The position numbers were made by a program, and so were the translations under genes. Positions 1 through 64,000 of a stretch of 64,000 bases of DNA are shown here, in pieces. This DNA is from Lentisphaerota bacterium (GTDB lineage: Bacteria > Verrucomicrobiota > Kiritimatiellia > CAIQIC01 > JAGNIJ01). The stretch covers positions 275,544 to 339,543 of the forward strand of contig JBPOJF010000006.1 in the NCBI GenBank assembly GCA_052033915.1, read 5' to 3'. Position 1 is the stretch's first letter. Every line of letters begins with the position of its first letter. The notes under the pieces are model-generated. The model was given only the letters and a program-made list of their open reading frames with translations. It did not search any database and was not told where the DNA came from.

Positions 1-632
1 ACCCCGTTGGCGATCGCATGGCCGCGCTGGACGGTCTGCCACGCGTCGAGCTGCGCCGCGCCGTTCGTGTTTTTTTCGCGCGGGTGCCAGCCGATCGCCG
101 TCGGGTAGAACAGGATGTCCGCGCCCCGGAGCGCGGCAATTCGCGCGGCCTCCGGATACCACTGGTCCCAGCAGATCAGAACCCCGACGCGACCAACCTG
201 CGTATCGACCGCCTTGAAACCCAGATCGCCGGGCGCGAAGTAGTATTTTTCATAATAGCCGGGGTCGTCGGGAATGTGCATTTTCCGGTAAACGCCCGCC
301 ACCGTTCCGTCCGCATCGATCACCGCGACGCTGTTGTGATACAGGCCCGCGGCGCGCCGTTCAAACACGGGCGCGATGACCGCCAGCCCGAGCCGGGCGG
401 CCAGCTTGCCGATGTGGTCCGTGGACGGACCCGGGATCGGCTCGGCCAAGTCGAACAACGCGGGGTTCTCCTGCTGGCAGAAATACGGAGACCGGAACAG
501 TTCAGGGAGGCACGCCATCGCGGCGCCGTCCGCCGCGGATTCCTCGAGCCGCGCCGAGGCCTTCGCGAGGTTCGCCTCGGGATCGGACGACATCGACATC
601 TGGATCAATGCGACTTTGAATTCTCGTTTCAT
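1..632 (-). CDS. Carbon-nitrogen hydrolase (N-carbamoylputrescine amidase-like), partial; C-terminus lies beyond the window edge
   Basis: The reverse-strand translation from the ATG at 630-632 reads MKREFKVALIQMSMSSDPEANLAKA...GVLICWDQWYPEAARIAALRGADILFYPTAIGWHP. It carries the CN-hydrolase catalytic Glu/Lys/Cys context (ICWD). The ORF track shows only the antisense artefact 18..1115. Confidence 0.8.
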   Translation of the reverse strand, partial: MKREFKVALIQMSMSSDPEANLAKASARLEESAADGAAMACLPELFRSPYFCQQENPALFDLAEPIPGPSTDHIGKLAARLGLAVIAPVFERRAAGLYHNSVAVIDADGTVAGVYRKMHIPDDPGYYEKYYFAPGDLGFKAVDTQVGRVGVLICWDQWYPEAARIAALRGADILFYPTAIGWHPREKNTNGAAQLDAWQTVQRGHAIANG

Positions 633-744
633 GCCTGGGCCGTAACCTGCGTCAAGCTGAAGTGTTTGTCAAGCGAGCCGCGGATTCGTATGCGGGCGTA
701 TTTACACTTTCTAGCGCGCGACTTATCTAATAAGATGTTTCGGG

Positions 745-2316
745 ATGAGAATGGAGCACGGGCAACACGTGTTATTCATGAAGCGGACAGCGCACAAACA
801 ATCCATGGTCTTGATGATCGCCGGCGCGGTCCTGGCTGTCACGGCTTCCCGGGGCGCGATTTCCCCCGAACCGCCGCCCAACGTTCCGCTGCCTCCGCCT
901 CTGATGACAACCGCTTTCGTGCGGGTCACGGTGCCCTGGATCGCCGTCCCCATCCAGAGCCCCCCGGTAACCTGCGAGGTGGGCAGCCACGTGATGTTGA
1001 TCCAGGAAAACGACGACTTCTTCATCACGATGTGCAGCAACCGGCATGCAGGGACCTTCCTGGCCGCCTTCCCCGCCAACACGCGGGCGGGCCGTCCGGC
1101 CTGGACCACGCCTGAGGAGAAGGTCTTCTTCGCGTACCGGACCACGTCGTGCCGCGGAACGTTGTACTTCAAACAGGGCGACGAACTGCCCGTGGACGCC
1201 CAGACGCGCAACGGGTACAAGGTCCGGCTGGAACGGTTCGGGCATGCCTTTCTTCTGTATCTGTCCCGAACCAATTCGGGCGTCGAGTTTTTTGCCGCCC
1301 CTCCGCCGCCAACCCCCGCACAGGTCGCCCATATCAAAGCCGGTCAGAAGGCGGCGACGACAGCGGTCCCCAAAACGCCAACCTCATCTTCGCCAAAGTT
1401 GTCTGCCGACTCACCTCCGCGCCCACCCCCCGTGAAGAGGTACATCGTCACTCCCGTGGGCCCCTCCACGAATGTATACACCATCGAGTTGTTGCCGCCC
1501 GACGTTTCGACCTCCACCACGGCAAAGGCGGATGGCAGTCTTATCACGCGCCTGTTCTCGAAGACCGAAAAGCCCGCCGTGGCCGCTTCTGAAAAACCGG
1601 CCCCCCCCAGGTCAACCGAAACGCCGGCCGAAAAGCCCGAGCCGGCTCAAAAGGAAGCGCCTGCGCTCGCCGACAAGGGGCCGGAGCCGCCGCCGACTCC
1701 GAAGACAGACATCAAGACGCTCTTCTCGATGTACAAAATACCGGTGCTGGCCGGGGCCTCTCTCCTCGTCCTCGTGGGTGCCCTTCTGTTGAAACGCCGG
1801 GAAAAGAACGCCCGGCCGGAAACGGAAGGGAAGACGCCCGGCGACACCGTGACGGCAGGGGCCACCTCTACGTCCACCACCCCGGGTACGCTCAACGATT
1901 TCTCGGGGTCCATCGCCTCCATGTCACTCGGCTCGGTGACGCAGTTCCTGAATTCGGACAAGGAAACGGGCACGCTCGTCATCAGGGACAAGGACAACGC
2001 GGAACTGGGAACGCTGATCTTCATCAAAGGCGAGATTGTCGACGCCCGCTCCCCCAAGAATCGGGGGCTGGACGCTCTGTACGAGGTGTTGAGACACAAG
2101 GAAGGGTTCTTCTCCTTCCTGCGTGAGGAACCCACGAACGTGGAGAAAACGATTACGCAAGGCACGATCTCGCTGCTGCTGGAGGCCCACAGAATCATGG
2201 ACGAGGAAGTGTCGCCGACGTCCCCGTCACCGCCCCTCCCTCCCGCAGCCGCCCCCAAACCGCGGCTCGCGGCCCCGAAGCCGGTCACCAAGCTTAAGCT
2301 CCACGGTAACCGCTGA
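745..2316 (+). CDS. Secreted/transmembrane protein with a C-terminal DUF4388 (PATAN-like) domain
   Basis: An N-terminal signal-like segment (MKRTAHKQSMVLMIAGAVLAVTA) is followed by a periplasmic domain of unknown function, a Pro/Thr/Ser-rich linker, one TM helix (YKIPVLAGASLLVLVGALLL), and a cytoplasmic DUF4388-like segment. That segment reads GSVTQFLNSDKETGTLVIRDKDNAELGTLIFIKGEIVDARSPKNRGLDALYEVLRHKEGFFSFL. The start may instead be the ATG at 778. Confidence 0.6.
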   Translation: MRMEHGQHVLFMKRTAHKQSMVLMIAGAVLAVTASRGAISPEPPPNVPLPPPLMTTAFVRVTVPWIAVPIQSPPVTCEVGSHVMLIQENDDFFITMCSNRHAGTFLAAFPANTRAGRPAWTTPEEKVFFAYRTTSCRGTLYFKQGDELPVDAQTRNGYKVRLERFGHAFLLYLSRTNSGVEFFAAPPPPTPAQVAHIKAGQKAATTAVPKTPTSSSPKLSADSPPRPPPVKRYIVTPVGPSTNVYTIELLPPDVSTSTTAKADGSLITRLFSKTEKPAVAASEKPAPPRSTETPAEKPEPAQKEAPALADKGPEPPPTPKTDIKTLFSMYKIPVLAGASLLVLVGALLLKRREKNARPETEGKTPGDTVTAGATSTSTTPGTLNDFSGSIASMSLGSVTQFLNSDKETGTLVIRDKDNAELGTLIFIKGEIVDARSPKNRGLDALYEVLRHKEGFFSFLREEPTNVEKTITQGTISLLLEAHRIMDEEVSPTSPSPPLPPAAAPKPRLAAPKPVTKLKLHGNR

Positions 2317-4522
2317 ACCGGCGGCCAAGAGCCACGCCCAGTCCGACAACAATCTGGATATGGCGGCGCGACAGTCCCTTGGGATTGTGGACCGCGACGA
2401 AGCAGATATCCTCGCTCTCCACAAACGTGAAGGAGTGCCCCTCATGGAAGACCGTCACGGAGTACGTCTCGGTCGAACTGATGTGCCGCATGTAATGTTT
2501 GACCTTCTTGAGGATCTGCGGCGCCATCGCCTGGACGCGCTCGGGCGATTCGACACGCCAGCTCGTGGCCAGCAGATCGCCGTCGCGGTGCAGAATGATG
2601 CATCCCTCGAATCCCGCAATCTGCCTGAACTTCTCCGCGACATCCTCCAGGCGCGGATGCTTCCCGCTCCACCGGCCCAACAGTTCGTCCACCAAGGCCA
2701 GTTGGCCGTACTTCTCCTCGAGCCATGGCTGGCCGGTGATCCTCTCGTAAATCTTCTCGCCGATACCCGGAACACGGCCCAGATCGTAGAGTCCGAAGAA
2801 GGGGCCGTGCTCCTTCCGGTTCTCCACGATCCGGTGGGCCATCGCATCGCCGATTCCATCGATCACACGCGTCAACTCCTCGGCAGTAGCCTGGTTCAAA
2901 TCCAACCCTCTTAAGAGAAGCTCGGGGACACCCGACAGGTTGGCGGGCGCGTGAATCGGCGCGGCAACCGGCGGCGGCTCCACTTTCGCTACGGGGGGTT
3001 GTGCCGGCGGCATGGCGACCGGCGCAGGCTTCTCCACTTTCGCCGCGGGCGGTTGCGGCGGCGGAGCCGCCGTGCTGCCGGCAACCAGATCCATCGGCAT
3101 GAACTTCTTCGGGGCCGGACCGCCAAAAGCCACGGGCGCTTCGACCGGCGGAGCCGTGGGCGCAACGGGTTTGGGTGCAGGCGCAACCGGCGCAGGGGCA
3201 GCGGGCTTGGGCACCGGTGCGATTGGCGCTACCGGCGGGGGCGCGGGCTTGGACACCGTCGGTGTGGGAGCATCGGGTTTTGGCGCGGGCGCGATCGGTG
3301 CGGACGGCGGAGGCGCAGGCTTGGATACCGCCGGCGCGGGAGCATCGGGTTTTGGCGCGGGCGCGATCGGTGCGGACGGCGGAGGCGTGGGCTTGGACAC
3401 CGCCGGTGTGGGAGCAACGGGTTTTGGCGCAGGCGCGGGCTTGGACGCAGCCTGCGCGGGAGCCGGTTCCGCGAGCTTGAACAAGTCGGGCAAATCATGA
3501 ACGGCCGACTTCGTGGGCACTTCGGCGGTTCGTTTCTTCAATTCATCCGGCGGAATGGCCGCGACCACAATCGATAACGGCAAGGTGACAAGTTCTTCGG
3601 AATCCGCCTTGGCGCCGGCGGAGAGATACGTCTTGGGAACAGCCGCCAGCAATTTGTTCATCGGCAACTTGACGGAGCCTTTCGCAAGCTGTTCAAAGAT
3701 CTCGTCCATTACGACATCCACCCTGGCATCCGGTGGAACCATCGCCGACTTGAATGTCGAGGGCAGCACGGCCTTCAACTCGGAGATCTTCAGGTTCAGC
3801 GTGACGGATTCCGCGGGCTTCGCAGTCGAAGCCGCGGGTTTTTCCGCCGCGGATGCCGATGCGGCTGCGGGCGCTGCCGGAGCGGCGGAGGGGCTGACCT
3901 TGAAGAGGTTCGGAAGTTCAGACGCGATCCGGTCCTGCCGGATGCTGCCGGTTCGCTTCTTCAACTCCGCCGGATCAACGGCGGCGACCACTGCGGCCAG
4001 CGGCAGCAGAACCTTCATCTCGCTCTTGGTTTCGGCGGGATTGGCGAGGTACTGCCGGGGAACACCGGCCAACAGGTAGCCCAGCGTTGTTTCGATCTTC
4101 CCCTTGGCCATCTGATCGAACAAATCCTCGATCACCACGTCCGCCTTCTCTCCCGATACCGCCTTGGCATCCACAAAGGAAGAGGGAACCACCTCGGCGA
4201 TATCGCGAAGGCTCATGGCCACCGTCTGAAGGCGATCCGAAGACCCGGAGTCATCGGAAGGCGGCACCACCGAGGATTCGGCCATCAGAGTTTCGATCTG
4301 CTGAAGAGCCGCGACAATTTCCTCCAATTGCATCGGCTTTTCACGCGGCGGAGGGGGCGCGCTCACAGCGGTTTTTTGGGTGGAAGGCGCAGCAACCTGC
4401 GGCGGAGGCGCCGTCACGGGAGCCGCAGGAGCACGAGACTCCTTGGGGTCCTCTTTCTTCTCCGCGCGTCCTTTGAAGATGCTTCCAAACAGGGCCATTT
4501 TTCCCGCCTGAGAGAGGCTCAC
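2294..4522 (-). CDS. Proline-rich multi-domain scaffold protein. It has a duplicated approximately 100-aa module, a ComEA-like helix-hairpin-helix, and a C-terminal Roadblock/LC7 (MglB/MglC-like) domain
   Basis: 742 aa. Two internal repeats are VPSSFVDAKAVSGEKADVVIEDLFDQMAKGKIETTLGYLLAGVP... and LPSTFKSAMVPPDARVDVVMDEIFEQLAKGSVKLPMNKLLAAVP.... A 3x Pro-rich repeat (APAPKPDAPAPAVSKPAPPPSAPI) follows. The HhH segment reads LNQATAEELTRVIDGIGDAMAHRIVENRKEHGPFFGLYDLGRVPGIGEKIYERITG. The C-terminal segment EGCIILHRDGDLLATSW...YSVTVFHEGHSFTFVESEDICFVAVHNP fits the Roadblock fold pattern. Confidence 0.65.
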   Translation of the reverse strand: MSLSQAGKMALFGSIFKGRAEKKEDPKESRAPAAPVTAPPPQVAAPSTQKTAVSAPPPPREKPMQLEEIVAALQQIETLMAESSVVPPSDDSGSSDRLQTVAMSLRDIAEVVPSSFVDAKAVSGEKADVVIEDLFDQMAKGKIETTLGYLLAGVPRQYLANPAETKSEMKVLLPLAAVVAAVDPAELKKRTGSIRQDRIASELPNLFKVSPSAAPAAPAAASASAAEKPAASTAKPAESVTLNLKISELKAVLPSTFKSAMVPPDARVDVVMDEIFEQLAKGSVKLPMNKLLAAVPKTYLSAGAKADSEELVTLPLSIVVAAIPPDELKKRTAEVPTKSAVHDLPDLFKLAEPAPAQAASKPAPAPKPVAPTPAVSKPTPPPSAPIAPAPKPDAPAPAVSKPAPPPSAPIAPAPKPDAPTPTVSKPAPPPVAPIAPVPKPAAPAPVAPAPKPVAPTAPPVEAPVAFGGPAPKKFMPMDLVAGSTAAPPPQPPAAKVEKPAPVAMPPAQPPVAKVEPPPVAAPIHAPANLSGVPELLLRGLDLNQATAEELTRVIDGIGDAMAHRIVENRKEHGPFFGLYDLGRVPGIGEKIYERITGQPWLEEKYGQLALVDELLGRWSGKHPRLEDVAEKFRQIAGFEGCIILHRDGDLLATSWRVESPERVQAMAPQILKKVKHYMRHISSTETYSVTVFHEGHSFTFVESEDICFVAVHNPKGLSRRHIQIVVGLGVALGRRFSGYRGA
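3178..3450. repeat. Approximately 72-bp tandem repeat (about 3.5 copies) encoding the Pro/Ala-rich linker of the scaffold protein
   Basis: Units begin near 3245, 3317 and 3389 (gggcttggacaccg..cggtgtgggagcatcgggttttggcgcgggcgcgatcggtgcggacggcggaggcg). A degenerate copy sits at 3178-3244. The repeat is in frame on the minus strand. Confidence 0.7.
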
Positions 4523-4633
4523 CGCCGCCGATTCGTCCGCCTCGCCGAACGACGCGCGAACCGGAACTGGAAGACGACTCTACCGACGGCTCAAAACCCG
4601 CTCATCTTTTTTACAACTTTATAATACAGATGT

Positions 4634-4662
4634 TTTACACAGTTGTGTAGTTTGTATATAGT
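4634..4662 (+). promoter_or_regulatory. Candidate sigma70-type promoter for mglAB (TTTACA, 17-nt spacer, TATAGT) with an overlapping inverted repeat TACACA-gt-TGTGTA (4636-4649), inside a strongly AT-rich island (about 4596-4690)
   Basis: Read directly from the sequence. It is a lone AT-rich stretch in an otherwise GC-rich window and lies 50 nt upstream of the mglA ATG. Confidence 0.4.
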
Positions 4663-4710
4663 TATTAAGACAGTATCGCTGCTCGGGTCCAAGGTAAGGA
4701 TGGGTGCGTA

Positions 4711-5358
4711 ATGTCTTTTATCAATTTTGCGCGCAAGGAAATCTCGTTCAAGATCGTCTACTATGGAACGGCCTTGGGCGGGAAGACGACAAACGTCGAA
4801 CAGATTCACGCCGGTATTTCCCCTCAATCCCGAGGAGAACTGACCACGCTGTCCACCAAGCAGGACCGGACGCTGTTCTTCGACTTTCTCCCCTTGAAGT
4901 CGGAGATCATCAAGGGCTTTGTGTCCAAGTTCCAGATTTACACTGTGCCCGGCCAGGTGATCTACAACGAAACCCGCAAACTGGTCTTGAGAAACGTGGA
5001 CGGCGTCGTTTTCGTGGCGGACTCCCAGTGGTCCAAGCAGGAGGAAAACGCCGCCAGCTTCGCCGACATGGAAGGCAACCTGAAGGACCAGGGCGATTCG
5101 CTCGACAGCATGCCGTACATCATCCAGTTCAACAAGCGCGACCTGCCGGATATCGCGCCCGCTCATTACATGAACTTCATGCTGAATCACCGTTCGGTGG
5201 CTGTGCCTTGTTTCGAGGCGGTGGCCGTTAAAGGGGTCGGGGTGCTGGAGTCGTTGAACATGATCGCGAAAATGGTCATCAGCAGTTTTATGCAGAAGAA
5301 CAAGATGGAGAGCACCGAGTTGCCAAGCGACCTGGCCGTTTCCCAGAAAGGTGTATGA
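4711..5358 (+). CDS. mglA: Ras-like small GTPase MglA
   Basis: MSFINFARKEISFKIVYYGTALGGKTTN...TLFFDFLPL...YTVPGQV...FVADSQ...IIQFNKRDLP. The P-loop, switch and NKRD motifs and the length (215 aa) match MglA family proteins almost motif for motif. Confidence 0.9.
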   Translation: MSFINFARKEISFKIVYYGTALGGKTTNVEQIHAGISPQSRGELTTLSTKQDRTLFFDFLPLKSEIIKGFVSKFQIYTVPGQVIYNETRKLVLRNVDGVVFVADSQWSKQEENAASFADMEGNLKDQGDSLDSMPYIIQFNKRDLPDIAPAHYMNFMLNHRSVAVPCFEAVAVKGVGVLESLNMIAKMVISSFMQKNKMESTELPSDLAVSQKGV

Positions 5359-5849
5359 CAATGTTCAGCGCTTTAAGCGAAGATGCCAGCCAGAACATCA
5401 ACCAGGTTCTCAGGGAACTCCTGGAGCAGGTGGAAGCCGAGGCCGTCTTTTTTTGCGACCGGGGCGGCAACATCATCGCCAGCCAGTCCGTCAACCAGCA
5501 GGACAACGAGGAGAATGTCGCGGCGCTGGCCGCGGGATCGTTCTTCGCCACCCTCACCATGGCGAAACTCGTAGGCGAAACGGAATTCCAGAACATGCTC
5601 CACCAGGGCGAGAAGACCAGTATTTACATGGAAGGGCTGAAGGGCGACATGATCCTGGTGGTCATCTTCAGCAAGGATTCGAATCCCGGACTCGTGAAGC
5701 TCTACGCCAAAACGGCCTGCCAGCAGCTTGAACCGTTCAAGCTCTCGCTGGTCTACGACGAGAAGCAGATGCGGACCATCCCGCACATGGAAGTGAGCCC
5801 GGGCGCCGAGGCGTTCAAAGCCAACAAGCCTTCGCCAAAAAAGAACTGA
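5355..5849 (+). CDS. mglB: Roadblock/LC7 GTPase-activating protein MglB
   Basis: It overlaps the mglA stop (ATGA). The 164-aa Roadblock domain (VFFCDRGGNIIASQS...AALAAGSFFATLTMAKLVGE...SIYMEGLKGDMILVVIF) has a C-terminal acidic/disordered tail, as in MglB. Confidence 0.85.
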   Translation: MTMFSALSEDASQNINQVLRELLEQVEAEAVFFCDRGGNIIASQSVNQQDNEENVAALAAGSFFATLTMAKLVGETEFQNMLHQGEKTSIYMEGLKGDMILVVIFSKDSNPGLVKLYAKTACQQLEPFKLSLVYDEKQMRTIPHMEVSPGAEAFKANKPSPKKN

Positions 5850-5856
5850 GCCCGGG

Positions 5857-6534
5857 TCAACCCGCCGCGAGTTCCCTCATCCGTTTCAGCAGGCCGGCGG
5901 ACGCCGCATGCGTGGAAGGCTCAAGTCGTTCCGGATGCCACTGGACCCCAAGCAGCGGTGCCCGCAATCCCGTCCCCTCGACGGCTTCAACAACCCCCTG
6001 CCTCGACAACGCCGCGATGCGCAATCCCGCACCGACGGACCCGGGATCGACAGCCTGATGATGCGCGCTGTTGACCTCGATGACCGGCTCGAAAACACCC
6101 GCCAGTTCCGTGCCGCTGACCAGGGCGATCGGATGAACGGCGTCCTTTCCGTTGGAGCGTTCGTGAGACTCGGCGGCGCCCGCGATCAACGGCACGTGCT
6201 GGATCAGCCGCCCGCCGAGCGCGACGTTCAGGATCTGAATCCCGCGGCAGACACCGAAAACCGCCTTCCCGCCGTCCATGAACCGACGAATGAGCCGACA
6301 TTCCATTTCGTCGCGCGCGGGGTCGATCTCCTGCGTTTCAGGAGCGCGAATCGCGCCGTATCGCGCGGGGTCAACATCCCCCCCGCCCGTCAGCATCAAG
6401 GCGTTAAACGCGGAGAGATCGCCGGGCATGGAATCGGAAGGACGGATCACCGCGCTCTCGATGCCCGCGCCCGACAACCAGGCCAGGTAGCCTTTCGGAT
6501 TCCCGCCGGCCGCACTGGTGACAAGCCATTTCAT
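5857..6534 (-). CDS. Class I glutamine amidotransferase (gamma-glutamyl-GABA hydrolase / peptidase C26-like)
   Basis: GVCRGIQILNVALGG (Cys nucleophile context) and HH...WHPE motifs, 225 aa. Confidence 0.8.
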   Translation of the reverse strand: MKWLVTSAAGGNPKGYLAWLSGAGIESAVIRPSDSMPGDLSAFNALMLTGGGDVDPARYGAIRAPETQEIDPARDEMECRLIRRFMDGGKAVFGVCRGIQILNVALGGRLIQHVPLIAGAAESHERSNGKDAVHPIALVSGTELAGVFEPVIEVNSAHHQAVDPGSVGAGLRIAALSRQGVVEAVEGTGLRAPLLGVQWHPERLEPSTHAASAGLLKRMRELAAG

Positions 6535-6560
6535 AATGAGACCTTGACGACGCGAACATC

Positions 6561-7217
6561 ATGACAGAAATTGCGGATAACATGAATATTAAAACCGTGA
6601 CGGTCGGCGCCTACGAAGAGAACTGCCATGTGATCTGGGACGAGCGGCTCAACGCCCTTGTCATCGATCCGGGCGCGAATCCGGAACGCATCGAGAAGGT
6701 CATCCAGGCCCACCGTCTGAAGGTGGTCGCTTTCCTCATCACACACGGCCATGCGGATCACATCGGCGCGCTGCCGGCCCTGCACACCTCCCATCCCGCC
6801 CCGGTGGCCATCAGCCATGAGGATGCGGTCTGGGCATTCTCGCCGGTCAACCAGCTTCCCCCTCACTACCCTCCGCTGACATCGCCGCCGGAGGTTTCCC
6901 GGGTTCTGACGGACGGGCAGGAATGGAAAGATGGCGAATTGCTCTACCGGGTGATCTCCACACCCGGCCACAGCCCCGGCTGTGTGTGCTTCTATTTTCC
7001 GGACGCTCACGCCGTGTTCACGGGCGACACGCTTTTCCAGTCGTCGGTCGGCCGGACCGATCTGCCGGGAGGCAATGCCCGCGCGCTGACCGAGTCGCTG
7101 AAGAAACTCATGGCTCTGCCCGACGACACCCGGGTCTTTCCGGGGCACGGGCCCGAAACCACCATCGGGATCGAGAAGAGAACGAATTACTTTCTGAGGC
7201 GCGACAACAGGCCGTAG
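6561..7217 (+). CDS. MBL-fold metallo-hydrolase (glyoxalase II-like)
   Basis: THGHADHIGAL metal-binding motif, with downstream PGHSPG and GDTLF motifs. The start may instead be the ATG at 6582. Confidence 0.8.
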   Translation: MTEIADNMNIKTVTVGAYEENCHVIWDERLNALVIDPGANPERIEKVIQAHRLKVVAFLITHGHADHIGALPALHTSHPAPVAISHEDAVWAFSPVNQLPPHYPPLTSPPEVSRVLTDGQEWKDGELLYRVISTPGHSPGCVCFYFPDAHAVFTGDTLFQSSVGRTDLPGGNARALTESLKKLMALPDDTRVFPGHGPETTIGIEKRTNYFLRRDNRP

Positions 7218-7229
7218 CGGACAGCGGCG

Positions 7230-8453
7230 TCACTTTTCGAATGACAGCTTGATGCCGCGGCGAACAAAGGTTGGAATATCCAAATCCTCCCCGGCATAAA
7301 GGGTCGGTTCGATGTTCTTGAAGCGGCCCTTGTCGCCTGTGTCAAAATTCAACGTGGACTGGATCGCGCGGGCGCCCGAGGGCATCGCAGCCTTGCTTCC
7401 CGTCCGCAGCTCAGGGGCCAACCCTTCAACCACCTTTTCAGGAAATCCTGCCGCCGGCTCGGGGACATCGCCCTCGCCGGTCCAGCTTTCGGCGGCCAGC
7501 ACCGTCAGCGTGAGCCGGTTCTGCCAGGCCTCGTCCACCGTCGCCCCCATGAACAGTTTGACACCGGGTCGGGCGACCGCGGTCAACTGGGACATGATGT
7601 TCTGCACGTCGAGCAACGTCAGGTCCGGACCTCCGTTGATGCTGACCATCAGCGCCCCTGCCTGCGAGAGGATGCGGCCGCGATCCAGCAGAGGGCTCTT
7701 CATCAGTTCCGAGACGGCCGCCGACGCTTTGGCCGTACCCGTTCCCTCGCCGTAACCGAAGGAGCACCCGCCTCCGCTGTGCTCCACGAGGTGGCGCAAA
7801 TCGGCAAAATCCAGGTTGATGATTCCGGTCTTGGACAGCAGTTTCCACAGCGAGCGCACGCCCACGCCCAGCATGACATCCGCCTTGCCGAACGCGTCCA
7901 CCAGGCCGGTCCGGGTTTCCACCAGTTCCAGCAAGCGCTGGTTCGGCAGGGTAATGACCACATCGGCCTGCATCCTCAAGGCGCGCAGTCCCTCTTCGGC
8001 ATGCCGCGTTTTCAACTCTCCCTCAAAATCGAAAGGGGTCGTGGCAAAACACAGGGTCATGGCGCCCTGCTCGCGGGCGATGCGGGCCATGATGGGCGCG
8101 GCGCCGGTTCCCGTTCCACCGCCCAGCGCGGCCACGATCACGACAAGGTCCGCCTGCGAAACCAGTTCCCGCAGCGAGTCGCCGTCATCCTCGGCGGCCA
8201 GCTTGCCTACCGCCGGATCGCCCCCCGCCCCAAGTCCCTGCGTGATGCCCTTCCCGATCTGAACCCGGACCGGCACGCGGCAGGCGGAAAGCGCCTGACT
8301 GTCCGTGTTGACTGCGGCGACCGCAGGACCATCAGACCACCCGGCGTGCATCCGGGCCACGGCATTGCTGCCGCCGCCGCCGAGCCCCACAACCAGCATC
8401 CGGCTTCCTTTCGCCGCGCCGACTACCGCCGCATGGTCTGTTGATTCAAGCAT
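7230..8453 (-). CDS. ftsZ: Cell division protein FtsZ
   Basis: GGGGSNAV, the tubulin signature GGGTGTG, NTDSQAL and C-terminal DIPTFVRRG conserved peptide. The start is placed at MLESTDHAAVVG (ATG 8451-8453). The longer ORF reaching 8678 overlaps ftsA in another frame. Confidence 0.9.
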   Translation of the reverse strand: MLESTDHAAVVGAAKGSRMLVVGLGGGGSNAVARMHAGWSDGPAVAAVNTDSQALSACRVPVRVQIGKGITQGLGAGGDPAVGKLAAEDDGDSLRELVSQADLVVIVAALGGGTGTGAAPIMARIAREQGAMTLCFATTPFDFEGELKTRHAEEGLRALRMQADVVITLPNQRLLELVETRTGLVDAFGKADVMLGVGVRSLWKLLSKTGIINLDFADLRHLVEHSGGGCSFGYGEGTGTAKASAAVSELMKSPLLDRGRILSQAGALMVSINGGPDLTLLDVQNIMSQLTAVARPGVKLFMGATVDEAWQNRLTLTVLAAESWTGEGDVPEPAAGFPEKVVEGLAPELRTGSKAAMPSGARAIQSTLNFDTGDKGRFKNIEPTLYAGEDLDIPTFVRRGIKLSFEK

Positions 8454-8455
8454 AT

Positions 8456-9661
8456 CTATTTCCCGAAAATACCTTTGAGGATGCCCAGGACGGATTTTCT
8501 TTCCCGCTCCTTCTGCTCCATGGCCTTGAGGCCATACCGGGCCATGCCCACGATGGCCGCATATTCCGGCGCTTCCGTGACGACGGCCAACCCCGCCACT
8601 CCGCGGGGCTTTCCGACACGGCAAGGCAGGCCAAACACCTTCTCCGCGAGCTTGACGATATTCTTCATGTGCGCGCAACCACCGGCAAGGACCACGCCCC
8701 CGCCGAGCGAGTGAAGAAGGTTCTTCTCCAGCAACTCCGTCTTGACCAGGTTCAGGGTCTCTTCCATTCGCAAGTGGGTGATGGTATGAAGGTCGGACAC
8801 CTTCACGGCGCGCTCCGCCAGGCCCGATTCGGCCGGCAGGGCGACTTTCTGCGATCGAGCGGCCATTTCAACCAGCGCGCTCCCATACTCCTCTTTCAGC
8901 CGCTCGGCCTCGGCCATGGGAATCCGCAACCCGCGCGCGATATCGTTGGTGGCATGATCGCCGCCCACCCCGAAAGACCCCGCCGCGGCAATCGCGTTGT
9001 GCGCATACACGACGTAATCCGTCGTGCCGCCGCCCAGGTCGATGACGACGCTGCCGGCCTCCTTGTCCTCGGCCGTCAGCACCGCCAGGGCCGCGCAAAG
9101 CCCTCCGAACGCCACATCCTCCACATCCACCTGCACGCTCCGGACCACCTTGACGACGTTCCGCAGGCGCATGAGCAGTCCGTGGATGATCAGCATGTCC
9201 ACGGACAGCTTGGCCCCCTCCATGCCTTCGGGATCGATCACGCCTTCCTGGTCATCCACGTGGAAGTATTGGCAAATCGTGTGCAGGACCTGGCGGTCCG
9301 TCGGCAGGTTGACCGCGCGAGCGGTCGCCATCACGTGATCGATATCCGACTCCGTGATTTCCTTTCGGGAGTTCATGATCGGCACGCTGCCGCGATTGAC
9401 CAGACTCGTGATGTGGCCTCCGGAGACCACGAGATGAATCTGGTTGATGATGACCCGGCCGTTTTCCTCCGCGAGCCGGAGCGCTTCGCGGACACACGCC
9501 ACGGCGTTGTCGAAATCGACAATCTCGCCCTTGCGCACGCCGCGGGAGGGACACTCTCCCAGGCCCGTGATCATCAAGTGGCCGTCGGCCCGCGATTCAC
9601 CGATCACGGCGCGAACCACGGTCGTTCCGATTTCCAAAGCAACAATCAGCGGAAGATTCAT
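8456..9661 (-). CDS. ftsA: Cell division protein FtsA
   Basis: Actin-like ATPase motifs (VALEIGTTVVRAV, DLGGGTTD, VVLAGGCAHM). It sits between ftsQ and ftsZ. Confidence 0.9.
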   Translation of the reverse strand: MNLPLIVALEIGTTVVRAVIGESRADGHLMITGLGECPSRGVRKGEIVDFDNAVACVREALRLAEENGRVIINQIHLVVSGGHITSLVNRGSVPIMNSRKEITESDIDHVMATARAVNLPTDRQVLHTICQYFHVDDQEGVIDPEGMEGAKLSVDMLIIHGLLMRLRNVVKVVRSVQVDVEDVAFGGLCAALAVLTAEDKEAGSVVIDLGGGTTDYVVYAHNAIAAAGSFGVGGDHATNDIARGLRIPMAEAERLKEEYGSALVEMAARSQKVALPAESGLAERAVKVSDLHTITHLRMEETLNLVKTELLEKNLLHSLGGGVVLAGGCAHMKNIVKLAEKVFGLPCRVGKPRGVAGLAVVTEAPEYAAIVGMARYGLKAMEQKERERKSVLGILKGIFGK

Positions 9662-9683
9662 AACCCAACCAGAGGGAAGTCCG

Positions 9684-10550
9684 TCACTGGTACTGCACCG
9701 GGAAGTTCTTGTCCACGGTCATGTCAATAGCGGCAATCGCCTGACCCATGTCGGCTGTATGTTTCATGATTTCACAAAGTTTCGCCAGCTTCACATCCAC
9801 GTTCTCGCGCGACAGCAGGATGCGCTCTCCCCTCTGCAGAGACACCTCGAGATACTCCGGATGGCTGACGTCCACGTTCTTGATCCTTAAAAACCGGCTG
9901 AAGGAGGGCGAGTCGCAGACATCGAGGATATGCAGGGCGTTCTGCACTCCGGGATCGCCCACTCGGGCGCCCGGCCGCAGACCTTTCTCCTGCAGGCCGG
10001 TGATCGACGGGAGCTGTTGGGACACCGACGTGGGGCCCAGCACAAAGCCGGCCTGGTCCACGGCCAGCGGATAGCCGGTGCTTTCCTCGCCCAGCCGCGC
10101 CGCGGGAATGCGTTCCGAAACCGTGACCTCGAGAGTGTCGGGGAGCTTGCGCCGCACACTGACGGCGCTGACGATCGGCACGCTCATCAGGTCGTCGCGC
10201 ACCTGGCCGAGATCGATCTCAAACAGGTTCATCCCCTCGTCAATATGCGCGTACTCGCGGATATGCTCGGACTGGAGCTTGCCGTTTGAACGGAGATGGA
10301 GATTCCGGATGGTGAAGCGCGGGTTCCGGGAGAAGAGGGACTGGCCGATGAGTTTCGTCCCCAGCAACGTCATCCAGATGGTTCCCGCGACGACAACCGT
10401 CACGAGGAGAATGGCCCCGACGCGGTGCGCGCGCTCCCTGCGCTGATCCCTCAGGCGCGCGCGGACCATCAGGATGGAATTGCGCCGGTTCTCCCGGCGG
10501 TTGCCGAACAACTTGCGGTTCGAGTACTTGTTGTCGTCGCGATACCACAT
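9684..10550 (-). CDS. ftsQ: Cell division protein FtsQ (POTRA domain)
   Basis: Single N-proximal TM (VGAILLVTVVVAGTIW) followed by a POTRA-like region. Position between ddl and ftsA. Confidence 0.75.
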   Translation of the reverse strand: MWYRDDNKYSNRKLFGNRRENRRNSILMVRARLRDQRRERAHRVGAILLVTVVVAGTIWMTLLGTKLIGQSLFSRNPRFTIRNLHLRSNGKLQSEHIREYAHIDEGMNLFEIDLGQVRDDLMSVPIVSAVSVRRKLPDTLEVTVSERIPAARLGEESTGYPLAVDQAGFVLGPTSVSQQLPSITGLQEKGLRPGARVGDPGVQNALHILDVCDSPSFSRFLRIKNVDVSHPEYLEVSLQRGERILLSRENVDVKLAKLCEIMKHTADMGQAIAAIDMTVDKNFPVQYQ

Positions 10551-10568
10551 AAGTCAATCACTCCGCGT

Positions 10569-11465
10569 TCAATGTACACAGGCCATGCGGATAATTCGAT
10601 CACAAAGCTCCGGAAACTCGATCCCCATGGCGCGCGCCGCCTTGGGCAGAAGACTCGTCTCCGTAAAGCCGGGGATGTTGTTCAACTCGAGCACAAACAG
10701 CCCGCCGTCCGGCGTCAGCCGGAAATCCACGCGGCCCATGTCCCGGCAGTCCAGCGCCTGGAAGGTCCGTTGCGCCAGCCGCCGGCATTCCGCGACGCAT
10801 TCGCCGGGAATATCCGCGGGCACGATGTACTGCGTCAACCCCTTCGTGTACTTCGCCTGATAATTGTAAAATCCATCCGGCGCCTTGATTTCAAGCACCG
10901 GCAGAACATCTCCACCCACCACTCCGACCGTCAGTTCACGGCCGGCGATGAAGGCCTCGACCAGCACCTCGCCGTCATGTGTCAACGCCTCCTCCAGCGC
11001 AACGGGCCAATCCGCCTCATCGGAAACAATATGAACACCAATGCTGGACCCCTGCCGGATCGGTTTCACGACCGCGGGGAGCGGCAGGGATCTGCCCTGT
11101 CCTTTCCTGAGAATCTCGTACTTCGGCGTCGGAATGCCGTTCTCCACAAAGGTCTTCTTGCTCAGAAGCTTGTCGAACGACCGCCGGCTGGCCTCCGGCC
11201 CGGAACCCGTGTACGGGATTCCGCGCGTCCGCAGGATTTCCTGTATCTGCCCGTCCTCCCCGAATTCGCCGTGCAACGCGACAAAAACCGCCTCGATCCC
11301 GTCCGGCAGTTCCAGTTCGCGCCCTTGGAGATCAATCTCGGCAACGTCGTAGCCCACGCTCCGAAGCGCCTCCGCCACGGCCCGGCCCGAGTTCAGGGAG
11401 ACTTCCCGCTCCGACGACGGCCCACCCATTAAAACGCCCACTTTCTTGAAACGTCTTTGTGTCAT
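10569..11465 (-). CDS. ddl: D-alanine--D-alanine ligase
   Basis: GVLMGGPSSEREVS, VALHGEFGEDG, PAVVKP..GSS and VLELNNIPG ATP-grasp motifs. Confidence 0.9.
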   Translation of the reverse strand: MTQRRFKKVGVLMGGPSSEREVSLNSGRAVAEALRSVGYDVAEIDLQGRELELPDGIEAVFVALHGEFGEDGQIQEILRTRGIPYTGSGPEASRRSFDKLLSKKTFVENGIPTPKYEILRKGQGRSLPLPAVVKPIRQGSSIGVHIVSDEADWPVALEEALTHDGEVLVEAFIAGRELTVGVVGGDVLPVLEIKAPDGFYNYQAKYTKGLTQYIVPADIPGECVAECRRLAQRTFQALDCRDMGRVDFRLTPDGGLFVLELNNIPGFTETSLLPKAARAMGIEFPELCDRIIRMACVH

Positions 11466-12904
11466 ATGTTCTCGTTGTTCCTTGTCGCGTATTCGTCACG
11501 CGCCCAACCCGCGATCTTCTCCACGTCGCCCGCCCCGATCACGAGCAGCACGTCGCCCGCCCCGATCTTTGCCTTCACATATCGCCACGCCTCGTCGAGG
11601 GATAAAAGATAGCGGGTCGGCACCTGCCCGAACGACTGAAAATGCCCGAAGAGATCCTCCGATGTCCCGCCCTCGAGAGGCGACTCGGAGGCTTCATAGA
11701 CGGGGACAAGAACCAGTTCGTCCAAACCCGCGAACGCGGGCGGAAAGGCCTTCCCGAGCGCCCGCGTCCGGGTGTAGCGGTGCGGCTGGAAGACCCCGAT
11801 CAACCGTCGCCCTCCGCACTGCATGGTCGTCCTGACGAGCGCCTGGATTTCCGTCGGATGATGCGCGTAGTCGGAAATCACCAGCAGGTCCTTGCGATCA
11901 ACCACCTTCTCAAAACGACGCCGCGCGTGCGTGAAGGTTGCCAGACCCGCGCAAACCCGGCCAAAGGACAATCCCAGTTCCATCGCGGCGGCGCACGCGC
12001 CCAATGCGTTGAGCAGGTTGTGGCGGCCCGGCACGGGCAGGGAGAGCGCGCCAAGTTCCGCCCCCTTCAAAAGGACGTTCGCGCGAATCCGCGAAGACGT
12101 CTCTTCGATCTCCGTCCCGCGAAGATGTGACGGCGCGGACAGCCCGTACGAAAAACCCTTCGGGTTCTTCCCGCACACCGCCGCGGCGCGCGGATCATCC
12201 GCACAGTAAACGATCCGCCGCCGCACGCCGTCGGCAAACATCTGGAAGCAGCCGACCAACATTTCCTCGTCGCGGAAATGCTCCATGTGATCGTATTCAA
12301 TATTCGTAATCACTCCGACGTCCGGCTCGTACAGGATCAATGTCCCGTCGCTTTCGTCGGCCTCCACAACAAGCACCCGGCCCGCGCCGGCCGCGGCGAC
12401 TCCGCCGAGGGAGGGGATTTCGCCGCCGATGCAGAAGCCCGGCTCCAGGCCGCTCATCGCCAGCACATGGGCGATCATCGCGGAAGTCGTTGTCTTGCCG
12501 TGTGTCCCTGTGACCGCCACGGACGTCCGCCCCTCCAGCAGGGCCGGCAACACCGCGCCCCGCGGGTAAACGGGAATGCCCGCCTTTTTCGCCGCGAGGA
12601 TTTCGCCGCTGTCGTCCGGAACCGCCGTGCTCTTCACCAGCCAGCCGGTATCGGGGGCAAGATGCGATGGGCTGTGCCCGCAGAAAACGTTCACGCCGCC
12701 GGACGCGAGCGCCTCGCTCACACGGTTCGGGACAAGGTCGCAGCCGGTGACGCGAAACCCGTGGGCGGCAAGGTGCACGGCGATGCCGGCCATGCCGATG
12801 CCGGCAACGCCGACGAGATGAACGTGTCCCGGACAGCCGGACAGAAGCCGGCGGATTTCGGCGACCTGTTTGCGGCCGGATTCAAGGTTACACAGTGCGG
12901 CCAT
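11462..12904 (-). CDS. murC: UDP-N-acetylmuramate--L-alanine ligase
   Basis: VHLVGVAGIGMAGIA and TGTHGKTTTSAM Mur-ligase motifs. It overlaps ddl by 4 nt. Confidence 0.9.
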   Translation of the reverse strand: MAALCNLESGRKQVAEIRRLLSGCPGHVHLVGVAGIGMAGIAVHLAAHGFRVTGCDLVPNRVSEALASGGVNVFCGHSPSHLAPDTGWLVKSTAVPDDSGEILAAKKAGIPVYPRGAVLPALLEGRTSVAVTGTHGKTTTSAMIAHVLAMSGLEPGFCIGGEIPSLGGVAAAGAGRVLVVEADESDGTLILYEPDVGVITNIEYDHMEHFRDEEMLVGCFQMFADGVRRRIVYCADDPRAAAVCGKNPKGFSYGLSAPSHLRGTEIEETSSRIRANVLLKGAELGALSLPVPGRHNLLNALGACAAAMELGLSFGRVCAGLATFTHARRRFEKVVDRKDLLVISDYAHHPTEIQALVRTTMQCGGRRLIGVFQPHRYTRTRALGKAFPPAFAGLDELVLVPVYEASESPLEGGTSEDLFGHFQSFGQVPTRYLLSLDEAWRYVKAKIGAGDVLLVIGAGDVEKIAGWARDEYATRNNENI

Positions 12905-13988
12905 ATTCTCCGTTCCCGACCTGAATGACCAGCGAAGCCAGGGATTCGGCGGCGCTTTGCATGGCGCGCGACCGCGATACGGCGCTCATCCGGGCCAGCC
13001 TGCCCGGCGTCTGCATGCAGCCCACGATGTAATCCGTCAGCCACGGCAGGCTCAAGTCCCGCTCGGGAACCACGTCGGCCGCTCCGGCTTTCTCCATCGC
13101 CCGCGCATTGACCATCTGGTGGTTCTTGGTGGCCTCCGGGTACGGCACCAGCAGGGCCGGCACGGCAAAGTCCAGCAGTTCCGCGCATGTCGAAGCGCCT
13201 GATCGGCAGATGGCGATATCCGCCGCCGCATAGACGGGGGCCATGTCCTGTTCGAAAGCGGAAACCACGGCATTCACCCCCGTATCCCGGTACGCCTTGC
13301 GGATCGTCGCCTCATCGGCAACGCCGGTGAGATGAATCACCCGGATGCGGTGCCCGCCCTTGTGGATCAGGATGACCGCGGCGGACACCAGATCGTTCAG
13401 CCGGTGGGCGCCGCGGCTTCCGCCCATCACGAGGAGGGTAAAGATGTCCCGGCCCGTCTCGTGCGGCGGAATGGTCCTGGCGGCCTTCTCGAGTTCCTTC
13501 CGGATCGGCATGCCCGTCACGACGATGTCCTTGCGGCGAAGGTAGAAACGCGTCTCCTCGAAGCTCCCCGCCACGGCCGTCGCCCACCGGGAGAACAGGG
13601 AAATCGTCCGCCCCGGCAGAACGTTCGCCTCGTGAAGCACGACGGGAATTCCAAGGGAAAGGGCCGCACACACGGGCCCGACCGACGCATAGCTGCCCAT
13701 CGCGAGAAGGACATCCGGGCGGTCCGGCCGCATGATCCGCCGGCAGGACTGCGCGGCACGAAGAAGCCGCCAGGCCGCGCGCACCGCGCGAAGGGAAAAG
13801 CCGGAGGGAAGCCCCTCGGCCTGCACCGTCACCACCGGGCCGGCCCAATCCTTTACGGCAGGCGTCTCAACGTCCTTCCCTGCCAGCCACAGAGTAATAT
13901 CGTGGCCGCGCTGTCTCAGACTGTCGGCCGTCGCCAATCCGGGAAAGATGTGGCCCCCGGTTCCGCCGCATGCTACTGCAATTTTCAA
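12888..13988 (-). CDS. murG: UDP-GlcNAc--undecaprenyl-PP-MurNAc-pentapeptide GlcNAc transferase
   Basis: MKIAVACGGTGGHIFPGLA N-terminal GT28 motif, with LVMGGSRGA C-terminal domain. Confidence 0.9.
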   Translation of the reverse strand: MKIAVACGGTGGHIFPGLATADSLRQRGHDITLWLAGKDVETPAVKDWAGPVVTVQAEGLPSGFSLRAVRAAWRLLRAAQSCRRIMRPDRPDVLLAMGSYASVGPVCAALSLGIPVVLHEANVLPGRTISLFSRWATAVAGSFEETRFYLRRKDIVVTGMPIRKELEKAARTIPPHETGRDIFTLLVMGGSRGAHRLNDLVSAAVILIHKGGHRIRVIHLTGVADEATIRKAYRDTGVNAVVSAFEQDMAPVYAAADIAICRSGASTCAELLDFAVPALLVPYPEATKNHQMVNARAMEKAGAADVVPERDLSLPWLTDYIVGCMQTPGRLARMSAVSRSRAMQSAAESLASLVIQVGNGEYGRTV

Positions 13989-14117
13989 GTTGTGGCCTCT
14001 CGTTCATTCAAGAAAAGAAATTCTTCACCGCAGCGAAACTCTTTCGTTTCCCCTGCTTCGCTTCCTTCGTTACTCCTGCTCCATCCGCTTGCCCGTATTC
14101 GCCCCAGCGGCCTCGCC

Positions 14118-14645
14118 CTACCTGGCCCCCTCGCGTTCGAGCAAAAGCCTTTTCCACGGGAGCCCGCCGGTGAAGCCGCCGAGCGTCCCGTCTCTCGGCA
14201 AGACCCGATGGCAGGGAATGAAGAGGGGCAATGGATTCGCGCCGCATGCACGGCCAACCGCGCGCGATCCGCCCGGCCGCCCGATTCTCTTCGCCACCGC
14301 TCCGTACTCCAGGGTCGCCCCCCTCGGGATCGCCTCCAGGGCCCGCCACACCCGCAGCGTGAACGGCGTCGCCTCCGGCCATACGAACGCCGGAGGCTCG
14401 CACTTCCTCCCGCCCAGCATGTCCTTCACAAACCGTTCCGCCTTCCGAAGAATCCGGTCATCGGCCGTCTGCACGGCCGCGATCCGTGAGCCCATCCACC
14501 GGAACGGTCTGCGCGGTTCCGCAGCCAACGAAGGAAGCCTGCATGCCGTGATCTTCCCATCCCGGGCATGGATGCGGATGCTCCCCCACGAACTGTCCAT
14601 GCACAGGTGAGACATCCGGTTTTCAGAGGAACGCAGCTTGCTCAT
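14118..14645 (-). CDS. ogt: Methylated-DNA--protein-cysteine methyltransferase
   Basis: PCHRV active-site motif with an RAVGRACGANP helix-turn-helix context. The start is chosen at MSKLRS; the ATG at 14615 (MSHLC) is also possible. Confidence 0.75.
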   Translation of the reverse strand: MSKLRSSENRMSHLCMDSSWGSIRIHARDGKITACRLPSLAAEPRRPFRWMGSRIAAVQTADDRILRKAERFVKDMLGGRKCEPPAFVWPEATPFTLRVWRALEAIPRGATLEYGAVAKRIGRPGGSRAVGRACGANPLPLFIPCHRVLPRDGTLGGFTGGLPWKRLLLEREGAR

Positions 14646-15184
14646 TTGAAGACCATGCGAAAAACAACGAACGCGACGATGATCACGACCACCAGCATGA
14701 AGACCGCCTTGTTGCGCTGAACACTCTTCTCCTGCTTCATCGGGCGACTGCCCAGAAACCCGCCGCTGGAGAAGTAGTTGGCAAACCGCTGATCCTGCGT
14801 TACCGCCCTGTTCTTCGGGCCGGGGGCAGACTCCTGCAACGACGGCCCGAAGATCTTGGGAGGCCGGCCCAGCGACTGGCGTTCCATCTGCTCCGCGCGA
14901 GGCGCCCACTCGAACAGTTCCCCGTGCGGGCTCGCGGAGCGGGGATCGGACGGGACCTCGGTCCTTGGCGGCTCCCGCGTGGAGGCGACGGGGTCCTTCC
15001 GCATCGGCGGAGGCACACGCCGTTCCTCCCGCTTCAAGGACTTCAGCCGGGGCATGTTGATGTCGTCGGGATTCTTGATGGCCTTCGCCAGCGCCTTGAT
15101 GTCGTCCCGGACAAGCTCCGACTCTTTTTTCAGGTCCTTGAGACGGCGTTCCAGCGCGGATTTCTTTCCTCTCAGGGATCGCAT
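14642..15184 (-). CDS. Hypothetical tail-anchored protein with an N-terminal coiled-coil and a single C-terminal TM helix
   Basis: A charged heptad-like N-terminus (KSALERRLKDLKKESELVRDDIKALAKAI) and a hydrophobic C-terminus (AVFMLVVVIIVAFVVF). It is co-directional with the dcw genes. The coding call is tentative. Confidence 0.45.
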   Translation of the reverse strand: MRSLRGKKSALERRLKDLKKESELVRDDIKALAKAIKNPDDINMPRLKSLKREERRVPPPMRKDPVASTREPPRTEVPSDPRSASPHGELFEWAPRAEQMERQSLGRPPKIFGPSLQESAPGPKNRAVTQDQRFANYFSSGGFLGSRPMKQEKSVQRNKAVFMLVVVIIVAFVVFRMVFK

Positions 15185-15229
15185 AGTAGCTGTCTTGCGC
15201 CTTTCAGAACCGGCTCGGGAAATCCGGGG

Positions 15230-15985
15230 CTACATCCACCCGCTCGAACGAAGGATCAGGATGACCGCCGTCACCGCGACGATCACCACGATCAGCGGCA
15301 GACTGACCGCGAAACCTACCTTGACCCAGTGGCCGAACGACTTGTCGGATTGTTCGGAGCCGAACCGGCCCTCCTCGAAGATCACCGGCTGGTGCGGAGC
15401 GCCGCCGGGCTTCGCCGGACCGCTCAGCGTGTCGATCCGCGACATGGATTTGTTGTACTCCATGCGCGCGTCTTCGATCACGGTGATCGCCTTGTTCAGT
15501 TCGTCGCGAAACTGCTCTTCGCCCCAAAGCTCGTCGTTCAACGACTGGACATCCGTCAGCAGCGCCTTGAAACGCGCGCGCGTGGCGCCGAAGAGTTCCG
15601 CGAGGCGCGTGGCCTGCAACTCGTCCTTTTCGAGGGTCAGGAGACTCTGGTTGAACCGCTCGATCATCTCCCGCTTGCCGCGCTCGTACTCCTCCTGCTT
15701 CCGCCGGATCTCCTCCAACTCGCGTTTTTCCTTTTCGAGATTTTCCTGCCGGGCGCGCAGGCGCTCGAGTTCCTGCATGGCGGTCACGACCTGCTCGTCC
15801 ATGTCCTGCTTGTGCCTCGCCATGCGGGTGAGATTGAAGTCCGACACCGGGCGAACCGGCACTTCGTCGGCAGACGGCATGCTGCCGAGGGTTACGACCG
15901 GCTCATCGCCCGGCCCCAGTTTGATGCGCTTTGCCGCATCACGTTGCTTGACCAGATCGTCGTCAAAAAAATCCGTGTTGGCCAT
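15230..15985 (-). CDS. Hypothetical tail-anchored coiled-coil protein
   Basis: A long Glu/Arg/Lys-rich coiled-coil (QELERLRARQENLEKEKRELEEIRRKQEEYERGKREMIERF) and a C-terminal TM (VGFAVSLPLIVVIVAVTAVILIL). Confidence 0.5.
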   Translation of the reverse strand: MANTDFFDDDLVKQRDAAKRIKLGPGDEPVVTLGSMPSADEVPVRPVSDFNLTRMARHKQDMDEQVVTAMQELERLRARQENLEKEKRELEEIRRKQEEYERGKREMIERFNQSLLTLEKDELQATRLAELFGATRARFKALLTDVQSLNDELWGEEQFRDELNKAITVIEDARMEYNKSMSRIDTLSGPAKPGGAPHQPVIFEEGRFGSEQSDKSFGHWVKVGFAVSLPLIVVIVAVTAVILILRSSGWM

Positions 15986-16051
15986 GGGTTCGCTCCCTGC
16001 GGTGTAATGTCTCTTCTCGTTCTCGCGTTGTGTTCCGGCCCCGCTTCCGCG

Positions 16052-16777
16052 TCACCGGGGAATGATCAATGTCTGCCCCGGCCGCACGCTCTGCGGGCTC
16101 GTCAGCGTGTTCCGGTTCGCCTCGAAAATCGTTTTCCACTTTCCGGGGTCGTTATACATCTTCGCCGCAATGCTCGACAAGGTGTCTCTCGACTGCACCA
16201 CGTACGTCCGGACGGCGGCCTGCGCCGGCGCCGGTTTCGGAGGCGCGAGCGCCGGGACATCCGTGGAAGCGGCGGGCGCCGTATTCGCGGCGGCGGTTCC
16301 CCCCGCGCCCTGCGACACGGCCAGTTGGCCTTTCAGCGCGCTGATCTCCCGCTTCAGCATCGCGATCTGCTCGATGGCCCCGGGCGGCTGGTTCGGCAGG
16401 GAGGCCGCGAAGGAAAGACGGGCCTGGCGGACGAGGTCCTCGATCAGTCTCCTCTTTTCCGCTTGCGGCCGCAGTTCCAGGTAGCGCTGGTAGTGGTAAA
16501 TCGCCCGGATGTAGTCCTGCTTGTGCGTGTCGTACAGCAGGCCCAGCTCCAGGTGCGCCCGCGCGAGGTCCGGTTTGCGGGCCAGCGCCTTGTTCAGCAG
16601 GTCGATCGCCCCGTCGATGTCGTCCATATTCTTCCGCACCAAGGCCCGCTTCAGGTACGGATCACGCTCGTCCCGGTTGTCCCGGCTCGCGGTCCCGCCG
16701 GAACAGCCTGTTTGCGACACGGCCAGCGCGGCCACAAACGCAACCGTCAACAGTAGAAAAGATAATCTCTTAAACAT
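16052..16777 (-). CDS. Lipoprotein with TPR repeats and a C-terminal LysM peptidoglycan-binding domain
   Basis: Signal plus a lipobox-like QTGC, TPR-like helices (AIDLLNKALARKPDLARAHLELGLLYDTHKQDYIRAIYHYQRYLEL), and a LysM segment (YVVQSRDTLSSIAAKMYNDPGKWKTIFEANRNTLTSPQSVRPGQTLIIP). Confidence 0.75.
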   Translation of the reverse strand: MFKRLSFLLLTVAFVAALAVSQTGCSGGTASRDNRDERDPYLKRALVRKNMDDIDGAIDLLNKALARKPDLARAHLELGLLYDTHKQDYIRAIYHYQRYLELRPQAEKRRLIEDLVRQARLSFAASLPNQPPGAIEQIAMLKREISALKGQLAVSQGAGGTAAANTAPAASTDVPALAPPKPAPAQAAVRTYVVQSRDTLSSIAAKMYNDPGKWKTIFEANRNTLTSPQSVRPGQTLIIPR

Positions 16778-16888
16778 GTGTTCTCCCTAACATCGGACCT
16801 TCCAAAAATCAACCCTATCGGCATCGCGGAAACGCATCCACCACCGCGCGCCCAAGCCGACGCGACTTCGAAATCGCATCGACGCAGA

Positions 16889-19165
16889 TCACGGGCTCGC
16901 TTCAAACGTCTTCCTGTACACAATCCAACTCTGACGGTTCGGCCAGTCCTCGTCGAACGGACGCAAGCCCGACGCCTTCGAGTGCATATCCACAAAGGCG
17001 TTCGGTTCCACCCAGATGTACGGCTCCTCCGGCGGCCCCTTTGTCCCCAGGTTTCCCATCGGCGGCCACGCGGAATCGTCGTAGTCCGCCGAGCTCCAGG
17101 CCCCCTCCGGATTGAACGCGTACTTCCATGCGGGGTCGGAATTCACGCCGCCGCCGTGCATGCGCAGCGAACTCTGGATCCAGCTCGGATACGATTGCCA
17201 CCCGGCCTGCAAGGCGAGGCCATGCTTGCCGGGGCCGACGGTCAGGCCCACAACGGCCATCCGGTCCGGCTTCTCGACACCGCACAGTTCCCGGCCGTCG
17301 AGGAAGGCGCGCGAGCGCATGTTGCTGTACAGGCTGAACAGCGCGTTGGACGGGCTTTCGTGGAACCACATCAGGAGCTTCGCCTGCTCCAGCGCGGCGG
17401 CGTTGGTCTCAGCGGCCATGAACCGCTCGTACGCGGCGCGCGCGGCGTCGAACCCGTTCATCCGCTCGTCGTAGGCGATCTGACGGAGCCGCAGGATCGG
17501 CGCGAAGGGGAATTCCTTGTACGTTTCCAGAAACAGGTCGATGTAGTCCCGCGCGCCCTGGTAATCGCCGAACCGCTCGTGGTTGGCCAGTTCCGTCATG
17601 ATCGTCGCCTCGGCCAGCGGATCGCGCGGCGGTTCCCGCTCCGCCGCCGAGCCCAGCGTGTACATCGCGGCGGCCGGCTTGTCCTGGTAGTAGTACGCCA
17701 CGCTCTCCATGAACCCGTGGCTGGCGTGGTCCGGCCCGCGCTCGAACACCATGTTGAAGGACGTGTTGTAGGCCGCCGGATCGAGCAGGTGAAGCCGATA
17801 CTGGATGATCCGGAAGAACGTCTTCATGGTCAGCCCGTACAGAGGCCGGGCGATGACATTCTGGTAGTACCACGCGCCGTTGAAATAATCCTCGAGCCCC
17901 GTGCCGCGCCAGCTCGGGGTGGTTTCGCCGTCACGATACATCAACTCGTCGCCTTCCAGAATCCACCAGCTCCGATCGAGACTGACCACGCTCAGGATGC
18001 AGCCGACGTAGCGCCCCTTCCCCTTCGTCCGAAGGATCGCGTGCGGCTTGCCCACATCCTGCGCGGTCGATCGCGACCAACTGGAATGGAAGTACGCCCA
18101 GTTCGCGTCCCATGCCGGCAACGCCTGGCGCGACACATTCACCGCGAGATCCACCGGCTGCCGCCCCTGGTTCTCGAAACAGACCCGGGCGGACTTCTCG
18201 AAGGGCATCGGGAACCGGCACACGAACGTGTTGTTCGTCAGGCCGAAGTACATGGATTCGTACCGCGTGCGCCGCCAGAAGCTTCCGAAGAAATCGCCGA
18301 GCGGAACGGCCACGCTCGGCGACGAAGCGCCATCCCATGTGATGCGCAGGATCACATCGCGCAGGATTGCCTCGCGCTCGACCGCCGTCGGCAGTTTCGC
18401 AAAGTCAGGCGTCACGGTCAGTTCGCGGAGAATTGCCGGGCCGGACAAATCGCTGAACGCCTGTTGCGCCCCCGGCGCCAGCGTGATCGTTTCAGACGAG
18501 GATACGCAGCCCTCGGGCGGCACGGCCATTCCGCCGTTCTTCCAGTTCTCGACCACCGCCGCGAGTTTGTCCGCCTCGGCCGGAGTCACTTCGCCCGTGA
18601 ACGACTTCACGCGCGTGCCTTTCGGCAGGTTGCAATAATTGACCTGGTAGAACAGGCGGGAGCCGGCCCCCTCGGACCGCGTGCTTTCCTGCAGCATGAT
18701 CACGAGCCGCTTCGCGTACGGCATCGGAATGAAGCTGAACCAGCCGTAGTTCTCGAAAGCCGCCAGCGGCGGACGGAACGGGTCGCGGCCGCCGGTCAGT
18801 TCGTCAAGCGTCAGGTCCAACCGCGGCTCGCGCTCGCCGTCGAAGTAGAATCGGACGCGGTGTTTTCCGTCGCGCGCGCCCGTCGTCCAGAAGCGGGACA
18901 CATAGCCCGGCCCCTTCAGGTCCGCAAGGACGACCCAGCCCGGCGGGCCTTTCCGCAGGAAGTGGTTGAAATCGTCGTTGCCGCCGGTCGGATCGAACGA
19001 GGTGACGATCGACGCGGCCGGCGAATCCATGCGCGCGATGGTTTCGGGACGGGTCAGATTCCCGAGCAGATCCGACCAGGAAAGCCCGTTCGGGTCCGAA
19101 CCGCCCCCCCCGCAGCCGACAAGCAACGCGCACAACAGAAGACCCGCCATGTGGAGAAGTTTCAT
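16889..19165 (-). CDS. Large secreted lipoprotein with a DUF2961 (glycoside hydrolase family 172-like) domain
   Basis: Lipoprotein signal (LLCALLVGCGGGGS). The central region with ILEGDELMYRDGETTPSWRGTGLEDYFNGAWYY resembles DUF2961/GH172 signatures, from memory and not verified. 758 aa. Confidence 0.55.
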   Translation of the reverse strand: MKLLHMAGLLLCALLVGCGGGGSDPNGLSWSDLLGNLTRPETIARMDSPAASIVTSFDPTGGNDDFNHFLRKGPPGWVVLADLKGPGYVSRFWTTGARDGKHRVRFYFDGEREPRLDLTLDELTGGRDPFRPPLAAFENYGWFSFIPMPYAKRLVIMLQESTRSEGAGSRLFYQVNYCNLPKGTRVKSFTGEVTPAEADKLAAVVENWKNGGMAVPPEGCVSSSETITLAPGAQQAFSDLSGPAILRELTVTPDFAKLPTAVEREAILRDVILRITWDGASSPSVAVPLGDFFGSFWRRTRYESMYFGLTNNTFVCRFPMPFEKSARVCFENQGRQPVDLAVNVSRQALPAWDANWAYFHSSWSRSTAQDVGKPHAILRTKGKGRYVGCILSVVSLDRSWWILEGDELMYRDGETTPSWRGTGLEDYFNGAWYYQNVIARPLYGLTMKTFFRIIQYRLHLLDPAAYNTSFNMVFERGPDHASHGFMESVAYYYQDKPAAAMYTLGSAAEREPPRDPLAEATIMTELANHERFGDYQGARDYIDLFLETYKEFPFAPILRLRQIAYDERMNGFDAARAAYERFMAAETNAAALEQAKLLMWFHESPSNALFSLYSNMRSRAFLDGRELCGVEKPDRMAVVGLTVGPGKHGLALQAGWQSYPSWIQSSLRMHGGGVNSDPAWKYAFNPEGAWSSADYDDSAWPPMGNLGTKGPPEEPYIWVEPNAFVDMHSKASGLRPFDEDWPNRQSWIVYRKTFEASP

Positions 19166-19386
19166 AGCGGGCGGAGTCTAGCGCGGAGCATCAAGCCGGG
19201 CAAGGAGCAACAACCAAAGGAAATGTAATCGCCATGCATCGCAAAAGGCGGCGCTACAGCGGGAGGGCTCAATCCGGCCCATCAGGCAAAAAAACGAGCT
19301 GTTTCGAGAGTTGACGCCGCCGCAATCCGGAAGTATGAGCTTAAACTGAATCTGCCGGATGCATAGAAAACCTGAGGAAGTCCACA

Positions 19387-20034
19387 ATGAAATATGCCGT
19401 CATGATCGTAACCGCATTCTGTTGCTTGACCGTAGCTCATGCCGACCTGGTCATCACCGAGGTCATGTCCGCCTCCTCTCACACGAACAGCGCGGCCAAT
19501 GGCGACTGGTGGGAGTTGTACAATTCAGGCGCAGTCGCCATCGACCTGACCCCCTACTCCTGGGACGACAACAGCGCGGCCCCCGGTTCGGCCGACTTCA
19601 ATGGCCTGACGATTGGCGCTGGAGAAGCGATCATCATCTGCCAGGAAACCATCGGGGCAGAGCAAGCCTGGAAGGACCTGTGGGGCCTGTCGAGCGTCAC
19701 GGTGGTTAACCTTGGCAACACCAAATTCCAGAACTTCAGCAGCAGCGGCGACGAGATTCACATTTATGACGCATCGTCGAATGAGGTCACCTCGGTGACC
19801 TTCGGCGCAGCAACTGCCGGGTTCTCTTTCGCGTGGGATGCAGCCGGCAATTCCCTGGGGTTGAGCGTCAACGGCGTGAACGGCGCATTTCAGGCAACAG
19901 CGGCCGCGGGCGGCGGCCCGGATATCGCGTCACCGGGCGCAGTGGTCATTCCCGAACCCGGCACCCTCGCCTTGCTGGGCTTGAGCGGTCTTCTTGTACT
20001 CTGCCGGCGCTTTTCCCGTCCGCCATGGAGTTGA
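19387..20034 (+). CDS. PEP-CTERM-anchored surface protein with a lamin-tail domain (LTD)
   Basis: A signal peptide is followed by ITEVMSA...NGDWWELYN (LTD hallmark). The C-terminus reads VIPEPGTLALLGLSGLLVLCRR, which is PEP motif + TM + Arg-rich tail, i.e. an exosortase sorting signal. A GAGGAAG ribosome-binding site precedes the ATG. Confidence 0.8.
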   Translation: MKYAVMIVTAFCCLTVAHADLVITEVMSASSHTNSAANGDWWELYNSGAVAIDLTPYSWDDNSAAPGSADFNGLTIGAGEAIIICQETIGAEQAWKDLWGLSSVTVVNLGNTKFQNFSSSGDEIHIYDASSNEVTSVTFGAATAGFSFAWDAAGNSLGLSVNGVNGAFQATAAAGGGPDIASPGAVVIPEPGTLALLGLSGLLVLCRRFSRPPWS

Positions 20035-20121
20035 ACGCCCCGGTCGAGAGGAACGCGCGCCGGGGAATGTCGAGGCGCCCGTGCTTCCGCCTGCGACAAG
20101 AGGGATTTCCAAAACACCGCG

Positions 20122-21624
20122 CTACGGCTCGCGGGTCGTGAACGACTTCATGTCGCGGGCGCAGAGAATCTGGATCACGTTGCGGCCGGAGACCGCCGCG
20201 GGAGGAAGACCGCCGCCCGGCTCGACCCACTGACCGGCCATGTAGAAATTCTCCAAGCCCGGCAGGGTCTTCTTCATGCGGATGCTCATCGACTTCGTGG
20301 TAAGGAGCCATCCCTCCCACGCGCCCTTCCACACACCCGTGTACCGCTGGTAGGTCACCGGCGTCGCGACGTCGATCATCTCGACCTGCGTCTCGATGCC
20401 CGGATACTTCTTCGCCAACTGACGGACGACGGATTCCCCCGCCTTCTTCTTCTCGTCGTCGTACTTCTGCCGGTCGGCCGACAACTTTTTCCAGTACTCG
20501 TAACCGGCATCCATCGTAACCTGCACGACGGATTTGCCCGGCGGCGCAAAGCTCGAATCATGGCAGAAATGCTGCACGGCCAGCCGGCGGCGCGCGCTGC
20601 CGCCGATCTTCACCGGCTTTTCGAGAAGCCACGCCTGCGTATGAGGCTCGCCGGACAGGTCGCGCGCCACGCCGAGCGACACAAGAAGCAGCGGAGGGAA
20701 GGTCGGGAGCGACTTGTAGTAGCTCCGGATCGTATCGTCGATGAACCTGCCCTTCAGCATGTCGAACACGGTCGCGTGGCCGTCGGCCGCCGAAATCACG
20801 ACATCCGCCTTGTGCTCCGTCCCGTCCTCAAGCTTCACGCCCACGGCGCGACGGCCGGAGACGAGGATCTCGGCCACTTTGGACTTGTACCGGATCTCGC
20901 CGCCGAGCGCCTTGTAGCGCGTCTCGACGGCCTCGGAGAACGCCCGCGAGCCGCCGAGCGGCATGCCGGCCACCTTGCGGTCCTGCCACGCGAGGGTCAT
21001 CAGCATGCCGATGACGGGAAAGTCCTTGAGATCGAACACGGCCTTGAGGGCTTCGCGCAGGAAGGCGTCCTTGATCTGCGCCGCGAACTCGTTGAGGCTG
21101 TGCTTGCCGTACTTGAAGAAGATGCCGAAGTACGGAAGCGTCTTGACAAAGGAATCGAACGAATCCTTGAACGTCCAGAGCTCGTGCGGCTTTTCCAATC
21201 CCATGTCGTACTCGCCCAGCTTGCGGATCGCGTCCACAAAGCCGTCGATAACCTTGGCGTCCCCGGGGGCCAGCTCCTTCATGTGCTTGCGAAGCTTCTC
21301 GGCGCGGGTGTACACGATGAACGTCTTTCCGCCGCCGGTCACGCGCAGGTACTCGTCGGGGTCCACGAACTTCCGGCCCTGCACCGCGCCCAATTCCCTC
21401 CACATCTTGTTGAACGAGTTGGCGGAACTGGAGCCGACGAGCCAGTGAATGCATCCGTCGATGGTGTAGCCGTTGCGAGTCCACCCCGTACACTGGCCGC
21501 CGGGCCGGTTATGCATCTCGAAAATCGTGGTCTGATATCCATTCATCCGGCCGTAGCATCCGGCTGACAAACCCGCGATCCCGCCGCCAATGATTGCGAT
21601 GGATTTACTCATGATGAGGGTCAT
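20122..21624 (-). CDS. FAD/NAD(P)-dependent oxidoreductase, phytoene-desaturase (CrtI/COG1233) family
   Basis: IAIIGGGIAGLSAG Rossmann dinucleotide motif at the N-terminus, approximately 500 aa, CrtI-like C-terminal region. The start is at MTLIMSKS; the upstream part of the ORF is an extension. Confidence 0.75.
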   Translation of the reverse strand: MTLIMSKSIAIIGGGIAGLSAGCYGRMNGYQTTIFEMHNRPGGQCTGWTRNGYTIDGCIHWLVGSSSANSFNKMWRELGAVQGRKFVDPDEYLRVTGGGKTFIVYTRAEKLRKHMKELAPGDAKVIDGFVDAIRKLGEYDMGLEKPHELWTFKDSFDSFVKTLPYFGIFFKYGKHSLNEFAAQIKDAFLREALKAVFDLKDFPVIGMLMTLAWQDRKVAGMPLGGSRAFSEAVETRYKALGGEIRYKSKVAEILVSGRRAVGVKLEDGTEHKADVVISAADGHATVFDMLKGRFIDDTIRSYYKSLPTFPPLLLVSLGVARDLSGEPHTQAWLLEKPVKIGGSARRRLAVQHFCHDSSFAPPGKSVVQVTMDAGYEYWKKLSADRQKYDDEKKKAGESVVRQLAKKYPGIETQVEMIDVATPVTYQRYTGVWKGAWEGWLLTTKSMSIRMKKTLPGLENFYMAGQWVEPGGGLPPAAVSGRNVIQILCARDMKSFTTREP

Positions 21625-21725
21625 TAAACCTAAAAGCGGATTCCGGCGCAAATGGAAAGGAAACGCGGCTGCGGACGGCATTGTCCGCGTCCAAACCCTG
21701 GTCCCGGCGCCGCGCGAGGTCGGAT

Positions 21726-21790
21726 TTCCAACGATTGGAAGAACGCGCCCGCGTTTTTCCAAGGGTTGGAAGAAAAGCCTTTTTTGGAAG
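21726..21790. promoter_or_regulatory. Divergent-promoter operator cluster. Two 15-bp palindromes TTCCAA-N3-TTGGAA (21726-21740, 21757-21771) sit 31 bp apart. A GC hairpin AACGCG-cc-CGCGTT lies between them, and a downstream TTGGAAG-AAAAGcCTTTT-TTGGAAG follows
   Basis: Read directly. The cluster lies between the CrtI-like gene (minus) and the glycan operon (plus). The same palindrome pair with the same spacing recurs at 61982-62027. Confidence 0.5.
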
Positions 21791-21883
21791 AAACAAATCC
21801 GGGCGGACGGTGTCCAATGGAGTATCACATCGTGTATCCGACTGATTGACACGTTTTCGGCGCGCAGGTACGGTAATCCGCAT

Positions 21884-22831
21884 ATGAATAATACTTCCCG
21901 AACCGTTCTCGTAACCGGCGCGGCCGGCTACCTGGGATCCATCGCGGTCCCCGAACTCCTCAAGTTGGGCCATCGCGTGATCGCCGTGGACAATTTCATG
22001 TACGGCCAACCGTCCCTGCTCGACGTCTGTTACGATCCGAATCTGGACATCGTGCGCGCCGACGTGCGGAACGAGGCGACAATGAAGAAGCTCCTGGCGA
22101 AGGCCGATGTCATCCTCCCCCTCGCCTGCCTGGTGGGCGCGCCGATCTGCGAGCAGAAGCCCATCGAGGCGCGTTCGATCAACCTGGACGCGATCACGAT
22201 GCTCCTCGACGCGAGCAGCGAGGACCAGAAATTCATTGTCCCGGTAACCAACAGCGGGTATGGCGTGGGCCAGGACAACATTTACTGCACCGAGGAAACG
22301 CAGCTCAACCCGATCTCGGTGTACGGCAAGCTCAAGGCCGAACTGGAGAAGCGCCTCATGGACAGCGGCCGCGCGGTCTCCCTGCGGCTGGCCACGGCGT
22401 TCGGCATCAGCCCGCGGATGCGGATCGACCTGCTGGTCAACGACTTCACCTACCGCGCGTGCACGGACCGATTCGTCGTCCTGTTCGAGGCGCACTTCAA
22501 GAGGAACTACTGCCACGTCCGGGACATCGCGGCGGCATTCATCCATTCCATGGAGAACTTCGACCGGATGAAGAACCAGGCCTACAACGTGGGCCTGAGC
22601 GAGGCGAACCTGTCGAAGATGGAGCTCTGCCTCGAGATCCAGAAGCAGATCCCGGAGTTCACGATCATGGAATCCGCGATCGGCACGGACCCGGACCAGC
22701 GCAACTACATCGTGAGCAACGAGAAGATCGAGAAGACCGGCTTCAAGGCCCGGATCTCGATCGAACAGGGCGTCACGGAGCTGATCAAGGGATACAAGGT
22801 CATCCGTCGCAACCAGTATTCGAACGTCTGA
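21884..22831 (+). CDS. NAD-dependent epimerase/dehydratase (extended SDR), first gene of the nucleotide-sugar operon
   Basis: VLVTGAAGYLGS Rossmann motif, YGKLK catalytic YxxxK, 315 aa. Confidence 0.8.
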   Translation: MNNTSRTVLVTGAAGYLGSIAVPELLKLGHRVIAVDNFMYGQPSLLDVCYDPNLDIVRADVRNEATMKKLLAKADVILPLACLVGAPICEQKPIEARSINLDAITMLLDASSEDQKFIVPVTNSGYGVGQDNIYCTEETQLNPISVYGKLKAELEKRLMDSGRAVSLRLATAFGISPRMRIDLLVNDFTYRACTDRFVVLFEAHFKRNYCHVRDIAAAFIHSMENFDRMKNQAYNVGLSEANLSKMELCLEIQKQIPEFTIMESAIGTDPDQRNYIVSNEKIEKTGFKARISIEQGVTELIKGYKVIRRNQYSNV

Positions 22832-23784
22832 TGAACGATTCCCCTTACAAAAAGATCCTCGTGACCGGGGCCACCGGCTTTCTGGGCCGGCACATCGTGC
22901 CCGCGCTCCGGCACGAGTTGAACGCCGAGGTCGTCGGCGTCGGCCGGAAGGATTTCGACCTGCTCAAGCCGGGCAGCGCGGAAGCGATGCTCGCGACATT
23001 CAAGCCGGACGCGGTCATCCACCTGGCCGCCCGCGTCGGCGGCATCATCGCGAACAAGAAGTATCCGGCGGACTTCTTCACCGACAACATCATGATGAAC
23101 ACGGTGACGTTCAACGCATGCCACAAGGCAGGCGTGAAGAAGTTCCTGACCTTGATCGGCGGCTGTTCCTATCCGGCGAAAGCGGCCTCGCCCATCGGCG
23201 AGGACCAGATGTGGAACGGGTACCCGCAACCGGAAAGCGCTGCGTATTCCGTCGCGAAGAAAATGCTTCTGGTGCAGTCGGACGCATACCGGCAACAGTA
23301 TGGGTTCAATTCCATTGTCCTGATCCCCGGCAACGTGTACGGCGAGTACGACAATTTCAACGAAGAGTACTCACACGTGATCCCGGCACTCATCCGGCGC
23401 TTCACCGAGGCAAAGGAAAAGAACGCGCCGTCCATCGCGTGCTTCGGGTCCGGCCGCCCGACTCGGGATTTCGTGTACGCCGGCGACGTGGCCGCCGTGA
23501 TCCCGTGGTTCCTGCTGAATTACGACCGCAGCGAGCCGGTCAACATCTCCACGGGCACGCGGATCACGATCCAGGAGCTTTCCGAGACGATCAAGGAGGC
23601 GACCGGCTACCCGGGCGCGATCACGTGGGACACCTCCAAGCCGGACGGGCAGATCGACAAGATTTTCTCGGTCGAGCGCCTGCACAAGCTGGGCCTGAAC
23701 TGCCCCACCCCGCTGAAGGACGGGCTCCGGAAGACGGTGGCCTGGTTCCTCGCCGCGCGCAAGGAAGGATCGGTTCGGCTGTAG
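22831..23784 (+). CDS. GDP-L-fucose synthase-like (GDP-4-keto-6-deoxy-sugar 3,5-epimerase/4-reductase, Fcl/GMER family)
   Basis: KILVTGATGFLG, AARVGGIIANKKYPADF, YSVAKK, and PGNVYG motifs typical of Fcl. It overlaps the preceding stop (ATGA). Confidence 0.75.
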   Translation: MNDSPYKKILVTGATGFLGRHIVPALRHELNAEVVGVGRKDFDLLKPGSAEAMLATFKPDAVIHLAARVGGIIANKKYPADFFTDNIMMNTVTFNACHKAGVKKFLTLIGGCSYPAKAASPIGEDQMWNGYPQPESAAYSVAKKMLLVQSDAYRQQYGFNSIVLIPGNVYGEYDNFNEEYSHVIPALIRRFTEAKEKNAPSIACFGSGRPTRDFVYAGDVAAVIPWFLLNYDRSEPVNISTGTRITIQELSETIKEATGYPGAITWDTSKPDGQIDKIFSVERLHKLGLNCPTPLKDGLRKTVAWFLAARKEGSVRL

Positions 23785-23835
23785 CCGCGCGATGAAACGG
23801 AACGCAGAGAACGCTGCAATCCCAGGAGCCCTCGG

Positions 23836-24645
23836 ATGACCGCAACCTCCCCCACCTGTCTCGTGCTCGGCGGCAAGGGCTTCGTGGGTTCGGCCGTCGT
23901 GGCGGAAGCCGGCCGGCGGGGATATCGCGCGCAGGTGGTGGACAAGGACGAATACGCGGCCGCAATCGGCGCCTCCTGCGACCTGCTGATCAACGCGAAC
24001 GGAAACTCCCGGAAGTACCTCGCGGCAAAAGACCCCGCTCAGGAGTTCGATCTTTCCGTCCGCTCCGTCCAGCGTTCGCTCCACGACTTCAAGACCGGGC
24101 ACTACGTCCACCTCTCCACGATCGATGTGTACCCGGACCACGAGAACCCGGCGAGGAACGCCGAGGACGCGCCCATCGACGAGAAGGCGTTGTCGCCCTA
24201 CGGGTTCCACAAGCATCTCGCGGAGCGGCTGGTGCGTTACTACGCCCCGCGCTGGACGATCATCCGCATGGGCGGGTTCGTCGGGCCGGGCCTGTGGAAA
24301 AACTCCATCCACGACCTGCTGACCGGGCGCGAACTGAAGGTCCACCCGGACTCGGTGTACCAGTATCTGCACACCGCCGTCCTCGCACAGCGGCTTTTTG
24401 ATATTGTCGGGGTCAACCGCCCCTGCGAAATCTGGAATGTCTGCGGGGCGGGCGCCGTGTCGCTACGGGACGTGGCTTCGTGGATCCCGGGCGCGACATG
24501 GCCGGCAAACGCCGAGGGACTGCCCCGCGAGCACTACGAGATCAGTACGCGGAAAACCGAGTCGCTGTTTTCATTGCCGCGTTCCGCGGACACGGTCCGG
24601 CGATTCGTCCAGGAGGTTCATTCAGGGAAGGAGCGTATCCAGTGA
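23836..24645 (+). CDS. Short SDR-family NAD(P)-dependent reductase/epimerase (RmlD-like size)
   Basis: LVLGGKGFVGSAV Rossmann motif, YGFHK YxxxK, 269 aa. Confidence 0.6.
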   Translation: MTATSPTCLVLGGKGFVGSAVVAEAGRRGYRAQVVDKDEYAAAIGASCDLLINANGNSRKYLAAKDPAQEFDLSVRSVQRSLHDFKTGHYVHLSTIDVYPDHENPARNAEDAPIDEKALSPYGFHKHLAERLVRYYAPRWTIIRMGGFVGPGLWKNSIHDLLTGRELKVHPDSVYQYLHTAVLAQRLFDIVGVNRPCEIWNVCGAGAVSLRDVASWIPGATWPANAEGLPREHYEISTRKTESLFSLPRSADTVRRFVQEVHSGKERIQ

Positions 24646-25631
24646 TTATCTCCCAAACGCCTTTCAGGGTCAGTTTCTTGGGCGGCGGAACCGATTTCCC
24701 CGAGTTCTTCCGGGAACACGGCGGGGCCGCCCTCCTCACCAGCATCGGCCCGTCCTGCTACATTTCGATCCACCGGATCAACCAGTTCTTCCAGTTCCGG
24801 TTCCGCGCAAGCTACGCGAAGACGGAACTCGTCCAGAAGCCGTCCGAATTCCAGCACCCGCTGATCCGCGAATGCCTGCTTGCGCTGGACATCAAGGAGG
24901 GGCTTGAAATCACCCACTTCTCGGATCTGCCGGGGCGTACCGGCCTGGGCACCTCCTCCTCGTTCACCGTGGGACTGCTGCACTGCCTGCACACCTTCCG
25001 GGGCGAGCGCGTGACGGCGGAAGATCTCGCCCGCGAAGCCATTCATATCGAGCGCGAGCGCGTGGGCGACGCGGGCGGCTGGCAGGATCAATATGCCGCG
25101 GCCTACGGCGGATTCATCCGACTCGATTTTCACAAGGACGGGCAGGTCGGCGTGCGCCCGCTGACCATCAGCAGCCGGCGCATGGGCGAATTGGAAAAGC
25201 ACCTGTTGATGTTCTACATGGGCAAGGAGAAAACGGCAGAGCCCATCCTTCGGCAGCAGCAGAAGCAAACGAAGAAAAACGAAAAGGCGCTCCTGGAGAT
25301 GCTCCATCTCGTCAACGAGGCCGAGAGCCTCATGACCCGCGAACAGCCGATCTCCGGCTTCGGCGAACTCCTGCGCCGCGCCTGGGAACTGAAGCGGACG
25401 CTGTCTGACGGCATCACGAACGATTCGATCGACCAGGCCTACGAGGCCGCGCGCCGGGCGGGAGCGACGGGCGGCAAAATCCTGGGCGCCGGCGGACGCG
25501 GGTTCCTGCTCCTCTTCGCCAAGCCGGAATATCATTCCGCGATCCGGGACCGGCTGGCGCCCTTGCAGGAAGTGGATGTCCGTTTCAGCCAGTGCGGGAG
25601 CCGCATCATCTTCCAGGCCCCGGACATGTGA
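24642..25631 (+). CDS. GHMP-family sugar kinase (D-glycero-D-manno-heptose 7-phosphate kinase HddA-like)
   Basis: GTG start behind GGAAGGAG. The PGRTGLGTSSSFTV GHMP motif II and GGKILGAGGRGFLLLF motif III are present. 330 aa. Confidence 0.75.
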   Translation: MIISQTPFRVSFLGGGTDFPEFFREHGGAALLTSIGPSCYISIHRINQFFQFRFRASYAKTELVQKPSEFQHPLIRECLLALDIKEGLEITHFSDLPGRTGLGTSSSFTVGLLHCLHTFRGERVTAEDLAREAIHIERERVGDAGGWQDQYAAAYGGFIRLDFHKDGQVGVRPLTISSRRMGELEKHLLMFYMGKEKTAEPILRQQQKQTKKNEKALLEMLHLVNEAESLMTREQPISGFGELLRRAWELKRTLSDGITNDSIDQAYEAARRAGATGGKILGAGGRGFLLLFAKPEYHSAIRDRLAPLQEVDVRFSQCGSRIIFQAPDM

Positions 25632-25649
25632 AAACCGCCGCGAGGGGCT

Positions 25650-26870
25650 TCACCGGAGAAACGATTGCAGCGTCTTGACGGTGTTTTCCGTGATGGTCGC
25701 GGGATCGAACTCCGCGACCGCGCGCTGGCGCCCCGCCTCGCCCATCCGCGCCCGCAACGCCGGATCGGCCTTCAGTCGGGCCAGCTTGCCCAGAAACTCG
25801 TCCTTGTTGCCGGGATCGAACAGGCATCCCTCAGTCCCTTCCGTCACAATCTCGGAAATCCCCTTCAGGCGCGCCGCCAGAACCGGGAGGCCGCACATCA
25901 GGCAGTGGATCAGCGTGCCCGTCACGTGAAAATGATCGGTGAACTGCCCCACGCGCATGACAAGCCCGATGTCGCTCGAATTGAGATGGGCCGCCACCTC
26001 GCGGCTGTTGGGCAGCCATCCCGTGAAAACGACCTGCCGCTGGAGATTCGCTTGTTCCGCCGCCGCCTTGAGCCGGGGCAGTTCCCCGCCCCCGCCCACG
26101 ACGAGAAACTTCAGGCGCGGATCGTCCCGCAACACCGGCGTCAGCCATTCCAGGACCCGGCCGATCCCCTTGTTCGGATGCATAATCCCGTGATGGCAGA
26201 TCACCACGTCCTCCGACTCGAAGCCGTAACGACGGCGCAATTCCTCATTCCGTTCCGGCTTGAAGACGTCCAGCTTGAAGGCGTCCCGAAGAACAAAGAC
26301 GTTTGACGGATTCACGCCCTGCGAAACCAGGTACTCTTTCGTGCTCTCCGCGCGCGTGACAATGCACACGGCGCGCCGCCAGGCGCGCCGGTCGAGCCGC
26401 AAAACGGCCGCGCTCAGCGGGGCCAGCCACGGATACTTCTCGCGATAGACCTCCATGAAGAAGTCCGCAACCGTAAGGGCTGTCGGACGGCCCGACAGCC
26501 GTTCCACAATCAGACCGGCCAGCGGAATGCTTTCGTCGATCCACACCAGATCGGCGCGTCGGAAGCGGAGATACAGCGCCAGGAACGGCAGGCACAGGTA
26601 CCAAAGCCCCGTTTTCACGAGCTTGTCCAGCGGACTGGCGCGGTTCACGGTGAAGGGCACGCCCAGGTACCGCACGCCGGGAAACCGGCACTCGTCGGGA
26701 ATGCGGCGCGCGTTCGGCCCGATGTAAAGCACGTCGCTCTCGCGGCCCAGCCTCTCCACGATTTCCGGGATGATCTGATGGAGTTCGGCGTGGTCCTTGA
26801 AGCCGTAGCGGAAAAGGAACGCGATCCGTTTTTTCGAAGAGGCGATCTGTTCGGGGGACATTGGTTTCAT
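25650..26870 (-). CDS. Glycosyltransferase family 4 (GT-B, glycosyl transferase group 1)
   Basis: A C-terminal EX7E-type region (GLPVLAARLKGISEIVTEGTEGCLF) and an overall GT4 layout. Confidence 0.8.
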   Translation of the reverse strand: MKPMSPEQIASSKKRIAFLFRYGFKDHAELHQIIPEIVERLGRESDVLYIGPNARRIPDECRFPGVRYLGVPFTVNRASPLDKLVKTGLWYLCLPFLALYLRFRRADLVWIDESIPLAGLIVERLSGRPTALTVADFFMEVYREKYPWLAPLSAAVLRLDRRAWRRAVCIVTRAESTKEYLVSQGVNPSNVFVLRDAFKLDVFKPERNEELRRRYGFESEDVVICHHGIMHPNKGIGRVLEWLTPVLRDDPRLKFLVVGGGGELPRLKAAAEQANLQRQVVFTGWLPNSREVAAHLNSSDIGLVMRVGQFTDHFHVTGTLIHCLMCGLPVLAARLKGISEIVTEGTEGCLFDPGNKDEFLGKLARLKADPALRARMGEAGRQRAVAEFDPATITENTVKTLQSFLR

Positions 26871-27055
26871 CCTGGATCTGTTCCTGACGACCCGATTTCC
26901 CGGTCAGGATAGCGACCGCGAAAGAGGCGATCAAGCAGAACTGCCCCGGCAGGGGCCCGGAAGAATCTGCAAAGGAGAGCAGAATGTTATTGCCCAGAGG
27001 TTCGTAAATCAGTTAGCAATCTCAGGGAACATACCCGTTGGAGGTCTCTTAAAGT

Positions 27056-27760
27056 ATGCAGGCGATCATACTGGCCGGGGGAAAGGGAACGCGACTCCGC
27101 GAATTGTATCCGGACACGCCGAAGGCGCTGATTCCGATCAACGGCCAGCCGTTCATTTCCTGGCAGCTCAAGTGGCTGGCGTCCGCGGGAATCCATGCCG
27201 TGCACGTGGCCGCGGGCTACATGGCGTCCCCGGTCCGCGAGTGGGTCAAGGCGAACACCCCGGCGGGCATGACCCTTACCCTGTCCGAAGAGCCCGAGGC
27301 CCTCGGGACTGCCGGCGGTCTGAAATACGTCGAGAAATTCATCCAGACCAACCCTTTCGTGGTCGTCAACGGGGATACCCTGCTTCCGATGATCGATTGG
27401 TATCAGTTCATGGAAGCGCACCGGCTCTCGAGCGCCGCGGTGACGATGGCCGTGACGCCCGTCGCCCAGGCGGGCCGGTATGGAACGGTGGAGTTCGACG
27501 ACTCGCGGATCGTGAGCGCCTTTCTCGAAAAGCAGGAACGCGCGGCGGGCTGGGTCAACGGCGGCCTCTACATCATGAACCAGGAAACGATGCGGCACAT
27601 CATGCCGGACAAAACGCTGTCCCTCGAAACGGATGTTTTCCCCGTCATGTCCTGGCTGCGCATCCTGCAGGTTTACCTTGCGGATCCGCCCCTGCTGGAC
27701 ATGGGTACGCCTCATGGCATCCAGGAGATGGAAGCCTTCCTCTCATCGCACAGCCGGTGA
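27056..27760 (+). CDS. Sugar-1-phosphate nucleotidyltransferase (HddC / mannose-1-P guanylyltransferase-like)
   Basis: MQAIILAGGKGTRLRELYPDTPKALIPI signature N-terminus, with GTAGGL and VVNGDTL motifs. Confidence 0.8.
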   Translation: MQAIILAGGKGTRLRELYPDTPKALIPINGQPFISWQLKWLASAGIHAVHVAAGYMASPVREWVKANTPAGMTLTLSEEPEALGTAGGLKYVEKFIQTNPFVVVNGDTLLPMIDWYQFMEAHRLSSAAVTMAVTPVAQAGRYGTVEFDDSRIVSAFLEKQERAAGWVNGGLYIMNQETMRHIMPDKTLSLETDVFPVMSWLRILQVYLADPPLLDMGTPHGIQEMEAFLSSHSR

Positions 27761-28789
27761 TTTCTCGCTCAGGTCCCGGCCGGGACGGAACAACTCGACC
27801 CACTCCGCAACGCCGTAGCTCAGGTGCATGACCGGCACCAGGAAGAACAGGAGCAGATCGACGGCGCGGCGCGTCTCCCTGAATTTCGACCAGGTGATCC
27901 ACGCATCCGCGAGGAGGTACAGCAGCAGATTCAGCAGCAGAAGCCACAGGAAGACGTTCGAGAAGAACGCCCCGACGCCAAGCACGACGAGCGACAGCAC
28001 CCAGACCCCGGGCACCAGGGTGGTCGGCTCGAGGTCACAGCCGCCGCGCAGCAGCCGGATTCGCGTGGCTCCGTACCCGTAGATCTGCTTCCAGAACCGG
28101 CCCAGCGATTCACGCGGATAGTGGTACACGTACGCCTTCGGGTTGAACATCAGGACGTGCCCTTTTTTCATCGCGCGGAACGAAGCGATCATTTCCTCTC
28201 CCGGCCAGAACGCCGGATCGAAAAGGCCGACTTCCTCGAGGACCGGCCGGCGGTAGGCCATGTTGCACCCGATGATCCGCGACCATGTGATTCGGCGCGG
28301 CTCCGGGTTCCCCTGGAGATAGCGGCTGGAAACATATCCGGCCGCCTTGGAGGCCAGCGCGACCCCCGCGAGATGAGCCATCGGCGAGATATCGTCCGGC
28401 ACGAGACTGGGCCCGCTGACCAGCCCCACGGAGGGATCGTCGAACGTCTCCCGCATTCGCAGGGGCCAGTCTTTCGCCACCACCACGTCATCGTCCAGAA
28501 ACGCCACGATGTCCGCACGGCTCGCCTTGAAACCCGCGTTCTTCTTCTCGCTCGAGTCGCCGGAGGCAAAGGAGACCGGCAGGTGGACGATCGACGGATG
28601 CTGTTCGACCAGCTTGTCCAGCGCCACGAGAACCGGCCCCTCCGCGACCCGCCCCGCCACGACAATCTCCAGGGAGTCGAATCCCTCCGAACGGACCAGC
28701 GATTCGAGCGTCTGGATCAGGATTGGCCTCCCCATGGTCGGGATCACGACGGACAAGGCCGGCTTGTTATGTTCAGAGATCATGGTCAT
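27743..28789 (-). CDS. Glycosyltransferase family 2 with a C-terminal membrane anchor
   Basis: LSVVIPTMGRP and DDDVVV (DxD) motifs; C-terminal TM helices. Confidence 0.8.
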   Translation of the reverse strand: MTMISEHNKPALSVVIPTMGRPILIQTLESLVRSEGFDSLEIVVAGRVAEGPVLVALDKLVEQHPSIVHLPVSFASGDSSEKKNAGFKASRADIVAFLDDDVVVAKDWPLRMRETFDDPSVGLVSGPSLVPDDISPMAHLAGVALASKAAGYVSSRYLQGNPEPRRITWSRIIGCNMAYRRPVLEEVGLFDPAFWPGEEMIASFRAMKKGHVLMFNPKAYVYHYPRESLGRFWKQIYGYGATRIRLLRGGCDLEPTTLVPGVWVLSLVVLGVGAFFSNVFLWLLLLNLLLYLLADAWITWSKFRETRRAVDLLLFFLVPVMHLSYGVAEWVELFRPGRDLSEKSPAVR

Positions 28790-28793
28790 GGGC

Positions 28794-31343
28794 TCATGAG
28801 TTCGCCGCCTGGGGCGATTTCCGCTCCACCCCCATCAGGCCCAGCGCGGCCAGGCATAACACCCAGCCCGCGAGTTGGCAGACCAGCGGCGCGCGCGGAC
28901 CGCGATAGCGTATTCTGATTTCGTGCAGGCCCGGCGGGATAAACGCGCCCTGGAACAGGTAGTCGCAACGGCGTACGGGAACCGGTTTCCCGTCGATCCG
29001 GATCTCCCAGCCCGGGTGATACTTCTCCGCGAAACGAAGGAAGGCCATCTTGTCCGTGGACGTCTGCAGGACCACATGCCCGGCGTCGAATTTCTTCAGA
29101 CTGATCGAGCCGCAGGTCCCTTGCCCGGTCGATTCGGGCATGCCGTCGGCGGTATCCGGAGAGATCAACGCCTTGGAGAAAAGCGTGTGGGCGGGAGAGG
29201 CCAGCTTCTGCAGCACATCGTCGTCCGGAACCGCCTCCCATCCGGCCAACAGCAGGAATCGAGACGATTCGGCTTTCAGGCGGAGAACACAATGCTGACC
29301 AGGCTGGCTCTGCGTCGCGGACACCGCGCGGAAGCCGTCCGTGCCGGACGGGACCACATTGAACGCATAGACAAGCTCAAACAGGTCCTTCATCACCGGA
29401 TCATTCTGAATCTGCGACCAGGCCTGCACGGGGCCGAGCACCAAACGAACACCGCACAATTGCCACAACCGCAGGGGATTGCCGCCCGCCTGGCTCAAAA
29501 ACGTCTTGTAATCATCGGCCATGCGCGGCATCTGCGTCACATTGACGGCGTCAATGCCGTGATAGGGAAACTCGTATGTCAGCCAGTGGTTGTAGAAGCC
29601 GGCTTGCGAAAGAAGCGCGACCCGCTGGTATTTGGCATTCGCCTTCAGGAAGCGAAGGGCGTCGTCCTCCTTGAACTGGTCCATGCTCATCGCCTTGACG
29701 TAATGCCTGGACAACGCCAGCGAGTCCAGGGCCACGACCGCGACCAGCAGCCAGAGTGCGTAACGGCCGACCGCGCTCCGGCCGCCGAACGCCGTTCTCC
29801 ACAGTACCCAAACACTGCCCGCGATGATCGCGGCCATCAGCGCCGCGTGCCATGCCGCCCACACCTGGTTCCCCGCGATCACATCGGCCACCCCTCTCCA
29901 GCCGTCCAGCTCCAGGCGTGTGATCATGTTCCCCAGGGAAGTCGAGAGGCTAAAGGCCCAGACCATCAGAAGGACAACCGCCGCCACGAGTCCCACGGTG
30001 ATCAGCCGGATACGGTTCGCGGTCAGCTCCACGCTCCAGGCGAACCGGCGGGCGACGACATCGAGCCCTTCAGCCGCAAGGATGGCCACGGCGAGTTGGA
30101 ACACCTGCAGAAACTTGTTGGGATTCCGGATCGAGGAAACCACGGGCAGCATGAAGAACAGCTTGTACAGGGGGAAGAACTTCCCGAAAGACAGGAGGAG
30201 ACTGATGACGGCCACAGCGGACCAGAAGATCACCTCGCGGCTCCACGGCCGGTCCCGTCTCCAGGCCAGCCGCGCGCCCATCGCCGCCAGCAGGGCCAGC
30301 GCTATCGGAATCGCTCCAAGATACTGGCTCTCCAGTTTGAAGTTCTGGAAGCCCTGCTTCGTCTGCTCCCAGCCGGCGGACCGGCCCATCCGGCCCCAGT
30401 ACGGCCCTTCCGGCTCGCCGCTGCGCCAACCCATGTAGCCGGGCGCAATAAAATCCACCGACTCTTCCGGCGGCCAGCTCCACTGCGTGGCGAACTCCCA
30501 CTTGGCCTGCGGATCCTCCGCATCCATGACCGCCACGCCCTGCACGTTGCTCCGGTAGGCCGCCAGCATCGTCGGCAACGCCAAGAGCGCCGCGACGCCC
30601 ATGGGGATCAGCACGCGCAGGAAGGCCGACATGCGGAAGCCGCTCTCGCGGTGGATCGCGAACAGCGCGTACGGCCCGAGCGCCATGGCGAAGAAGAGCG
30701 CCACGTCCGGCTGTTCGAGGAACATCGCGCCCAGCGCAACGCCTGAAAGCAGGGCCCAACTGATCCGCCGTCTGCGCACCGCCATCTCGCACGTCCACAG
30801 AAACGCCGCGGAAAGCATCAGCACCGCGAACTTGCCCATGTGACCGGCGTACGTAAGCGTCAGATTGCTTCCGACCCAGAAGGCCGCCAGCGCGCCCATG
30901 GCGCATGCCGGCCAGCTCCGGCCGCGGGCCCGGAGAAAAAGCGCGAGGAAAAGCGACGCCAGTCCGAGATCGATCGCATGGTACCACGACGTGAACACAC
31001 GGAGCGGGAGGAGCCAGAGCAAAAGGTTCGACCACGACAGCGGAATATCCGTAGGCACGCCGACGAGCACGGAGTCATCCCACCAGCCGAGAAAACCCGA
31101 GGGAAGCACGGCCTTCCTGATGGCCAGCGCGCCGATGTTGTCGTCGGTCGAGAAGAGAACCGTGTTCCCTCCGATCACGGAGTGAAACATCACGAGGGCG
31201 AAGAGCACGACCCCCACGACGAACAGCCACCCGGCGATTTTCGCGGGGACTTCCACCGCCTTCTGACCGGCCGCCTCGCCCGCCGCGCGGGCCTCTTTTT
31301 CCGGCTTACTTCTCATTGTAGCAGTCGCCATACTCGACCCCAA
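28794..31343 (-). CDS. Large polytopic membrane protein, YfhO-like / GT-C-fold glycosyltransferase candidate
   Basis: 849 aa, more than 12 predicted TM helices, and a large C-terminal soluble domain. The size and topology resemble YfhO-family proteins. The assignment is inferential. Confidence 0.55.
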   Translation of the reverse strand: MGSSMATATMRSKPEKEARAAGEAAGQKAVEVPAKIAGWLFVVGVVLFALVMFHSVIGGNTVLFSTDDNIGALAIRKAVLPSGFLGWWDDSVLVGVPTDIPLSWSNLLLWLLPLRVFTSWYHAIDLGLASLFLALFLRARGRSWPACAMGALAAFWVGSNLTLTYAGHMGKFAVLMLSAAFLWTCEMAVRRRRISWALLSGVALGAMFLEQPDVALFFAMALGPYALFAIHRESGFRMSAFLRVLIPMGVAALLALPTMLAAYRSNVQGVAVMDAEDPQAKWEFATQWSWPPEESVDFIAPGYMGWRSGEPEGPYWGRMGRSAGWEQTKQGFQNFKLESQYLGAIPIALALLAAMGARLAWRRDRPWSREVIFWSAVAVISLLLSFGKFFPLYKLFFMLPVVSSIRNPNKFLQVFQLAVAILAAEGLDVVARRFAWSVELTANRIRLITVGLVAAVVLLMVWAFSLSTSLGNMITRLELDGWRGVADVIAGNQVWAAWHAALMAAIIAGSVWVLWRTAFGGRSAVGRYALWLLVAVVALDSLALSRHYVKAMSMDQFKEDDALRFLKANAKYQRVALLSQAGFYNHWLTYEFPYHGIDAVNVTQMPRMADDYKTFLSQAGGNPLRLWQLCGVRLVLGPVQAWSQIQNDPVMKDLFELVYAFNVVPSGTDGFRAVSATQSQPGQHCVLRLKAESSRFLLLAGWEAVPDDDVLQKLASPAHTLFSKALISPDTADGMPESTGQGTCGSISLKKFDAGHVVLQTSTDKMAFLRFAEKYHPGWEIRIDGKPVPVRRCDYLFQGAFIPPGLHEIRIRYRGPRAPLVCQLAGWVLCLAALGLMGVERKSPQAANS

Positions 31344-31613
31344 TCGTGCTCATCCCGTCCTCGCGCTCGAGCGCCTTCCGATATGCAGGTCCTGTTTTGC
31401 AAGCTGCGTGATCATCCTGTGTTCCAGACTATAGCCTCTCGTCCGCCGCGCGACAACTCCCGCGGCGCACCGCCGCAATCCGCCGTTTCACATCGTTCAC
31501 TTCGTCCCGTCGGGATCGTTCCGACAAATCTTGATGGCGAGGATCTTCCGCACCAAAGCCGCGGCCTCGGACCCGAGCTTCGTGTCCGGCAGGTCAATGC
31601 CGTCCTTCACGGC

Positions 31614-33713
31614 TTACTGGACCGGGGTCGCCGTCGCCGCCGCGGCGGCGACGGGCGCTGGAATCGCGCGCACATCCAACTGATCCACGAGCAGAGGCAC
31701 TCTCCCCGTCGGCCAGAACGCGTCCGCCAGGCTCACCTTGTTCAGGCCGGGCATAAGCGTCAACGGGCCGATGTTCCATTCCTGTATCTGGTTCATCGAG
31801 AACGTGTGCTCCGCCCCGTTCGACGCCTTGACCTTCTTGGACCCGGAAACCGAGAGCGCCCGAACCACGACATCCGCCGCCAGCGGCGCCAGGGTGAGAT
31901 TGTAGATATCCAGCGACGCGACCTCTTCCAGAACTCGCCAGTCCCTGAAGCCCTGCGTCTTCGTGTAGGCCCAGCCGTCGTCGTACAACCCGACGACCTT
32001 CCGGCCCGCCGAGCGGGCCTTTGCGAGAATGTCGTCGCGCGTGTTGTAGAAGATTTCCACCACGACCCGGTTTGAGTTCGCCGCATAGAAGTCGGCCCGG
32101 TTCGCCAAGCCGAGTTCCCTCAGTTTCAGGCCGGGCTCGTTGGCAATGACCACGCGCCGAGCGAAGTGCCGGCGCGGCCACTCCCAGGGTCCGACTCCCA
32201 CCGCTTCCCAGTACGACTTCGCAACCTCGAGATACGCGGCCTCCGGAAACCGTTCGAAGAACGCCATGGCCGTGTCGCGCCAGCGGTTCTTCACGTAGAC
32301 ATCCACCGGCTCATTCGGGATCGTGTAGGTATAGATCACGTTCGTGGACGGATGCGACTTGAGTTCATTCCACGGTTCGAACCAGCGGTCCACCAGCACC
32401 GGCGTGTTGCGCGGGAGATTCGAATCGAACCACTTTGAAATCTCGAAGTATGGCGTCGGCTTGCCGGTCAGTTGGGTCTGCAGGTACGCGGGATAGAAGG
32501 AAAAAACCAACACGACGCCGTAGAGAAGCCCGACCCCCGCCCTGCCCAGTCCCGGCTTCTTCAGCACGTCCGCCAGCCAGCCCGGCAGGACCTCCAATCC
32601 ATACGCGCAGAACACGAGAAAGAACGGGAAGACTCCGGACATGTAACGCGCTTCGTAGTTGGCCACCATCACGGTCCGCATCACCCCGAACACCGCGATC
32701 TGCATGACAATGAAGTAGACGATCCAGGCCCCTTCGGCCTGCTTCCGCCGCGCGCCGACGAACACCGCCCCCGCCAAGGCCATGACGAGGAACAACCAGC
32801 CCGCCGCCGACCCACCCCACGCGAACTGAAGAAACGCCTTCGTGGTTCCGGAAAGAAGGTTCTCGCCGCCCATGGAAACCACTTTCGCCGCCGTTTCCTT
32901 GTTCGCGCCGATCTGCTCAAGAATCGGCCGAAGCCCCCACGGCGCAAGCGCCATGGGAAGCAGGACCACTCCGTACACCGCCGCCAGCGCGGCGAGATTT
33001 CTTCCGAAGCATCCTTCCCGCCTTTGCCGGTACACGAGCAATCCAAAGAACAGGAGGCCGCCGGTCGCGCAAAGGATCAAGCCGGTGATCTGGCTGTACG
33101 CGACAAAGAACAACGCGCCGGCCAGAATCAGCAGATCGGGAACGCCGATCGCCCGCCGGCCCCACAGCGCGGGCACGATCCCCGCCGAGGCCAGGAGGAA
33201 CAGGAAGGCGCCGAAGACCAGCGTCGAGTAGAAATAGGCTTCACGGCACGTCGCGATATGGAAGGAGTTGACCGCCAGCAACGCGGCGAAGAGCAGCCCG
33301 AACACCGGCCCGCGAATCCGGCGACCCGCGAAGAAAGCCACCGGGACGGTCAGCACGCCGAACAGCGCAAAGGGAAAACGGACCATGGCGGGAGTGATGT
33401 GCCAGTTGAACAGCAAGAGAAACTCCTGCATGATGAACGCCGGCATCGGCATCTGCCCCGCCGCGCCCGACACCTCGAACCAATCCGTGAAAATCATCGA
33501 GGGCGGCACCTGGCGTTTCGCGAGATCCCAGAGCAGGATCGTATCGGCTCGGAACGCCGACAAACCCAATTCATACAGGCGGAAAAAGGCGGCGACCGCG
33601 ACGATGATCGTCAGCCAGATCCAATGCTGCTTTGAGATTCTTTCCGACGGCCCAGTCGAATCCGATACCATAAGTTCTCCACCGGCCACGCCGCACGGAC
33701 GGGCCCATGCCAA
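31614..33713 (-). CDS. GT-C family glycosyltransferase (GT39/GT83, ArnT/PMT-like)
   Basis: The N-terminal WIWLTIIVAVAAFFRLYELGLSAFRADTILLWDLAKR is typical of ArnT/PMT-type polyprenyl-phosphate-sugar transferases. It has multiple TM helices and a large periplasmic C-terminal domain. Confidence 0.7.
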   Translation of the reverse strand: MAWARPCGVAGGELMVSDSTGPSERISKQHWIWLTIIVAVAAFFRLYELGLSAFRADTILLWDLAKRQVPPSMIFTDWFEVSGAAGQMPMPAFIMQEFLLLFNWHITPAMVRFPFALFGVLTVPVAFFAGRRIRGPVFGLLFAALLAVNSFHIATCREAYFYSTLVFGAFLFLLASAGIVPALWGRRAIGVPDLLILAGALFFVAYSQITGLILCATGGLLFFGLLVYRQRREGCFGRNLAALAAVYGVVLLPMALAPWGLRPILEQIGANKETAAKVVSMGGENLLSGTTKAFLQFAWGGSAAGWLFLVMALAGAVFVGARRKQAEGAWIVYFIVMQIAVFGVMRTVMVANYEARYMSGVFPFFLVFCAYGLEVLPGWLADVLKKPGLGRAGVGLLYGVVLVFSFYPAYLQTQLTGKPTPYFEISKWFDSNLPRNTPVLVDRWFEPWNELKSHPSTNVIYTYTIPNEPVDVYVKNRWRDTAMAFFERFPEAAYLEVAKSYWEAVGVGPWEWPRRHFARRVVIANEPGLKLRELGLANRADFYAANSNRVVVEIFYNTRDDILAKARSAGRKVVGLYDDGWAYTKTQGFRDWRVLEEVASLDIYNLTLAPLAADVVVRALSVSGSKKVKASNGAEHTFSMNQIQEWNIGPLTLMPGLNKVSLADAFWPTGRVPLLVDQLDVRAIPAPVAAAAATATPVQ

Positions 33714-33876
33714 GGCGCGCCATATTCTGTTGAGCCGCCGTCAAAGTCAAGGATCACTCCGACCCCAGAAGCCAAAGATGAACGCGGGCATCGAGGATCA
33801 GGGTCATACTGAAAAGCTTCTTGCGGAAAGAGGTCATGCGATCTGACTCCAATGCCCGGCAAGACCGGGAGGCTCC

Positions 33877-34809
33877 TCATCCCAACAACGCCCCGACCTT
33901 CAGCTTGTGTCCGTTGAGGTAGTCCCGGCCGCTCATCGGTTTCTTCCCCTCGGGCTGGACTTCCAGAAGCCTCAACGCGTCTTCGCCGCATGCGACGAGC
34001 GGGCCGTCCCCGCACAGTTCGAGTATCGTCCCCGGTATACCGCCCCGGCGTTCCACCCGCGCCTTCAACACGCGAAGCATGTGGCCGGAGCCGGCCGGCG
34101 CGTCGCAGAAGCAGGCAGGCCACGGTACGAACCCGCGGATGCGGTTGCGGATCGCCGCCGCAGGCCGCGGCCAGTCGATCCGTCCATCCTCCTTCTTCAG
34201 CTTGTGGGCAAAGGTGACCTGCGACTCGTCCTGCGGCTTGCGAACCACGCGGTCGCCGCGAATCAGGTCGAGGGCGGCGATGAGGAGCTTCGCGCCGACG
34301 GCAGCCAGCTTCGGCTCGAGCGTCAGCGACGTGTCGTCGTCGTGGATGGAGACCGCCTCCTGCAGGATGATGTCCCCGGCATCCATCTTCTGCGTCACGT
34401 AGAGAATCGAAACACCCGTCTCGGTGTCGCCGTTCGCGATCGCGTACTGGATGGGCGCCGCGCCTCGGTACCTGGGCAGCATCGACGGGTGGACATTGAT
34501 CGCGCCTTTCGCGGGCAACGCCAGCAGGTTCTTGTTCAGGAACTGGCCGAAATCCACGACCACCATCAGGTCGGGCGAAAGCGCGGCGAGCTTCTCCACG
34601 ACATCCGGCGCGCTCGCGTTCTCGGCGGCGATCACGCTCACGCCACGCCCTTCCGCGAACTGCTTCACGGGACATGGAGTCAGGCGCAGGCGGCGGCCGC
34701 TCGGGCGATCCGGCTGGGTGACCACCGCGACCACGGAGTCCGCCGGGTTGTCCAGCAGCGCCTTGAGCGTGGGACACGCAAGCTGTCCGGAACCTATGAA
34801 GATGATACG
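33877..34809 (-). CDS. fmt: Methionyl-tRNA formyltransferase
   Basis: MRIIFIGSG..., HPSMLPRYRGAAPIQYAI (SLLP-type motif), and a C-terminal domain. The start is at MRIIF. Confidence 0.85.
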   Translation of the reverse strand, partial: RIIFIGSGQLACPTLKALLDNPADSVVAVVTQPDRPSGRRLRLTPCPVKQFAEGRGVSVIAAENASAPDVVEKLAALSPDLMVVVDFGQFLNKNLLALPAKGAINVHPSMLPRYRGAAPIQYAIANGDTETGVSILYVTQKMDAGDIILQEAVSIHDDDTSLTLEPKLAAVGAKLLIAALDLIRGDRVVRKPQDESQVTFAHKLKKEDGRIDWPRPAAAIRNRIRGFVPWPACFCDAPAGSGHMLRVLKARVERRGGIPGTILELCGDGPLVACGEDALRLLEVQPEGKKPMSGRDYLNGHKLKVGALLG

Positions 34810-35002
34810 CATGAGAGTCGCGTCCATTTTAACCACGAATGGACACGAATAAACATGAAAGTGCCCTTCCGGCGGAAGGGCCGCCTCATCACGCCGCCCA
34901 TCCCCTGACGGCTCTTCCGTAGCCGCCGGCGGCCGTTTCAGCCGCGCCCTTGCGGGCGCGGCTGCACTCCGCTATTCTATGCCGCGAATTTGAATCCCGG
35001 CC

Positions 35003-36211
35003 ATGATTGAGAAGCCCACACACGTCAAAGCTCAGGAGTTGATCGAGTCGATTCACCGCAGCCATCTCAAGGCGCCGCAGACCATTCTGTTCGGCCGCGG
35101 CCGGTTCAGCGAACTCGGCAAGCTGGTCATGCCGCCCGTGTGGGGACAGAAAGCCATTGTCGTCACCGGCAAACAATCGGCCGCGGCATCCGGAGCGGCC
35201 GAAAAAGTGCAGGTCATGCTGAACCGCTACGGAGTTGACGTCATCCCTTTTGCGAATGTCTCCGGCGAGCCGACCGTCGACATGGTGAACCGGGGCGCGC
35301 AACTCGCGCGAAACGAGAAGCCCAAGCTGGTGGTCAGTCTCGGCGGCGGCAGCGTGATCGACTGCGGCAAGGCGATCGCCGCGCTGACGGTAAACGACGG
35401 GCCCGTGGAAGACTACATGGAAGGCGTCGGCAAGGGGCTCCAAGTGGTCAATCCGCCCGTGCCGCACATCGCCATCCCGACCCTTGCGGGAACGGGCGCG
35501 GAGATGACAAAAAATGCGGTCATCGTTTCGCACGAGAATGGCTACAAAAAGAGTATGAGGGCGGAGAGCATGATTCCGACCATCGCCCTGATCGACCCGC
35601 TCCTGTCCGTCACGGTGTCGGCGGCCGTCACGGCGGCCGGCGGCATGGACGCCATCACGCAGTTGTTCGAGCCGTGCATCACGCTCAAGCGCCGCCCGGA
35701 AACGACGATGCTCGCTCTCGAGGGACTGCGCCTGGCAAGGACGGCCCTGGTTCAATGCTGCGAGGAGCCGGGAAATGTGCTCGCGCGCGAACAGATGTCG
35801 CTCGTCAGCATGCTCGGAGGCGTGTGCCTCGCAAACTCCGGGCTCGGAATGGCCCACGGAATCGCCGCCGGCCTCGGCGCGCTCTTCGATATCGCCCACG
35901 GGCTCGCCTGCGGCATCCTTCTTCCCCACGCCCTCCGCCATAACCGAACCGCTTGCGAGACGGAACTGTCTGCCGCTCTGACGGCATTTCTGAACCAGCC
36001 GCGCGTATCCGCGAACGCCGTCGACGAGGGCATCGCCGTGATCCGGGAACTGAACCAGCACCTGGGCATCCCCGCGGATCTGAAGCACTTGAATCTCACG
36101 GAAGACGATCTGAAGAAGCTGGCCGCGGCGTCCATGGGCAACAGCATGTCCGGCAATCCCGTGCCGATGACCGAGGCATCGGTGCTGGAGTTCCTGAAGA
36201 CGATCGCGTAA
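35003..36211 (+). CDS. Iron-containing (group III) alcohol dehydrogenase
   Basis: GGGSVIDCGKAIA and the His-rich metal site (GMAHGIAAGLGALFDIAHGLACGILLPHAL). Confidence 0.85.
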   Translation: MIEKPTHVKAQELIESIHRSHLKAPQTILFGRGRFSELGKLVMPPVWGQKAIVVTGKQSAAASGAAEKVQVMLNRYGVDVIPFANVSGEPTVDMVNRGAQLARNEKPKLVVSLGGGSVIDCGKAIAALTVNDGPVEDYMEGVGKGLQVVNPPVPHIAIPTLAGTGAEMTKNAVIVSHENGYKKSMRAESMIPTIALIDPLLSVTVSAAVTAAGGMDAITQLFEPCITLKRRPETTMLALEGLRLARTALVQCCEEPGNVLAREQMSLVSMLGGVCLANSGLGMAHGIAAGLGALFDIAHGLACGILLPHALRHNRTACETELSAALTAFLNQPRVSANAVDEGIAVIRELNQHLGIPADLKHLNLTEDDLKKLAAASMGNSMSGNPVPMTEASVLEFLKTIA

Positions 36212-36216
36212 CCCTG

Positions 36217-36236
36217 AATCGTCCTCGATCTCGTCG
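36217..36236 (+). other. Copy C of a conserved 3'-UTR motif AATCGTCCTCGATCTCGTCG, 5 nt after the adh stop codon
   Basis: It matches the sense-strand motif downstream of rng and fabF exactly (see findings). Confidence 0.5.
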
Positions 36237-36278
36237 GGGAAAAGCCGTTGGATACGCCTGCTTCCCTCTCGCCGGACA

Positions 36279-36965
36279 TTACTCGGTCGGCGGACACTTC
36301 TTCAGGCACAGGAACCAATCCAGGCACTTGACGTTCGGATCGGCCTCTTCCGCGCGCTCCTTGGCGGCGCCGCAGGAGCCCGGCGGAGGCACAATCACGT
36401 CGTCGCCCGGCTTCCAGTTCGCCGGCGTGGCGATGCCGTGCTCGTCGGAAGTCTGCATCGCGACCAGCAGGCGCAGAATCTCGTCCATGTTGCGTCCGTT
36501 CGACAGCGGGTAGTACAGGATCGCGCGCACGATGCTTTTCGGATCGATGATGAACACGGCCCGGACGGCCTGCGTGCTGCTTGCGCCCGGCTGTAGCATC
36601 CCGAAGGCCTTCGAAACGTCCATCTTCAGGTCCTCAATGACCGGGAAGTCGATCTCGATGCCCTTCATGTCCTTGTACTGAATCTTCTCTTTGATCGTGC
36701 GCAGCCATGCGATGTGCGCGTAGATGCTGTCGATCGAGAGCCCCAGCAGCTTGCAGTTGCGCTTCTCGAACTCCGGCTGCATCGCGGCGAAGGTCATGAA
36801 CTCCGTCGTGCAGACCGGCGTGAAGTCCGCCGGGTGGGAGAAGAACACGACCCACTTTCCCTCGAAGCATTTCGGGAACTCGATCTCCCCCTGCGTGGTC
36901 TTGGCCCTGAACGACGGGGCCTTCTCCCCGATCAACGGCAGGCGTATGGCAGCTTCTTCAGTCAT
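36279..36965 (-). CDS. Peroxiredoxin (1-Cys / Prx6-type)
   Basis: FFSHPADFTPVCTTE peroxidatic-Cys motif. Confidence 0.85.
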   Translation of the reverse strand: MTEEAAIRLPLIGEKAPSFRAKTTQGEIEFPKCFEGKWVVFFSHPADFTPVCTTEFMTFAAMQPEFEKRNCKLLGLSIDSIYAHIAWLRTIKEKIQYKDMKGIEIDFPVIEDLKMDVSKAFGMLQPGASSTQAVRAVFIIDPKSIVRAILYYPLSNGRNMDEILRLLVAMQTSDEHGIATPANWKPGDDVIVPPPGSCGAAKERAEEADPNVKCLDWFLCLKKCPPTE

Positions 36966-36986
36966 CTCTCATTCTCCCATTCCGGT

Positions 36987-37364
36987 TTAACGACACCCGC
37001 GGCCTCCGCCGTGATGGCCGCAAGCGGCTTGCTCGTCCATCTCGGTCAGTTCCCCCGCTTTCAGGCGGCTCACGGCTTCCGCCACAGTGCCGCCCGCGCA
37101 CCGGTACACCTTGACCCCGAGGGAATGCAGTCCTCGCAACGCGCCCGCGCCCATACCTCCCACAATCACGGCGTCGGGCTTCGCGCCCGCCAGCGCGTGA
37201 ACCGGGCTGCACGCGCCGGGGACATGACCTTGGTCTCTATTGGACAGCGGTTCCACCAACATACCATCGGTTTCAACCATTGCAAATCCCGGCGCGGACC
37301 CGAAATGGGCATACACCGTGCTTTCAAACCCGCGATACTCCTCGACCGGCACGCAGATTTTCAT
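36987..37364 (-). CDS. NifX/NifB-type dinitrogenase FeMo-cofactor-binding family protein
   Basis: MKICVPVEE...FGSAPGFAMVET...VIVGGMGAGAL pattern of PF02579, 125 aa. Confidence 0.7.
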   Translation of the reverse strand: MKICVPVEEYRGFESTVYAHFGSAPGFAMVETDGMLVEPLSNRDQGHVPGACSPVHALAGAKPDAVIVGGMGAGALRGLHSLGVKVYRCAGGTVAEAVSRLKAGELTEMDEQAACGHHGGGRGCR

Positions 37365-37843
37365 GACGCCTGCGCCTCTTTCTCCGCGGCTTGCCGATCC
37401 CCGGCCTGACTCGCGCCGACTGACGGTCCCCGGCGCATGCAGCGTCCTTTACCCCACCCCCGGCCGCGGCCGCATCCGCGGGGTCCTCTCCCCACTCCCC
37501 GTCCCATCCCCGCCGGTCCTCTTCCATCTCGTCCTGGCATATGGTTCTCTCCTTTCACAATCACGGCTCCGCCTTCCATGCGGAGCGCCTTGCCGTGAAT
37601 CAGCGCATCCGCCACTTTCCTCCGCGCCCCCTCGATAATGCGCGAGAATGTCGGGCGGGAGATTTTCATCTTCTCCGCGGCCTCTTCCTGGTAGAGGCCG
37701 TTCAAATCGGCAAGCCGCAGGGCTTCGACTTCGTCGAGGGCCAGAACGGCCTCCTCGATCTCACGCAGGGGAACATCCGCGGGCTTGAAGTACGTCACCC
37801 CCGGTACGAACCCGATCTGTCGCCTGCAACAGGGTCTCGGCAT
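37361..37843 (-). CDS. DUF134 (UPF0251) predicted DNA-binding protein with a Gly/Arg-rich C-terminal tail
   Basis: The N-terminal [8 protein letters not shown]..FKP and [36 protein letters not shown] segments are typical of DUF134. The stop overlaps the NifX-like start. Confidence 0.65.
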   Translation of the reverse strand: [160 protein letters not shown]

Positions 37844-37865
37844 GGATTGGCTCCTGTTTTTGTTA

Positions 37866-37881
37866 TGAACATATGTTCATT
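37866..37881. promoter_or_regulatory. Perfect 16-bp palindrome ATGAACATATGTTCAT upstream of the DUF134/NifX-like/peroxiredoxin genes. A second inverted repeat TTTCA-cacat-TGAAA lies at about 37917-37933
   Basis: Read directly. It is intergenic, 22 bp upstream of the DUF134 start. Confidence 0.45.
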
Positions 37882-37931
37882 ATGGGATTCAGTCAAGCGT
37901 GAGGATGGACGGAGAAGCTTTTCACACATTG

Positions 37932-38012
37932 AAAGAATCGCCACGCATCGTCCTCGCACTCGTCCTCGGTTGTTTCGGAACGACCGGGGACGACGACGAG
38001 ATCGAGGACGAT
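37932..38012 (-). terminator. Long GC-rich hairpin downstream of rng containing copy A of the conserved 3'-UTR motif
   Basis: In the sense strand, GTCATCCAATCGTCCTCGATCTCGTC pairs (16 of 18) with GACGAGTGCGAGGACGAT and is followed by ATTCTTTC. Confidence 0.4.
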
Positions 38013-38022
38013 TGGATGACGG

Positions 38023-39645
38023 CTACTTCTCCACGCTCGAGTACAGTTCCTCTCCGGTCTGCGCGTGCACGATGGTGAAGTCTTCCACGTGCATGTTTCC
38101 GTCGGAGACGAACGTGAGGCGGCTGCCGTACTTCTGTTCGAGTTCGATCAGATCGGCCTCATCCTCCTTGCGCAGACGGTCCATGACGGACGGGTTGACG
38201 GTGATCTTGACCGGCAGGGCTTTCTTCTCGTAATGGTGGCGGCGCATGACTTCCGCGATATGGCGCTGGATCTGCACGCTCATGCTGAGCGAGGACTTCA
38301 CCTTCCCGCGGCCATGGCAGTACGGGCAGTCGACGTAATTCGAGGCGCGGATGCTCTCTTCCGCGCGCTGGCGCGTCATCTCGAGCAGTCCGAGCTGGGA
38401 AATCTGCAGGACGTTGGTCCGGGCCTTGTCCGTCTTCAGGGCGTCCTTCAATGCCTTGTGGACGGCGTGCTGGTTGCGCTTCTGCTTCATGTCGATGAAG
38501 TCGATGACGACAAGACCGCCGACGTTGCGCAGGCGGAGCTGCCGGGCGATTTCCACGGCGGCCTCGATATTGACCTGCGTGATCGATTCCTCCTGCGACG
38601 AACCGCCCTTGTGCCGGCCGGTATTCACATCGATCGCGACGAGCGCCTCGGTCTCGTCGAAGATGATGTAGCCGCCGCCTTTCAGCCAGACCTTGCGGCG
38701 GAAGCAGTTCTCCAACTGGCGCTCGACTTCGAAATGCTCGAAGATGGGCGCTTCGCCGTCGTAGGGCTTGACCTTGCTTTTCGCGCGGCGCGAGATTCTC
38801 GACACCAGGTCGCGGATGTGCTCAAACGCCTCCTTGGAGTCGATCACGATGCGGTCGATGTCCTCGGTCAGCGAATCGCGAACGACGCGTTCAATAAGGT
38901 CCGGTTCCTCGTACAGGCGGCACGGGGCGGGCTTTTCCTTGATGCCGGTCTCGATTTCCTTCCAGATATCGAGCAGGTTCCGGACATCGCGCACAAAGCT
39001 GACCTTGCGCGCGCCGGAGCCGGCGGTCCGGACGATCAGGCCGATATTGGGCAGGACCGGCAGGCGCGCGAGCACTTTCTTGAGCCGCGCCCGCTCCTTG
39101 GCGTCCTCGATCTTCCGCGACACGCCCTTCATGTTGGTCCCCGGCATCATCACGAGATAGCGCCCGGGGATGCTCAGGTTGGCGGTGACGCGCGGGCCCT
39201 TGGTGCCGATGGCGGCCTTGGTCACCTGCACGACGATCTCCGTGCCGATCGGGAACTGCTTGGCCATTTCGCCGGCGGCGTAGCGCTTCTGCCGCGGCCG
39301 CCGCTGGACCCCCTCCTCCGCTTCGAGCCGCGCGGCGTCCTCGGGGATCATGTCCCAGTAATGGACGAACGCGTTCTTCTTCATCCCGATGTCGATGAAC
39401 GCCGCCTGCAGGCCGTCCTCCAGGTTCTGGATCTTGCCCTTGAAGACGCTGCCGACGATACGGTCCTCGCTCGGCCGTTCGATGAAGAACTCCTCGAGGT
39501 GGCCGTTTTCGAGAACGGCGACGCGCGTCTCCAGGTTCTCCGCGTTGATGATGATTTCCTTTTTGATGTTTTTCCCCAATCCGAGTTTGTTTGCCAGGAA
39601 TTGCAACATAGCTTGATTCACCTCATTGCTGATATCGTCTGACAT
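38023..39645 (-). CDS. rng: Ribonuclease G/E family (RNase G-like)
   Basis: S1 domain N-terminus (GSVFKGKIQNLEDGLQAAFIDIG), catalytic region (IDVNTG...), and Zn-link CPYCHGRG. 540 aa. Confidence 0.85.
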   Translation of the reverse strand: MSDDISNEVNQAMLQFLANKLGLGKNIKKEIIINAENLETRVAVLENGHLEEFFIERPSEDRIVGSVFKGKIQNLEDGLQAAFIDIGMKKNAFVHYWDMIPEDAARLEAEEGVQRRPRQKRYAAGEMAKQFPIGTEIVVQVTKAAIGTKGPRVTANLSIPGRYLVMMPGTNMKGVSRKIEDAKERARLKKVLARLPVLPNIGLIVRTAGSGARKVSFVRDVRNLLDIWKEIETGIKEKPAPCRLYEEPDLIERVVRDSLTEDIDRIVIDSKEAFEHIRDLVSRISRRAKSKVKPYDGEAPIFEHFEVERQLENCFRRKVWLKGGGYIIFDETEALVAIDVNTGRHKGGSSQEESITQVNIEAAVEIARQLRLRNVGGLVVIDFIDMKQKRNQHAVHKALKDALKTDKARTNVLQISQLGLLEMTRQRAEESIRASNYVDCPYCHGRGKVKSSLSMSVQIQRHIAEVMRRHHYEKKALPVKITVNPSVMDRLRKEDEADLIELEQKYGSRLTFVSDGNMHVEDFTIVHAQTGEELYSSVEK

Positions 39646-40741
39646 AAACGCTCTGCACGATGCCCAGACCGATCATCGTGCTCACCATGAACGAGCCCCC
39701 GTAACTGATCAGCGGGAGCGGAAGCCCCGTGATCGGAAGAAGCCCGATCGTCATGGCAATGTTCACGAACACATGGCAGAACAGCAGGCCGGTCACGCCG
39801 ACCGCCAGCATCCGCCCCATCTTGTCCCTCGCCTCGAGGGCCGCGCGGGCCCCCGCGGCCAGCACCAGCGAGTACAGCGCCAGCAGGCCGAGAGAGCCCA
39901 GGAATCCCATCTCCTCGGCGATCACCGAGTAGATGAAGTCCGTGGGCGCCACTGTGCGCGGCAGAAAGCCGAGCACGTTCTGCGTCCCATTCATATACCC
40001 TTTCCCCGAAAAACCGCCCGACCCCACGGCAATCTCGGACTGGATCTTGTTCCAGCCCGCGCCCAGCGGATCGCGCCCGGCGTCGAAGAAGACCAGGATC
40101 CGATCCTTCTGATAGTCGTCGAGCCCGAACCAGCCGAACGGCAGCAGAAGAATGCCGATGCCGATGAGCGCGCCGAGGTACTTCACCGGCACACCGGCCA
40201 CGAACATCATGAAGAACGACACCGGCAGGAGCATCGTGGCCGTGCCGATATCCGGCTCCTTGAAGATGAGGAAGAACGGAACGGCGACGATCAGCAGCAC
40301 CTGGAACAGGCATTTCCAGGTCCGGACGTCGCGGCCGGGCCGGCCGAGGAACCGCGCCAAGACGATCACGGTCGCCAGCTTGCCGAATTCCGAAGGCTGG
40401 ACCTGCACACCGAACAGGTTCAGCCAGCGATACGCGCCGTACACCTTCTTCCCGACGCCCGGGATGAGCACAAGAACGAGGAGAACCAGGCCGACCCCAT
40501 ACAAAACCCACGCCGCGTCGCGGAGTCGATGGTAATCGATCACCGCCATCATCAGGAAGAAGACAACGCCAGCCAGCACCCACACCATCTGCTTTTCGTA
40601 AAACGGGGCCACGGGCAGATCGTCATGGCGACTCACCGCGCTGTAGATGAAGAAAATGCCCGCGATCAGGAGCATGGCCATGGCAAAAATCATGGACCAG
40701 TCCATGCGGCGCAGGATGCGGCTGATGCGGTTCCAGTCCAT
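39623..40741 (-). CDS. rodA: SEDS-family peptidoglycan glycosyltransferase RodA
   Basis: 10-TM SEDS protein (QPSEFGKLATVIVLARFL, PTDFIYSVIAEEMGF, GGSFMVST) immediately downstream of PBP2. Confidence 0.85.
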   Translation of the reverse strand: MDWNRISRILRRMDWSMIFAMAMLLIAGIFFIYSAVSRHDDLPVAPFYEKQMVWVLAGVVFFLMMAVIDYHRLRDAAWVLYGVGLVLLVLVLIPGVGKKVYGAYRWLNLFGVQVQPSEFGKLATVIVLARFLGRPGRDVRTWKCLFQVLLIVAVPFFLIFKEPDIGTATMLLPVSFFMMFVAGVPVKYLGALIGIGILLLPFGWFGLDDYQKDRILVFFDAGRDPLGAGWNKIQSEIAVGSGGFSGKGYMNGTQNVLGFLPRTVAPTDFIYSVIAEEMGFLGSLGLLALYSLVLAAGARAALEARDKMGRMLAVGVTGLLFCHVFVNIAMTIGLLPITGLPLPLISYGGSFMVSTMIGLGIVQSVYVRRYQQ

Positions 40742-42561
40742 CAGCCCTCCCCTTCCTGCCGGGCGGGCGGAGCGAACAGGCCCGCCATGATCTGCTTCAT
40801 CTTCGGCGCGGCCGTGGTCCCTCCCGTCACGCCTTCCTCGACCATCAAGGCCACCGCGTAGCGAGGGTTGTCATAGGGCGCGAACGCGATCATCCACGCG
40901 ATCTTGTGGCCCTGCCCCTTCACGCCGTATTCGGCCGTGCCCGTCTTCCCCGCCATCTCCACGCCCGGGACCTGGGCGAGGCGGCCCGTCCCGTGGCGCG
41001 ACATGACCACATCACGCATGCCGCCGCGGACAATGGCGGTGTTTCGCGGCGACCAGTCCAGCCTTCGAACCGCCTGCGGCGGGACCGCGCGCAGCGGTCC
41101 GTCGTCCGTCTCCCGGACGCCCAGAACAATCCGCGGCCGGAAGAGCGTCCCCCCGTTGGCGAACGCGGCCGTGGCCATGGCCATCTGAAGCGGAGTCGCT
41201 CCGAGCGCGCCCTGGCCGATGGACAGGTTGCACGTGTCGCCGTCGCGCCAGGCGTCGTGGTACATCCGCTGCTTCCAGGCGTTGTCGGGAACCAATCCGG
41301 ACACTTCGTAATCCAAACTGATATCGGTCTTCTGGCCGAGCCCCAGAGCCTCGGCCATGCGGGAGATCGGTTCCGGCCCGCTCTGCAGGCCGAGATGGTA
41401 GAAGTACACATTGCACGAGCGCTCGAGCGACTCCTGCATGTCGAGCAACCCGTGGCCCGCAGGATACCAGCAGCCGAAGCGCCCCCGGCCCAGCGTGAAG
41501 TAGCCCGGGCAACGGAACGAGGTGCCGGGTGTGGCCTTCTTGTTTTCGAGGGCCGCGATGGCGACAATGGGCTTGAACGTGCTGCCCGGCGCATACGTGC
41601 CAGCCACGGCCCGGTTCACGAGGGGCTTGTCCGGGTTGTCAGAAAGCGCCCGCCAATCATCCCTCGAAATCGCCGGCACAAACCGATTCAAGTCGAAGCC
41701 GGGAGAACTGGCCATCGCGATCACGTCGCCGTTGTTCGGATCCACGACGACCGCGGCGCCGACCATCCCCGCCAGCGCCGCTTCGACAAGCTGCTGGGCG
41801 CGCAGATCGATCGACATCACGATATCCTTGCCGTTCTGCGGACCTCGCGCCGCGAGATCGTCATGCCGGAACCCGGAGACATCCACGCGGACAAGCCGGC
41901 CGCCGGGTTCGCCGCGCAGAATGCCGTCGAACGTCTTCTCCAGGCCCGATTTCCCGGCCATTTCAGGGAGGTAGTAGTGGTACGGTTCCTCGTCTTTCGG
42001 AGGCTCGGCGCGGCCCACGTACCCGACCACGTGACACGAGGCATTGGTAAACGGATATTGCCGGACCGCTTCGACATAGATATCCACGCCGGGCACCCTC
42101 GCGGCGCGCTCGGCCAGCCGGGCCATGGTTTGTTCGTCCAGATCGCGCCACGCCAGGAGCGGGAGGGGAAGGCGCTTTTTCACATGCGTCTTGATATCGG
42201 CCTCGGTGATCTGCCGCGGCACGCCGAGGGTGACGGACAACTCGTCGATCAGCGAGTTCACGTGACTGATGGTCCGGGCCCACCGGCCGGGCTGGCGCAG
42301 TTCCTCGAGGTAGATCGCGATGCAGTAGCTCGGACGGTTATCGGCGACGCAGAGGCCGTTGCGGTCGAAAATCCGGCCGCGCAGGCCGGGCACTCGAACG
42401 CGCCGGACGCTCTGTTTCATCAGGTCCTGCTGATACATCGTACCGTGGGACACCTGCATACGCCAAAGCGCGGCCAGCAGGATTCCGAAGGCGGCCAGCA
42501 TACCCGCCAGCAGGATCCGAACACGAAGGTGTTCTTCGTCAAATAGATTCCGGAACGCCAC
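40741..42561 (-). CDS. mrdA: Penicillin-binding protein 2 (elongasome transpeptidase)
   Basis: The N-terminus VAFRNLFDEEHLRVRILLAGMLAAFGILL (GTG start overlapping the mreD stop by 1 nt) resembles E. coli PBP2 FRDYTAESALFVRRALVAF. STFK, SGN and KTG transpeptidase motifs are present. Confidence 0.85.
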   Translation of the reverse strand: MAFRNLFDEEHLRVRILLAGMLAAFGILLAALWRMQVSHGTMYQQDLMKQSVRRVRVPGLRGRIFDRNGLCVADNRPSYCIAIYLEELRQPGRWARTISHVNSLIDELSVTLGVPRQITEADIKTHVKKRLPLPLLAWRDLDEQTMARLAERAARVPGVDIYVEAVRQYPFTNASCHVVGYVGRAEPPKDEEPYHYYLPEMAGKSGLEKTFDGILRGEPGGRLVRVDVSGFRHDDLAARGPQNGKDIVMSIDLRAQQLVEAALAGMVGAAVVVDPNNGDVIAMASSPGFDLNRFVPAISRDDWRALSDNPDKPLVNRAVAGTYAPGSTFKPIVAIAALENKKATPGTSFRCPGYFTLGRGRFGCWYPAGHGLLDMQESLERSCNVYFYHLGLQSGPEPISRMAEALGLGQKTDISLDYEVSGLVPDNAWKQRMYHDAWRDGDTCNLSIGQGALGATPLQMAMATAAFANGGTLFRPRIVLGVRETDDGPLRAVPPQAVRRLDWSPRNTAIVRGGMRDVVMSRHGTGRLAQVPGVEMAGKTGTAEYGVKGQGHKIAWMIAFAPYDNPRYAVALMVEEGVTGGTTAAPKMKQIMAGLFAPPARQEGEG

Positions 42562-43064
42562 TACGAAGCCCTTTCGTCGATGTTGCCGAGCATCCGGTCC
42601 AACCTCTCCATGAATGCAAATTCGAACGGCACGAGGATCGCCCCGAGCAAAACGGAGCCGAACCCCTTGAGAAAGACCCACCCCGGCGCGAGCGAGACCA
42701 GGCCGGCCGCGGACAGGAGCCCGTACAGAGCCAGCGTCACCGCGCCGCCGGCGATCGCGCCGAACATCATGTGCGTAAACGACTCGTGCACGAAGACCAT
42801 ATCCTTGAAGTTGCTCACGACGACGGCGACGACGCAGAAGCAGAACGAGGAGTAGCCCAGGGGAATCATGCACAGCGCGTCCTGCAGGAGCCCCGCGATG
42901 ATGGCGGCCTGGAGCATCGTGCCCCGCGAGTGGGCCAATGCGTAGTAGATCACGAGGCCGAGCAAGACCGGCGCGTTGACCTGCCCGAGCCAGGAGAAGG
43001 TCGGAAACACGGCTTGCGCCACGGCGCCGACAAGGATGGCCATGAACATGAGGAGCGTGGTCAC
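42561..43064 (-). CDS. mreD: Rod shape-determining protein MreD
   Basis: Small polytopic membrane protein, 167 aa, between mreC and mrdA. Confidence 0.7.
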   Translation of the reverse strand: MTTLLMFMAILVGAVAQAVFPTFSWLGQVNAPVLLGLVIYYALAHSRGTMLQAAIIAGLLQDALCMIPLGYSSFCFCVVAVVVSNFKDMVFVHESFTHMMFGAIAGGAVTLALYGLLSAAGLVSLAPGWVFLKGFGSVLLGAILVPFEFAFMERLDRMLGNIDERAS

Positions 43065-43951
43065 GGCGCGCCCTCCCCGGAAGACCGCGTCTTCATCAGA
43101 AAGTCATCCGCCCCATCCCCCTGCTCCGCGACCACGAACACATACGTCAGCCGGCCGAGGTCGGCTTTGGGAATGATGTCCGCGCGCTGGAAGAGGCCGG
43201 ATTCGTCCTTGTGGACCTTGTCCACGTACCCGATCAGAAGTCCCTTCGGGAACACGCCGCCCAGTCCGGACGTGACCACTTCGTCGCCGGGCAGAACCGG
43301 GATGTTCTTGTTGATAAAATCGACCCGGCAGGAGGCCTGGCCTGATCGCGCGGGTCCGTTTCCGGACACCACGCCGAACGCGCCGGTCCGGACCACCCGC
43401 GCGGAGACCTTGCAGCCCGCGTCGGAAATCAGAAGGACATCGCTCGTCTGCGCGGAGACATCCACGGTCTTGCCCACAAGCCCGTCGGACGTCATGACGG
43501 CCATGTCCATGGATACGCCGTCGCTCACGCCCTTGCTCAGCCGGATGGTCTGCCACCAGCCGGTGATATCGCGGGCAATCACCTCGCACGGCGTAAGCCG
43601 GCGTCCGGACTGGGCGGAGAACTGAAGTTGCTCGCGCAGCGCGGCGTTATCCTGGGCCAGGGACTGAAGGTCGCGAACCTCATTCCGGAGGCGGACGAGT
43701 TCGGCGGACATCTGCTGGTTCTCGCGCACGAGCCCCCCGATGCCGCGAACGGAGCGGACGCTTTCCTCCACCCACCGCGAAAACCCGGACAGCGCGCCCT
43801 GCAGGGGCGCAACGCCCTCGCGCAAAGCGGCCTTCGCCTGGCGCGATATCGAGTCCGGCAGGTTGAGCACCGCGAGGAGCACAGCCCCCAAGACCACCCA
43901 CAGTACGATACTTCTGTCTCTCATTTCGTCCCTGAAAAGCCCGATCGCCAT
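43061..43951 (-). CDS. mreC: Rod shape-determining protein MreC
   Basis: N-terminal TM and coiled-coil, then a beta-rich domain with GLVGKTVDVS and TSGLGGVFPKGLLIGYV motifs. Confidence 0.8.
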   Translation of the reverse strand: MAIGLFRDEMRDRSIVLWVVLGAVLLAVLNLPDSISRQAKAALREGVAPLQGALSGFSRWVEESVRSVRGIGGLVRENQQMSAELVRLRNEVRDLQSLAQDNAALREQLQFSAQSGRRLTPCEVIARDITGWWQTIRLSKGVSDGVSMDMAVMTSDGLVGKTVDVSAQTSDVLLISDAGCKVSARVVRTGAFGVVSGNGPARSGQASCRVDFINKNIPVLPGDEVVTSGLGGVFPKGLLIGYVDKVHKDESGLFQRADIIPKADLGRLTYVFVVAEQGDGADDFLMKTRSSGEGAP

Positions 43952-44007
43952 AGAGGACGAAGAGCCGGTCTGCGAGGAAACGACATGCGGCAGGTCTACC
44001 GGACAGA

Positions 44008-45054
<1,047 letters not shown>

Positions 45055-45168
45055 TTATCCCTTTGAAAATACGGAGATTGCGCATACTTTGCGTAACTGA
45101 CGCCGGACCGTCAAGCGATAAATGTCTGCCGACTGGAACGCCTTTGAAATATGGGGGTTGGACGACAT

Positions 45169-46233
45169 TCAGCCCACCAATGGCTTGGCAATGAGTCCCA
45201 CCGGGTCGGTCCGGACCGGCTTCTTCTCGATTCGGGCGATCAGGTTTTTCAGAAACGCGTCCCGGCGATTCTCCTTCTCCTCGGGAGACAGGCCTTTCAT
45301 ATCCAGGTAGCCGGCGGCCATCCGTTTGTGTCCCCCCGCGGAGCCCTGCTTTCGCACCAGGCTTTTCAGGAGACTGCCGCAACGGGCCCCCTTGTTTTCG
45401 GACCGGATGGAAACGAGCAGGTTGTCGCCATGGTAGCCCGTGCAAAAAGACCACGTGATGCGTTCCATGAGACAAAGCAGTTCGGCAATTTCCGCGATGA
45501 TCTCGGGTTGTTGGACCGAGTCCAGATGCGTCCAGGATACACGCCCGTACACAAAGGCATTCTTAATGGCCTCCTGAAGCTGGGCGTAATAGGAACGGGG
45601 AAGCGGGGCGTGACGGATCTTGCCGATGATCCTCATGTTCGAACGCGCCAGCAGGTACAGGTAGGCCTCGAGATCGAGGTCCGAGCAACTGCGGGAAAGG
45701 TCCAGCGTCTCCGCGGCAATGGCATACGCCATGATCGACGCGAGCCATTTCGGCACGGTAATGCCCGCCGCGTACAGGAACCCGTACATCATGCTCACCG
45801 TCGCTCCGGCGCCCACGCGGATATCGCTGAGGACATCGCCCCATCGTTTCTTCGACCTGAACGGATGGTGGTCGAAAACGGCGACCGGCTTGACGAACGG
45901 CGGGACCGTCACGTTGCCCGACCAGGGGGCCGTGTCCACAAAAATGCACGGAACGCGCTTGCCGGAGACTCGAAGCTCCTCGAGCGGACGCCACCGATAC
46001 CGGCAATGATTCAGGAGTTCCCGGTTCTCCGCTCTCGACACGCGGCCGGTAAAAGCGATCTGGCCTTGCACATGAAATCGCTTCGCGAGCAGGAGATGCA
46101 TCGCTGCGGCGGAGGCCAGGGCGTCCGGATCCGGGTAGTCGTGCGGAATAATCAGCACCCTCCCCCTCGAGGGCAGCACCTTGCCGAGCTTCTCCAGATG
46201 ATCCCTGGCTTGCTTGAGGGCTGCTTCATCCAT
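45169..46233 (-). CDS. DHH-family phosphoesterase (NrnA-like nanoRNase/pAp phosphatase)
   Basis: IIPHDYPDPDALASAAAM (DHH motif I), VFDHHP (motif III), and a DHHA1-like C-terminus with GGHKRMAAG. Confidence 0.75.
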   Translation of the reverse strand: MDEAALKQARDHLEKLGKVLPSRGRVLIIPHDYPDPDALASAAAMHLLLAKRFHVQGQIAFTGRVSRAENRELLNHCRYRWRPLEELRVSGKRVPCIFVDTAPWSGNVTVPPFVKPVAVFDHHPFRSKKRWGDVLSDIRVGAGATVSMMYGFLYAAGITVPKWLASIMAYAIAAETLDLSRSCSDLDLEAYLYLLARSNMRIIGKIRHAPLPRSYYAQLQEAIKNAFVYGRVSWTHLDSVQQPEIIAEIAELLCLMERITWSFCTGYHGDNLLVSIRSENKGARCGSLLKSLVRKQGSAGGHKRMAAGYLDMKGLSPEEKENRRDAFLKNLIARIEKKPVRTDPVGLIAKPLVG

Positions 46234-46235
46234 GA

Positions 46236-47093
46236 TTACAAAAAACGCTCCATTCTCGCGAGAACCTCTTTCCTGAACCGGTCGATCATCTCGCCGACGT
46301 ATTCCCCGGGATCGATCCGGACATCCCGCAGAAGCGGCGTCAGGTCCATGGCCGTGCTCAGCGCCGTCGCCGTGTCAACCCGGTGCGTCTGGCCGTAGGT
46401 CGCCGCGGCCCGACGCCGCGCCGCCGCCGCCAGATCGTAGCGCTTCCCGCCGCTGATCTGCGAGTCGTAAACGCCGAGCAGGGCCGATTGAATGTTCTCG
46501 CGCCGGGAGATGTCCCATGTCGCTTTCTCGCCGTCGGGCAGCCAGTCCAGATCGCGCCAGACCTCGCCGCCGTAGAATTTCCGGGGCCGCGCCTTCGCCG
46601 GAAGGGCCCGCAACGCCTCAAGGGTCCGCAGAGCGAGCGCCACATGGGTATCGTGTTTATCCGCCGGATTATGACCGATCACCACATCCGGCGCGGCGGC
46701 CAGGACCAGCCTGCGGAGATCTTCACGCACATCCTCTGCCCGCGCGTTTTTGACGGCCGATCCGGGATGATCCAGCATGACGAGCGCCCCATACTCACCG
46801 ACCACGGCCGCTTTCTTCTGCTCCCGCCGGCGAACGGCCCGCATCTGCTTGTCGGTGAAACGCGCATACTGGGCGGTACGGGGACTGCCCGCGCCGTCGG
46901 TCACGACGACGCCTGTGAACCACCGGTCGGTCCGGCCAAAGCCGTCGAGGATCGCATGCGGCGCCATGATCTCGATGTCGTCGGGGTGCGCGGCAATACA
47001 CATCGCGGTCGTGCGCGAAAGAGCCTTCAAAACCGGAACGCCGTCCGGGATGAATATCTCCGCGCTGGCACGAGCAAACTTCACGTCATTCAC
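46236..47093 (-). CDS. PIG-L/LmbE-family N-acetylglucosaminyl deacetylase
   Basis: CIAAHPDDIEIMAP and HNPADKHDTH zinc-site motifs. Confidence 0.75.
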   Translation of the reverse strand: MNDVKFARASAEIFIPDGVPVLKALSRTTAMCIAAHPDDIEIMAPHAILDGFGRTDRWFTGVVVTDGAGSPRTAQYARFTDKQMRAVRRREQKKAAVVGEYGALVMLDHPGSAVKNARAEDVREDLRRLVLAAAPDVVIGHNPADKHDTHVALALRTLEALRALPAKARPRKFYGGEVWRDLDWLPDGEKATWDISRRENIQSALLGVYDSQISGGKRYDLAAAARRRAAATYGQTHRVDTATALSTAMDLTPLLRDVRIDPGEYVGEMIDRFRKEVLARMERFL

Positions 47094-47133
47094 GATGGAC
47101 GTATTATAGCCGGTTCTGTGAAAGGAAGAACTA

Positions 47134-47205
47134 ATTAAAACAAGCCCTCGTCCTCCTCCTCGCCGTCGGACTCGGACGTTCGAGGAAATCGAGGACGATG
47201 GGATC
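47134..47205 (-). terminator. Intrinsic terminator downstream of fabF built from copy B of the conserved 3'-UTR motif
   Basis: The sense strand reads TAA-GATCCCATCGTCCTCGATTTCCTCG...CGGCGAGGAGGAGGACGAGGGC followed by TTGTTTTAATT. It is a long imperfect GC stem plus a U-tract. Confidence 0.5.
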
Positions 47206-48450
47206 TTACTCTGCCGCTTTGAAGCAAAGCGTGGCGTTATGACCGCCGAAGCCCAGGGAGTTGTTCAGGCAGGCTTTTACCTTCATCGGCCGCGCCTGGT
47301 TCGGGACATAGTCCAGATCGCACGCCGGGTCCGGCGTCTCGTAATTGATCGTCGGCGGCACGACGCCGTTCCGAACCGCGAGAACGCAGGCCACGGATTC
47401 GACGGCACCCGCCGCGCCGAGCAGATGGCCGGTCATGGACTTGGTCGAACTGATGGCCACCTTTTTCGCGTTGTCGAGGCCGAGCGCCATCTTGATCGCG
47501 AGGGTCTCGCACTTGTCGTTCAATTCCGTGCTTGTGCCGTGCGCGTTGATGTAGTCGATCTCCTCGGCGCGCAGCCCGGCGTCCTCGAACGCCAGTTGCA
47601 TTCCGCGCGCGGCGCCCTTGCCTTCCGAGTCCGGCGCGGTGATGTGGAAGGCGTCACAGGTGCGGCCGTAGCCGGCCAATTCACAGTAAATCTTCGCGCC
47701 GCGCTTCTTCGCGTGCTCGTATTCTTCGAGGACAAGAACGCCGGCGCCCTCGCCGATGACGAACCCGTCGCGGTTCGCGTCGAACGGGCGGCTGGCCCGG
47801 GTCGGATCATCGTTGCGGGTGCTCAGCGCGCGCATCGCGCAGAAACCGCCGACGCCAAGCGCGCAGATAGGCGCCTCGGTGCCGCCGGCCAGCATGACAT
47901 CGGCCTCGTTGTGCTGAAGAATGCGAAGGGATTCGCCGATCGAATGCGTCCCCGTCGCGCAGGCGGAGACCACACCGAAATTGGGACCGTTGAGGCGGTG
48001 ATCGATGGCGATATAGCCGCTGACGATGTTGCTGATCATCTGCGGAATCATGAACGGGGAAAACCGGGACGGCCCCTTGGCGATGAAGACCTCCATCTGC
48101 TCCTGCAGAATTTGCAGGCCGCCGACGCCCGACCCCACCAGTACGCCCACTCGCTCGTTGTTCCCGGCGGAGAAGTCGAGCCCGCTGTCCTGGACCGCAA
48201 GTTTCGCGGCCGCGATGCCGTAATGGCAAAAGGGGTCCATCCGGCGCTGTTCCTTCTTGGAGACGAATTCGTCGATATTGAAATCGACCACCTCGCCGGC
48301 AATCCGGGACGTGAACTTGGAGCAGTCGAAACGACTGATGGCGCGAATGCCCGAATGGCCATTCAGCAGGCGCTCCCAGAACTTGTTGATATCGCATCCC
48401 AGGGGGGACACGAGGCCCATGCCCGTCACGACGACTTTTTTGCGTTCCAT
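47206..48450 (-). CDS. fabF: 3-oxoacyl-ACP synthase II
   Basis: KAS II active-site context (SACATGTHSIG, HGTSTELND, GFGGHNA). Confidence 0.9.
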   Translation of the reverse strand: MERKKVVVTGMGLVSPLGCDINKFWERLLNGHSGIRAISRFDCSKFTSRIAGEVVDFNIDEFVSKKEQRRMDPFCHYGIAAAKLAVQDSGLDFSAGNNERVGVLVGSGVGGLQILQEQMEVFIAKGPSRFSPFMIPQMISNIVSGYIAIDHRLNGPNFGVVSACATGTHSIGESLRILQHNEADVMLAGGTEAPICALGVGGFCAMRALSTRNDDPTRASRPFDANRDGFVIGEGAGVLVLEEYEHAKKRGAKIYCELAGYGRTCDAFHITAPDSEGKGAARGMQLAFEDAGLRAEEIDYINAHGTSTELNDKCETLAIKMALGLDNAKKVAISSTKSMTGHLLGAAGAVESVACVLAVRNGVVPPTINYETPDPACDLDYVPNQARPMKVKACLNNSLGFGGHNATLCFKAAE

Positions 48451-48547
48451 AATTCCTCTCCCGCGCGGAGATTCGCGCCGCGCGCGTCGTCAAAAAAGAG
48501 GCCGATGATGACCCCTTGGCCATCACCGGCCACCACATCCGCCGCGA

Positions 48548-48787
48548 CTACCCGCCGAAGCCTTTTTCCTTCAGGTAGTTGATGACGGCGCCGACGGTCG
48601 TCAGCTTCTCGGCATCTTCATCCGGAATCTCGGCTCCGAACTCTTCCTCGAACGCCATGACGAGTTCCACCGTGTCCAGGGAATCCGCCCCGAGGTCTTC
48701 GATAAAAGACGCTTCGGGAGTAACCTGTTCCGGGTTCACGCCGAGTTGTTCAACGATGATGTCTTTGACTTTATCTTCGATCGCCAT
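48548..48787 (-). CDS. acpP: Acyl carrier protein
   Basis: [20 protein letters not shown] phosphopantetheine-attachment motif, 79 aa. Confidence 0.9.
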
Positions 48788-48814
48788 GTGCTTTCCTCCT
48801 TAATCCTGAATCAT

Positions 48815-49561
48815 TTACGCTGTCACCATACCACCGCAGACCGTCAAAACCTGGCCCGTGACATACGAAGCCGCGTCACCGGCCAGAAACAGTACCACAT
48901 TTGCCACATCCTCAGGCAATCCAAAACGGCCCAACGGAATGGCTTCCAACATCTTCTTCTGAATATCCTCGGGCAGCTTCTCGGTCATCCTGGTCTTGAT
49001 GAAACCCGGAGCCACCGCGTTCGCGCGAATATTGCGCGCCGCCAACTCCTTGGCCACCGACTTGGTCAAAGCAATCAATCCGGCCTTGGATGCGGCATAG
49101 TTACACTGTCCGGCATTTCCGATCAAGCCTATGATCGAGGCCACATTCACAATCGCGCCCGCCCGCTGCTTCATCATGGGCCGGGCAACCGCCTTCGTGA
49201 ACAGGAACGCCCCTTTCAGGTTCACCTGCAACACCTTGTCCCAATCCTCCTCGGACATCCGGATCAGGAGGGTGTCGCGCGTGATCCCCGCGTTATTGAC
49301 CAGAATATCGATTTTCCCGAACGTCTCGGCGATCCGGTCCACCGTGGCCTGCACCGCCGCCCCATTGCTCACATCCACCGCGAAACATTCCACACGACGA
49401 CCCATCGCCGCGATCAGGCCGGCCGTTTCCACCAGCCAGTCCTTCTCCACGTCGCAAAGGGCAATGTCTGCGCCTTCCGAAGCCAGCTTCACGGCAATGG
49501 CCTGGCCGATGCCGCGCGCCGCTCCGGTCACAATCGCTATTCTGCCTTCGAGTTGTGCCAT
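48815..49561 (-). CDS. fabG: 3-oxoacyl-ACP reductase
   Basis: [20 protein letters not shown], and YAASKAG SDR motifs. Confidence 0.9.
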
Positions 49562-49570
49562 AGTTCCCTT

Positions 49571-50497
49571 CTATACCAGGGCTTTCGCCACGGAGTCCAA
49601 ACTTGAAAGGTCGGAAATGTTATGCAAGACGCCCTCTTTGTCAATACGTCTTACAAGCCCGGAGAGCACTTTGCCCGGACCGCATTCCACGTAGGTTTTC
49701 ACCCCGTTCGACTTCATCCAGTTGACGCAGGAAACCCACTGGACCGACGAGGTCACCTGGCGGACCATCAGCCGGCGTATGTCGTCCGGCCGGCCGTGGG
49801 GCTCGCCCGTCACGTTGGAAAGCACGGTCATCCGCGGAGCCGAGAATTGAACCCCGGCCAGATACTCTTCCAGCCGTTTTGCCGCCGGGGCCATCAGCGC
49901 GGAATGGAACGCCCCGGCCACGTTCAGCCGGATCGCCTTCTTCACGCCCATCCCCTTCAGGGTTTGCTCGGCCTGGTCAATGCCCTCTTTACGGCCTGAT
50001 AAAACCGTTTGTTCCGGCGTGTTGAAGTTCGCGACCTCGACGCCGCAGTCCGAGGCGATCTTCCGGAGCGTTTCGGCTTCCTGGCCCATCACGGCCATCA
50101 TGGCGCCCGGATTTTCCTCGCACGCCTGCTGCATGAACCGGCCTCGCGCTTCAAGGACCTTGAGAGCTTCCTCGAAGGAAACCACACCGGCCGCGCACAG
50201 GGCCGACCACTCGCCCAGGCTGTGTCCGGCCGTCGCCGCAAAGGACAGGTCCGGGCGATTCTTCAGAAGGACGGCGTGACAGGCCAGGCTGACGACGAAA
50301 ACCGCCGGCTGGGTTACGGACGACTTGGTCAGTTCCTCGATCGGCCCCTCAAAGCACAGTGTGGACAGATCGTAGCCAAGCACCTCGTTGGCCTTGTCGA
50401 AAAGCGCCTTGCACTCGGCGTGCGCCCCGGCCAAATCCTTGCCCATGCCGACCGCCTGCGCGCCCTGTCCGGGAAAAATCAATGCTTTCATCGTCAT
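49571..50497 (-). CDS. fabD: Malonyl-CoA:ACP transacylase
   Basis: FPGQGAQ and GHSLGEWSAL active-site motifs. Confidence 0.9.
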   Translation of the reverse strand: MTMKALIFPGQGAQAVGMGKDLAGAHAECKALFDKANEVLGYDLSTLCFEGPIEELTKSSVTQPAVFVVSLACHAVLLKNRPDLSFAATAGHSLGEWSALCAAGVVSFEEALKVLEARGRFMQQACEENPGAMMAVMGQEAETLRKIASDCGVEVANFNTPEQTVLSGRKEGIDQAEQTLKGMGVKKAIRLNVAGAFHSALMAPAAKRLEEYLAGVQFSAPRMTVLSNVTGEPHGRPDDIRRLMVRQVTSSVQWVSCVNWMKSNGVKTYVECGPGKVLSGLVRRIDKEGVLHNISDLSSLDSVAKALV

Positions 50498-50543
50498 GTC
50501 ATGACTCCGAAATTTGGAATCCGGAACATTGGAACCGGGAACG

Positions 50544-51557
50544 CTACTTGTCCCACTCGATCACGGAGGCACCCCACGTGAATCCGCCGCCGAACGCGGT
50601 CAACAGGATCCGGTGTCCCTTCTTCAGCTTTCCGCTGCGGGCCAGTTCGTCCAGGGCCACCGAGATCGTCGCGGCGGACGTGTTGCCGTATCGGTCGAGG
50701 TTGATCACCAGCTTTTCCCGCGGCTCGCCCAGCCGGTCGGCAATCGCGTCAATGATCCGGAGATTCGCCTGGTGGGGAATAATCCAGTCAATGTCGCGCG
50801 CGGTCAGCCCGGCCCGCCGGATCGCTTCTCTGGATGACTTGACCATGTTGTTCACCGCATGCTTGAAGACTTCGCGGCCGGCCATCTTGAGATAGTGAAG
50901 GCCGTCCTTCACCGTCTGTTCGCTGGCGGGCCTGCGGCTGCCGCCCGCCGGAAGCATCAGCAGTTCGCCCAGCGAGCCGTCCGAGCCGAACGCGGAGGCC
51001 ATCAATCCATGCGGCGCATTGCGCGCCTGCAGAACCGCCACGCCGGCGGCATCTCCGAACAGGACGCAGGTGTTGCGATCCTTCCAATCGACAAACGCGC
51101 TCATCTTCTCGGCGCCAACGACCAGCGCCGTCTCCACGACTCCCGAGGCCACGTAATTCCTGGCCGTCTCGAGGGCGAAGATGAACCCGGAACAGGCGGC
51201 CTCCAGGTCGAAACAAAAAGCGTTCTTCGCGCCGATCAACGTCTGCACCAGACACGCCGTGCTGGGGAAGCCCATATCCGGCGTGATCGTGGCCACCACG
51301 ATCAGCCCGACATCCTCCGCCTTGACGCCGGCGTCCGCCAGCGCCTTGCGGGCCGCCTCGGCGGCGAGATCGGATGTGGCCTGCTCCGCGGCGGCGATGC
51401 GCCGCTCACGGATCCCGGTGCGCGTGACAATCCACTCGTCGGACGTATCCACCATCTTTTCCAGCTCGGCATTGGTCAGGATACGATCCGGCGCGTACGA
51501 ACCCGTCCCCACGATGGAAACCGTCCGCCCCAGTAAAGGTGTCTTCTTTGTCGTCAT
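50544..51557 (-). CDS. fabH: 3-oxoacyl-ACP synthase III
   Basis: The start is at [23 protein letters not shown] (the ORF is extended upstream). ACSGF Cys, and GGGFTWGA at the C-terminus. It overlaps the plsX stop. Confidence 0.9.
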   Translation of the reverse strand: MTTKKTPLLGRTVSIVGTGSYAPDRILTNAELEKMVDTSDEWIVTRTGIRERRIAAAEQATSDLAAEAARKALADAGVKAEDVGLIVVATITPDMGFPSTACLVQTLIGAKNAFCFDLEAACSGFIFALETARNYVASGVVETALVVGAEKMSAFVDWKDRNTCVLFGDAAGVAVLQARNAPHGLMASAFGSDGSLGELLMLPAGGSRRPASEQTVKDGLHYLKMAGREVFKHAVNNMVKSSREAIRRAGLTARDIDWIIPHQANLRIIDAIADRLGEPREKLVINLDRYGNTSAATISVALDELARSGKLKKGHRILLTAFGGGFTWGASVIEWDK

Positions 51558-52570
51558 AAAGCGCTGTCCAACTTCTTCACGCCTTCCACAATCATGTGAT
51601 TCAGCTTGTGGGCCACAGACTCGTTGGCCACCCGAATCCCGTTGCAGACCGCATGGGCGTTCGAAACGCCGTGCCCAATAATGGTGACGCCGTTCACGCC
51701 CAGCAAGGGCGCGCCGCCGTACATCGACGGATCGGCCTTCTTCTTGATCGAGTTGATCCCCGGCCTCAACAGCATCGCGCCGAGAAGGCGAACCCAGTTC
51801 TTTGTAAATTCTTCCTTGAGCCACTTGCCTATCGCGTGGGCCGCGCTCTCGCTCGTCTTCAGCACCACGTTGCCGACGAAACCGTCGCACACCACAACGT
51901 CAATGCGGCCCTCATACAGGTCATGCCCCTCGACATTCCCCGCGAAATTCAACCCGGACCGCTCCAGGATCTTGAACGTCTCCTTGGTCGTCTCGTTGCC
52001 CTTCAAATCCTCCGTGCCGACGCTCAGCAGGCCGACCGACGGATTCTCCCGGCCCACGATCTGCCGGGAGTACACCGAGCCCATCACGGCAAACTGCGAC
52101 AGGATGGTCGGCGTGCAGTCCGTCGTCGCGCCGGCGTCCAGCAGGACGAACGGCTTGACCGGCGTCGGCATCACGCAGGCGATCGCCGCCCGGTCCACCC
52201 CTTCCAGCGTCCGCAGCTTGAGCTGGGATGCCGCGACGGCTGCGCCGGTGTTGCCGGCCGAAAAGACCGCATCCGCTTCGCCGGCCTTGATCAGATCGAC
52301 CGCGAGGCTGATCGAGGAATCCTTCTTCCGGCGGATCGCCGTGGCGGGCGACTCGTCCATCGACACCACCTTGGCCGCGTGCCGGATCTCGATGATGCCG
52401 GGAATCTCCCCCCACGAGGACAACTCGCGACGGATCGTCGCCTCATCCCCGACGAGGAACAGCTTGGAAATGCCCTTCACGGAGCGCGCGGCTTCCACCG
52501 CGCCCGCGATGATCTCCTTGGGAGCGAAATCGCCCCCCATGGCATCCACGGCTATGCGCGACTCACTCAT
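51554..52570 (-). CDS. plsX: Phosphate acyltransferase PlsX
   Basis: [13 protein letters not shown]-terminus, with GNVEG and GHGVS motifs. Confidence 0.9.
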
Positions 52571-52748
52571 CCGCGGAAATGATCAACACCTGCCGTCCCC
52601 GATACGCGCCGCACTTGGGGCACACGCGATGAGGCAAATGGGGCTCTCCACATTTCGGGCAGGCCTTGGCCGCCGGAATCGCTCTCTTGTGCGATGCCGC
52701 GCGCATCCGGGCCTTGCTTTTCGATTTCTTCCTCTTTGGAACACCCAT
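52563..52748 (-). CDS. rpmF: 50S ribosomal protein L32
   Basis: [21 protein letters not shown]...CPKCG...CPKCG, 61 aa. Confidence 0.85.
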
Positions 52749-52760
52749 GGAAGTCTCTCC

Positions 52761-53228
52761 TTACTTCAGTTTCAACTTATCCAATTCCGACCATCTGCCC
52801 CCGTCACCGGACGCCGGCTTGCAGGAACACGGCCCTTCATTCCAGTTCTTACCGCACCGCGGACACAAGCCTTTGCACGTAGGTGAGCAGAGGGGAAATG
52901 TCGCAAGATTTACGAGGATATCTTCGCGGATATCCTCCGTCAAATCCACCGTCTCTGTGCCTTCCGGCACGGCGTAAGCGCGTAGAAAAGACGAAACCGT
53001 CATGGTTGTCGAGAAAAAATCCGCGCACTTTGAGCATTCAAAGGCCATTTTGACTCTCAACGTGCCGCTGACAATCAACTCGCGAGAGACCTTTTCGACC
53101 TGAAAATCGTAGCAAACCGGCCCTTCCGGCTTCGCCGGCGGGCCCCCCCCCAATTCCAGAATTTCCGCCGGCTCCTCGCCTTCAAAGCGCTCCCCCTCCG
53201 GCGGAATTTTTGCGACTTCGATTTTCAT
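52761..53228 (-). CDS. yceD: DUF177 (YceD-family) protein
   Basis: A C-terminal CxxC...CxxC (CSPTCKGLCPRCG) and its position upstream of rpmF-plsX. Confidence 0.75.
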   Translation of the reverse strand: MKIEVAKIPPEGERFEGEEPAEILELGGGPPAKPEGPVCYDFQVEKVSRELIVSGTLRVKMAFECSKCADFFSTTMTVSSFLRAYAVPEGTETVDLTEDIREDILVNLATFPLCSPTCKGLCPRCGKNWNEGPCSCKPASGDGGRWSELDKLKLK

Positions 53229-53275
53229 GAGGTTCGGCGGCTCCCCAGGCCGTTCGGCCGGGTCCGGGCACGCGG

Positions 53276-53767
53276 CTACTTCCGCCCGCCCTTCCCCAGC
53301 TTGGCGATCAGCGCCTCCTGAACGGGCGGGGCGACGAAGTTGCTGACATCGCCGCCGAGTTGCGCGACTTCCCGCACGGTGCTGGAACTGACGTAGCTGT
53401 AGTCCTCGTTCGGCATCAGGAAGATGGTCTCGATGTCCGGCGCGATCTTGCGGTTCGTCAACGCCATCTGGAATTCGAACTCGAAGTCCGAAAACGCCCT
53501 CAGGCCGCGAACCACGATATGAACGCCCTTCGACCGGACGTAGTTCATCAGGAGGCCGCTGAACGACTCCACGGAGACGTTTGGAAAATTCCTCGTCACC
53601 TCGCGAACCATGCCCACGCGCTCGTCGATATTGAACAACAGCGCTTTGCGCGAGTCGTCCGCAACGGCGATGGTGAGGTGATCGACCAGCTTGGACGCGC
53701 GCTCGATCAGGTCGAGATGGCCCAGTGTGATCGGATCAAACGTTCCGGCATAAACGGCATTTTTCAT
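53276..53767 (-). CDS. coaD: Phosphopantetheine adenylyltransferase
   Basis: AVYAGTFDPITLGHLDLIERA (HxGH) and SSTVRE motifs. The start is at MKNAVY. Confidence 0.85.
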   Translation of the reverse strand: MKNAVYAGTFDPITLGHLDLIERASKLVDHLTIAVADDSRKALLFNIDERVGMVREVTRNFPNVSVESFSGLLMNYVRSKGVHIVVRGLRAFSDFEFEFQMALTNRKIAPDIETIFLMPNEDYSYVSSSTVREVAQLGGDVSNFVAPPVQEALIAKLGKGGRK

Positions 53768-54324
53768 CAATCGCTCCTCCTCAACATCAGCAGTCGTGTG
53801 CCCCCATACGTCCGATCTCGAAGGATATTCCATCCCGGCCGGACCGGCACATTTTCCGACGCGCCCTGCTCGAACACCAACACTCCGCCGGGCGACAAAA
53901 TACCACCCTCCTCCAGCGCCGGCAAGATCGCCTCTAGCCGGCGGGTCCGACCTTCCCGGTCGTACGGCGGGTCGGCGAGAATCAGGTGAAACGGCTCGCC
54001 GGTCCAGCCTTTTCTAAGGAATAGGTCCACATCGGACTGACGAATCATCGTCTCCCCGCCGTCGCGGCAGAGGGTTTGGACGTTTTCCTTCAGCGTCGCG
54101 AGCGCCCGGCGATCGCTTTCCACCCAGCAGACGAACGACGCACCGCGGCTCCAAGCCTCGATACCCAGCGCGCCCGAACCGGCAAACAGATCGAGAACCC
54201 GCGTCCCCACGACCGCCGCGCCGAGCGAGTTGAACAGCGCCGCGCGAACCTTGTCCTGTGTCGGCCGGATACCGCCCGGGACACGAATTTCACGCCGCGA
54301 GATGCTGCCGCCGGAAACACGCAT
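53767..54324 (-). CDS. rsmD: 16S rRNA (guanine966-N2)-methyltransferase
   Basis: RPTQDKVRAALFNSL, LDLFAGSGALGIEA, and LILADPPY motifs. Confidence 0.8.
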   Translation of the reverse strand: MRVSGGSISRREIRVPGGIRPTQDKVRAALFNSLGAAVVGTRVLDLFAGSGALGIEAWSRGASFVCWVESDRRALATLKENVQTLCRDGGETMIRQSDVDLFLRKGWTGEPFHLILADPPYDREGRTRRLEAILPALEEGGILSPGGVLVFEQGASENVPVRPGWNILRDRTYGGTRLLMLRRSD

Positions 54325-54580
54325 GGTCAGCCGTTGGGACCGGCACCCCCGACAGGGCTACCCAGGTAGAACGCCCCCAGCTTTTCGTAATCCTGCATGA
54401 GCAAGTCTCCTTTGACGACAAGGCTTCTCGATCTCCCGATATGGTACGTCACGCCGTCGCCGCCGTCCACTCCGCACTCAAGCCCGGGGGCGCCGGACGG
54501 AACTTTTTTTGTGGATTATCAACCGGGGCGCGCCTCCTTGACTTCACAGGCCGGCCGGTGAACAATTCCCTGCGGCTGCC

Positions 54581-55819
54581 ATGCCTGCGAAAAACGTGAC
54601 AGAACAAATCCAGGCCAACCGGATCGACGGCGCCGTGGTCGTCTGTCGGACGCTTGTATCGTCTTTCGTCAAAGACCCCGCGCGCATCGCCGAAACGGCC
54701 GAAATGGCCCGGCACGCCCAGTTGCTGGCGAGCAAACTTCAGTTCCCCTTGTCGGACGTGCAGAAGATGATCCTCGCCGCCTGGCTGTCGGCGCTCGACG
54801 ACCGGCGGGACCTGATCGATCCGCTCATCGCCCAGCACGGCTTGACGGAGGTTCTCGGCCTCGGCAAGCATGCCCCGGACGAGACCCATCCCCATCTCGG
54901 ATTCCAGATCCTGAGCCTCCTTTCCGGGTACGAGGAATTGAAGAAGGCAAAACCCGGCATCGAGAAGGATCCCGAGGCCGTTCAGAAGGATCTTCGCGAT
55001 CTCTGGGCCGTGACCCCGACCCGGCGGAGCCTGCTCAACCGGTTCATGCTCATCCTGAAAGACGAGTTGTTCCTCCAAAGCATCGAGGCCTCCGGCGCCA
55101 GAATCCTGATCGTGGACCCCAAGGAGGTCGCCTCGTCCGAACTGTCCCTCCCCCTCAAGAGCAAGAACTACCATGTCAAGGCGGTCGGCCATGTGCAGGG
55201 CGCGCTGAAGGCGATAGCCCTGGAAACTCCCGACGTCATTCTCTGCGAAATGAAGCTGCTCGTGGAGGACGGTCTCTCCTTCTGCCGGACGATCAAGTCG
55301 GACCCGGATCTCCGGGGCATTCCGTTCATCATGATGACCTCCAGCAAGAGCCAGCGCGTGGCGCGGGATTGCCTCAAGGCCGGAGCGGACGATGTCTTCG
55401 TCCGGCCGGTCGACATGGAACTGGTCTTCATCCGGCTCCGGAAGATACTCGGCGCGGCCCCGTCGAAGCCGGAGGGCGGAATGATCGGCTCGCTGAAGGA
55501 CATCCAGCTCAGCGACCTCATCCAGATCCTGTGCGCGGGCGCGAAAACCACCCGGGTCGAACTCGTCCACGGCGGCGAACGAGGCGCGATCTACATCCAG
55601 GGCGGCGACATCATCGAAGCCGAAGCCGGCGAGTTCCGCGCCGAGACGGCGTTCTACAGAATCATGGGCTGGAAAGAGGGAACATTCGCCACGCGGACCC
55701 CCCGGACATTCCCCGCGCGCGCTATCCAGGCTCCGGCCATGGGCCTCCTCATGGAAGCCGCGCGGCGGAACGACGAAGGCATCGCGCCGGACACCGCGCA
55801 AACGGAACCCGCGGAATAA
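54581..55819 (+). CDS. Response regulator with an N-terminal helical domain, a CheY-like receiver, and a C-terminal DUF4388 (PATAN-like) domain
   Basis: The receiver reads RILIVDPKEV...DVILCEMKLLVEDGLSFCRTIKSDPDLRGIPFIMMTSSK...GADDVFVRP. The C-terminal LSDLIQILCAGAKTTRVELVHGGERGAIYIQGGDIIEAEAGEFRAETAFYRIMGWKEGTFA segment aligns with the DUF4388 segment of the 745..2316 protein. Confidence 0.7.
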   Translation: MPAKNVTEQIQANRIDGAVVVCRTLVSSFVKDPARIAETAEMARHAQLLASKLQFPLSDVQKMILAAWLSALDDRRDLIDPLIAQHGLTEVLGLGKHAPDETHPHLGFQILSLLSGYEELKKAKPGIEKDPEAVQKDLRDLWAVTPTRRSLLNRFMLILKDELFLQSIEASGARILIVDPKEVASSELSLPLKSKNYHVKAVGHVQGALKAIALETPDVILCEMKLLVEDGLSFCRTIKSDPDLRGIPFIMMTSSKSQRVARDCLKAGADDVFVRPVDMELVFIRLRKILGAAPSKPEGGMIGSLKDIQLSDLIQILCAGAKTTRVELVHGGERGAIYIQGGDIIEAEAGEFRAETAFYRIMGWKEGTFATRTPRTFPARAIQAPAMGLLMEAARRNDEGIAPDTAQTEPAE

Positions 55820-55921
55820 ACGGGATTTCCAAGGACGCGCCAACGGACAGTTGACTCCGCGTTCCGCTTCGGAGAGGATGCGCCGAACATTTTGGGGGAG
55901 CACCCCAGAGGAGATATCACC

Positions 55922-56755
55922 ATGCCGGAGAGAAACCTGGTCTATCGCGGAAAATCGAAAGACGTCATCCGGATCGCTGAGGGCCCTCACGCCGGGAAAT
56001 ACAGGCTCGTCTTCACCGACAGAGCCACGGGCTACCTGGAAAACGGGAAACCCGTCTTCGACCCCGGGTACGACAAGGTGGTCGGCGAAATCCCCGGGAA
56101 AGGCGCCATTGCCTGCCGGTTCGCCGCGCATTTTTTCAACCTGCTGAAGAAGAAGGGCATCCCGTCGCACTACATCGACACGGTCGCGGAGAACGAGATG
56201 ATCGTGGAACCCGCCATCCCGCTGAGCATGGCGCCGGAAGCGCCGGAGTTTCCCGGGTCCGCCCCACTGTCGAACCTTGAGTTCACCTGGCGCAACAACG
56301 CCACCGGCAGCTTCTGGAGGCGGTATCCCTTCGTGAGGCCGTGCAAGCCGCTTCACAAGGTTGTGGAAATCTGGACCAAGGGCGACAGCGACATCCTGAT
56401 CACCGCGGAGGCCATCGAGGCCGCGGGCGCGATGAACAGGAACGAGATCGCCGAAAGCGTGAAACTCGTGAAGGACATCGCCGAAATCGTCTCCGAGGAA
56501 TTCGCCGCGCACGGCCTTCACGTCATCGACGGCAAGTTCGAGCTGGGCCGATTGAAAGACGGGGACGGCCGGATCGTCATCATCGACGAGATATCGCCGG
56601 ACGTGCTGCGCGTGTGCCGGGGGTTCTCCCCTGACCCGAACGGCAACTGCACGGAATACGCGCGGTGCGCGCAGACGGCTTGCGCCGACGGGAAGAGGAC
56701 CATCAAGAACCGGAACCAGGTCGCCGCCGCCGATTTCATCAACGTGTTCGTGTGA
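55922..56755 (+). CDS. purC: Phosphoribosylaminoimidazole-succinocarboxamide synthase
   Basis: LVYRGKSKDV N-terminal motif and the SAICAR synthetase core (DGKFELG). The start is at MPERNLVY. Confidence 0.85.
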   Translation: MPERNLVYRGKSKDVIRIAEGPHAGKYRLVFTDRATGYLENGKPVFDPGYDKVVGEIPGKGAIACRFAAHFFNLLKKKGIPSHYIDTVAENEMIVEPAIPLSMAPEAPEFPGSAPLSNLEFTWRNNATGSFWRRYPFVRPCKPLHKVVEIWTKGDSDILITAEAIEAAGAMNRNEIAESVKLVKDIAEIVSEEFAAHGLHVIDGKFELGRLKDGDGRIVIIDEISPDVLRVCRGFSPDPNGNCTEYARCAQTACADGKRTIKNRNQVAAADFINVFV

Positions 56756-56821
56756 CGGCCGGGGACTCCGCTCCGGATGGATCGAAACGGATGAGGACGG
56801 CGGCAGGGATTTGAACAGGCC

Positions 56822-57802
56822 TTACGGCACGCCCAGCAACCGCTTCACGGCATCGGTCAGTTCCGCGCCCTTCAAATTGCGGCCAATGACCTGGCCGTTT
56901 TGATCCAGGAGGAAGCTCGTTGCCTCGCCGAAGACGCCCAGCTTCCGCAGAAGCGCCGGGTCGGGGGTCGCCTGCGGCCAGCTCATTCGATAGGCCCGTT
57001 GGAAATCCTTCGAATCCGCGCCGGCCAGGTTGAATCCGACGATCTCAAAACCGTGGGCCTTGTAGCTCCGGTACAGTTCCACCAGGTTGGGCAATTCGCG
57101 CTTCCACGGCTCCCATGTCGGAAGCCAGAAATCCACAAGAACCACCTTGCCCCGCAAATCGGACAAGCGTAACGCCGACCCGTCCGCCTGCGTCGTTTGG
57201 AAATCGGGGAACGAGGCCCCGGCCGCCGAGCGGGCGCGTGTGCGGTACATCTCCATCGCCGTGACCGATAACGAACTGTCGCCCCGATCGCCGGGTCTCA
57301 CGATCGTCAACGGAACATCGCGGCCCTGTCCGCCCCAGTACCGGTACGACTGGGGGTCATAGAGGGGACTCGCCTTGTAATCCTTGATCAGATTTCCGAT
57401 GGCCGCCTCGTCGCCCATTTTCGAATAGACTTCCGCGGACCTGACATACGCCTTGCGCAGGGCCGGAACCGCCTGCTGTCGGTAACGGCGGATGATCTCC
57501 TGCAGGATCGAGATCGCCTTGTTCTGGTCATTCAGCATGTCGCTGTAAACCATCGCTTTGATCACGTTGACTTCCACCACGCTGTCCCAATCGCGATCCG
57601 CCTGGGCCCGGTTTTCCGCGCTTTCGATCCGGCTGAAAAGCTCCGTCCATTCCGCGTCCGTATGATACCCGTGCCCCATGGCCTGCATCTTGCTGAGCAG
57701 CGCCTTCGTCTCGGCAGAGTAAACCCCGCCCTGCGCGAAGGCGGCAAGGGAACACGCGCACAGCAAGGAAACAAAAAGATATATTGTTCGAATCGTTTTC
57801 AT
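56822..57802 (-). CDS. Secreted TlpA/ResA-like thioredoxin-fold protein with a degenerate active site (CxxC replaced by WEPW)
   Basis: Signal peptide. The C-terminal thioredoxin fold reads GKVVLVDFWLPTWEPWKRELPNL...GFEIVGFNL, which aligns to FWASWCGPCR of TlpA. Both Cys are Trp here. Confidence 0.65.
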   Translation of the reverse strand: MKTIRTIYLFVSLLCACSLAAFAQGGVYSAETKALLSKMQAMGHGYHTDAEWTELFSRIESAENRAQADRDWDSVVEVNVIKAMVYSDMLNDQNKAISILQEIIRRYRQQAVPALRKAYVRSAEVYSKMGDEAAIGNLIKDYKASPLYDPQSYRYWGGQGRDVPLTIVRPGDRGDSSLSVTAMEMYRTRARSAAGASFPDFQTTQADGSALRLSDLRGKVVLVDFWLPTWEPWKRELPNLVELYRSYKAHGFEIVGFNLAGADSKDFQRAYRMSWPQATPDPALLRKLGVFGEATSFLLDQNGQVIGRNLKGAELTDAVKRLLGVP

Positions 57803-57962
57803 TCGGAACCTTCCATTGCCTCATACGTTACAACAACAGCCGCAGGAAATGAAGCAGGATTCGGAGCGCCAAACAACACACGAAAACCGCGAAGAAAACC
57901 CTCCGGAAACTCGCCGCCGCCGTCCTCATCCATCGCGGCGCGCGCGGCGAAGGGACGTCGGC

Positions 57963-58532
57963 CTACCAATTCTGACCGTAGCCGAAACCGAGGGTCCAGT
58001 AATCGCCGACCGCCTCGACGGCGCTCCAGGTCCGGCGCGCGTACACCTCGAAGAAATGGAAACCGCCGGACAGCGACACCCTCACCCCGCCCTCCACATG
58101 CCCCGCCCAGGTTGACTCGACGCGCTCCTCCTCCCGAAGCTTGTTCCGGTCCTCCTCATCGCTGTCAAACAGGTAATTGTAACTGGCGCCGGCGCCCGCG
58201 TACGGAGCGAACCGCCTGTGCGGCATGATCCGAAGAATCATCCCCACCCCGCCGAACGTGGAGTCGATCCGGTCGTGCCGCAACGTGTTCAGGAAGAACT
58301 GGCCGATGACCGGCGTGTTGACGAGCCAGGTCGCGTCCTCGAAGCCGATTCCGTAAACGCCGTCCTGCGGACTCCCCTGGACGCTGAAGCTCATCCCGCC
58401 GGGCGCCTCGTAATCCTTGACATCGTAGGCGAACCCGCGCAACGACGCCAGGCCGACCGCCAGCATAAGCAGGATGAATCGGCTCGCCTGGGAAGATCCG
58501 CCACTCATGATCCACGACCGAATATGATTCAC
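57963..58532 (-). CDS. Small outer-membrane beta-barrel protein (OmpW/porin-like)
   Basis: Signal peptide, alternating amphipathic beta-strands, and a C-terminal aromatic (GFGYGQNW). Confidence 0.55.
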   Translation of the reverse strand: MNHIRSWIMSGGSSQASRFILLMLAVGLASLRGFAYDVKDYEAPGGMSFSVQGSPQDGVYGIGFEDATWLVNTPVIGQFFLNTLRHDRIDSTFGGVGMILRIMPHRRFAPYAGAGASYNYLFDSDEEDRNKLREEERVESTWAGHVEGGVRVSLSGGFHFFEVYARRTWSAVEAVGDYWTLGFGYGQNW

Positions 58533-58857
58533 ACCCGGCCCATCGAAAAGCCTTTTTACGCTCCATCCCCCTTGCGTTCAGCCTGATTATAATGATGCAG
58601 CACTGCTTGCATTCAAACGACAGACAGGTATTCTGCCGACGCTCGCGGAATAAGACCGGGTATTTACAATCTTTTGCGAAGCAATAAGATACAATCATGC
58701 AGGACGTTTTTTGATGGATTTTGCGCGCGTACGGCTCAACGACAGCGGACGATCCGGCAGGGCGGAAGGCGGGGATTTTTTCGCGCCCCGCTTGGAAAAG
58801 CAATCGCAGGGGCGGACTGCGAATGCTAAATAGAGCCATTCAGAGGAGAAACGGAAC

Positions 58858-61035
58858 ATGACGATCGCAAGACATGACGCCATCATGGCGGTGACCAACT
58901 ACAAGCCGTTCGAGAAGCCGCTGAATTTCTCGAAGACCCCGTCGAACAAACTTTTCGGCGCGAACGTCTTCAGCGACGCGGTGATGAAGAAGCGTCTGCC
59001 GGAGAAGGTGTACAAGGCGGTCCGGAAGACAATCGACCGCGGCGCGAAACTGGACGTCTCCGTCGCGGACATCGTCGCCAAGGCGATGCGCGACTGGGCC
59101 ATCGAGAAGGGCGCGACGCACTACGCGCACGTTTTCTACCCGCTGACCGGCCTGACCGCCGAGAAGCACGACAGCTTCCTCGATCCCGACGGGAAGGACG
59201 GCATGATCGCCGCGTTCTCCGGCAAGCAACTGATTCAGGGCGAGCCGGATGCCTCCAGCTTCCCCTCCGGCGGCATTCGCGCCACGTTCGAGGCGCGGGG
59301 CTACACCGCCTGGGACGTGACCAGCCCGGCGTACATCCTGGAGAACCCGAACGGAACGACGCTCTGCATCCCGACCGCGTTCTGCTCGTGGACGGGCGAG
59401 GCGCTGGACAAGAAAGTTCCCCTGCTCCGCTCGATGCAGGCCCTCAACGAACAGGCGCAGAGGATCCTGGCGCTGTTCGGGCACAAGAACCCCGGGCTCA
59501 TCCATTCCACGGCGGGCTGCGAGCAGGAGTATTTCCTGATCGACCGGAACTTCTTCTTCGCGCGGCCGGACCTGATCAACGCGGGCCGCACCCTCTTCGG
59601 CGCCAAGCCGCCCAAGGGCCAGGAGATGGAAGACCAGTACTTCGGCGCCATCCCCGAGCGCGTGCTGGCCTGCATGCTCGAGGTGGAACGCGAGCTCTAC
59701 AAGCTGGGCGTGCCGGTCAAGACGCGCCACAACGAGGTCGCTCCGGCGCAGTACGAACTCGCGCCCGTGTTCGAGACCTCGAACCTGGCGACGGACCACC
59801 AGTACCTGACGATGATCATGCTGCAGCGCGTGGCCCAGAAGTACGGCATGACCTGCCTGCTCCACGAGAAACCGTTCGCCGGCATCAACGGGTCCGGCAA
59901 ACACCTGAACTGGTCCCTCGGCACGAGCACGCAGAACCTGCTGTCGCCCGGCAAGACCCCGCACAGCAACGCGCAGTTCCTCGTGTTCTGCGCCGCCGTC
60001 ATCCGCGCCGTCCACATGAACGCGATTCTCCTGCGCGGCGCCGTCGCCCACGCGGGCAACGACCACCGGCTCGGCGCGAACGAAGCGCCCCCGACCATCA
60101 TCTCGATCTACCTCGGCGACCCGCTCACGGACATCTTCGAGCAGATCGCCGGAGGCAGCGCGAAGAACGCCAAGAAGCAGCCCGGCGTGCTGTCGGTCGG
60201 CGTGGACACCCTTCCGCCCCTGCCGAAGGACGCGGGCGACCGCAACCGCACGAGCCCGTTTGCCTTCACCGGGAACAAGTTCGAGTTCCGCGCGGTCGGC
60301 TCCAGCCAGTCCGTCGCCGGTCCGCTCGTGATCCTGAACACGATCGTCGCCGAGTCGCTCGACTACATCGCCACGGAGCTCGAATCCAGGACGAAGGGCG
60401 ACCGGAAGAAACTGAACGGCGCCATCCAGGAAGTGCTCCGGCAGATCATGAAGGAGCACGGCTCGATCATCTTCAACGGCGACAACTACACCGAGGCCTG
60501 GCAGCAGGAAGCCGCGAAGCGCGGCCTGCCCAACCTGCGCAACACGGTCGACGCCGTCGCCGCGATGGACAGGCCGCAGTTTGCCAAACTCATGGCGAAG
60601 TACAACGTCCTGTCGGAGCGCGAATTCAAGAGCCGCAACGAGATCTACCTGGAGCGCTATGTGAAGGAAATCGCCATCGAGAGCAAGCTCACCTTCCGCA
60701 TCGCGAAGACGATGATCTTCCCCGCGGCGCTCGACTACCAGATCAAGCTGGTCACGTCATCCGTCCGCCTGAAGTCCATGGGCAAGGAGCACTGCACATC
60801 GGTACTCGATGAACTCAACGATCACATGGCCCGGTTGCAGAACGAGATGGCCCATCTGGATTCAACCATCCATCACGAGCATACAGGCAGCGTCCTCGAC
60901 CACGCGAAGTACATGCGCGACACGGTCCTCCCGGCCATGCGCGCCGTGCGCGAGACGTGCGACAAGCTCGAGGGCATCGTGTCCGACGAACTGTGGCCGC
61001 TCCCGACGTACCAGGAAATCCTCTTCATCAAATAA
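58858..61035 (+). CDS. Glutamine synthetase type III (GSIII)
   Basis: 725 aa with GSIII-specific N-terminal region and the GS catalytic core ([41 protein letters not shown]). Confidence 0.85.
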
Positions 61036-61185
61036 CACCCGCAAACCCAAGAGGAAAGACGGCGGGAAAGCCGAATGACGGATGCCTGATGAATGGCCGG
61101 GCATTCGACAATTCGACCCTCATGAGTCATTCATGGGCCCAATTACCCCATTGTCCTGCCCCTGCCGCCATGTTACATTTTTGTC

Positions 61186-63162
61186 ATGCAAGACACCGTT
61201 GTAGCGCTGGTCCAAGCCAATACGACTGTGGGGGCGTTGAAGGGCAACGCGGAAAAGATCGTGGGCATGGCGCGCGATGCGGCCAGGGCCGGCGCCTCGA
61301 TCATCGTCTTTCCCGAACTGGCCCTTTCCGGCTATCCTCCGGAAGACTTGGTCCTGAAGAAGCATTTTTTGAACGACTGCATGGAATCCCTCGAGCGGCT
61401 CGCGGGCGAGGTTCCGAAGGACCGGGCGGTCATCGTCGGCGCGCCCCGCTTCGTTGACGGAAAGGCATTCAACGCGGCGGCGATCTTCCACGGCGGAAAG
61501 CGTGTCGCGTTCTACCGCAAGATCGCGCTGCCGAACGACCGCGTGTTCGACGAGAAGCGCGTCTTCGCGCCCGGCGACAAGGCCCTCGTCCTCAACCTCG
61601 GCGGCGCGCGCATCGGAATCCACATCTGCGAGGACTCCTGGATGCCGCCCGAAACGCCGCGCGCCGCGCTCGCGCCGATGGCGTTGGACGCGGTCGTCAA
61701 CCTCTCCGCGTCGCCGTATCATCGCGGCCGGCTCGGCCGGCGAGAAGACGCGCTGGCGCGGACAGCGGCGCTCGTGAAGGCCCCCCTGCTCTGCTGCAAT
61801 CTCGTCGGCGGCCAGGACGAATTGGTCTTTGACGGCGCCAGTTTCGCCGTCGGGCCGGACGGGAACCTGCTGGCGCGCGCCCGGCGGTTCGAGGAGGAAA
61901 TTCTGTACGTCAAGCTGCCCGTCGGCAGGTCGGAAGCCGGCCGCAACGAACCGAGGCCCGCCGACGTCGAAGTCGCGGATCTTCCAACCCTTGGAAAAAA
62001 TCCGCCTGAAATTTCCAACCCTTGGAAACCTTCCGTCGCGCCGGTTTTGGACGACCCGGCCGAGGTGTACTCGGCGCTCAAACTGGGCCTGCGGGACTAC
62101 GTCATTAAAAACGGGTTCCGCAAGGTGGTCGTTGCGCTCAGCGGCGGCCTGGATTCCGCCTTGGTCGCCGCGCTCGCGGCGGACGCATTGGGAAGCCGGC
62201 GCGTCGAAGGCGTCACGATGCCTTCCCAGTTCTCGTCCAAGGAGACGTTGAGCGACGCCGTGCTGACCGCGCGGCGCCTCGGCATCGACTGCAGGACCGT
62301 CCCGATCCGGAACCTGCAGGACACGTATCTGGCCGAACTCTCGCCCCTGTGGGCAGGCCGGGCGCCGGACATCACGGAGGAGAATCTCCAGGCGCGAATC
62401 CGCGGCAACATCGTCATGGCCCTCTCCAACAAGTTCGGCTGGCTGGTGCTGACCACGGGCAACAAGAGCGAGCTGGCCACGGGGTACTGCACGCTGTACG
62501 GCGACATGGCCGGGGGGTTCGCCGTGCTCAAGGATATTCCCAAGACCCTCGTGTTCGAACTCGCCCGGTGGCGCAATCGTCAATCGAAGTCGCCGATCAT
62601 TCCGCCCTCGACTATCGCGCGCCCTCCGTCGGCCGAACTGCGGCCGGACCAGAAGGACAGTGACTCGCTTCCGCCCTACGAACTGCTCGATCCGATTCTC
62701 GAGCGGTACATCGAGCGCGACTGGGGGCCAGAGGAAATCATCGCGGACGGGTTCGATCCCGCGGTCGTCCGGCGCGTGGTCCGGCTGGTGGACTGTAACG
62801 AATACAAGCGCCGGCAGAGCGCGCCGGGCATCACGATCACCCCCAAAGCCTTCGGACGGGACCGCCGTATGCCGATCACCAATCGGTACGGAGACCACCG
62901 CGCCGTCCTCGTCGCCGAGGACAACGTGATTCACCCCTGCCGCCTCCCGCCCACTTTACAGACGGCGGAGGCCGCCGGGTCCACACCCCGTGGCGACCTG
63001 AAAGGAATGGTCGATGCGTACGAACGCGACTTGATCCAGGATGCCCTCAAATCGTCCCGCGGGAATATCGCCGCCGCTGCACGCGCCCTCAGCACCACCC
63101 AGCGCATCCTCGGCTATAAGATCCGGAAGCTCAAAATCGATCCCAAGAAGCATTCTACATAA
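61186..63162 (+). CDS. nadE: Glutamine-dependent NAD+ synthetase (N-terminal CN-hydrolase domain + NAD synthetase domain) with an unusual approximately 90-aa C-terminal extension ending in a Fis-type (HTH_8) helix-turn-helix
   Basis: The nitrilase domain shows FPELALSGYPPEDL and ICEDSW. The synthetase domain shows VVALSGGLDSALVAAL, the P-loop SGGxDS, and ...ITNRYGD, the usual C-terminus. It then continues without a stop through HRAVLVAEDN...DAYERDLIQDALKSSRGNIAAAARALSTTQRILGYKIRKLKIDPKK. Confidence 0.8.
   Translation: MQDTVVALVQANTTVGALKGNAEKIVGMARDAARAGASIIVFPELALSGYPPEDLVLKKHFLNDCMESLERLAGEVPKDRAVIVGAPRFVDGKAFNAAAIFHGGKRVAFYRKIALPNDRVFDEKRVFAPGDKALVLNLGGARIGIHICEDSWMPPETPRAALAPMALDAVVNLSASPYHRGRLGRREDALARTAALVKAPLLCCNLVGGQDELVFDGASFAVGPDGNLLARARRFEEEILYVKLPVGRSEAGRNEPRPADVEVADLPTLGKNPPEISNPWKPSVAPVLDDPAEVYSALKLGLRDYVIKNGFRKVVVALSGGLDSALVAALAADALGSRRVEGVTMPSQFSSKETLSDAVLTARRLGIDCRTVPIRNLQDTYLAELSPLWAGRAPDITEENLQARIRGNIVMALSNKFGWLVLTTGNKSELATGYCTLYGDMAGGFAVLKDIPKTLVFELARWRNRQSKSPIIPPSTIARPPSAELRPDQKDSDSLPPYELLDPILERYIERDWGPEEIIADGFDPAVVRRVVRLVDCNEYKRRQSAPGITITPKAFGRDRRMPITNRYGDHRAVLVAEDNVIHPCRLPPTLQTAEAAGSTPRGDLKGMVDAYERDLIQDALKSSRGNIAAAARALSTTQRILGYKIRKLKIDPKKHST
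61982..62027. repeat. Two identical 15-bp palindromes TTCCAACCCTTGGAA (61982-61996 and 62013-62027), 31 bp apart, embedded in frame in the inter-domain linker of nadE
   Basis: Read directly. They encode LPTLGK and ISNPWKP in different codon phases. The same motif pair recurs at 21726-21771. Confidence 0.6.
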
Positions 63163-63286
63163 TGTTTGTTGTTCGGTCCGGACATGAAAAGCTCGATCAG
63201 AGGCCGATCTTCTTGACGGACGCTAATTATTCCCTAACATAACGGCCACATGGAACGCGAGCGCGTTCCCGCAGGAGGAAAAAGAG

Positions 63287-64000
63287 ATGATGAGAGCAAG
63301 CAAGATGATGATAGCGGTTCTGTGCATAGCCTCTTTGTTGCCGGCCACTCTTCAGGCGGCGGAGGCAAACCTGGATTTGTCCGTAAACTCCGCGTACATC
63401 TGGCGCGGCCAGGTTTTGAACGATGAACCCGTGTTCCAGCCTACCGTCACGGTGTCGGCGGAAAACGGGCTTTCATTCGAGACGTGGGCGAACTGGAACC
63501 TGACCGACAGCCTGGGCAAATCCACCGAGCACGATTTCAACGAAATCGATCTCACGGTGAGCTACGATATCCCGGTGGAAGTCGTGGACGTGACGGTAGG
63601 CGTGTCCGAGTACGCTTTTCCGAACCAGACCGAGCCCAGCACGCGCGAGTTCTTCATGACGGTCGGAAAGGCAGACTTCCCGCTCTCGCCGAGCGCCTCC
63701 GTGTACTATGACTTCGAGGAAGTGGACGGATTCTACGGGACGGCTTCGATCGCTCACAGCATTGAGGCGACCAAGAAACTGACCCTCGACGCCAGCCTCT
63801 CCATCGGTATCGGCGACAGCGACTACAACAACTACTACTTCGGCATCGACGACGTCGCCCTGAACGACGGAAACGCCATGATGGGCGTTACCTACGCGTT
63901 CAACGAGTCCCTCACGGTCAGCGGCTTCGCGATGTATACGGTCCTGCTGGATTCCGACATCCGCGACGCCGCGAGCGAGAGCGACGCCTACTTCAAGAAG
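63287..64000 (+). CDS. Outer-membrane beta-barrel protein of the Gcw_chp (TIGR02001-like) family, partial (runs off the window)
   Basis: A GGAGG ribosome-binding site and a signal peptide (MMRASKMMIAVLCIASLLPATLQAA) are followed by LDLSVNSAYIWRGQVLNDEPVFQPTVTVSAENGLSFETWANW...NEIDLTVSYD. That matches the family's N-terminal pattern from memory. Confidence 0.6.
   Translation, partial: MMRASKMMIAVLCIASLLPATLQAAEANLDLSVNSAYIWRGQVLNDEPVFQPTVTVSAENGLSFETWANWNLTDSLGKSTEHDFNEIDLTVSYDIPVEVVDVTVGVSEYAFPNQTEPSTREFFMTVGKADFPLSPSASVYYDFEEVDGFYGTASIAHSIEATKKLTLDASLSIGIGDSDYNNYYFGIDDVALNDGNAMMGVTYAFNESLTVSGFAMYTVLLDSDIRDAASESDAYFKK

Follow-up and report, generated by a model that had tools for sequence, protein, structure and literature searches.

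A conserved MglA/MglB gene cassette encoding a PATAN membrane protein and a putative Roadblock scaffold

Results and discussion

The window (the whole 64,000-nucleotide stretch of DNA that was analysed) contains a self-contained, conserved cassette of four genes, in which mglA, coding for a Ras-like GTPase, and mglB, coding for its GAP, are accompanied by a gene for a 523-aa PATAN-domain membrane protein and by a gene for a large proline-rich protein that carries a Roadblock domain of its own (henceforth "the scaffold"; Table 1). We propose, at about even confidence, that these genes form an MglA switch cassette, in which the scaffold would play a platform role resembling that of RomR or MglC, while the PATAN protein would be a variable localization or input arm. 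MglA/MglB pairs occur in many bacterial phyla, and to our knowledge Myxococcus is the only genus in which their localization is understood, with partial insight from Bdellovibrio and Thermus. Given its tight linkage to mglAB and the size of its family, more than 1,000 protein clusters, the scaffold offers itself as a specific candidate for the MglA partner still missing in other lineages; it looks like an uncharacterized wiring of the cell-polarity switch, in bacteria without studied MglA partners. The cassette also suggests that MglA-type polarity control extends to Verrucomicrobiota, whose cell biology has received little study.

Table 1. Features of the cassette, in coordinates of the window
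Feature	Coordinates	Strand	Basis
PATAN membrane protein gene	745..2316	+	ORF; Pfam DUF4388; 29 homologues; alignment
N-terminal hydrophobic segment, signal peptide or first TM helix	805..864	+	residues 21-40, Kyte-Doolittle
Periplasmic all-beta domain, tandem SH3-like barrels	916..1293	+	
Transmembrane helix, then KRREK (positive-inside)	1717..1797	+	second hydrophobic segment, residues 325-351
Cytoplasmic PATAN (PatA_N / DUF4388) domain	1903..2208	+	PF14332 E 6.4e-16, alignments
Scaffold gene	2294..4522	-	ORF from GTG at 4522, 742 aa
C-terminal Roadblock/LC7-type domain	2297..2707	-	family profile vs PDB; Pfam; hhalign
ComEA-like double helix-hairpin-helix domain (HHH_3)	2732..2908	-	Pfam 2e-16, ComEA structures
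Pro/Ala-rich disordered linker	2909..3469	-	35% P, 25% A; pLDDT <50
72-bp x 3.5 tandem repeat within linker	3187-3437		
N-repeat copy 2, residues 239-351	3470..3808	-	alignment A3; AF2 pLDDT ~90
N-repeat copy 1, residues 98-210	3893..4231	-	alignment A3; AF2 pLDDT ~90
Divergent intergenic region	4523..4710	.	AT-rich core
mglA, Ras-like GTPase	4711..5358	+	Pfam + PDB comparison
mglB, Roadblock GAP	5355..5849	+	Pfam, NCBIfam + PDB comparison

Gene organization

All four open reading frames are present where an earlier, sequence-only reading of this DNA had placed them. An AT-rich spacer of 188 bp, which holds one sigma-70-like match per strand (consensus matches only), separates the scaffold gene from the divergently oriented mglAB; at its other end the scaffold gene is convergent with the PATAN gene, and the two share 23 bp. 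Because of these orientations the four genes cannot form one operon or a single transcription unit; of the arrangement proposed earlier (membrane DUF4388 protein, scaffold, GTPase, GAP), the conserved company of the four genes stands. Near the cassette are ftsA and ftsQ, and ftsZ is 1.4 kb away from it. It had been remarked that no RomR/RomX/SgmX-like genes lie beside mglAB, and indeed the whole window is devoid of motility, pilus and RomR/RomX/SgmX-type genes; MglC, which like RomR, RomX and SgmX is a known MglA partner, was not found in the window either. A suggested link to a PEP-CTERM gene (19387-20034, 13 kb away) was set aside, as co-presence in the window is its sole support.

MglA and MglB

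Comparison with structures in PDB matched residues 1-193 of MglA to the Myxococcus xanthus protein (6h17, 5ymx; E 1e-59) and to its Thermus thermophilus counterpart (E 1e-56), and the identity to M. xanthus MglA is ~58% over the first 102 aligned columns (manual count). The hallmarks of MglA are a P-loop GxxxxGKT, an intrinsic Arg-Thr within switch I, a TxxGQ motif that has the catalytic Gln and carries Thr where Asp would otherwise stand, and NKxD. The alignment reveals the corresponding GTALGGKT, DRTLFFDF (DRT), TVPGQ and NKRD, and on the similarity over the whole G domain together with this motif set the protein belongs to the MglA family (Group 1-type). MglB resembles its M. xanthus namesake (6h5b, E 2.6e-19) and matches Pfam Robl_LC7 with 40 bits (cut-off 23), but with 72 bits it falls short of the cut-off of 200 set for the GTPase-activating protein MglB (NCBIfam equivalog NF052242), hence by sequence we classify it as a family member outside this narrow equivalog. 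Judged from these comparisons, the two genes are clearly orthologous to the Myxococcus pair, and the earlier description of a near-textbook pair is borne out by the E-values and the catalytic motifs. The mglB start and the mglA stop share 4 bp (ATGA), an overlap through which mglB is predicted to be translationally coupled to mglA. According to our own mapping from the alignment, the MglB position equivalent to R115, which contacts MglC, is occupied by Lys (alignment consensus "GLVKLY").

The scaffold

The scaffold probably starts at an ATG at 4498 rather than at the GTG at 4522: the resulting 734-aa protein has a conserved N-terminus (MALFGSIF) and is 100% identical to a database copy of the same length (P0001). 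Hydropathy analysis detected no hydrophobic segment, signal peptide or membrane anchor, so the protein is expected to be cytoplasmic. Its N-terminal part contains two copies of a ~110-aa alpha/beta domain (the N-repeat), overlooked in the sequence-only reading, and structure modelling was carried out for these copies and for the periplasmic domain of the PATAN protein. We found no relative of the N-repeat in PDB, Pfam or NCBIfam, and it gave no profile-profile match to PATAN, Roadblock, the SH3-like domain or MglB; a domain without a solved or curated relative is thereby defined. It is present in 1,232 protein clusters, most of which likewise end in HhH and Roadblock domains: among the best 142 clusters, the Roadblock C-terminus occurs in 115 and the HhH in 99, which argues that the N-repeat-HhH-Roadblock architecture is under selection. 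Some members of the family lack the HhH.

The HhH region (residues 539-597) matches HHH_3 with 60.2 bits against a cut-off of 27, and finds the ComEA structures 8dss (E 2e-7) and 8dfk (8e-6). Hairpin 2 is ComEA-like (GIG-x-K), but in hairpin 1 the ComEA Lys has been largely lost across the family, mostly in favor of a hydrophobic residue, which makes DNA binding by this domain uncertain.

For the C-terminal domain, a single scaffold sequence reaches only 14-18 bits with Pfam Robl_LC7, below the cut-off of 23, but a profile built from 13 C-termini of the family detected the solved Roadblock protein 7f8f (E 2e-7) and dynein LC7 (~2e-3 to 1e-2), and 9 of the 13 members match PF03259 (best 6e-5). 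The hhalign alignment of the scaffold C-terminus with MglB is in register (E 3.7e-4), with a probability of only 37%. On this sequence evidence we accept a Roadblock fold for the scaffold C-terminus and thus agree with the earlier view that the protein ends in an HhH and a Roadblock domain. The label "MglC-like" gains no specific support: the MglC structures 7CY1 and 7CT3 are absent among the matches of the 13-member profile at E<=10, and instead of standing alone as a protein of ~120 aa the domain forms the end of a 734-aa chain. It appears to be a generic Roadblock, whose similarity to MglC or MglB does not exceed that to generic LC7 proteins. In MglC, the surface motif FDI binds MglB and KRR binds RomR (PMC10329633, PMC7949163); a transfer of FDI onto the conserved F-E-G-C or D-G motifs of the scaffold Roadblock was rejected owing to the ambiguous register.

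The PATAN membrane protein

The start of this gene is uncertain (745, 751 or 778); its homologues begin near M12 (778), and a database copy (P0054) has 521 aa. Two hydrophobic segments were called by the Kyte-Doolittle method (19-residue window, >=1.6), and the KRREK sequence following the second one indicates, by the positive-inside rule, that the C-terminus is cytoplasmic. The periplasmic SH3-like domain is duplicated in some homologues (P0072-74). Residues 387-488 match positions 1-121 of the 122 in PF14332 with 58.9 bits (cut-off 25), and a conserved basic tail (...KLKLHGNR) follows the domain. A transmembrane protein with a cytoplasmic DUF4388 tail is just what had been described earlier; the literature likewise agrees that DUF4388 is the PATAN domain and that comparative genomics ties it to MglA/MglB (Makarova 2006; PMC4316618).

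Conservation of the neighborhood

We counted gene linkage in 17 loci with usable flanks (16 fetched ones and the window). In 15 of them mglA adjoins the scaffold gene, while the identity of the scaffold C-terminus across linked loci falls from 84% to ~29%. A PATAN protein belongs to the cassette in 14 loci: ten encode the SH3-TM-PATAN form, which is that of the verrucomicrobial clade, three an FHA-PATAN protein (the partners in L015 and L016 also pass PF14332), and one a truncated PATAN+FHA call. Conversely, look-ups anchored on PATAN revealed the convergent scaffold gene in 3 of 3 cases. The flanks vary, with the dcw cluster in the window, L003 and L022, and radical-SAM/NadA, PKS, ribosomal or haem genes elsewhere; in L008 the cassette genes are co-directional, and only there Flp pilin genes stand beside them. 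Scaffold genes without mglAB within 3-8 kb were seen in L007 and L014. As many loci come from one verrucomicrobial clade, these counts are not independent. Additional searches yielded seven fragments (protein search with a diverse Roadblock profile) and seven loci (metagenome scan). Both neighbors are thus retained by mglAB in related and in distant genomes, and the assignments to PF14332, HHH_3 and PF03259 hold, the last one through the family.

Proposed function

In the proposed switch, MglA and MglB are the GTPase and its GAP, and the cytoplasmic scaffold would serve as a platform and determine the site of switch action. The scaffold Roadblock may dimerize and stack on the MglB Roadblock dimer or on an MglA-MglB complex, as MglC does between RomR and MglB or as in Ragulator-Rag, whereas the proline-rich linker, the HhH and the two N-repeats could tie the complex to other cell structures, possibly DNA. 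The PATAN protein would be an exchangeable localization or input arm: anchored in the inner membrane in the verrucomicrobial clade, where its periplasmic tandem SH3-like domains may read the cell wall, and replaced in other clades by FHA-PATAN, a soluble protein presumed to sense phospho-threonine. Two such alternative inputs suggest that different signals feed the same switch. The output is conjectured to be polarity, or the positioning of a surface or motility machine. We favor this model of the switch because of the firm identities of MglA and MglB, the recurrent linkage of scaffold and PATAN genes, the retained scaffold architecture, the Roadblock profiles and the stacked-Roadblock precedent (PMC10329633), and also because MglB has a Lys at the R115 equivalent and PATAN is both a binder of a pilus motor and a recurrent neighbor of MglAB; it is weakened by the missing match to MglC, the low hhalign probability with MglB, the loci L007 and L014, the large share of loci from a single clade, the lack of motility or pilus genes in the window and the altered hairpin 1. 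More tentatively, the N-repeat-HhH-Roadblock protein might be a widespread third core component of MglA/MglB systems in PVC and other uncultured lineages, replacing RomR/MglC and tethering the GTPase-GAP pair to the chromosome through the HhH and to another partner through the new-fold domain, so that polarity would be set relative to the nucleoid and not to a polar landmark.

A doubtful alternative is that active MglA recruits the scaffold, which would then be an effector of MglA-GTP or an output adaptor, with the N-repeats and the HhH acting downstream. The Roadblock dimers of MglB themselves bind MglA, the scaffold gene lies outside the mglAB operon, and RomRX has recently been re-read as an MglA-GTP effector (PMC13408092); however, the scaffold Roadblock is only remotely similar to MglB. 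We find it rather improbable that the cassette serves to place some component with respect to the nucleoid or the division site, with the HhH tethering the MglA switch to DNA. Retention of the HhH in most of the best family clusters, its ComEA-like hairpin 2 and the proximity of ftsZ in the window, L003 and L022 would fit such a role, but L001, L005, L008, L010, L015 and L016 have no dcw neighborhood, the Lys of hairpin 1 is mostly a hydrophobic residue, and some members have no HhH at all. It is very unlikely that the protein is a ComEA-type competence DNA receptor placed beside mglAB incidentally. The HHH_3 score, the similarity to ComEA structures and the automatic annotation of relatives as "competence ComEA-like" suggest so, but a protein without a signal peptide or membrane anchor would have no contact with incoming periplasmic DNA, the ComEA profiles stay below their cut-offs (TIGR00426 50.2 against 53.1; comE equivalog 42.9 against 152), the HhH makes up only 8% of a Roadblock-fused protein, and the linkage to mglAB is conserved. 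A local accident of synteny in one lineage, bringing together four proteins without a joint function, can hardly be credited: close relatives do have a longer stretch of gene order in common (CN-hydrolase, GATase, MBL and ftsZ in L003, L022 and the window), but the same four gene types recur with other flanks, another orientation (L008) and another PATAN architecture, down to ~29% identity.

Comparison with known systems

The neighborhood of PATAN and MglAB has been published (Makarova 2006; Wuichet & Sogaard-Andersen 2014, PMC4316618), hence this half of the arrangement is not new. The supplementary table of the 2014 survey lists PATAN 57 times, e.g. as "PATAN>MglA>MglB>", but contains 0 occurrences of an HhH/ComEA-like neighbor, and covers Verrucomicrobiota with a single entry, the Group 5 MglA of Methylacidiphilum (PMC4316618). 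The surveys share with our cassette a PATAN gene adjoining mglA-mglB, but describe neither the SH3-TM-PATAN and FHA-PATAN forms nor the scaffold. For the scaffold family our literature search found no describing paper; apparently this family, which the sequence-only reading had characterized only in part, is the undescribed element.

The M. xanthus module resembles the cassette in its orthologous MglA and MglB and in a second Roadblock component encoded with them. There MglC is placed between RomR and MglB in the order RomR, MglC, MglB, a logic of stacked Roadblocks (PMC10329633), but M. xanthus MglC is a free protein of ~120 aa, while here the Roadblock is fused to a 600-aa scaffold, the HhH and the novel N-repeats are extra, and RomX, RomY, SgmX and Frz genes were not seen. 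The length of the scaffold and its proline-rich disordered region are reminiscent of RomR; the scaffold has no Pfam match to the receiver domain (Response_reg) and therefore is not RomR. Its double HhH (HHH_3) is shared with ComEA (E 2e-7 to ComE operon protein 1), from which it differs in being cytoplasmic, ten times larger and Roadblock-fused, and in hairpin 1.

The cyanobacterial PatA-type (PATAN-REC) regulators PixG, PixE and related proteins have the PATAN domain in common with our protein, but combine it with a receiver; in the cassettes PATAN is joined instead to FHA, or to a membrane anchor plus SH3-like domains in the periplasm. A cyanobacterial PATAN protein binds the pilus motor ATPase PilB1 and steers where pili act (bioRxiv 10.1101/2021.06.11.447907), whereas no pilus genes are adjacent to the cassette in the window. 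Finally, an analogy of the Myxococcus proteins to eukaryotic Ragulator-Rag has been drawn (PMC10329633). With no orthology and with another GTPase and cellular context, Ragulator-Rag shares with our cassette only fold and logic, namely that layered Roadblock dimers of scaffold proteins fix a small-GTPase module to a defined cellular site.

Composition of the cassette

The core of the cassette is a canonical MglA/MglB pair. The 215-aa protein matches the solved MglA structures over residues 1-193 (M. xanthus, E 1e-59; T. thermophilus, E 1e-56) and keeps the P-loop, switch I Arg-Thr, TVPGQ and NKRD motifs; the 164-aa product of the next gene, whose ATG shares bases with the mglA stop (ATGA), matches M. 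xanthus MglB (2.6e-19) and Pfam Robl_LC7 (40 bits). Judged from these matches, they are orthologues of the MglA/MglB GTPase/GAP pair, as the sequence-only reading of this region had proposed. All four ORFs show a strong coding signal (GC3 0.73-0.81). The scaffold gene and mglA point away from each other; the 188 bp between them have an AT-rich core, and each strand carries one sigma-70-like match. With the PATAN gene the scaffold gene is convergent, the 3' ends overlapping by 23 bp. Overlaps of 16-47 bp occur in several genomes (the window and homologous loci L001, L003, L010 and L023); this may reflect a conserved compactness, or the overlap may be where antisense or transcriptional interference takes place.

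Features of the window and of homologous loci
Feature	Sequence	Position	Strand	Product or remark
Carbon-nitrogen hydrolase	window	3-635	-	N-terminal 212 residues, runs off left edge
PATAN membrane protein gene	window	745-2316	+	523 aa
PATAN/scaffold 3' overlap	window	2294-2316		23 bp
Scaffold gene	window	2294-4522	-	742 aa as ORF
Linker tandem repeat	window	3187-3437		72-bp unit x 3.5
Scaffold N-terminal peptide	window	4475-4498	-	MALFGSIF
mglA	window	4711-5358	+	215 aa
mglB	window	5355-5849	+	164 aa
ftsZ, ftsA, ftsQ, ddl, murC	window	within 7230-12904	-	division/cell-wall genes, beginning 1.4 kb from mglB
Lamin-tail protein	window	19387-20034	+	215 aa, PEP-CTERM sorting signal
Large ORF	window	28794-31343	-	849 aa
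Large ORF	window	31614-33713	-	699 aa
RodA and PBP2-type transpeptidase	window	39623-42873	-	
Receiver-PATAN regulator	L001	5367-6590		PatA-type
Coiled-coil protein and aspartate-semialdehyde dehydrogenase genes	L005	4813-5640		coiled-coil protein ~280 aa
Same gene pair	L021	2064-2933		
Two Flp/Fap pilin genes	L008	11089-11604		directly after mglB

In the 523-aa protein, the DUF4388 domain (now PatA_N, or PATAN) occupies residues 387-488 (Pfam 58.9 bits, cut-off 25). By hydropathy, the protein has one hydrophobic segment at residues 21-40 and another at 325-351, and KRREK comes after the latter; hence residues ~41-324 are predicted to be extracytoplasmic and the PATAN domain cytoplasmic, which bears out the earlier description of a transmembrane protein with a cytoplasmic DUF4388 tail.

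The identical database copy of the scaffold has 734 aa and all relatives start with MALFG/MALFD, so that the ATG at 4498 is most likely where translation begins. Hydropathy reveals no hydrophobic segment in the protein, which is therefore placed in the cytoplasm. It comprises a short conserved peptide followed by a helix, two ~110-aa N-repeats (residues 98-210 and 239-351), a linker of 185 residues (35% Pro, 25% Ala), a double helix-hairpin-helix (HhH; HHH_3 2e-16, ComEA structures 2e-7 and 8e-6) and a C-terminal domain of ~135 aa. The hydrophobic N-terminal peptide, which reads MSLLNF or MRLPFF in other family members, may serve as a short linear motif for binding or for contact with the membrane. 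The linker holds a tandem repeat (83% matches) encoding a 24-residue peptide repeat, and its length differs widely between homologues. As a single sequence, the C-terminal domain scores 14-18 bits with Robl_LC7, under the Pfam cut-off of 23. A profile built from 13 members of the family identified solved Roadblock proteins (7f8f, 2e-7; several dynein LC7 chains, ~2e-3 to 1e-2), PF03259 matched 9 of the 13, and an in-register hhalign alignment of the domain with the MglB family spans 90 columns (probability 37%, E 3.7e-4). On this profile evidence we accept a Roadblock fold. The HhH noted before stands, as does the second Roadblock domain as a probable fold; the label "MglC-like" is not adopted, since MglC structures are absent among the matches of the 13-member profile and the domain is part of a fusion instead of standing alone.

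Conservation of the gene neighbourhood

Loci were gathered from scaffold homologues, from species genomes, where a scan gave four loci (one "Spartobacteria" and three named Verrucomicrobiota MAGs), and from metagenomes, scanned with another subfamily, and all were scored with MglA, MglB, PATAN, SH3-like, N-repeat, HhH and Roadblock profiles. The scaffold gene is adjoined by mglA in 15 of the 17 loci with usable flanks, window included (exceptions: L007 and L014); MglB is detected in 13 of these 15 (no match in L020 and L021), and 14 loci have a PATAN protein within the cassette. This protein occurs with two input architectures: an SH3-like-TM-PATAN form convergent with the scaffold gene (ten loci: the window, L001, L003, L010-L013 and L022-L024), and a soluble FHA-PATAN protein directly 3' of mglB (L005, L015 and L016). 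The fourteenth, L008, encodes an FHA protein with its start called inside a PATAN domain; the FHA protein of L009, a Lentisphaeria MAG, has no detectable PATAN. In the reverse test, the genes of three distant PATAN membrane protein homologues each had a convergent scaffold gene, with mglA-mglB beyond it wherever the contig continued. Flanking genes differ between loci, and just three (the window, L003 and L022) have dcw genes close by; the four genes therefore behave as a unit. Many loci come from one verrucomicrobial clade and are not independent; most weight rests with the more distant L005, L008 and L009 (29-35% identity in the scaffold C-terminus); L015 and L016 belong to a different scaffold subfamily. 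Linkage within the cassette is tight and reciprocal, and the neighbours singled out in the window are conserved beside mglAB in related genomes.

L001 has, besides the membrane PATAN protein, an extra response regulator gene directly adjoining mglB. On the unrelated contigs of L005 and L021, genes for a ~280-aa coiled-coil protein and an aspartate-semialdehyde dehydrogenase adjoin the cassette; the coiled-coil protein may act as another partner in this subfamily. The 64-kb window showed no pilus, gliding or Frz-like genes, and the pilin genes of L008, a distant co-directional cassette (scaffold > mglA > mglB), are the only pilus connection seen among the loci, a hint.

The link of PATAN genes to mglA/mglB neighbourhoods is on record (Wuichet and Sogaard-Andersen 2014, PMC4316618, citing Makarova et al. 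2006). The 2014 supplementary table lists PATAN 57 times, has no HhH or ComEA entries, and includes Verrucomicrobia only with Group 5 MglA. In cyanobacteria, response regulators bind the pilus motor PilB1 through their PATAN domains (bioRxiv 10.1101/2021.06.11.447907), and a study of pilus regulation in M. xanthus had PATAN proteins among its candidates but left them unpursued. Full-text literature, of partial journal coverage, on MglA with Roadblock and helix-hairpin-helix, or on MglA/MglB with Verrucomicrobia/Planctomycetes, yielded no description of the scaffold. The arrangement, which the sequence-only reading knew from no experimentally studied MglA system, is new only in part: its MglAB-PATAN half was already known from comparative genomics, and the scaffold half appears undescribed and larger than first realised.

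Distribution of the N-repeat domain

An HMM built from 15 N-repeat copies was searched against 1.84 billion proteins (cluster representatives at 50% identity) and matched 1,232 clusters at E<=1e-3, 431 of them at E<=1e-10. Among the best 142 of the 1,232, a Roadblock C-terminus was found in 115 and HhH in 99, with one to four N-repeats; the remainder are fragments or long proteins (1,000-2,283 aa) in which as many as six repeats were detected. A Pfam scan of 26 N-repeat-only proteins or fragments revealed essentially no Pfam domains. Six database proteins (P0084, P0110, P0128, P0135, P0155 and P0157; 1,342-2,283 aa) have three to six detected N-repeats without HhH or Roadblock. By domain content, such long proteins form a second, wholly uncharacterised architecture of the N-repeat, a common domain with no relative known in Pfam, NCBIfam or the PDB. 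Automatic annotation labels family members "competence ComEA-like" or "Roadblock/LC7/MglB family".

Other genes in the window

The carbon-nitrogen hydrolase at the left edge is 71% identical to the gene adjoining the cassette in L022; its neighbour in L003 and L022 is a gene of the agmatine deiminase type (PAD_porph), which makes a place in the polyamine pathway probable. The long ORF 18-1115 (+), which covers it, is spurious. The ftsZ-to-murC assignments come from reading translations and from matching genes in L003 and L022. The lamin-tail protein agrees with the earlier mention of PEP-CTERM surface proteins; no link between its gene and the cassette was found. Two large ORFs with good coding signal lie amid glycosyltransferase and sugar-nucleotide genes and have no Pfam match at E<=1e-5.

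Proposed function

The Roadblock dimer MglC of Myxococcus is recruited by RomR and in turn recruits the MglB dimer via stacked Roadblock surfaces; MglA-GTP disrupts the MglC-MglB contact, and the authors likened the stacking to Ragulator and Rag GTPases (PMC10329633). By analogy, we infer that the scaffold is a platform for the MglA/MglB switch. Alignment places a Lys, in the window MglB and in the consensus of cassette MglBs, at the equivalent of the MglC-contacting R115, which fits such a platform but is weak evidence. The part of the switch that varies would be the PATAN protein, membrane-anchored with its SH3-like module facing the envelope in this clade, and equipped with an FHA domain reading phospho-threonine in others, both forms presenting the same PATAN domain to cytoplasmic partners.

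That the scaffold is an effector bound by MglA-GTP, a role indistinguishable from that of a platform on present data, we consider rather unlikely. The second HhH hairpin retains the ComEA-like G-I-G-x-K, and the first has, in most family members, a hydrophobic residue at the position of a Lys that is important in ComEA; the HhH may tie the complex to DNA. This domain and the nearby ftsZ are suggestive of nucleoid or division-site positioning, but the ftsZ neighbourhood is not conserved and we give this role a still smaller chance. A true ComEA is highly improbable given the cytoplasmic location and architecture, and the conserved neighbourhood argues just as strongly against chance juxtaposition.

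With the scaffold as platform, this cassette of the MglA polarity-switch kind is a concrete candidate for the organisation of MglAB in lineages without an identified RomR/MglC-type partner. With its long disordered Pro-rich region and terminal Roadblock domain, the scaffold could take on the work of both RomR and MglC within a single chain.

Follow-up and report, generated by a model that had tools for sequence, protein, structure and literature searches.

The gene on the minus strand between positions 2294 and 4522 of the window (the whole stretch of 64,000 nucleotides that was analysed) encodes a long and largely flexible member of a protein family that is widespread in Verrucomicrobia and their relatives, and that had so far not been described. 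In Verrucomicrobiota and related bacteria, this protein, hereafter the target, is in our view probably a scaffold that joins MglA and MglB as the third component of their polarity module, and that probably connects the switch with a particular cellular location. MglA/MglB is the best-understood small-GTPase polarity switch of bacteria and, to our knowledge, its accessory proteins RomR, RomX, RomY and MglC have been described almost exclusively in Myxococcus.

We define here the HhH-Roadblock scaffold family by an N-terminal motif, at least one copy of a folded N-terminal module (N-module), a disordered linker, a helix-hairpin-helix (HhH) domain, a connector and a Roadblock domain, the last three in one stretch, with mglA-mglB adjacent; the target displays all of these features (Table 1). 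In the family profile search, 494 representatives scored E<1e-30, and about 95 of the best 150 representatives align with the HhH+Roadblock profile over its full length in a single C-terminal stretch. A common layout of N-terminal hydrophobic peptide, one to three N-modules, disordered linker, HhH and Roadblock occurs in at least 80 cluster representatives; two variants (P0020 and P0023) lack the HhH and retain the N-modules and the Roadblock domain. The taxonomically labelled members belong to the Verrucomicrobiota and the Lentisphaeria. The initial annotation had called this architecture unusual, which is true with respect to the curated databases and the literature, where we found no paper describing an HhH-Roadblock fusion, but not as a peculiarity of this genome, since the homologue search that it recommended revealed the fusion to be a widespread and conserved family.

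Table 1. Features of the target gene, its product and its neighbours (positions in the window; aa, residues of the protein concerned).
Feature	Position	Strand	Remarks
Membrane protein with cytoplasmic PATAN domain (DUF4388)	745..2316	+	Convergent neighbour; Pfam DUF4388 E 6e-16, aa 387-488
Target gene (listed ORF)	2294..4522	-	742 aa with GTG start; probable CDS 2294-4498
Roadblock/LC7-fold domain with third helix, MglB/LAMTOR type	2315..2650	-	aa 625-736; AF2, Foldseek and profile match
Helical HhH-Roadblock connector, W-x-E-E-x-Y-G-Q-L...LLGRW	2678..2719	-	Conserved in alignments A2/A3; helical in model
ComEA-type (HhH)2 domain	2732..2908	-	aa 539-597; Pfam HHH_3 E 2e-16
Disordered linker, Pro/Ala/Lys-rich	2924..3475	-	~180 aa; 36% Pro; net charge +7
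72-bp tandem repeat (24-aa units)	3200..3415	-	Three full copies, then degenerate fourth; TRF span 3187-3437
N-module copy 2	3476..3805	-	aa 240-349; HMM E 2e-43; AF2 pLDDT 80-87
N-module copy 1	3899..4231	-	aa 98-208; HMM E 4e-45; AF2 pLDDT ~90
Helix ahead of first N-module, QLEEIVAALQQIETLMAE	4277..4333	-	aa 64-82; conserved in alignment A1
N-terminal peptide MALFGSIFKGR	4466..4498	-	Conserved family motif
Divergent intergenic region common to target and mglA	4523..4710		AT-richer, GC falls to 51%
mglA, Ras-like GTPase	4711..5358	+	215 aa; phmmer E 1e-59 to M. xanthus MglA structures; TVPGQ motif
mglB, Roadblock GAP	5355..5849	+	164 aa; start overlaps mglA stop

The proposed connection to the MglA machinery is strongly supported, because the gene neighbourhood is conserved. 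True mglA and mglB genes adjoin the target gene in divergent orientation, and they adjoin the family gene in nine of the ten distinct loci, the relatives being 24-83% identical and the arrangement of mglAB relative to the family gene being of two types, divergent and co-directional; the relative at locus L005 lacks mglAB in the nearest ~5-8 kb. The mglB ORF matches the NCBIfam MglB model (4e-20; 72.4 bits, which is below the curated cut-off of 200), Robl_LC7 (2.8e-10) and the M. xanthus MglB structures (2.6e-19). Two promoter-like sites, which are consensus matches only, stand back to back at 4621-4662, and both of those present in the 3.9 kb scanned (0.5 expected) fall in the intergenic region common to the target gene and mglA. 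On the other side, the gene of a PATAN-domain protein with two hydrophobic segments overlaps the 3' end of the target gene by 23 bp with its own 3' end. The same convergent arrangement occurs in L001, L002, L007 and L008, and PATAN genes are adjacent in seven of the distinct loci, L010 and L011 among them. MglB has been associated with PATAN genes before (PMC4316618).

The ORF list gives the target a GTG start, and the ORF itself is real. Translation most probably begins at the ATG at 4498, because the family N-terminus MALFGSIFKGR begins at residue 9 of the 742-aa ORF, whereas the corresponding motif, M[AS][LF][LF]xx[LIF]F[KR], occupies residue 1 in 49 of the 79 family proteins. The resulting CDS (2294-4498) encodes 734 aa, and a protein that is 100% identical to the target (P0001, 734 aa) was called from the same ATG. 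With hydrophobic residues at positions i, i+1, i+4 and i+5 followed by basic ones, MALFGSIFKGR is a putative amphipathic anchoring or binding motif. A membrane-anchor role is read from this residue pattern alone, and it is counted against by the AF2 model, where the peptide has low confidence and forms no helix. The helix ahead of the first N-module is predicted by AF2 at model residues 58-74. The target contains no transmembrane-like segment (all 19-residue windows are below 1.6 in hydropathy, the maximum being 1.52), nor does it have a signal peptide or membrane segment to direct it to the periplasm; it is best explained as a soluble and cytoplasmic protein.

The C-terminal Roadblock fold announced by the initial annotation was borne out by structure prediction. 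The AF2 model of residues 528-742 (pLDDT 84.9; pTM 0.78) has the order a-b-b-a-b-b-b-a, made up of the elements H98-106, E111-118, E123-126, H133-154, E161-166, E169-176, E179-185 and H192-209. Its resemblance to MglB also held, the top Foldseek matches being MglB, Asgard Roadblock proteins, dynein LC7 and LAMTOR (E ~3e-5; prob 1.00; TM-score up to 0.79, normalised by target length). Thermus MglB is the best structural match, and the MglB structure 1j3w and M. xanthus MglB are among the top ones; no MglC structure appears among the top matches of either the structural or the sequence searches. On the single sequence, Pfam Robl_LC7 (PF03259) scores 14.1 bits (E 0.039; cut-off 23), and the family profile matches 7f8f, a Robl_LC7 protein of solved structure, at E 6.6e-7. 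The hhalign comparison with the neighbouring MglBs is in register (E 1.4e-4; probability 52%; 17% identity), and by this sequence evidence the domain is a remote relative of the neighbouring MglB.

Given these matches, the target could itself be an alternative, localised GAP, whose Roadblock dimer would bind MglA on the two-helix face while the rest of the chain positions the GAP activity. This reading draws on the MglB structures that head the structural matches, including that of the MglA-MglB transition-state complex (3t12_B), on the third helix typical of MglB, and on the proximity of mglA. We consider it unlikely on the following grounds. First, a canonical MglB is already encoded beside mglA in the same loci, so that a second GAP is not needed. 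Second, the NCBIfam MglB model finds no match in the target. Third, the identity to the neighbouring MglBs is that low figure of 17%.

The neighbourhood also brings to mind a factor of cell division or nucleoid organisation that has nothing to do with MglA and owes its position to the adjacent dcw cluster (ftsQ-ftsA-ftsZ), since the end of ftsZ lies 2.7 kb from the gene, followed by the murG-murC-ddl-ftsQ-ftsA-ftsZ cluster, and the HhH could bind the nucleoid. Such a role is highly improbable, as the dcw cluster is adjacent in none of the other examined loci, whereas mglAB is, and as mglB and ftsZ have two unrelated genes between them, which encode a C26 peptidase and an MBL hydrolase.

The HhH match reflects a genuine domain and not low complexity, with 60 bits against a cut-off of 27 for Pfam HHH_3; TIGR00426 gives 50.2 bits, marginally under its cut-off of 53.1. 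A residue-by-residue alignment is obtained with the HhH domains of ComEA in PDB entries 8dss and 8dfk, and EEPD1 can be aligned as well. Similarly to ComEA, the target has an (HhH)2 domain with both Gly-hydrophobic-Gly hairpins, the glycines of which are conserved at 92/77% and 97/70% in the family. It differs from ComEA in being cytoplasmic, in having no membrane anchor, in its genomic context, and in an Ala that replaces the Lys following the first hairpin in the aligned ComEA sequences. This position is basic in only 44% of the family, and conservation of the basic residues that follow the hairpins reaches only 44-64%. Binding of DNA, or of the nucleoid, by the HhH is plausible. In the model, the two-domain pTM of 0.78 suggests that the HhH and Roadblock domains are in a fixed mutual arrangement. 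That the target is a ComEA-like competence protein binding incoming DNA, as implied by the ComEA alignment and by the IMG annotation 'competence ComEA-like helix-hairpin-helix protein', is scarcely credible: the protein has no signal peptide or membrane segment for the periplasm, it scores 42.9 bits with the comEA subfamily model TIGR01259 (cut-off 152), its HhH accounts for only ~60 residues out of 734 and is joined to a Roadblock domain of cytoplasmic type, its neighbours are mglA, mglB and PATAN genes, with neither comEC nor other uptake genes annotated in the examined loci, and the HhH-less variants keep the N-modules and the Roadblock domain. This automatic annotation is misleading and is corrected here.

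The internal duplication in the N-terminal half is real: a BLASTP comparison of the two halves gave two copies of ~110 aa with 40% identity over 111 aa (E 5e-27), and the bounds proposed at first (aa 113-210 and 254-352) are close to those of the HMM copies. By its sequence, copy 2 is a paralogue of copy 1, which is built of four beta-strand/short-helix units and a terminal helix, and has the end ...ELKKRT...LPNLF. Searches with the N-module matched no family in Pfam, and found no relative or solved structure in the PDB. The linker that follows is heavily gapped in the family alignment A1, and its length and composition differ greatly between species (36-400 aa, median 190 aa, in 80 proteins). 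The tandem repeat reported within it was recovered by TRF (period 72, 3.5 copies, 83% matches), and the count of three to four copies corresponds to three full in-frame units and a degenerate fourth. The full units are 93/81/76% identical at the DNA level and encode APxPxVSKPxPPPxAPIAPxPKPx. We found no near-identical sequences for a comparison of the copy number between strains.

We propose that the target works as a scaffold for MglA/MglB in the following way. Its Roadblock domain would dimerise, as Roadblock domains do, and the dimer would dock on the MglB dimer and/or offer a platform to MglA, in parallel to MglC on MglB in Myxococcus and to the Roadblock dimers of Ragulator under the Rag GTPases. 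At the other end of the protein, the N-terminal peptide and the N-modules would attach to either the membrane or a localised partner, a candidate being the neighbouring PATAN-domain membrane protein, and the Pro/Ala/Lys-rich linker would serve as a flexible spacer. The HhH, which the connector would keep in a rigid position on the Roadblock domain, may provide a second binding activity, for double-stranded DNA (the nucleoid) or for a protein. The scaffold would thereby decide where in the cell the GAP activity of MglB, and hence MglA-GTP, is found. A single chain would thus combine the role of RomR (folded domain and disordered region) with that of MglC (Roadblock adaptor).

In the RomR/MglC/MglB complexes, for which Roadblock stacking has been described, MglC is sandwiched between the scaffold and the MglB dimers (PMC10329633). 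Like MglC of Myxococcus xanthus, the target has a Roadblock fold and accompanies MglA/MglB without being a canonical GAP; unlike MglC, a small single-domain protein, it carries this fold behind an HhH at the C-terminal end of a 734-aa chain. The analogy is functional only, because MglC structures were absent from the top matches by structure and by sequence. Like RomR, the target has a folded N-terminal part and a long Pro-rich disordered region, is genetically or functionally tied to MglA/MglB, and possesses a C-terminal part comparable to that with which RomR engages Roadblock proteins. The target has no Response_reg match (receiver domain) and no Glu-rich C-terminal helix, its C-terminus being the Roadblock domain, and its N-terminal modules have an uncharacterised fold other than that of RomR. 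With MglB, it shares the alpha-beta-alpha Roadblock sandwich with a third helix, but MglB is a single-domain protein of about 130-180 aa, whereas the target is multi-domain and has a genuine MglB encoded alongside. In Ragulator/LAMTOR-Rag, with which a conceptual parallel has been drawn (PMC10329633), a small GTPase module is kept at a cellular location by Roadblock dimers through a lipid-anchored flexible scaffold, and LAMTOR subunits are among the Foldseek fold matches of the target. Ragulator is, however, eukaryotic, multi-subunit and devoid of HhH, so that its likeness to the target is one of design, without demonstrated homology beyond the shared fold.

In a tentative and rather doubtful extension of this scaffold role, the HhH would bind chromosomal DNA while the N-terminal peptide and modules attach to the membrane or to a polar landmark, thereby coupling MglA/MglB to the nucleoid. 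If true, this would be a previously unknown positioning of a Ras-like GTPase module, with the chromosome as the reference surface, as in ParA/MinD-type systems, and the N-module would also define a new protein fold.

With the scaffold role that we favour, the family would represent a conserved syntenic third partner of MglA/MglB in another bacterial lineage. Its build is different, a Roadblock adaptor being combined in one chain with a disordered scaffold, an HhH of DNA-binding type and a module whose fold has no known match. It offers a concrete candidate for the localisation of the MglA/MglB switch in these bacteria, and a testable case of Roadblock-on-Roadblock stacking beyond Myxococcus and the eukaryotic Ragulator.

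Combining profile searches, structure prediction and comparison of loci, we propose that the scaffold protein represents a family of accessory scaffolds, built on a Roadblock domain, for the MglA/MglB switch. The open reading frame is present where the initial annotation placed it (Table), with a start that we correct, most likely, from the GTG to the ATG at 4498, on two lines of sequence evidence. First, the family-wide N-terminus MALFGSIFKGR (and its variants) begins at residue 9 of the 742-aa product in the family alignment, and at residue 1 in 49 of 79 relatives. Second, the identical protein P0001, from a public assembly, was called from this ATG with 734 aa. A hydropathy scan found no transmembrane-like segment in the scaffold protein (the 19-residue hydropathy peaks at 1.52).

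Table. Features of the scaffold gene and its surroundings in the window
Feature	Coordinates	Strand	Remarks
PATAN/DUF4388 gene	745-2316	+	convergent; overlaps the scaffold 3' end by 23 bp (2294-2316)
Scaffold ORF as listed	2294-4522	-	GTG start, 742 aa
Tandem repeat	3187-3437		period 72 bp, 3.5 copies, 83% matches (Tandem Repeats Finder)
Three full in-frame 72-bp units	3415-3200	-	DNA identity 93, 81, 76%
N-modules	3899-4231, 3476-3805	-	
mglA	4711-5358	+	divergent from scaffold gene; Myxococcus MglA structures E 1e-59; TVPGQ motif
mglB	5355-5849	+	Myxococcus MglB E 2.6e-19
End of division/cell-wall (dcw) cluster	7230-13988	-	murG, murC, ddl, ftsQ, ftsA, ftsZ (Pfam)

As a single sequence, the protein matches Pfam Robl_LC7 weakly at residues 626-709 (E 0.039, under the cut-off). 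The AF2 model of residues 528-742, built on a 16-sequence alignment (mean pLDDT 84.9, pTM 0.78), displays in that order helical HhH (helix-hairpin-helix) elements, two conserved connector helices and an alpha-beta-beta-alpha-beta-beta-beta-alpha succession. Its best Foldseek match in the PDB is the Thermus MglB 1j3w (E 2.8e-5, probability 1.00), followed by Asgard Roadblock proteins, dynein LC7, LAMTOR subunits and Myxococcus MglB, and the family profile matches a solved Robl_LC7 protein (E 6.6e-7). The Roadblock fold initially annotated in the C-terminal 120 residues is thus predicted by the model and backed by Foldseek. Judging from the pTM, the connector (WxEExYGQL...LLGRW) appears to join the HhH rigidly to the Roadblock domain. 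The latter is remote from the neighbouring MglBs (17% identity; hhalign E 1.4e-4, probability 52%), and is therefore not a recent MglB copy.

The gene mglA adjoins the scaffold gene in 9 of 10 distinct loci (L005 is the sole exception), the relatives being 24-83% identical, and mglB was counted alongside mglA wherever the contig extends far enough. The two genes are divergent in L001, L003, L007, L008, L009 and L010, and co-directional, with the scaffold gene directly upstream, in L006 and L011. Since this linkage survives rearrangement, it argues for a functional tie between the scaffold gene and mglAB, and the link to MglA suggested by the initial annotation is well supported by synteny. In the window, the 188-bp region between the scaffold gene and mglA is AT-richer and harbours two sigma-70-like sites, back to back, with no others in 3.9 kb (consensus matches only). 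The MglB-like fold could also mean that the scaffold protein is an alternative GAP for MglA. We regard this as rather unlikely, in that a canonical MglB is encoded next door and the scaffold protein fails to match the MglB model, which the mglB product itself matches at 4e-20 with 72.4 bits, under the curated NCBIfam cut-off of 200.

PATAN genes adjoin in 7 loci. The product of the one in the window has an N-terminal hydrophobic segment, a second near residues 325-350 and a cytoplasmic PATAN/DUF4388 domain. A convergent arrangement with overlapping ends also occurs in L001, L002 and L007; the PATAN ORF of L008 is likewise a neighbour, without overlap (3409 vs 3447). The PATAN-MglB gene association was noted earlier, in a survey that does not mention an HhH (PMC4316618). 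Further PATAN-domain genes lie beside the module in L001 (7367-8590, fused to a receiver domain), L003 (5800-6534, fused to an FHA domain) and L010 (8123-9214, a weak PatA_N gene, with a separate adjacent gene at 9296-10444 that has guanylate-cyclase and FHA domains). This variety suggests varied signalling inputs. Just downstream of mglB, the most divergent clade has Flp/Fap pilin genes (L006 11089-11604; L011 9637-9840), a hint that Tad/Flp-type pili may be under the control of the module in that clade.

The proximity of the dcw cluster in the window could be read as a sign that the scaffold protein is a division or nucleoid factor. We rejected this adjacency as a functional clue because it is absent from the other loci, and we consider such a role very improbable. 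The ftsZ ORF as listed has a TTG start, 482 aa and a 223-bp overlap with ftsA, with the tubulin domain beginning at residue 94. The actual start probably lies downstream of the listed one. The gap between mglB and ftsZ (5857-7217) holds a glutamine amidotransferase class-I/peptidase C26 gene (minus strand) and a metallo-beta-lactamase-fold hydrolase gene (plus strand), neither of which was found beside the module in other loci.

The HhH match reflects a true domain, and not a low-complexity artefact. Pfam HHH_3 is matched at residues 539-597 far past the cut-off (E 2e-16), and a residue-by-residue alignment pairs it with the DNA-binding domains of ComEA (structures 8dss and 8dfk) as well as with EEPD1. 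Among 103 family sequences both Gly-hydrophobic-Gly hairpins are well conserved, and the post-hairpin basic residues are conserved in just 44-64%; the position after the first hairpin is Ala in the scaffold protein, as against Lys in the aligned ComEA sequences. One weak match of the family profile is PsbU of photosystem II, an HHH_3-type domain in a non-DNA context. DNA binding by the HhH is possible, and the nucleoid tether proposed in the initial annotation seems doubtful. We dropped the net charge of the HhH as a case against DNA binding, the aligned ComEA segments being about as acidic by manual residue count. Since P0020 (681 aa) and P0023 (757 aa) combine N-modules with a Roadblock domain and have no HhH, we view the latter as an added module, optionally inserted in a broader N-module/Roadblock superfamily. 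The competence protein named by some pipelines is a barely credible identity, as the scaffold protein has no export or anchor signal, HhH-less variants exist and the genomic context contradicts it.

The duplication reported for the N-terminal region is real, the two halves being 40% identical over 111 residues (BLASTP, E 5e-27). A module-derived HMM locates the copies at residues 98-208 and 240-349, thereby shifting the initial boundaries (113-210 and 254-352). In the AF2 model of residues 9-356, confidence is confined to the two N-modules (pLDDT about 80-92), each comprising four beta-strand/short-helix units and a longer terminal helix. Foldseek found no structural relative of this two-module model (best E 1.0), whose disordered parts possibly reduced sensitivity; none of the 17 N-module sequences scanned matched a Pfam family (E up to 10); and the N-module profile, used in a word-indexed search, brought up just same-family fragments, including a frameshifted copy in L011, and no new architectures. 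The uncharacterised N-module may form a new fold. By eye, each N-module resembles a tandem array of four sub-repeats, each about 20-25 aa long and made of a beta strand and a short helix with Pro at its end (h-x-L-P-h-x-x-h-h-x-x-h-P). The pattern is clearest in the related protein P0021 (INLPIGMILRCLPPEVL / IGLPMQMILGQLPSG / MTLQELVPHFPPGYL / VNLPLMDVVMRIPPDLL), and these sub-repeats would be a further repeat layer.

The 72-bp repeat is likewise real, its count of "3-4" being corrected to three full units followed by a degenerate fourth. Each full unit encodes 24 aa (APxPxVSKPxPPPxAPIAPxPKPx), within a linker of about 180 aa (36% Pro, 26% Ala, net charge +7). Two exact-match DNA scans of metagenome contigs, using a repeat flank in the first and a repeat unit in the second, gave zero matches. 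Across the family, the linker from the last N-module to the HhH spans 36-400 aa (median 190 aa); it is Pro/Ala/Lys-rich and basic in the window's clade, and strongly acidic in others (net charge down to -77). As its presence is conserved and its sequence is not, it is spacer-like.

The HhH-Roadblock architecture, initially called unusual, is so relative to curated knowledge, and our literature searches did not find this fusion described. It nonetheless defines a widespread family: the profile of this region, searched against 1.84 billion representatives, retrieved 494 proteins at E<1e-30. Of the 150 best, about 95 matched the whole profile in a single C-terminal stretch; these are roughly 200-870 aa long, some being truncated. 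The N-modules, of which 80 retrieved sequences also have 1-3, are duplicated in several branches (two copies in P0019, P0029 and P0036; three in P0108). The taxonomy of the family rests on two MAG titles, one NCBI name and one RF-1 neighbour: two Verrucomicrobiota MAGs contain members (genome scan with a 6-sequence alignment), P0019 is a Lentisphaeria protein, and the RF-1 of L006, the most divergent locus, is 80% identical to that of a Methylacidiphilales MAG. The N-module fragment P0177 is labelled Methylomirabilota. At L011 (6001-8048) the family gene appears as two ORFs, one of 205 aa with the N-module and one of 190 aa with HHH_3, on either side of a call on the opposite strand. This interruption is probably a frameshift error from long-read assembly and not a true gene fission.

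Roadblock proteins form dimeric platforms for small GTPases and also stack together. The Myxococcus assembly places an MglC dimer between RomR and two MglB dimers, a contact that MglA-GTP disrupts (PMC10329633). We propose that the C-terminal Roadblock domain of the scaffold protein would dimerise and dock on MglB and/or MglA, while the N-terminal peptide and the N-modules would anchor the opposite end to the membrane or to a localised partner, which could be the PATAN membrane protein encoded next to the scaffold gene. The linker would span the distance between the two ends, and the HhH would give a further contact. The scaffold protein would thereby be RomR and MglC in one chain, by design and not by family membership, since it has no receiver domain, unlike RomR, and no MglC structure is among its listed matches. 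Such an accessory scaffold would be relevant to bacterial polarity and to the evolution of Roadblock/GTPase platforms.

Follow-up and report, generated by a model that had tools for sequence, protein, structure and literature searches.

Phased TTCCAA-N3-TTGGAA palindromes in a Lentisphaerota genome and a dispersed repeat family of the Kiritimatiellia

Palindrome pairs in an intergenic gap and within nadE

We analysed a 64-kb stretch of Lentisphaerota DNA, henceforth referred to as the window. A gap of ~270 bp separates a 'phytoene dehydrogenase-like' (crtI-like) oxidoreductase gene with Amino_oxidase/NAD_binding_8 domains, which starts at 21612 on the minus strand, from several NAD-dependent epimerase genes on the plus strand, the first of which has its ATG at 21884. 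The preliminary description had placed a palindrome cluster between a CrtI-like oxidoreductase gene and nucleotide-sugar genes, and this is where it lies: two 15-bp palindromes start at 21726 and 21757, 31 bp apart from start to start (site A). A second pair with the same 31-bp spacing, also described earlier, is located within nadE (61982-62027). No regulator gene adjoins site A, whose neighbours encode the oxidoreductase, the epimerases and a PEP-CTERM protein.

Four exact copies of TTCCAA-N3-TTGGAA are present in the window, where chance predicts 0.06; no more than three were obtained in any of 100 shuffles. These occurrences make up the two pairs, one intergenic and one within nadE. Allowing up to one mismatch added no further matches in the window, and the count falls to chance at three mismatches. 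The features are listed below, with the state of site A in locus L127, which comes from the closest relative (oxidoreductase 93% identical).

20104-20112, plus strand: extended half-site GATTTCCAA without a partner, located in the convergent gap that precedes the crtI-like stop codon
21726-21740, strand not applicable: unit A1, TTCCAAcgaTTGGAA, in the gap between the crtI-like gene (minus) and the epimerase operon (plus); exact in L127
21741-21756, strand not applicable: spacer of 16 nt that includes AACGCG-cc-CGCGTT (21743-21756); hairpin imperfect in L127
21757-21771, strand not applicable: unit A2, TTCCAAgggTTGGAA, 31 bp (three helical turns) after A1; one mismatch in L127
21784-21790, plus strand: solitary TTGGAAG after AAAAGcCTTTT; unenriched, and mutated in L127
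21846-21874, plus strand: promoter-like block TTGACA-17 nt-TACGGT, which ends 9 nt before the epimerase ATG and is not part of the repeat
61982-61996, strand not applicable: unit B1, TTCCAAcccTTGGAA, within nadE; translated as P-T-L-G-K
62013-62027, strand not applicable: unit B2, TTCCAAcccTTGGAA, within nadE, 31 bp after B1 and read in another frame as S-N-P-W-K

Two further elements of the preliminary description are present in the DNA and are incidental. The spacer of site A does contain the GC hairpin; it is imperfect in the closest relative, and mirrored complementarity across 165 spacers of 16-17 nt equals that of the control (2.70 versus 2.69 pairs). In its composition this spacer resembles those of the wider family, with A/T beside the units and a G+C-rich middle. 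The third TTGGAAG is also there; the heptamer by itself is not enriched in the window (8 observed, 7 expected), and the solitary copy is probably not functional.

The half-site reported at 20104 was found as well. The 9-mer GATTTCCAA occurs six times in the window, including site A, against 0.54 expected. Five copies lack a partner (9629, 20104, 55824, 56999 and 57197); two of these lie in short intergenic gaps and one is near a gene start. These copies could be remnants of decayed units or act as monomer sites. The window also contains a G+C-rich 72-bp tandem repeat (3187-3437; 3.5 copies, 83% identity), which is probably a repetitive coding segment.

We compared the gap holding site A between relatives. 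The promoter-like block is conserved across L127-L129, with the version TTGACA-17 nt-TAATTT in L129, and we infer from its sequence and position that it is the epimerase promoter, though it scores below the promoter-scan threshold. The pair lies ~75-120 bp upstream of this block. L127 has the pair, whereas L128 and L129 (78% and 71% identity) have the same gap without it; there the gap is ~135 bp shorter and the gene-proximal blocks are still conserved. Because the pair is present in the 93% relative and absent at 78% and 71%, site A is a recent gain. Its position upstream of the block and its absence from the two relatives indicate that it is dispensable for the conserved promoter architecture. 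No target-site duplication was evident at the boundaries of site A as far as these can be placed, since they are imprecise. A metagenome scan using the crtI-like protein was uninformative, as it returned only 40% relatives, none with units. Elsewhere in L129, TTCCATGGGTTGAAA and TCCCAAGGATTGGAA form a decayed pair at 164-209, with 31-bp spacing, in another divergent gap, which suggests mutational loss once constraint was relaxed.

The second pair is located in the nadE ORF (61186-63162), in the linker joining the CN-hydrolase and NAD-synthase domains. This linker is otherwise variable in an alignment of NadE homologues (58-90% identity), many of which retain PTLGK-x6-SNPWK or variants of it (KDWK, KGWK, FQSLE). 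We scored conservation by the signatures of the translated palindromes in 109 homologues. At least one linker signature was detected in 38 of them and two in at least 25, always 31-32 bp apart; among these NadE proteins, 5 out of 5 FQxLE matches and 26 out of 26 S[NK]xW[KN] matches fall in the linker. The 25 pairs show three frame combinations: P..G then S.W.K at +10 residues (31 bp, n = 15), the reverse order 11 residues apart (32 bp, n = 9), and P..G then FQxLE (32 bp, n = 1). At the DNA level, L122 (69% identity) preserves both units of the orthologous pair without a mismatch, and in L121 (70%) each unit differs at one position; in both loci the units are 31 bp apart and no other unit lies within ~22 kb. 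Since palindrome and spacing survive changes of reading frame, the pair is under selection as DNA and not as protein.

The surroundings of nadE differ between the window and its relatives. In relatives, nadE ends at ~580 residues and is followed by a separate gene for a GAF-AAA-HTH_8 sigma-54 activator and then by amtB, glnK and gltB. In the window, most of the activator gene plus amtB and glnK have apparently been deleted, which leaves a NadE-HTH fusion followed by a MipA-like gene. The fused protein carries a C-terminal Fis-type HTH_8 domain (residues 613-649), a state found only in this genome's protein among the NadE homologues compared. A look-up of the window's own NadE returned no entry. 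Near-consensus sigma-54 promoters at 7623, 13455 and 16296 of L122 (TGGCACgctcaTTGCT, TGGCATaggcaTTGCT and TGGAATgaaagTTGCT) precede genes for glutamine synthetase III (glnA), amtB and gltB, which suggests a sigma-54-driven nitrogen regulon in this clade.

Clusters of phased palindromes across the Kiritimatiellia

We searched one genome per species for two palindromes 5-35 nt apart (20-50 bp start to start). This family scan detected at least 120 loci from at least 47 assemblies, and the copy numbers and taxonomic limits given here are estimates from those loci, taken from genomes that are not complete. Nearly all of the listed loci carry Kiritimatiellia/Kiritimatiellae, Lentisphaerae or Verrucomicrobia-type labels, with a few generic or odd ones. 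The listed loci contain 398 exact units. When real and shuffled DNA were compared, exact units numbered 394 (0 after shuffling), one-mismatch units 83 (0) and two-mismatch units 44 (12). The window palindromes are thus very probably members of a dispersed, class-wide repeat family rather than a local operator. This family is apparently undescribed, as nothing relevant was found in the searchable literature on the motif or on Kiritimatiellia repeats.

The unit is a palindrome of 15-19 bp with the extended consensus tTTCCAA-N3-TTGGAAa and half-site centres 9 bp apart. Within the allowed range of 20-50 bp, neighbouring units are spaced only at 21-22 bp (n = 15), 30-33 bp (n = 173) and 42-44 bp (n = 10), that is, at two, three and four helical turns, and mostly at 31-32 bp. 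The scan did not select for longer distances; those observed are 53, 62-64, 66, 73-74, 82, 95 and 125 bp, most of them within 1 bp of multiples of 10.5 bp. Arrays comprise 2-6 units with spacers of 6-28 nt, and a strict period of 31 or 32 bp runs through the four- to six-unit arrays of L035, L029, L012, L024, L040, L053 and L149. The centre triplet and the period are specific to the assembly (TSA with 32 bp, TSA with 31 bp or GSC with 31 bp), and a Tichowtungia MAG has a period of 42 bp. Across genomes the spacers share no conserved sequence, only a compositional bias towards A/T beside the units and a G+C-rich core. The commonest two-mismatch variant is itself symmetric (TTCCAG...CTGGAA).

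Density varies between assemblies. Denser ones have up to ~0.18 extra clusters per kb beyond the copy that defines the locus, which would correspond to hundreds of clusters per genome, whereas loci retrieved on other grounds contain 0-2 in 20 kb and the window has two in 64 kb. Overall, copies per genome number in the tens to perhaps hundreds.

We examined where the clusters lie. Using gene calls from a crude in-house GC3-based heuristic (~89% coding density), we assigned 126 clusters to intergenic DNA and 35 to called genes. Per bp, non-coding DNA is thereby ~29-fold enriched in clusters; some copies occupy tolerant coding positions. The intergenic clusters are distributed over tandem, divergent and convergent junctions as 83/26/17, compared with 460/98/100 for background junctions, so there is no significant promoter preference (chi-square ~3.3, 2 degrees of freedom). 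Solid convergent cases include L023, L060, L089 and L100, in which long ORFs stand on both sides and units fill gaps of 83-119 bp. With database gene calls, a five-unit array of L149 (6957-7095) fills a 186-bp gap between co-directional genes, and in L150 a type II secretion operon carries a pair at its gspJ/gspK junction. Some intergenic positions recur between assemblies: upstream of yggS-like genes (L017 and L120), upstream of a phosphoribosyltransferase-like gene (L014 and L064) and at one gene junction (L006 and L042).

The clusters do not define a coherent regulon, since clustering of 321 flanking proteins revealed no recurrent family beyond a few orthologous pairs. A shared flanking motif was rejected too: a k-mer scan of 368 flanks yielded generic T-rich or G+C-rich words. 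The preliminary description had read the units of site A as operators dedicated to this divergent promoter, and had named a genome-wide lack of promoter enrichment as the result that would count against that; such a lack is what the clusters show.

Other repeats and viral matches were encountered along the way. The same scan on viral contigs gave 16 mixed matches, some typical and others unrelated. One viral contig (L143, IMGVR_UViG_3300018422_000008) carries at 7607-7846 six copies of a longer palindrome, GGAGTTCCAAactTTGGAACTCC, with spacings of 36-60 bp, which may represent an array of phage operators with the same core arms. Upstream of a conserved Lrp/AsnC gene, at about 100-300 nt from position 10001 of L146, L148 and L149, other repeats occur: L146 and L148 carry inverted copies of CACGGATGAACAC-like words, and in L149 CGTAATCGTAATC-like words are arranged as a long inverted repeat. 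Intergenic repeat families seem to differ between lineages of the Kiritimatiellia.

Alternative accounts and known repeat systems

The repeat family recalls REP/BIME elements by its distribution, Lrp or NrdR arrays by its geometry, DUS/USS by its taxon-wide dialects and, superficially, CRISPR by its regular alternation of repeat and spacer. It fails defining tests of REP/BIME elements, Lrp/NrdR arrays and CRISPR, and differs from known uptake signals in symmetry and arrangement. We weighed these likenesses together with four alternative accounts of the units.

The strongest alternative is a selfish REP/REPIN- or MITE-like mobile repeat, in which a transposase (e.g., of RAYT type) copies the ~46-bp pair with no host function; we regard it as improbable, though by some way the most serious of the four. 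Like proteobacterial REP/BIME/REPIN elements, the units are short, many-copy palindromes, often clustered, in intergenic DNA that includes intercistronic and convergent gaps. Copy number is high and very uneven between assemblies, and a mobile repeat would fit both the non-coding enrichment, with its copies in tolerant coding positions, and the lineage-specific gain of site A inside a ~135 bp extra segment. Evidence for copying comes from the spacers. Neighbouring spacers are sometimes alike within arrays (L040 and the 62-bp unit of L012), which indicates tandem duplication. The 17-nt spacers of a single dense assembly tend weakly towards a common asymmetric sequence, approximately CGGCCsCGCAAAY, and 55 spacer pairs have at least 8 of 11 central positions identical, against 7.7 expected. 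Whole pairs were therefore apparently copied and then diverged while the units stayed intact, and this is the main argument for the mobile-repeat account.

Several observations stand against it. The same arms occur throughout the class, whereas REPs are species-specific, and the units are fully symmetric (6-3-6), without the asymmetric head of REPs. The doublets form no long hairpin of the REPIN type, which we rejected because the spacers are no more self-complementary than the control; the spacers are unrelated to one another across genomes. Mobility leaves the phasing at two, three and four turns unexplained, and the nadE arms and their spacing have been kept through 58-90% protein divergence and changes of frame. 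A phmmer search with IS200 TnpA detected no IS200/RAYT-like ORF in ~1 Mb of loci, which is a weak test. The preliminary description had also raised the possibility that the motif is the end of a dispersed MITE. It is indeed multi-copy and dispersed; it is not a classical MITE terminal repeat, because the sequence between units is poorly conserved, and we rejected a MITE on that ground. E. coli REP/BIME elements are bound by host proteins (gyrase, IHF), and such elements can persist vertically. A further likeness is to the Rickettsia palindromic elements (RPE), which survive in frame within protein-coding genes at tolerant positions; unlike RPE, which are 100-150 bp long and conserved throughout, only the two 15-bp units are conserved here, and the frame differs between orthologues.

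An RNA-level element, in which transcribed unit hairpins control mRNA processing, stability, termination or translation, is in our judgement unlikely. Arrays do fill short co-directional gaps or abut start codons (the L149 array, L150, L017 and L064), and the fold z-scores are -2.0 for the plus strand of site A and -2.6 for the nadE site. The minus strand of site A scores only -0.35, however, and site A, lying between divergent promoter-like blocks, is probably untranscribed. The stem has only six A/U-rich pairs with a loop of 1-3 nt, and an RNA element offers no rationale for multiples of ~10.5 bp. Among one-mismatch units in transcribed contexts, sense-strand transitions were unbiased (11 G-U-compatible and 11 incompatible). 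Rfam gave no match in the window at the gathering score. Given the lack of strand bias in substitutions, the weak fold z-scores and the absence of an Rfam match, we rejected an RNA hairpin. An intrinsic terminator was likewise rejected: a scan of 21500-22000 revealed nothing resembling a terminator, A and T predominate in the stem, and nadE contains the unit as well. The symmetric TTCCAG...CTGGAA variant and the absence of strand bias are consistent with a reader that recognises both halves of duplex DNA alike.

A signal for self-marking or DNA uptake, which a surface or uptake protein would recognise and whose perfect copies biased uptake and recombination (molecular drive) would preserve as in DUS and USS, seems to us very unlikely. 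The family does share with DUS/USS and HIP1 a short taxon-wide core with lineage dialects, a predominance of perfect copies and some copies in tolerant parts of genes, here in different frames, and its units have A/T-rich flanks. Unlike it, those motifs do not form regularly phased arrays, and DUS and USS lack its symmetry. Many members have few clusters (0-1 per 20 kb), and a phased pair of 24-30 bp cannot come from point mutation; site A came with extra DNA.

The arrays also recall CRISPR, in that short palindromic repeats are regularly interspaced with unrelated spacers of fixed length. CRISPR repeats are at least ~23 bp long, with spacers of at least ~21 bp, long arrays and cas genes. We rejected this identity because units of 15-19 bp with spacers of 12-17 bp, 2-6 per array, reach about half the minimum CRISPR scale; unlike CRISPR, these arrays occur at many loci per genome with a spacing that follows the DNA helix. 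We detected no cas genes or leader among the flanking proteins and loci seen.

A dedicated dimeric regulator with two operators for the crtI-like and nucleotide-sugar promoters, plus nadE, is highly improbable and already largely refuted: the palindromes, their three-turn phasing and the divergent intergenic location are what it would predict, but the units are dispersed in at least 47 assemblies beside unrelated genes without promoter preference, the pair is missing in the 78% and 71% relatives though the promoter-like blocks are kept, and no regulator gene adjoins it.

Putative binding sites for a host protein

On balance, we favour reading the units as phased putative binding sites for a host DNA-binding protein. 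The cooperative dimeric regulator proposed in the preliminary description survives here in part: the anatomy fits dimer palindromes on one face of the helix, and the regulator would not be dedicated to these promoters. The helical spacing leads us to this arrangement, with a dimer on each palindrome touching its neighbour along one DNA face. Each unit would bind a dimer of one conserved sequence-specific protein. The units are placed two, three or four helical turns apart in groups of two to six, and neighbouring dimers on the same face would make contact and assemble into a nucleoprotein oligomer, which might bend the DNA by way of the A/T-rich flanks. Such complexes could act wherever they are located, and we speculate that they may serve as a nucleoid-structuring, insulating or roadblock element. 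New copies appear to come from local tandem duplication and from insertion or duplication that places them in further gaps; purifying selection would then hold the arms while the spacers drift, as the nadE copy shows.

Known regulators offer a precedent for this geometry. Lrp (at ilvIH and pap) and NrdR boxes involve cooperative binding by oligomers of dimers to sets of 2-6 sites. Like Lrp/AsnC and NrdR arrays, which consist of 13-16 bp palindromes ~31-32 bp (three turns) apart, the Kiritimatiellia arrays come in sets of two to six. Unlike Lrp and NrdR sites, which are degenerate, few per genome and bound to promoters, the Kiritimatiellia units are near-perfect, many and in any context, and the sequence of the NrdR box differs from theirs.

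We considered candidate binders. In L066, the gene for a 159-aa Lrp/AsnC-family protein (3359-3838) lies 125 nt downstream of a pair. The gene is paired with one for an aminotransferase. Conservation of the protein across the class is unusually high (73-94% identity over 120 listed clusters); for a comparable range, NadE shows 58-70%. Lrp-type octamers bind 13-15 bp palindromes ~three turns apart, and it was this known geometry that led us to test the protein. As an autoregulated binder it was rejected, in a test that took in one member of the Lrp/AsnC family, since no unit lies upstream of its gene in L146, L148, L149 or L150. It remains a candidate binder by analogy only.

Sigma-54 control was tested as well. 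An enhancer role was rejected because GG-N10-GC near clusters stands at background (20 of 368 flanks versus 0.051 per 250 bp) and because the glnA, amtB and gltB promoters of L122 have no TTCCAA units nearby. For the same lack of units at its sigma-54 promoters, the GAF-AAA-HTH_8 activator is not the reader of the palindromes; moreover, most of its gene is missing from the window genome, where the sites remain perfect.

We note four points against the binding-site reading. The only candidate binder tested, the Lrp/AsnC protein, failed the autoregulation test. Near-perfect sites in such numbers are unusual for sites of transcription factors or nucleoid proteins and look more like amplified repeats. 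Within one assembly, the weak asymmetric consensus of the spacers suggests that pairs were copied whole. Finally, the recent gain of site A is as expected of a mobile element.

A more specific version of the binding-site reading is, in our view, possible rather than probable. It envisages an undescribed chromosome-wide system in which one conserved dimeric protein would polymerise on phased 15-bp palindromes at tens to hundreds of sites, the one within nadE included, and thereby partition or insulate transcription units, or serve in self-marking, with copying that renews the repeat and not the spacer.

Repeats and spacers that alternate regularly at helical distances make a distinctive architecture. 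In practice, the motif can serve as a taxonomic marker when binning Kiritimatiellia contigs. It also carries a warning for annotation, as the palindromes interfere with the calling of start codons and, once translated, appear as odd peptide motifs (PTLGK, SNPWK, FQxLE). The phylum degrades sulfated polysaccharides in guts and sediments and is poorly studied. If the binding-site reading holds, a whole bacterial class would carry a conserved DNA signal, kept inside an essential gene through changes of frame, and this would point to a nucleoid, regulatory or genome-maintenance protein of this phylum that has so far gone unrecognised.

Follow-up and report, generated by a model that had tools for sequence, protein, structure and literature searches.

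A helically phased palindrome pair within nadE as one instance of a Kiritimatiellia-wide DNA motif

A pair of identical palindromes inside the nadE gene of a Lentisphaerota bacterium belongs to a family of helically phased DNA motifs that recurs across Kiritimatiellia. In the 64,000-nucleotide stretch of DNA analyzed here (the window), TTCCAACCCTTGGAA occurs in two perfect copies, 31 bp apart from start to start, at positions 61982–61996 and 62013–62027 of the nadE open reading frame. On the evidence of the sequences compared, this pair is one conserved instance of the lineage-wide motif and was not inserted at this place. We hold with about even confidence that the motif constitutes putative sites for a DNA-binding protein with a genome-wide role.

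The palindrome pair in nadE

The nadE reading frame (61186–63162, forward strand) encodes a protein of 658 residues with a CN_hydrolase domain, a linker, an NAD_synthase domain and an HTH_8 tail. The HTH_8 tail in this reading frame is joined by way of an apparent deletion at 62898/62899; in relatives, the gene that directly follows nadE encodes a GAF/sigma-54 activator with an HTH_8 domain. Pfam assigns residues 6–251 to CN_hydrolase and residues 295–544 to NAD_synthase. A linker of 43 residues (codons 252–294, 61939–62067, forward strand) connects the glutaminase domain to the synthetase domain, and the two palindromes span codons 266–281. The first palindrome (TTCCAAcccTTGGAA, 61982–61996) starts at codon position 2 and is translated as LPTLGK (L266 to K271). 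A 16-bp spacer (AAAATCCGCCTGAAAT, 61997–62012) separates it from the second palindrome (TTCCAAcccTTGGAA, 62013–62027), which starts at codon position 3 and is translated, after I276, as SNPWK (ending with K281). The original prediction, made by a model from this DNA alone, was accurate in these respects: the coordinates, the sequence, the 31-bp distance and the reading of one word in two codon phases are all confirmed.

The same prediction described this linker as permissive and as normally short and unstructured. The AlphaFold model of NadE agrees with a flexible linker that is mostly coil, with the lowest confidence at residues 270–273, but the linker is long here, with ~43 residues compared to ~15 in the solved Acinetobacter enzyme (5kha). 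Orthologues without palindromes were expected to possess a linker shorter by ~50 nucleotides. The alignment shows linkers of equal length in these proteins, and therefore the palindromes are not the source of ~50 extra nucleotides.

Eight nadE orthologues that share 67–90% protein identity contain the pair at the same place and with the same 31-bp spacing, which makes nine genes together with that of the window. Since these nine genes come from nine independent assemblies, we can exclude an assembly error. Pairwise comparison of the nine genes gave 94.6% identity for the palindrome arms, compared to 52% for the central triplets, 44% for the spacer, of which the length is kept and the sequence is not, and 41% for the left flank. 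No conserved sequence was found beside the arms in this comparison. Third-codon positions within the arms are 89% identical; for identical residues of the best-conserved NadE block, the corresponding value is 68%. The position held by the orthologues down to 67% protein identity argues that the pair is not recent. The case that would have spoken for a coincidence of codons, in which orthologues keep the peptide and lose the DNA palindromes, was not seen. Instead, the orthologues keep the palindromes, and the pair is, as had been proposed, a feature of the DNA rather than a protein motif.

Outside of these nine genes, the pair is found at other places. Other nadE clades contain pairs elsewhere in the linker and in other combinations of reading frames (a–c in 15 cases, c–a in 10 and a–b in 1). 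In a distant NadE (L121), the pair lies inside the synthetase domain, where the same number of residues is replaced. Among metagenomic relatives of nadE, which are all distant (≤55% identity) and serve as a control only, pairs are present at 1 of 80 loci.

That the peptides LPTLGK and SNPWK are themselves functional, and the palindromes an accident of codon choice, is refuted and has next to no probability: although the peptides recur among orthologues, a single 15-mer is translated in two or three frames, noncoding DNA contains an identical motif at the same spacing, and amino acid variation at the motif matches the DNA rule N-S-N exactly. This rule of a central S is visible in the proteins, where 85 of 85 and 147 of 155 motif-encoded residues are compatible with it. 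The arm codons are also rare in this genome (GC3 0.83), where CCA represents 2.6% of the proline codons and CTT 11% of the leucine codons; given the peptides, the observed arm codons have a joint probability of ~1e-8 under the codon usage of this genome.

A motif family across Kiritimatiellia

A second pair in the window occupies the intergenic DNA between two divergent genes, one of them FAD amine-oxidase-like (reverse strand) and the other an NAD-epimerase gene (forward strand). Its first palindrome, TTCCAACGATTGGAA (= TTCCAAcgaTTGGAA), occupies positions 21726–21740, and the second, TTCCAAGGGTTGGAA (= TTCCAAgggTTGGAA), follows 31 bp later at 21757–21771. With up to two mismatches to the motif allowed, the window contains five matches against 0.07 expected, a number reached by none of 100 shuffled sequences, and 30 shuffles of the window contained no phased pairs. 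Across 185,579 species genomes, we detected the paired pattern (21–51 bp from start to start) in at least 120 tiles of 8 kb, compared to ~0.1 expected by chance. Among the matches listed, nearly all belong to metagenome-assembled genomes (MAGs) labeled Kiritimatiellia, "Lentisphaerae" or "Verrucomicrobia", with the imprecision that is inherent to MAG taxon labels. The second pair in the window and these lineage-wide pairs establish the dispersed family with fixed spacing that the original prediction had suspected. Our search for published accounts of this motif, or of palindromic repeats in Kiritimatiellia, returned nothing relevant.

The motif follows the consensus ttTTCCAAnSnTTGGAAaa. Of 165 paired sites, 163 have a G or C as their center base, and AT-rich sequence flanks the sites, with T runs before the palindromes and A runs after them. 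Among the matches listed, the spacing is 31 bp (91 cases), 32 bp (72), 21–22 bp (15) or 42–44 bp (10), and clusters contain two to six copies. These spacings approximate multiples of 10.5 bp and match the helical phasing of B-DNA. Loci have no more in common than the 6+6 arm bases and the spacing; their spacers and flanks are unrelated. The spacers contain no excess of hairpins or of conserved sequence over shuffles, and the 42-bp spacers are heterogeneous, except for a GC-rich palindrome common to a few copies. Relative to transcription, the sites show no strong strand bias, and the clusters show no clear long-range periodicity. The two members of a pair have the same orientation in 104 cases and the opposite orientation in 59, and REPIN-like inverted doublets were rejected on account of this mixture.

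The genomic surroundings of the motif are equally mixed. Intergenic context was assigned with a home-made, codon-model gene caller and spot-checked by Pfam; the cases between convergent genes were verified with Pfam. Sites adjoin unrelated genes, sit between convergent genes and also occur inside genes, housekeeping genes among them. Copies often follow right after stop codons, and many arrays lie upstream of genes, with others being intragenic or between convergent genes. No coherent regulon emerges from the genes beside the arrays. An all-against-all BLAST comparison of the reading frames that flank 148 clusters revealed no recurrent family beyond Mur ligases (two genomes) and expanded sulfatases. 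The neighbors of the largest arrays (purM, thrC, a decarboxylase, a P-type ATPase and a sulfatase/GntR pair) are functionally unrelated. In MnmE orthologues, two phased pairs and an additional site occupy fixed positions, and the length of the protein is unchanged. Both in MnmE and in the distant NadE (L121), the motif evidently arose by substitutions over coding sequence, without any change in length.

The abundance of the motif varies about ten-fold between genomes, with 0.6 sites per 10 kb in the window and ~5 per 10 kb in cultured Tichowtungia aerotolerans, where 21 kb contain 11 sites. In L226, the motif exceeds chance expectation more than 200-fold. In the low-density clade of the window, ~74 kb of fetched flanking sequence hold the nadE pair and only one other pair.

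Putative phased protein sites and competing explanations

Protein binding, the cooperativity of binding and the role of the binder are what we infer from this pattern. One dimer of a lineage-specific and sequence-specific protein that recognizes double-stranded DNA would bind to each 15-bp palindrome. Dimers placed three helical turns apart (31–32 bp), or less often two or four turns, would occupy one face of the helix and may cooperate as a tetramer or as a larger wrapped complex. The role of this putative binder would be genome-wide, either architectural or global, rather than the regulation of nadE, and the motif is maintained at the DNA level whatever the reading frame or the neighboring gene. 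In the GC-rich genome of the window, such an AT-rich motif would fit only into intergenic DNA and unconstrained codons, such as those of the flexible NadE linker, and LPTLGK...SNPWK would be a side effect of the DNA motif that the protein tolerates.

The closest geometric precedent is provided by Lrp/AsnC proteins. Octameric BarR, which is of the Lrp type, recognizes four to five regularly spaced 15-bp semipalindromes with 15–17 bp between them, and in the arrays of BarR and E. coli Lrp, which contain two to six such dyads, the sites lie about three helical turns apart from center to center and are wrapped by the oligomer (PMC10201364). The Kiritimatiellia motif, with 15-bp palindromes, 16–17-bp spacers and arrays of two to six, shares this arrangement. 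In contrast, the centers of Lrp/AsnC sites are AT-rich, unlike the nearly invariant G or C found here, and their arrays reside in the promoters of defined regulons, whereas the present sites occur anywhere, with no regulon apparent. Similar spacing geometry is also known from pairs of NrdR boxes and from the Fis sites of rRNA promoters. The NrdR box, with the consensus acaCwAtATaTwGtgt, is located upstream of nrd genes; the sequence of our motif is unlike this consensus, and its flanking genes are not nrd genes.

The ten-fold variation in density is not obviously expected of an essential architectural system and counts against one. Furthermore, the persistence of the pair in all nine nadE genes of a clade in which the motif is sparse could indicate a locus-specific function. 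For these genes, we have to consider an intragenic operator, which the original prediction had also offered. In this scenario a global regulator would act on the mid-nadE pair and control glnN-nadE-(GAF sigma-54 activator)-amtB-glnK, possibly by roadblock, looping, or an internal or antisense promoter. Auxiliary operators can indeed be intragenic, as exemplified by lac O2 and gal OI. The synteny of glnN-nadE-bEBP-amtB-glnK, where bEBP denotes the GAF/sigma-54 activator, is conserved among relatives, and different clades contain pairs at differing places of nadE, both of which fit an operator. We nevertheless consider this explanation unlikely. The 7 kb upstream, which include the promoters of glnN and nadE, contain no second phased site with three or fewer mismatches (a match at 58047 has three mismatches and is isolated). 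Neither a sigma-70-like promoter at the nadE site nor a terminator-like site within 61500–62500 could be found; the GC-rich hairpin with a trailing U tract that characterizes intrinsic terminators is absent. The arms are not accompanied by conserved neighboring sequence, the motif recurs between convergent genes as well as in unrelated ones, and in high-density genomes a 1.7-kb gene would be expected to hold a pair in any case. Since pairs reside at unrelated genes, an operator specific to nadE is not indicated, and a local regulatory side effect may occur.

A sigma-54 enhancer was suggested by the HTH_8 tail and by the GAF/sigma-54 activator gene next to nadE in relatives. NtrC-type enhancers consist of a dyad pair upstream of a sigma-54 promoter (GG-N10-GC), and their two sites, ~32 bp or three turns apart, resemble the pairs described here. 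Sigma-54 promoter-like matches are not enriched near pairs (0.063 per kb, compared to 0.087 per kb elsewhere), and no motif sites are present upstream of glnN or amtB. The motif is also far too widespread for one activator. The sigma-54 enhancer was therefore rejected.

It is similarly improbable, in our estimate, that the motif resembles an uptake or recombination signal that accumulated by molecular drive, also within tolerant codons. Several properties are consistent with such a signal. The motif is lineage-specific and without a tie to gene function. In T. aerotolerans, it is frequent (~1 per 2 kb), all 11 sites are intragenic, and none fall into transposase or IS genes, of which this region holds only three. 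Partner sites are bimodal, being either near-perfect or absent. For the uptake sequences USS of Pasteurellaceae and DUS of Neisseriaceae, which number hundreds to thousands of copies, the same properties have been reported: they build up by point mutation in coding and noncoding DNA, prefer poorly conserved residues, impose peptides, bear no relation to what a gene does and are missing from genes of recent acquisition (PMC2817400). The present motif also originates by substitution and prefers poorly conserved residues and linkers. On the other hand, the known uptake sequences are asymmetric and form neither phased pairs nor six-copy arrays, and the nadE pair persists in the clade of the window regardless of the very low density there.

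HIP1 (GCGATCGC), a highly iterated palindrome known from cyanobacteria, is kept at orthologous positions by selection and has a suspected role in the nucleoid or in transformation (PMC5861425, PMC4390886, bioRxiv 10.1101/2024.09.10.611283) and raises transformation in a cyanobacterium (bioRxiv 10.1101/2024.09.10.611283). Like HIP1, our motif is a lineage-specific, over-represented palindrome (as in L226) that is found in any frame, within and between reading frames, and at conserved orthologous positions (as in nadE and mnmE), with no function at the level of the gene. The differences are its length of 15–19 bp compared to 8 bp, its nearly constant occurrence in pairs or arrays phased at two, three or four helical turns, and its much lower frequency in some members of the lineage, including the genome of the window.

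That the pair is a mobile palindromic element (MITE-, REP- or RPE-like) that was inserted in frame into the linker, which the original prediction had favored in its MITE-like form, is largely refuted and very improbable. The motif does share with REP/BIME elements and RPEs that it is short, palindromic and dispersed, often lies downstream of genes or in arrays and varies in copy number by genome, and RPEs are also known in frame inside genes. Some arrays contain tandemly duplicated units of 31 bp or 62 bp, and two Mur ligase genes of one genome have spacer sequence in common. Such elements are inserted as a whole, with a conserved interior. By contrast, only the arms are common between the loci of our motif; neither a full-length common element nor a conserved interior, terminal repeats or target duplications could be found. 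The unit of 46 bp with its unconserved spacer does not correspond to the conserved, in-frame extra segment of ~100–150 bp that defines RPEs. Compared to motif-free orthologues, the linker contains no added DNA, and no indels accompany the sites in MnmE or in the NadE of L121, where the motif arose by substitution. The spacings vary in helical multiples and do not correspond to a single element length, and the orthologous position is held across the divergence given above. The finding of only 16 matches in 2.9 million viral contigs argues against mobility as well, and also led us to reject a viral origin.

We attach very little weight to an RNA-level element, in which two hairpins of the mRNA would slow ribosomes between the domains or bind an RNA-binding protein or RNase. 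Each palindrome is able to form a hairpin of 6–7 bp, the 86-nt nadE region folds better than shuffled sequences (z = −2.5), and the position between domains would suit cotranslational pausing. Yet the arm sequence itself is conserved, beyond what pairing would demand, and the spacing follows the helical phasing of B-DNA; many copies are either untranscribed or placed between convergent genes, strand bias is weak at most, and no Rfam family matches 61700–62300 at E values up to 1. Doubly mismatched partner sites were too few for an assessment of covariation.

Implications for Kiritimatiellia

If the reading as phased sites for a DNA-binding protein is correct, HIP1 and uptake sequences would be joined by a second clear example of a DNA word that, throughout a lineage, takes precedence over codon usage and the choice of residues in conserved genes. 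The geometry is unusually informative: the dyad symmetry and the phasing at two, three or four turns predict that the putative binder is a symmetric dimer that oligomerizes on one face of the helix. A broader and more tentative possibility is that Kiritimatiellia possess an undescribed genome-wide recognition system, in which a tetrameric or larger protein reads phased pairs, either for nucleoid organization or for the marking of "self" DNA in uptake or recombination, with sites maintained so strongly that they overwrite the coding sequence of nadE, mnmE and Mur ligase genes. If such a system exists, the peptides FPxLGK, FQxLE and SNxWK would have been fixed in the products of these genes by the sites.

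For annotation, these peptides in Kiritimatiellia proteins would have to be regarded as footprints of a DNA signal instead of protein motifs, and the nadE pair as neither a mobile element nor a nadE operator. Since cultured Tichowtungia aerotolerans has a complete genome (CP047593.1) and carries the sites, the question is directly testable.

The palindrome pair of nadE

Both perfect palindromes that the original prediction had placed 31 bp apart in the linker of NadE could be located. The two copies of TTCCAACCCTTGGAA at 61982–61996 and 62013–62027 (31 bp from start to start) cover codons 266–281 of the nadE open reading frame (61186..63162, + strand), and they are indeed read in two codon phases: the first from codon position 2 (L-P-T-L-G-K), the second from codon position 3 (S-N-P-W-K). 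According to Pfam, they separate a CN_hydrolase domain (residues 6–251) from an NAD_synthase domain (295–544), which is followed by an unexpected HTH_8 domain (613–649). The second pair in the window, TTCCAACGATTGGAA and TTCCAAGGGTTGGAA (21726–21771), is also spaced by 31 bp; an FAD amine-oxidase-like gene and an NAD-epimerase gene diverge from the intergenic region that holds it. The window contains five matches to the motif at up to two mismatches, compared with 0.07 expected, and 30 shuffles of the window gave no phased pair. Chance does not explain these matches and pairs.

The spacer of the second pair (21741–21756) is itself palindromic (AACGCGccCGCGTT), and an extra TTGGAA half-site is present at 21784–21789, 13 bp past palindrome 2 of this pair. 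Elsewhere in the window, G+C-rich tandem direct repeats at 3156–3463 (72-bp period, three to five copies, 79–91% identity) probably lie within a coding region, and the protein encoded at 19387–20034 (+) has a PEP-CTERM-like sorting motif at its end (VIPEPGTLALLGLSGLLVLCRR).

In a protein alignment of 24 NadE orthologues, the segments P-T/I/M-L/I-G-K and S-N/K-x-W-K are visible, and the rest of the linker is unalignable. We fetched the DNA of eight nadE orthologues (67–90% protein identity) and found the pair at the same position and with 31-bp spacing in all eight, so that none of them encodes the peptides without the palindromes; two orthologues carry one mismatch per site, and the first site has decayed in one. 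Across the nine nadE sequences, pairwise identity is 94.6% at the 24 arm positions, 52% in the central triplets, 44% in the 16-bp spacer and 41% in the 30 bp upstream. Third codon positions within the arms are 89% identical, whereas the baseline, taken from third positions of unchanged residues in the most conserved NadE block, is 68%. Furthermore, in a genome with a GC3 of 0.83, the arms impose rare codons (CCA, 2.6% of Pro; CCT, 6%; CTT, 11% of Leu; GGA, 13% of Gly), with a joint probability of about 1e-8 given the peptides and the genome codon usage. Arm identity, third-position identity and rare codons therefore indicate that the DNA, not the peptide, is conserved. By this comparison, the nadE pair is old and constrained at the DNA level.

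The HTH_8 domain of the window's NadE (658 aa) was not found in its closest homologues, which measure 540–640 residues and are by name Kiritimatiellia, Verrucomicrobia or Lentisphaerae MAGs. In related loci (L201–L209), nadE belongs to a nitrogen-assimilation cluster with the order glnN (type III glutamine synthetase, GSIII), nadE, activator, amtB and glnK, followed by MipA and gltB, and the activator is a GAF/sigma-54 type protein of 515 residues with an HTH_8 domain. Compared with L201, an orthologue of 90% identity, the window is missing 1,316 bp: the stop codon of nadE is gone, as are the GAF and AAA+ portions of the activator, and NadE is joined in frame to the HTH_8 tail (junction 62898/62899). 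Either a genuine deletion has inactivated a nitrogen regulator here, or the fusion is an artefact of assembly. Past the junction, the next gene (from 63376) codes for a protein whose N-terminus resembles a signal peptide, so amtB–glnK do not follow directly in the window (58858–64000).

A helically phased family

We scanned one genome per species (185,579 species, 8-kb tiles) for TTCCAANNNTTGGAA-N(6-36)-TTCCAANNNTTGGAA, which permits start-to-start distances from 21 to 51 bp. At least 120 tiles matched, compared with about 0.1 expected by chance, and among the matches listed nearly all come from Kiritimatiellia-type MAGs, the taxon labels of which are imprecise. The spacings in these listed matches are 31 (91), 32 (72), 21–22 (15) and 42–44 bp (10), a spectrum that is unchanged when one mismatch is tolerated and that bears the hallmark of sites on the same face of B-DNA. 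The same matches form clusters of two (113), three (18), four (11), five (1) or six copies (3) and give the extended consensus aaTTTTCCAAtSaTTGGAAAAtt; their spacers show no sequence kinship between loci and no excess of hairpins. G or C occupies the centre of 163 of 165 sites. Since mismatches cluster on the innermost arm bases, the core is TTCCA-N5-TGGAA. Partner sites are distributed bimodally (303 exact, 27 with one mismatch, very few intermediate, about 77 absent); a test for covariation between partners had few informative sites. Some arrays contain tandem duplications of 31-bp or 62-bp units.

In some arrays with a spacing of 42–66 bp, the spacer holds a GC-rich palindrome (GCAGGCTGAGCCTGC or CCGGCTGAGCCGG; loci L006:1848-1928, L006:4506-4562 and L020:6969-7025) that is common to two different genomes and, within one genome, to two Mur ligase genes. 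Such arrays may represent a composite sub-family.

Genomic context was assigned to 148 clusters among the matches listed, with intergenic classes based on a home-made simple codon-model gene caller and Pfam spot checks. Of these clusters, 67 are tandem intergenic (median distances of 38 bp to the upstream stop and 93 bp to the downstream start), 23 divergent and 14 convergent; 25 lie within called genes, about ten of them deep inside, and 19 at tile edges. Convergent cases verified by Pfam include a pair between MntP and a beta-CASP nuclease, a pair between isocitrate dehydrogenase and a PATR protein, a triple between Wzy and MurJ, and a pair between UxaE and an FAD oxidoreductase. The largest arrays adjoin purM, thrC, a DAP/ornithine decarboxylase, a P-type ATPase and a sulfatase/GntR pair. 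No recurrent gene family flanks the clusters, sigma-54 promoters are not enriched near the pairs, and the centre base shows no strong strand bias.

Palindromes within coding sequences

The original prediction had described a MITE-like element inserted into a normally short NadE linker. Neither part holds for this group: the linker measures about 43 residues throughout (about 15 in 5kha, the Acinetobacter enzyme of known structure), and motif-free orthologues have linkers as long as motif-bearing ones. It is modelled as coil, with the lowest confidence at residues 270–273. Motif-encoded peptides occur in the linker of 40 of 120 NadE homologues in varied arrangements, namely the frame orders a-c (31 bp, n = 15), c-a (32 bp, n = 10) and a-b (32 bp, n = 1) and single sites (n = 14). 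In the related locus L209, the pair (32-bp spacing) stands directly 3' of the glutaminase domain, and in a 55%-identical NadE (locus L121) it lies at L121:4175-4220 within the structured NAD-synthase domain, where 'IPIFPIFGKFTDELSNHWNPEPG' takes the place of 'VPIRNLQDTYLAELSPLWAGRAP' residue for residue with no change in residue count.

The true in-frame cases beyond nadE include two Mur ligases and MnmE. Among Kiritimatiellales MnmE orthologues (69–100% identity; P0121–P0240), 105 of 120 contain motif peptides, which occur at a maximum of three fixed positions: near residues 27 and 37 (31 bp apart), near 190 and 201 (32 bp apart), and near 350. Here (L102:389-1762 and orthologues) the motif overwrites coding sequence at constant protein length, with 'VFPNLGKKLDESFQTLE' in the place of 'VLPGIAEKLAAQTGMLE' of motif-free orthologues. 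MnmE illustrates most clearly how the motif is written over coding sequence. Equal linker lengths, unrelated spacers, helical spacings and the unchanged lengths of MnmE and the L121 protein contradict insertion of a mobile element. The G/C-centre rule can also be read in the proteins, as it permits the variable residue in all 85 of 85 cases for one frame and in 147 of 155 for another; together with rare codons and third-position identity, this rule excludes a protein motif.

The cultured Tichowtungia aerotolerans has a complete genome (CP047593.1), of which a 21-kb stretch (L226, 2973313–2994677) contains 11 sites at up to one mismatch, compared with about 0.05 expected. All are intragenic (RsmE, MnmE, epimerases, inositol phosphatase). 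None falls in the three transposase/IS genes of this stretch, a very small sample, and the motif may accumulate only in resident DNA. Motif density is about ten-fold lower in the GC-rich clade of the window, where about 74 kb of DNA surrounding nine nadE genes hold the nadE pair, one other pair and nothing more.

Possible roles of the motif

The motif is a lineage-wide, helically phased dyad that arises by substitution, is maintained as DNA in any reading frame and is independent of particular genes. We found no published description of it in the literature searched, which does not prove that none exists. Each palindrome would be bound by a symmetric dimer, and dimers two, three or four helical turns apart would cooperate. 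The spacing geometry of NrdR boxes and Fis sites matches that of the pairs. Octameric Lrp-type regulators such as BarR (PMC10201364) also match the geometry of the arrays, which here comprise 15-bp sites, 16–17-bp spacers and up to six copies. In a genome of 63% G+C, an AT-rich 19-mer would fit only intergenic DNA or unconstrained codons, which would explain why the NadE linker holds one of the two pairs in the window.

The operator or intragenic regulatory site first suggested for nadE is a less likely reading. An operator specific to nadE or the nitrogen cluster is possible because the pair is retained in all nine genes of a clade with few other copies of the motif. However, no phased partner site occurs within 7 kb upstream (including the glnN and nadE promoters), no promoter or terminator was found at the site, and the sequence beside the arms is not conserved. 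Accumulation driven as in uptake signal sequences is consistent with many features; the phased arrays are the exception. Helical phasing, untranscribed copies and the absence of strong strand bias and of any Rfam match contradict a role as an RNA hairpin, which a modest fold z-score of -2.5 is not enough to save.

In how it is distributed and how it evolves, the dyad most closely resembles cyanobacterial HIP1, which is kept within and between ORFs and suspected of a nucleoid or transformation role (PMC5861425; bioRxiv 10.1101/2024.09.10.611283), and uptake signal sequences, which build up through mutation where residues are poorly conserved (PMC2817400). Because of the G/C centre, the convergent and intragenic positions and the lack of a regulon, we argue for a putative genome-wide role of this motif over a classical operator function.
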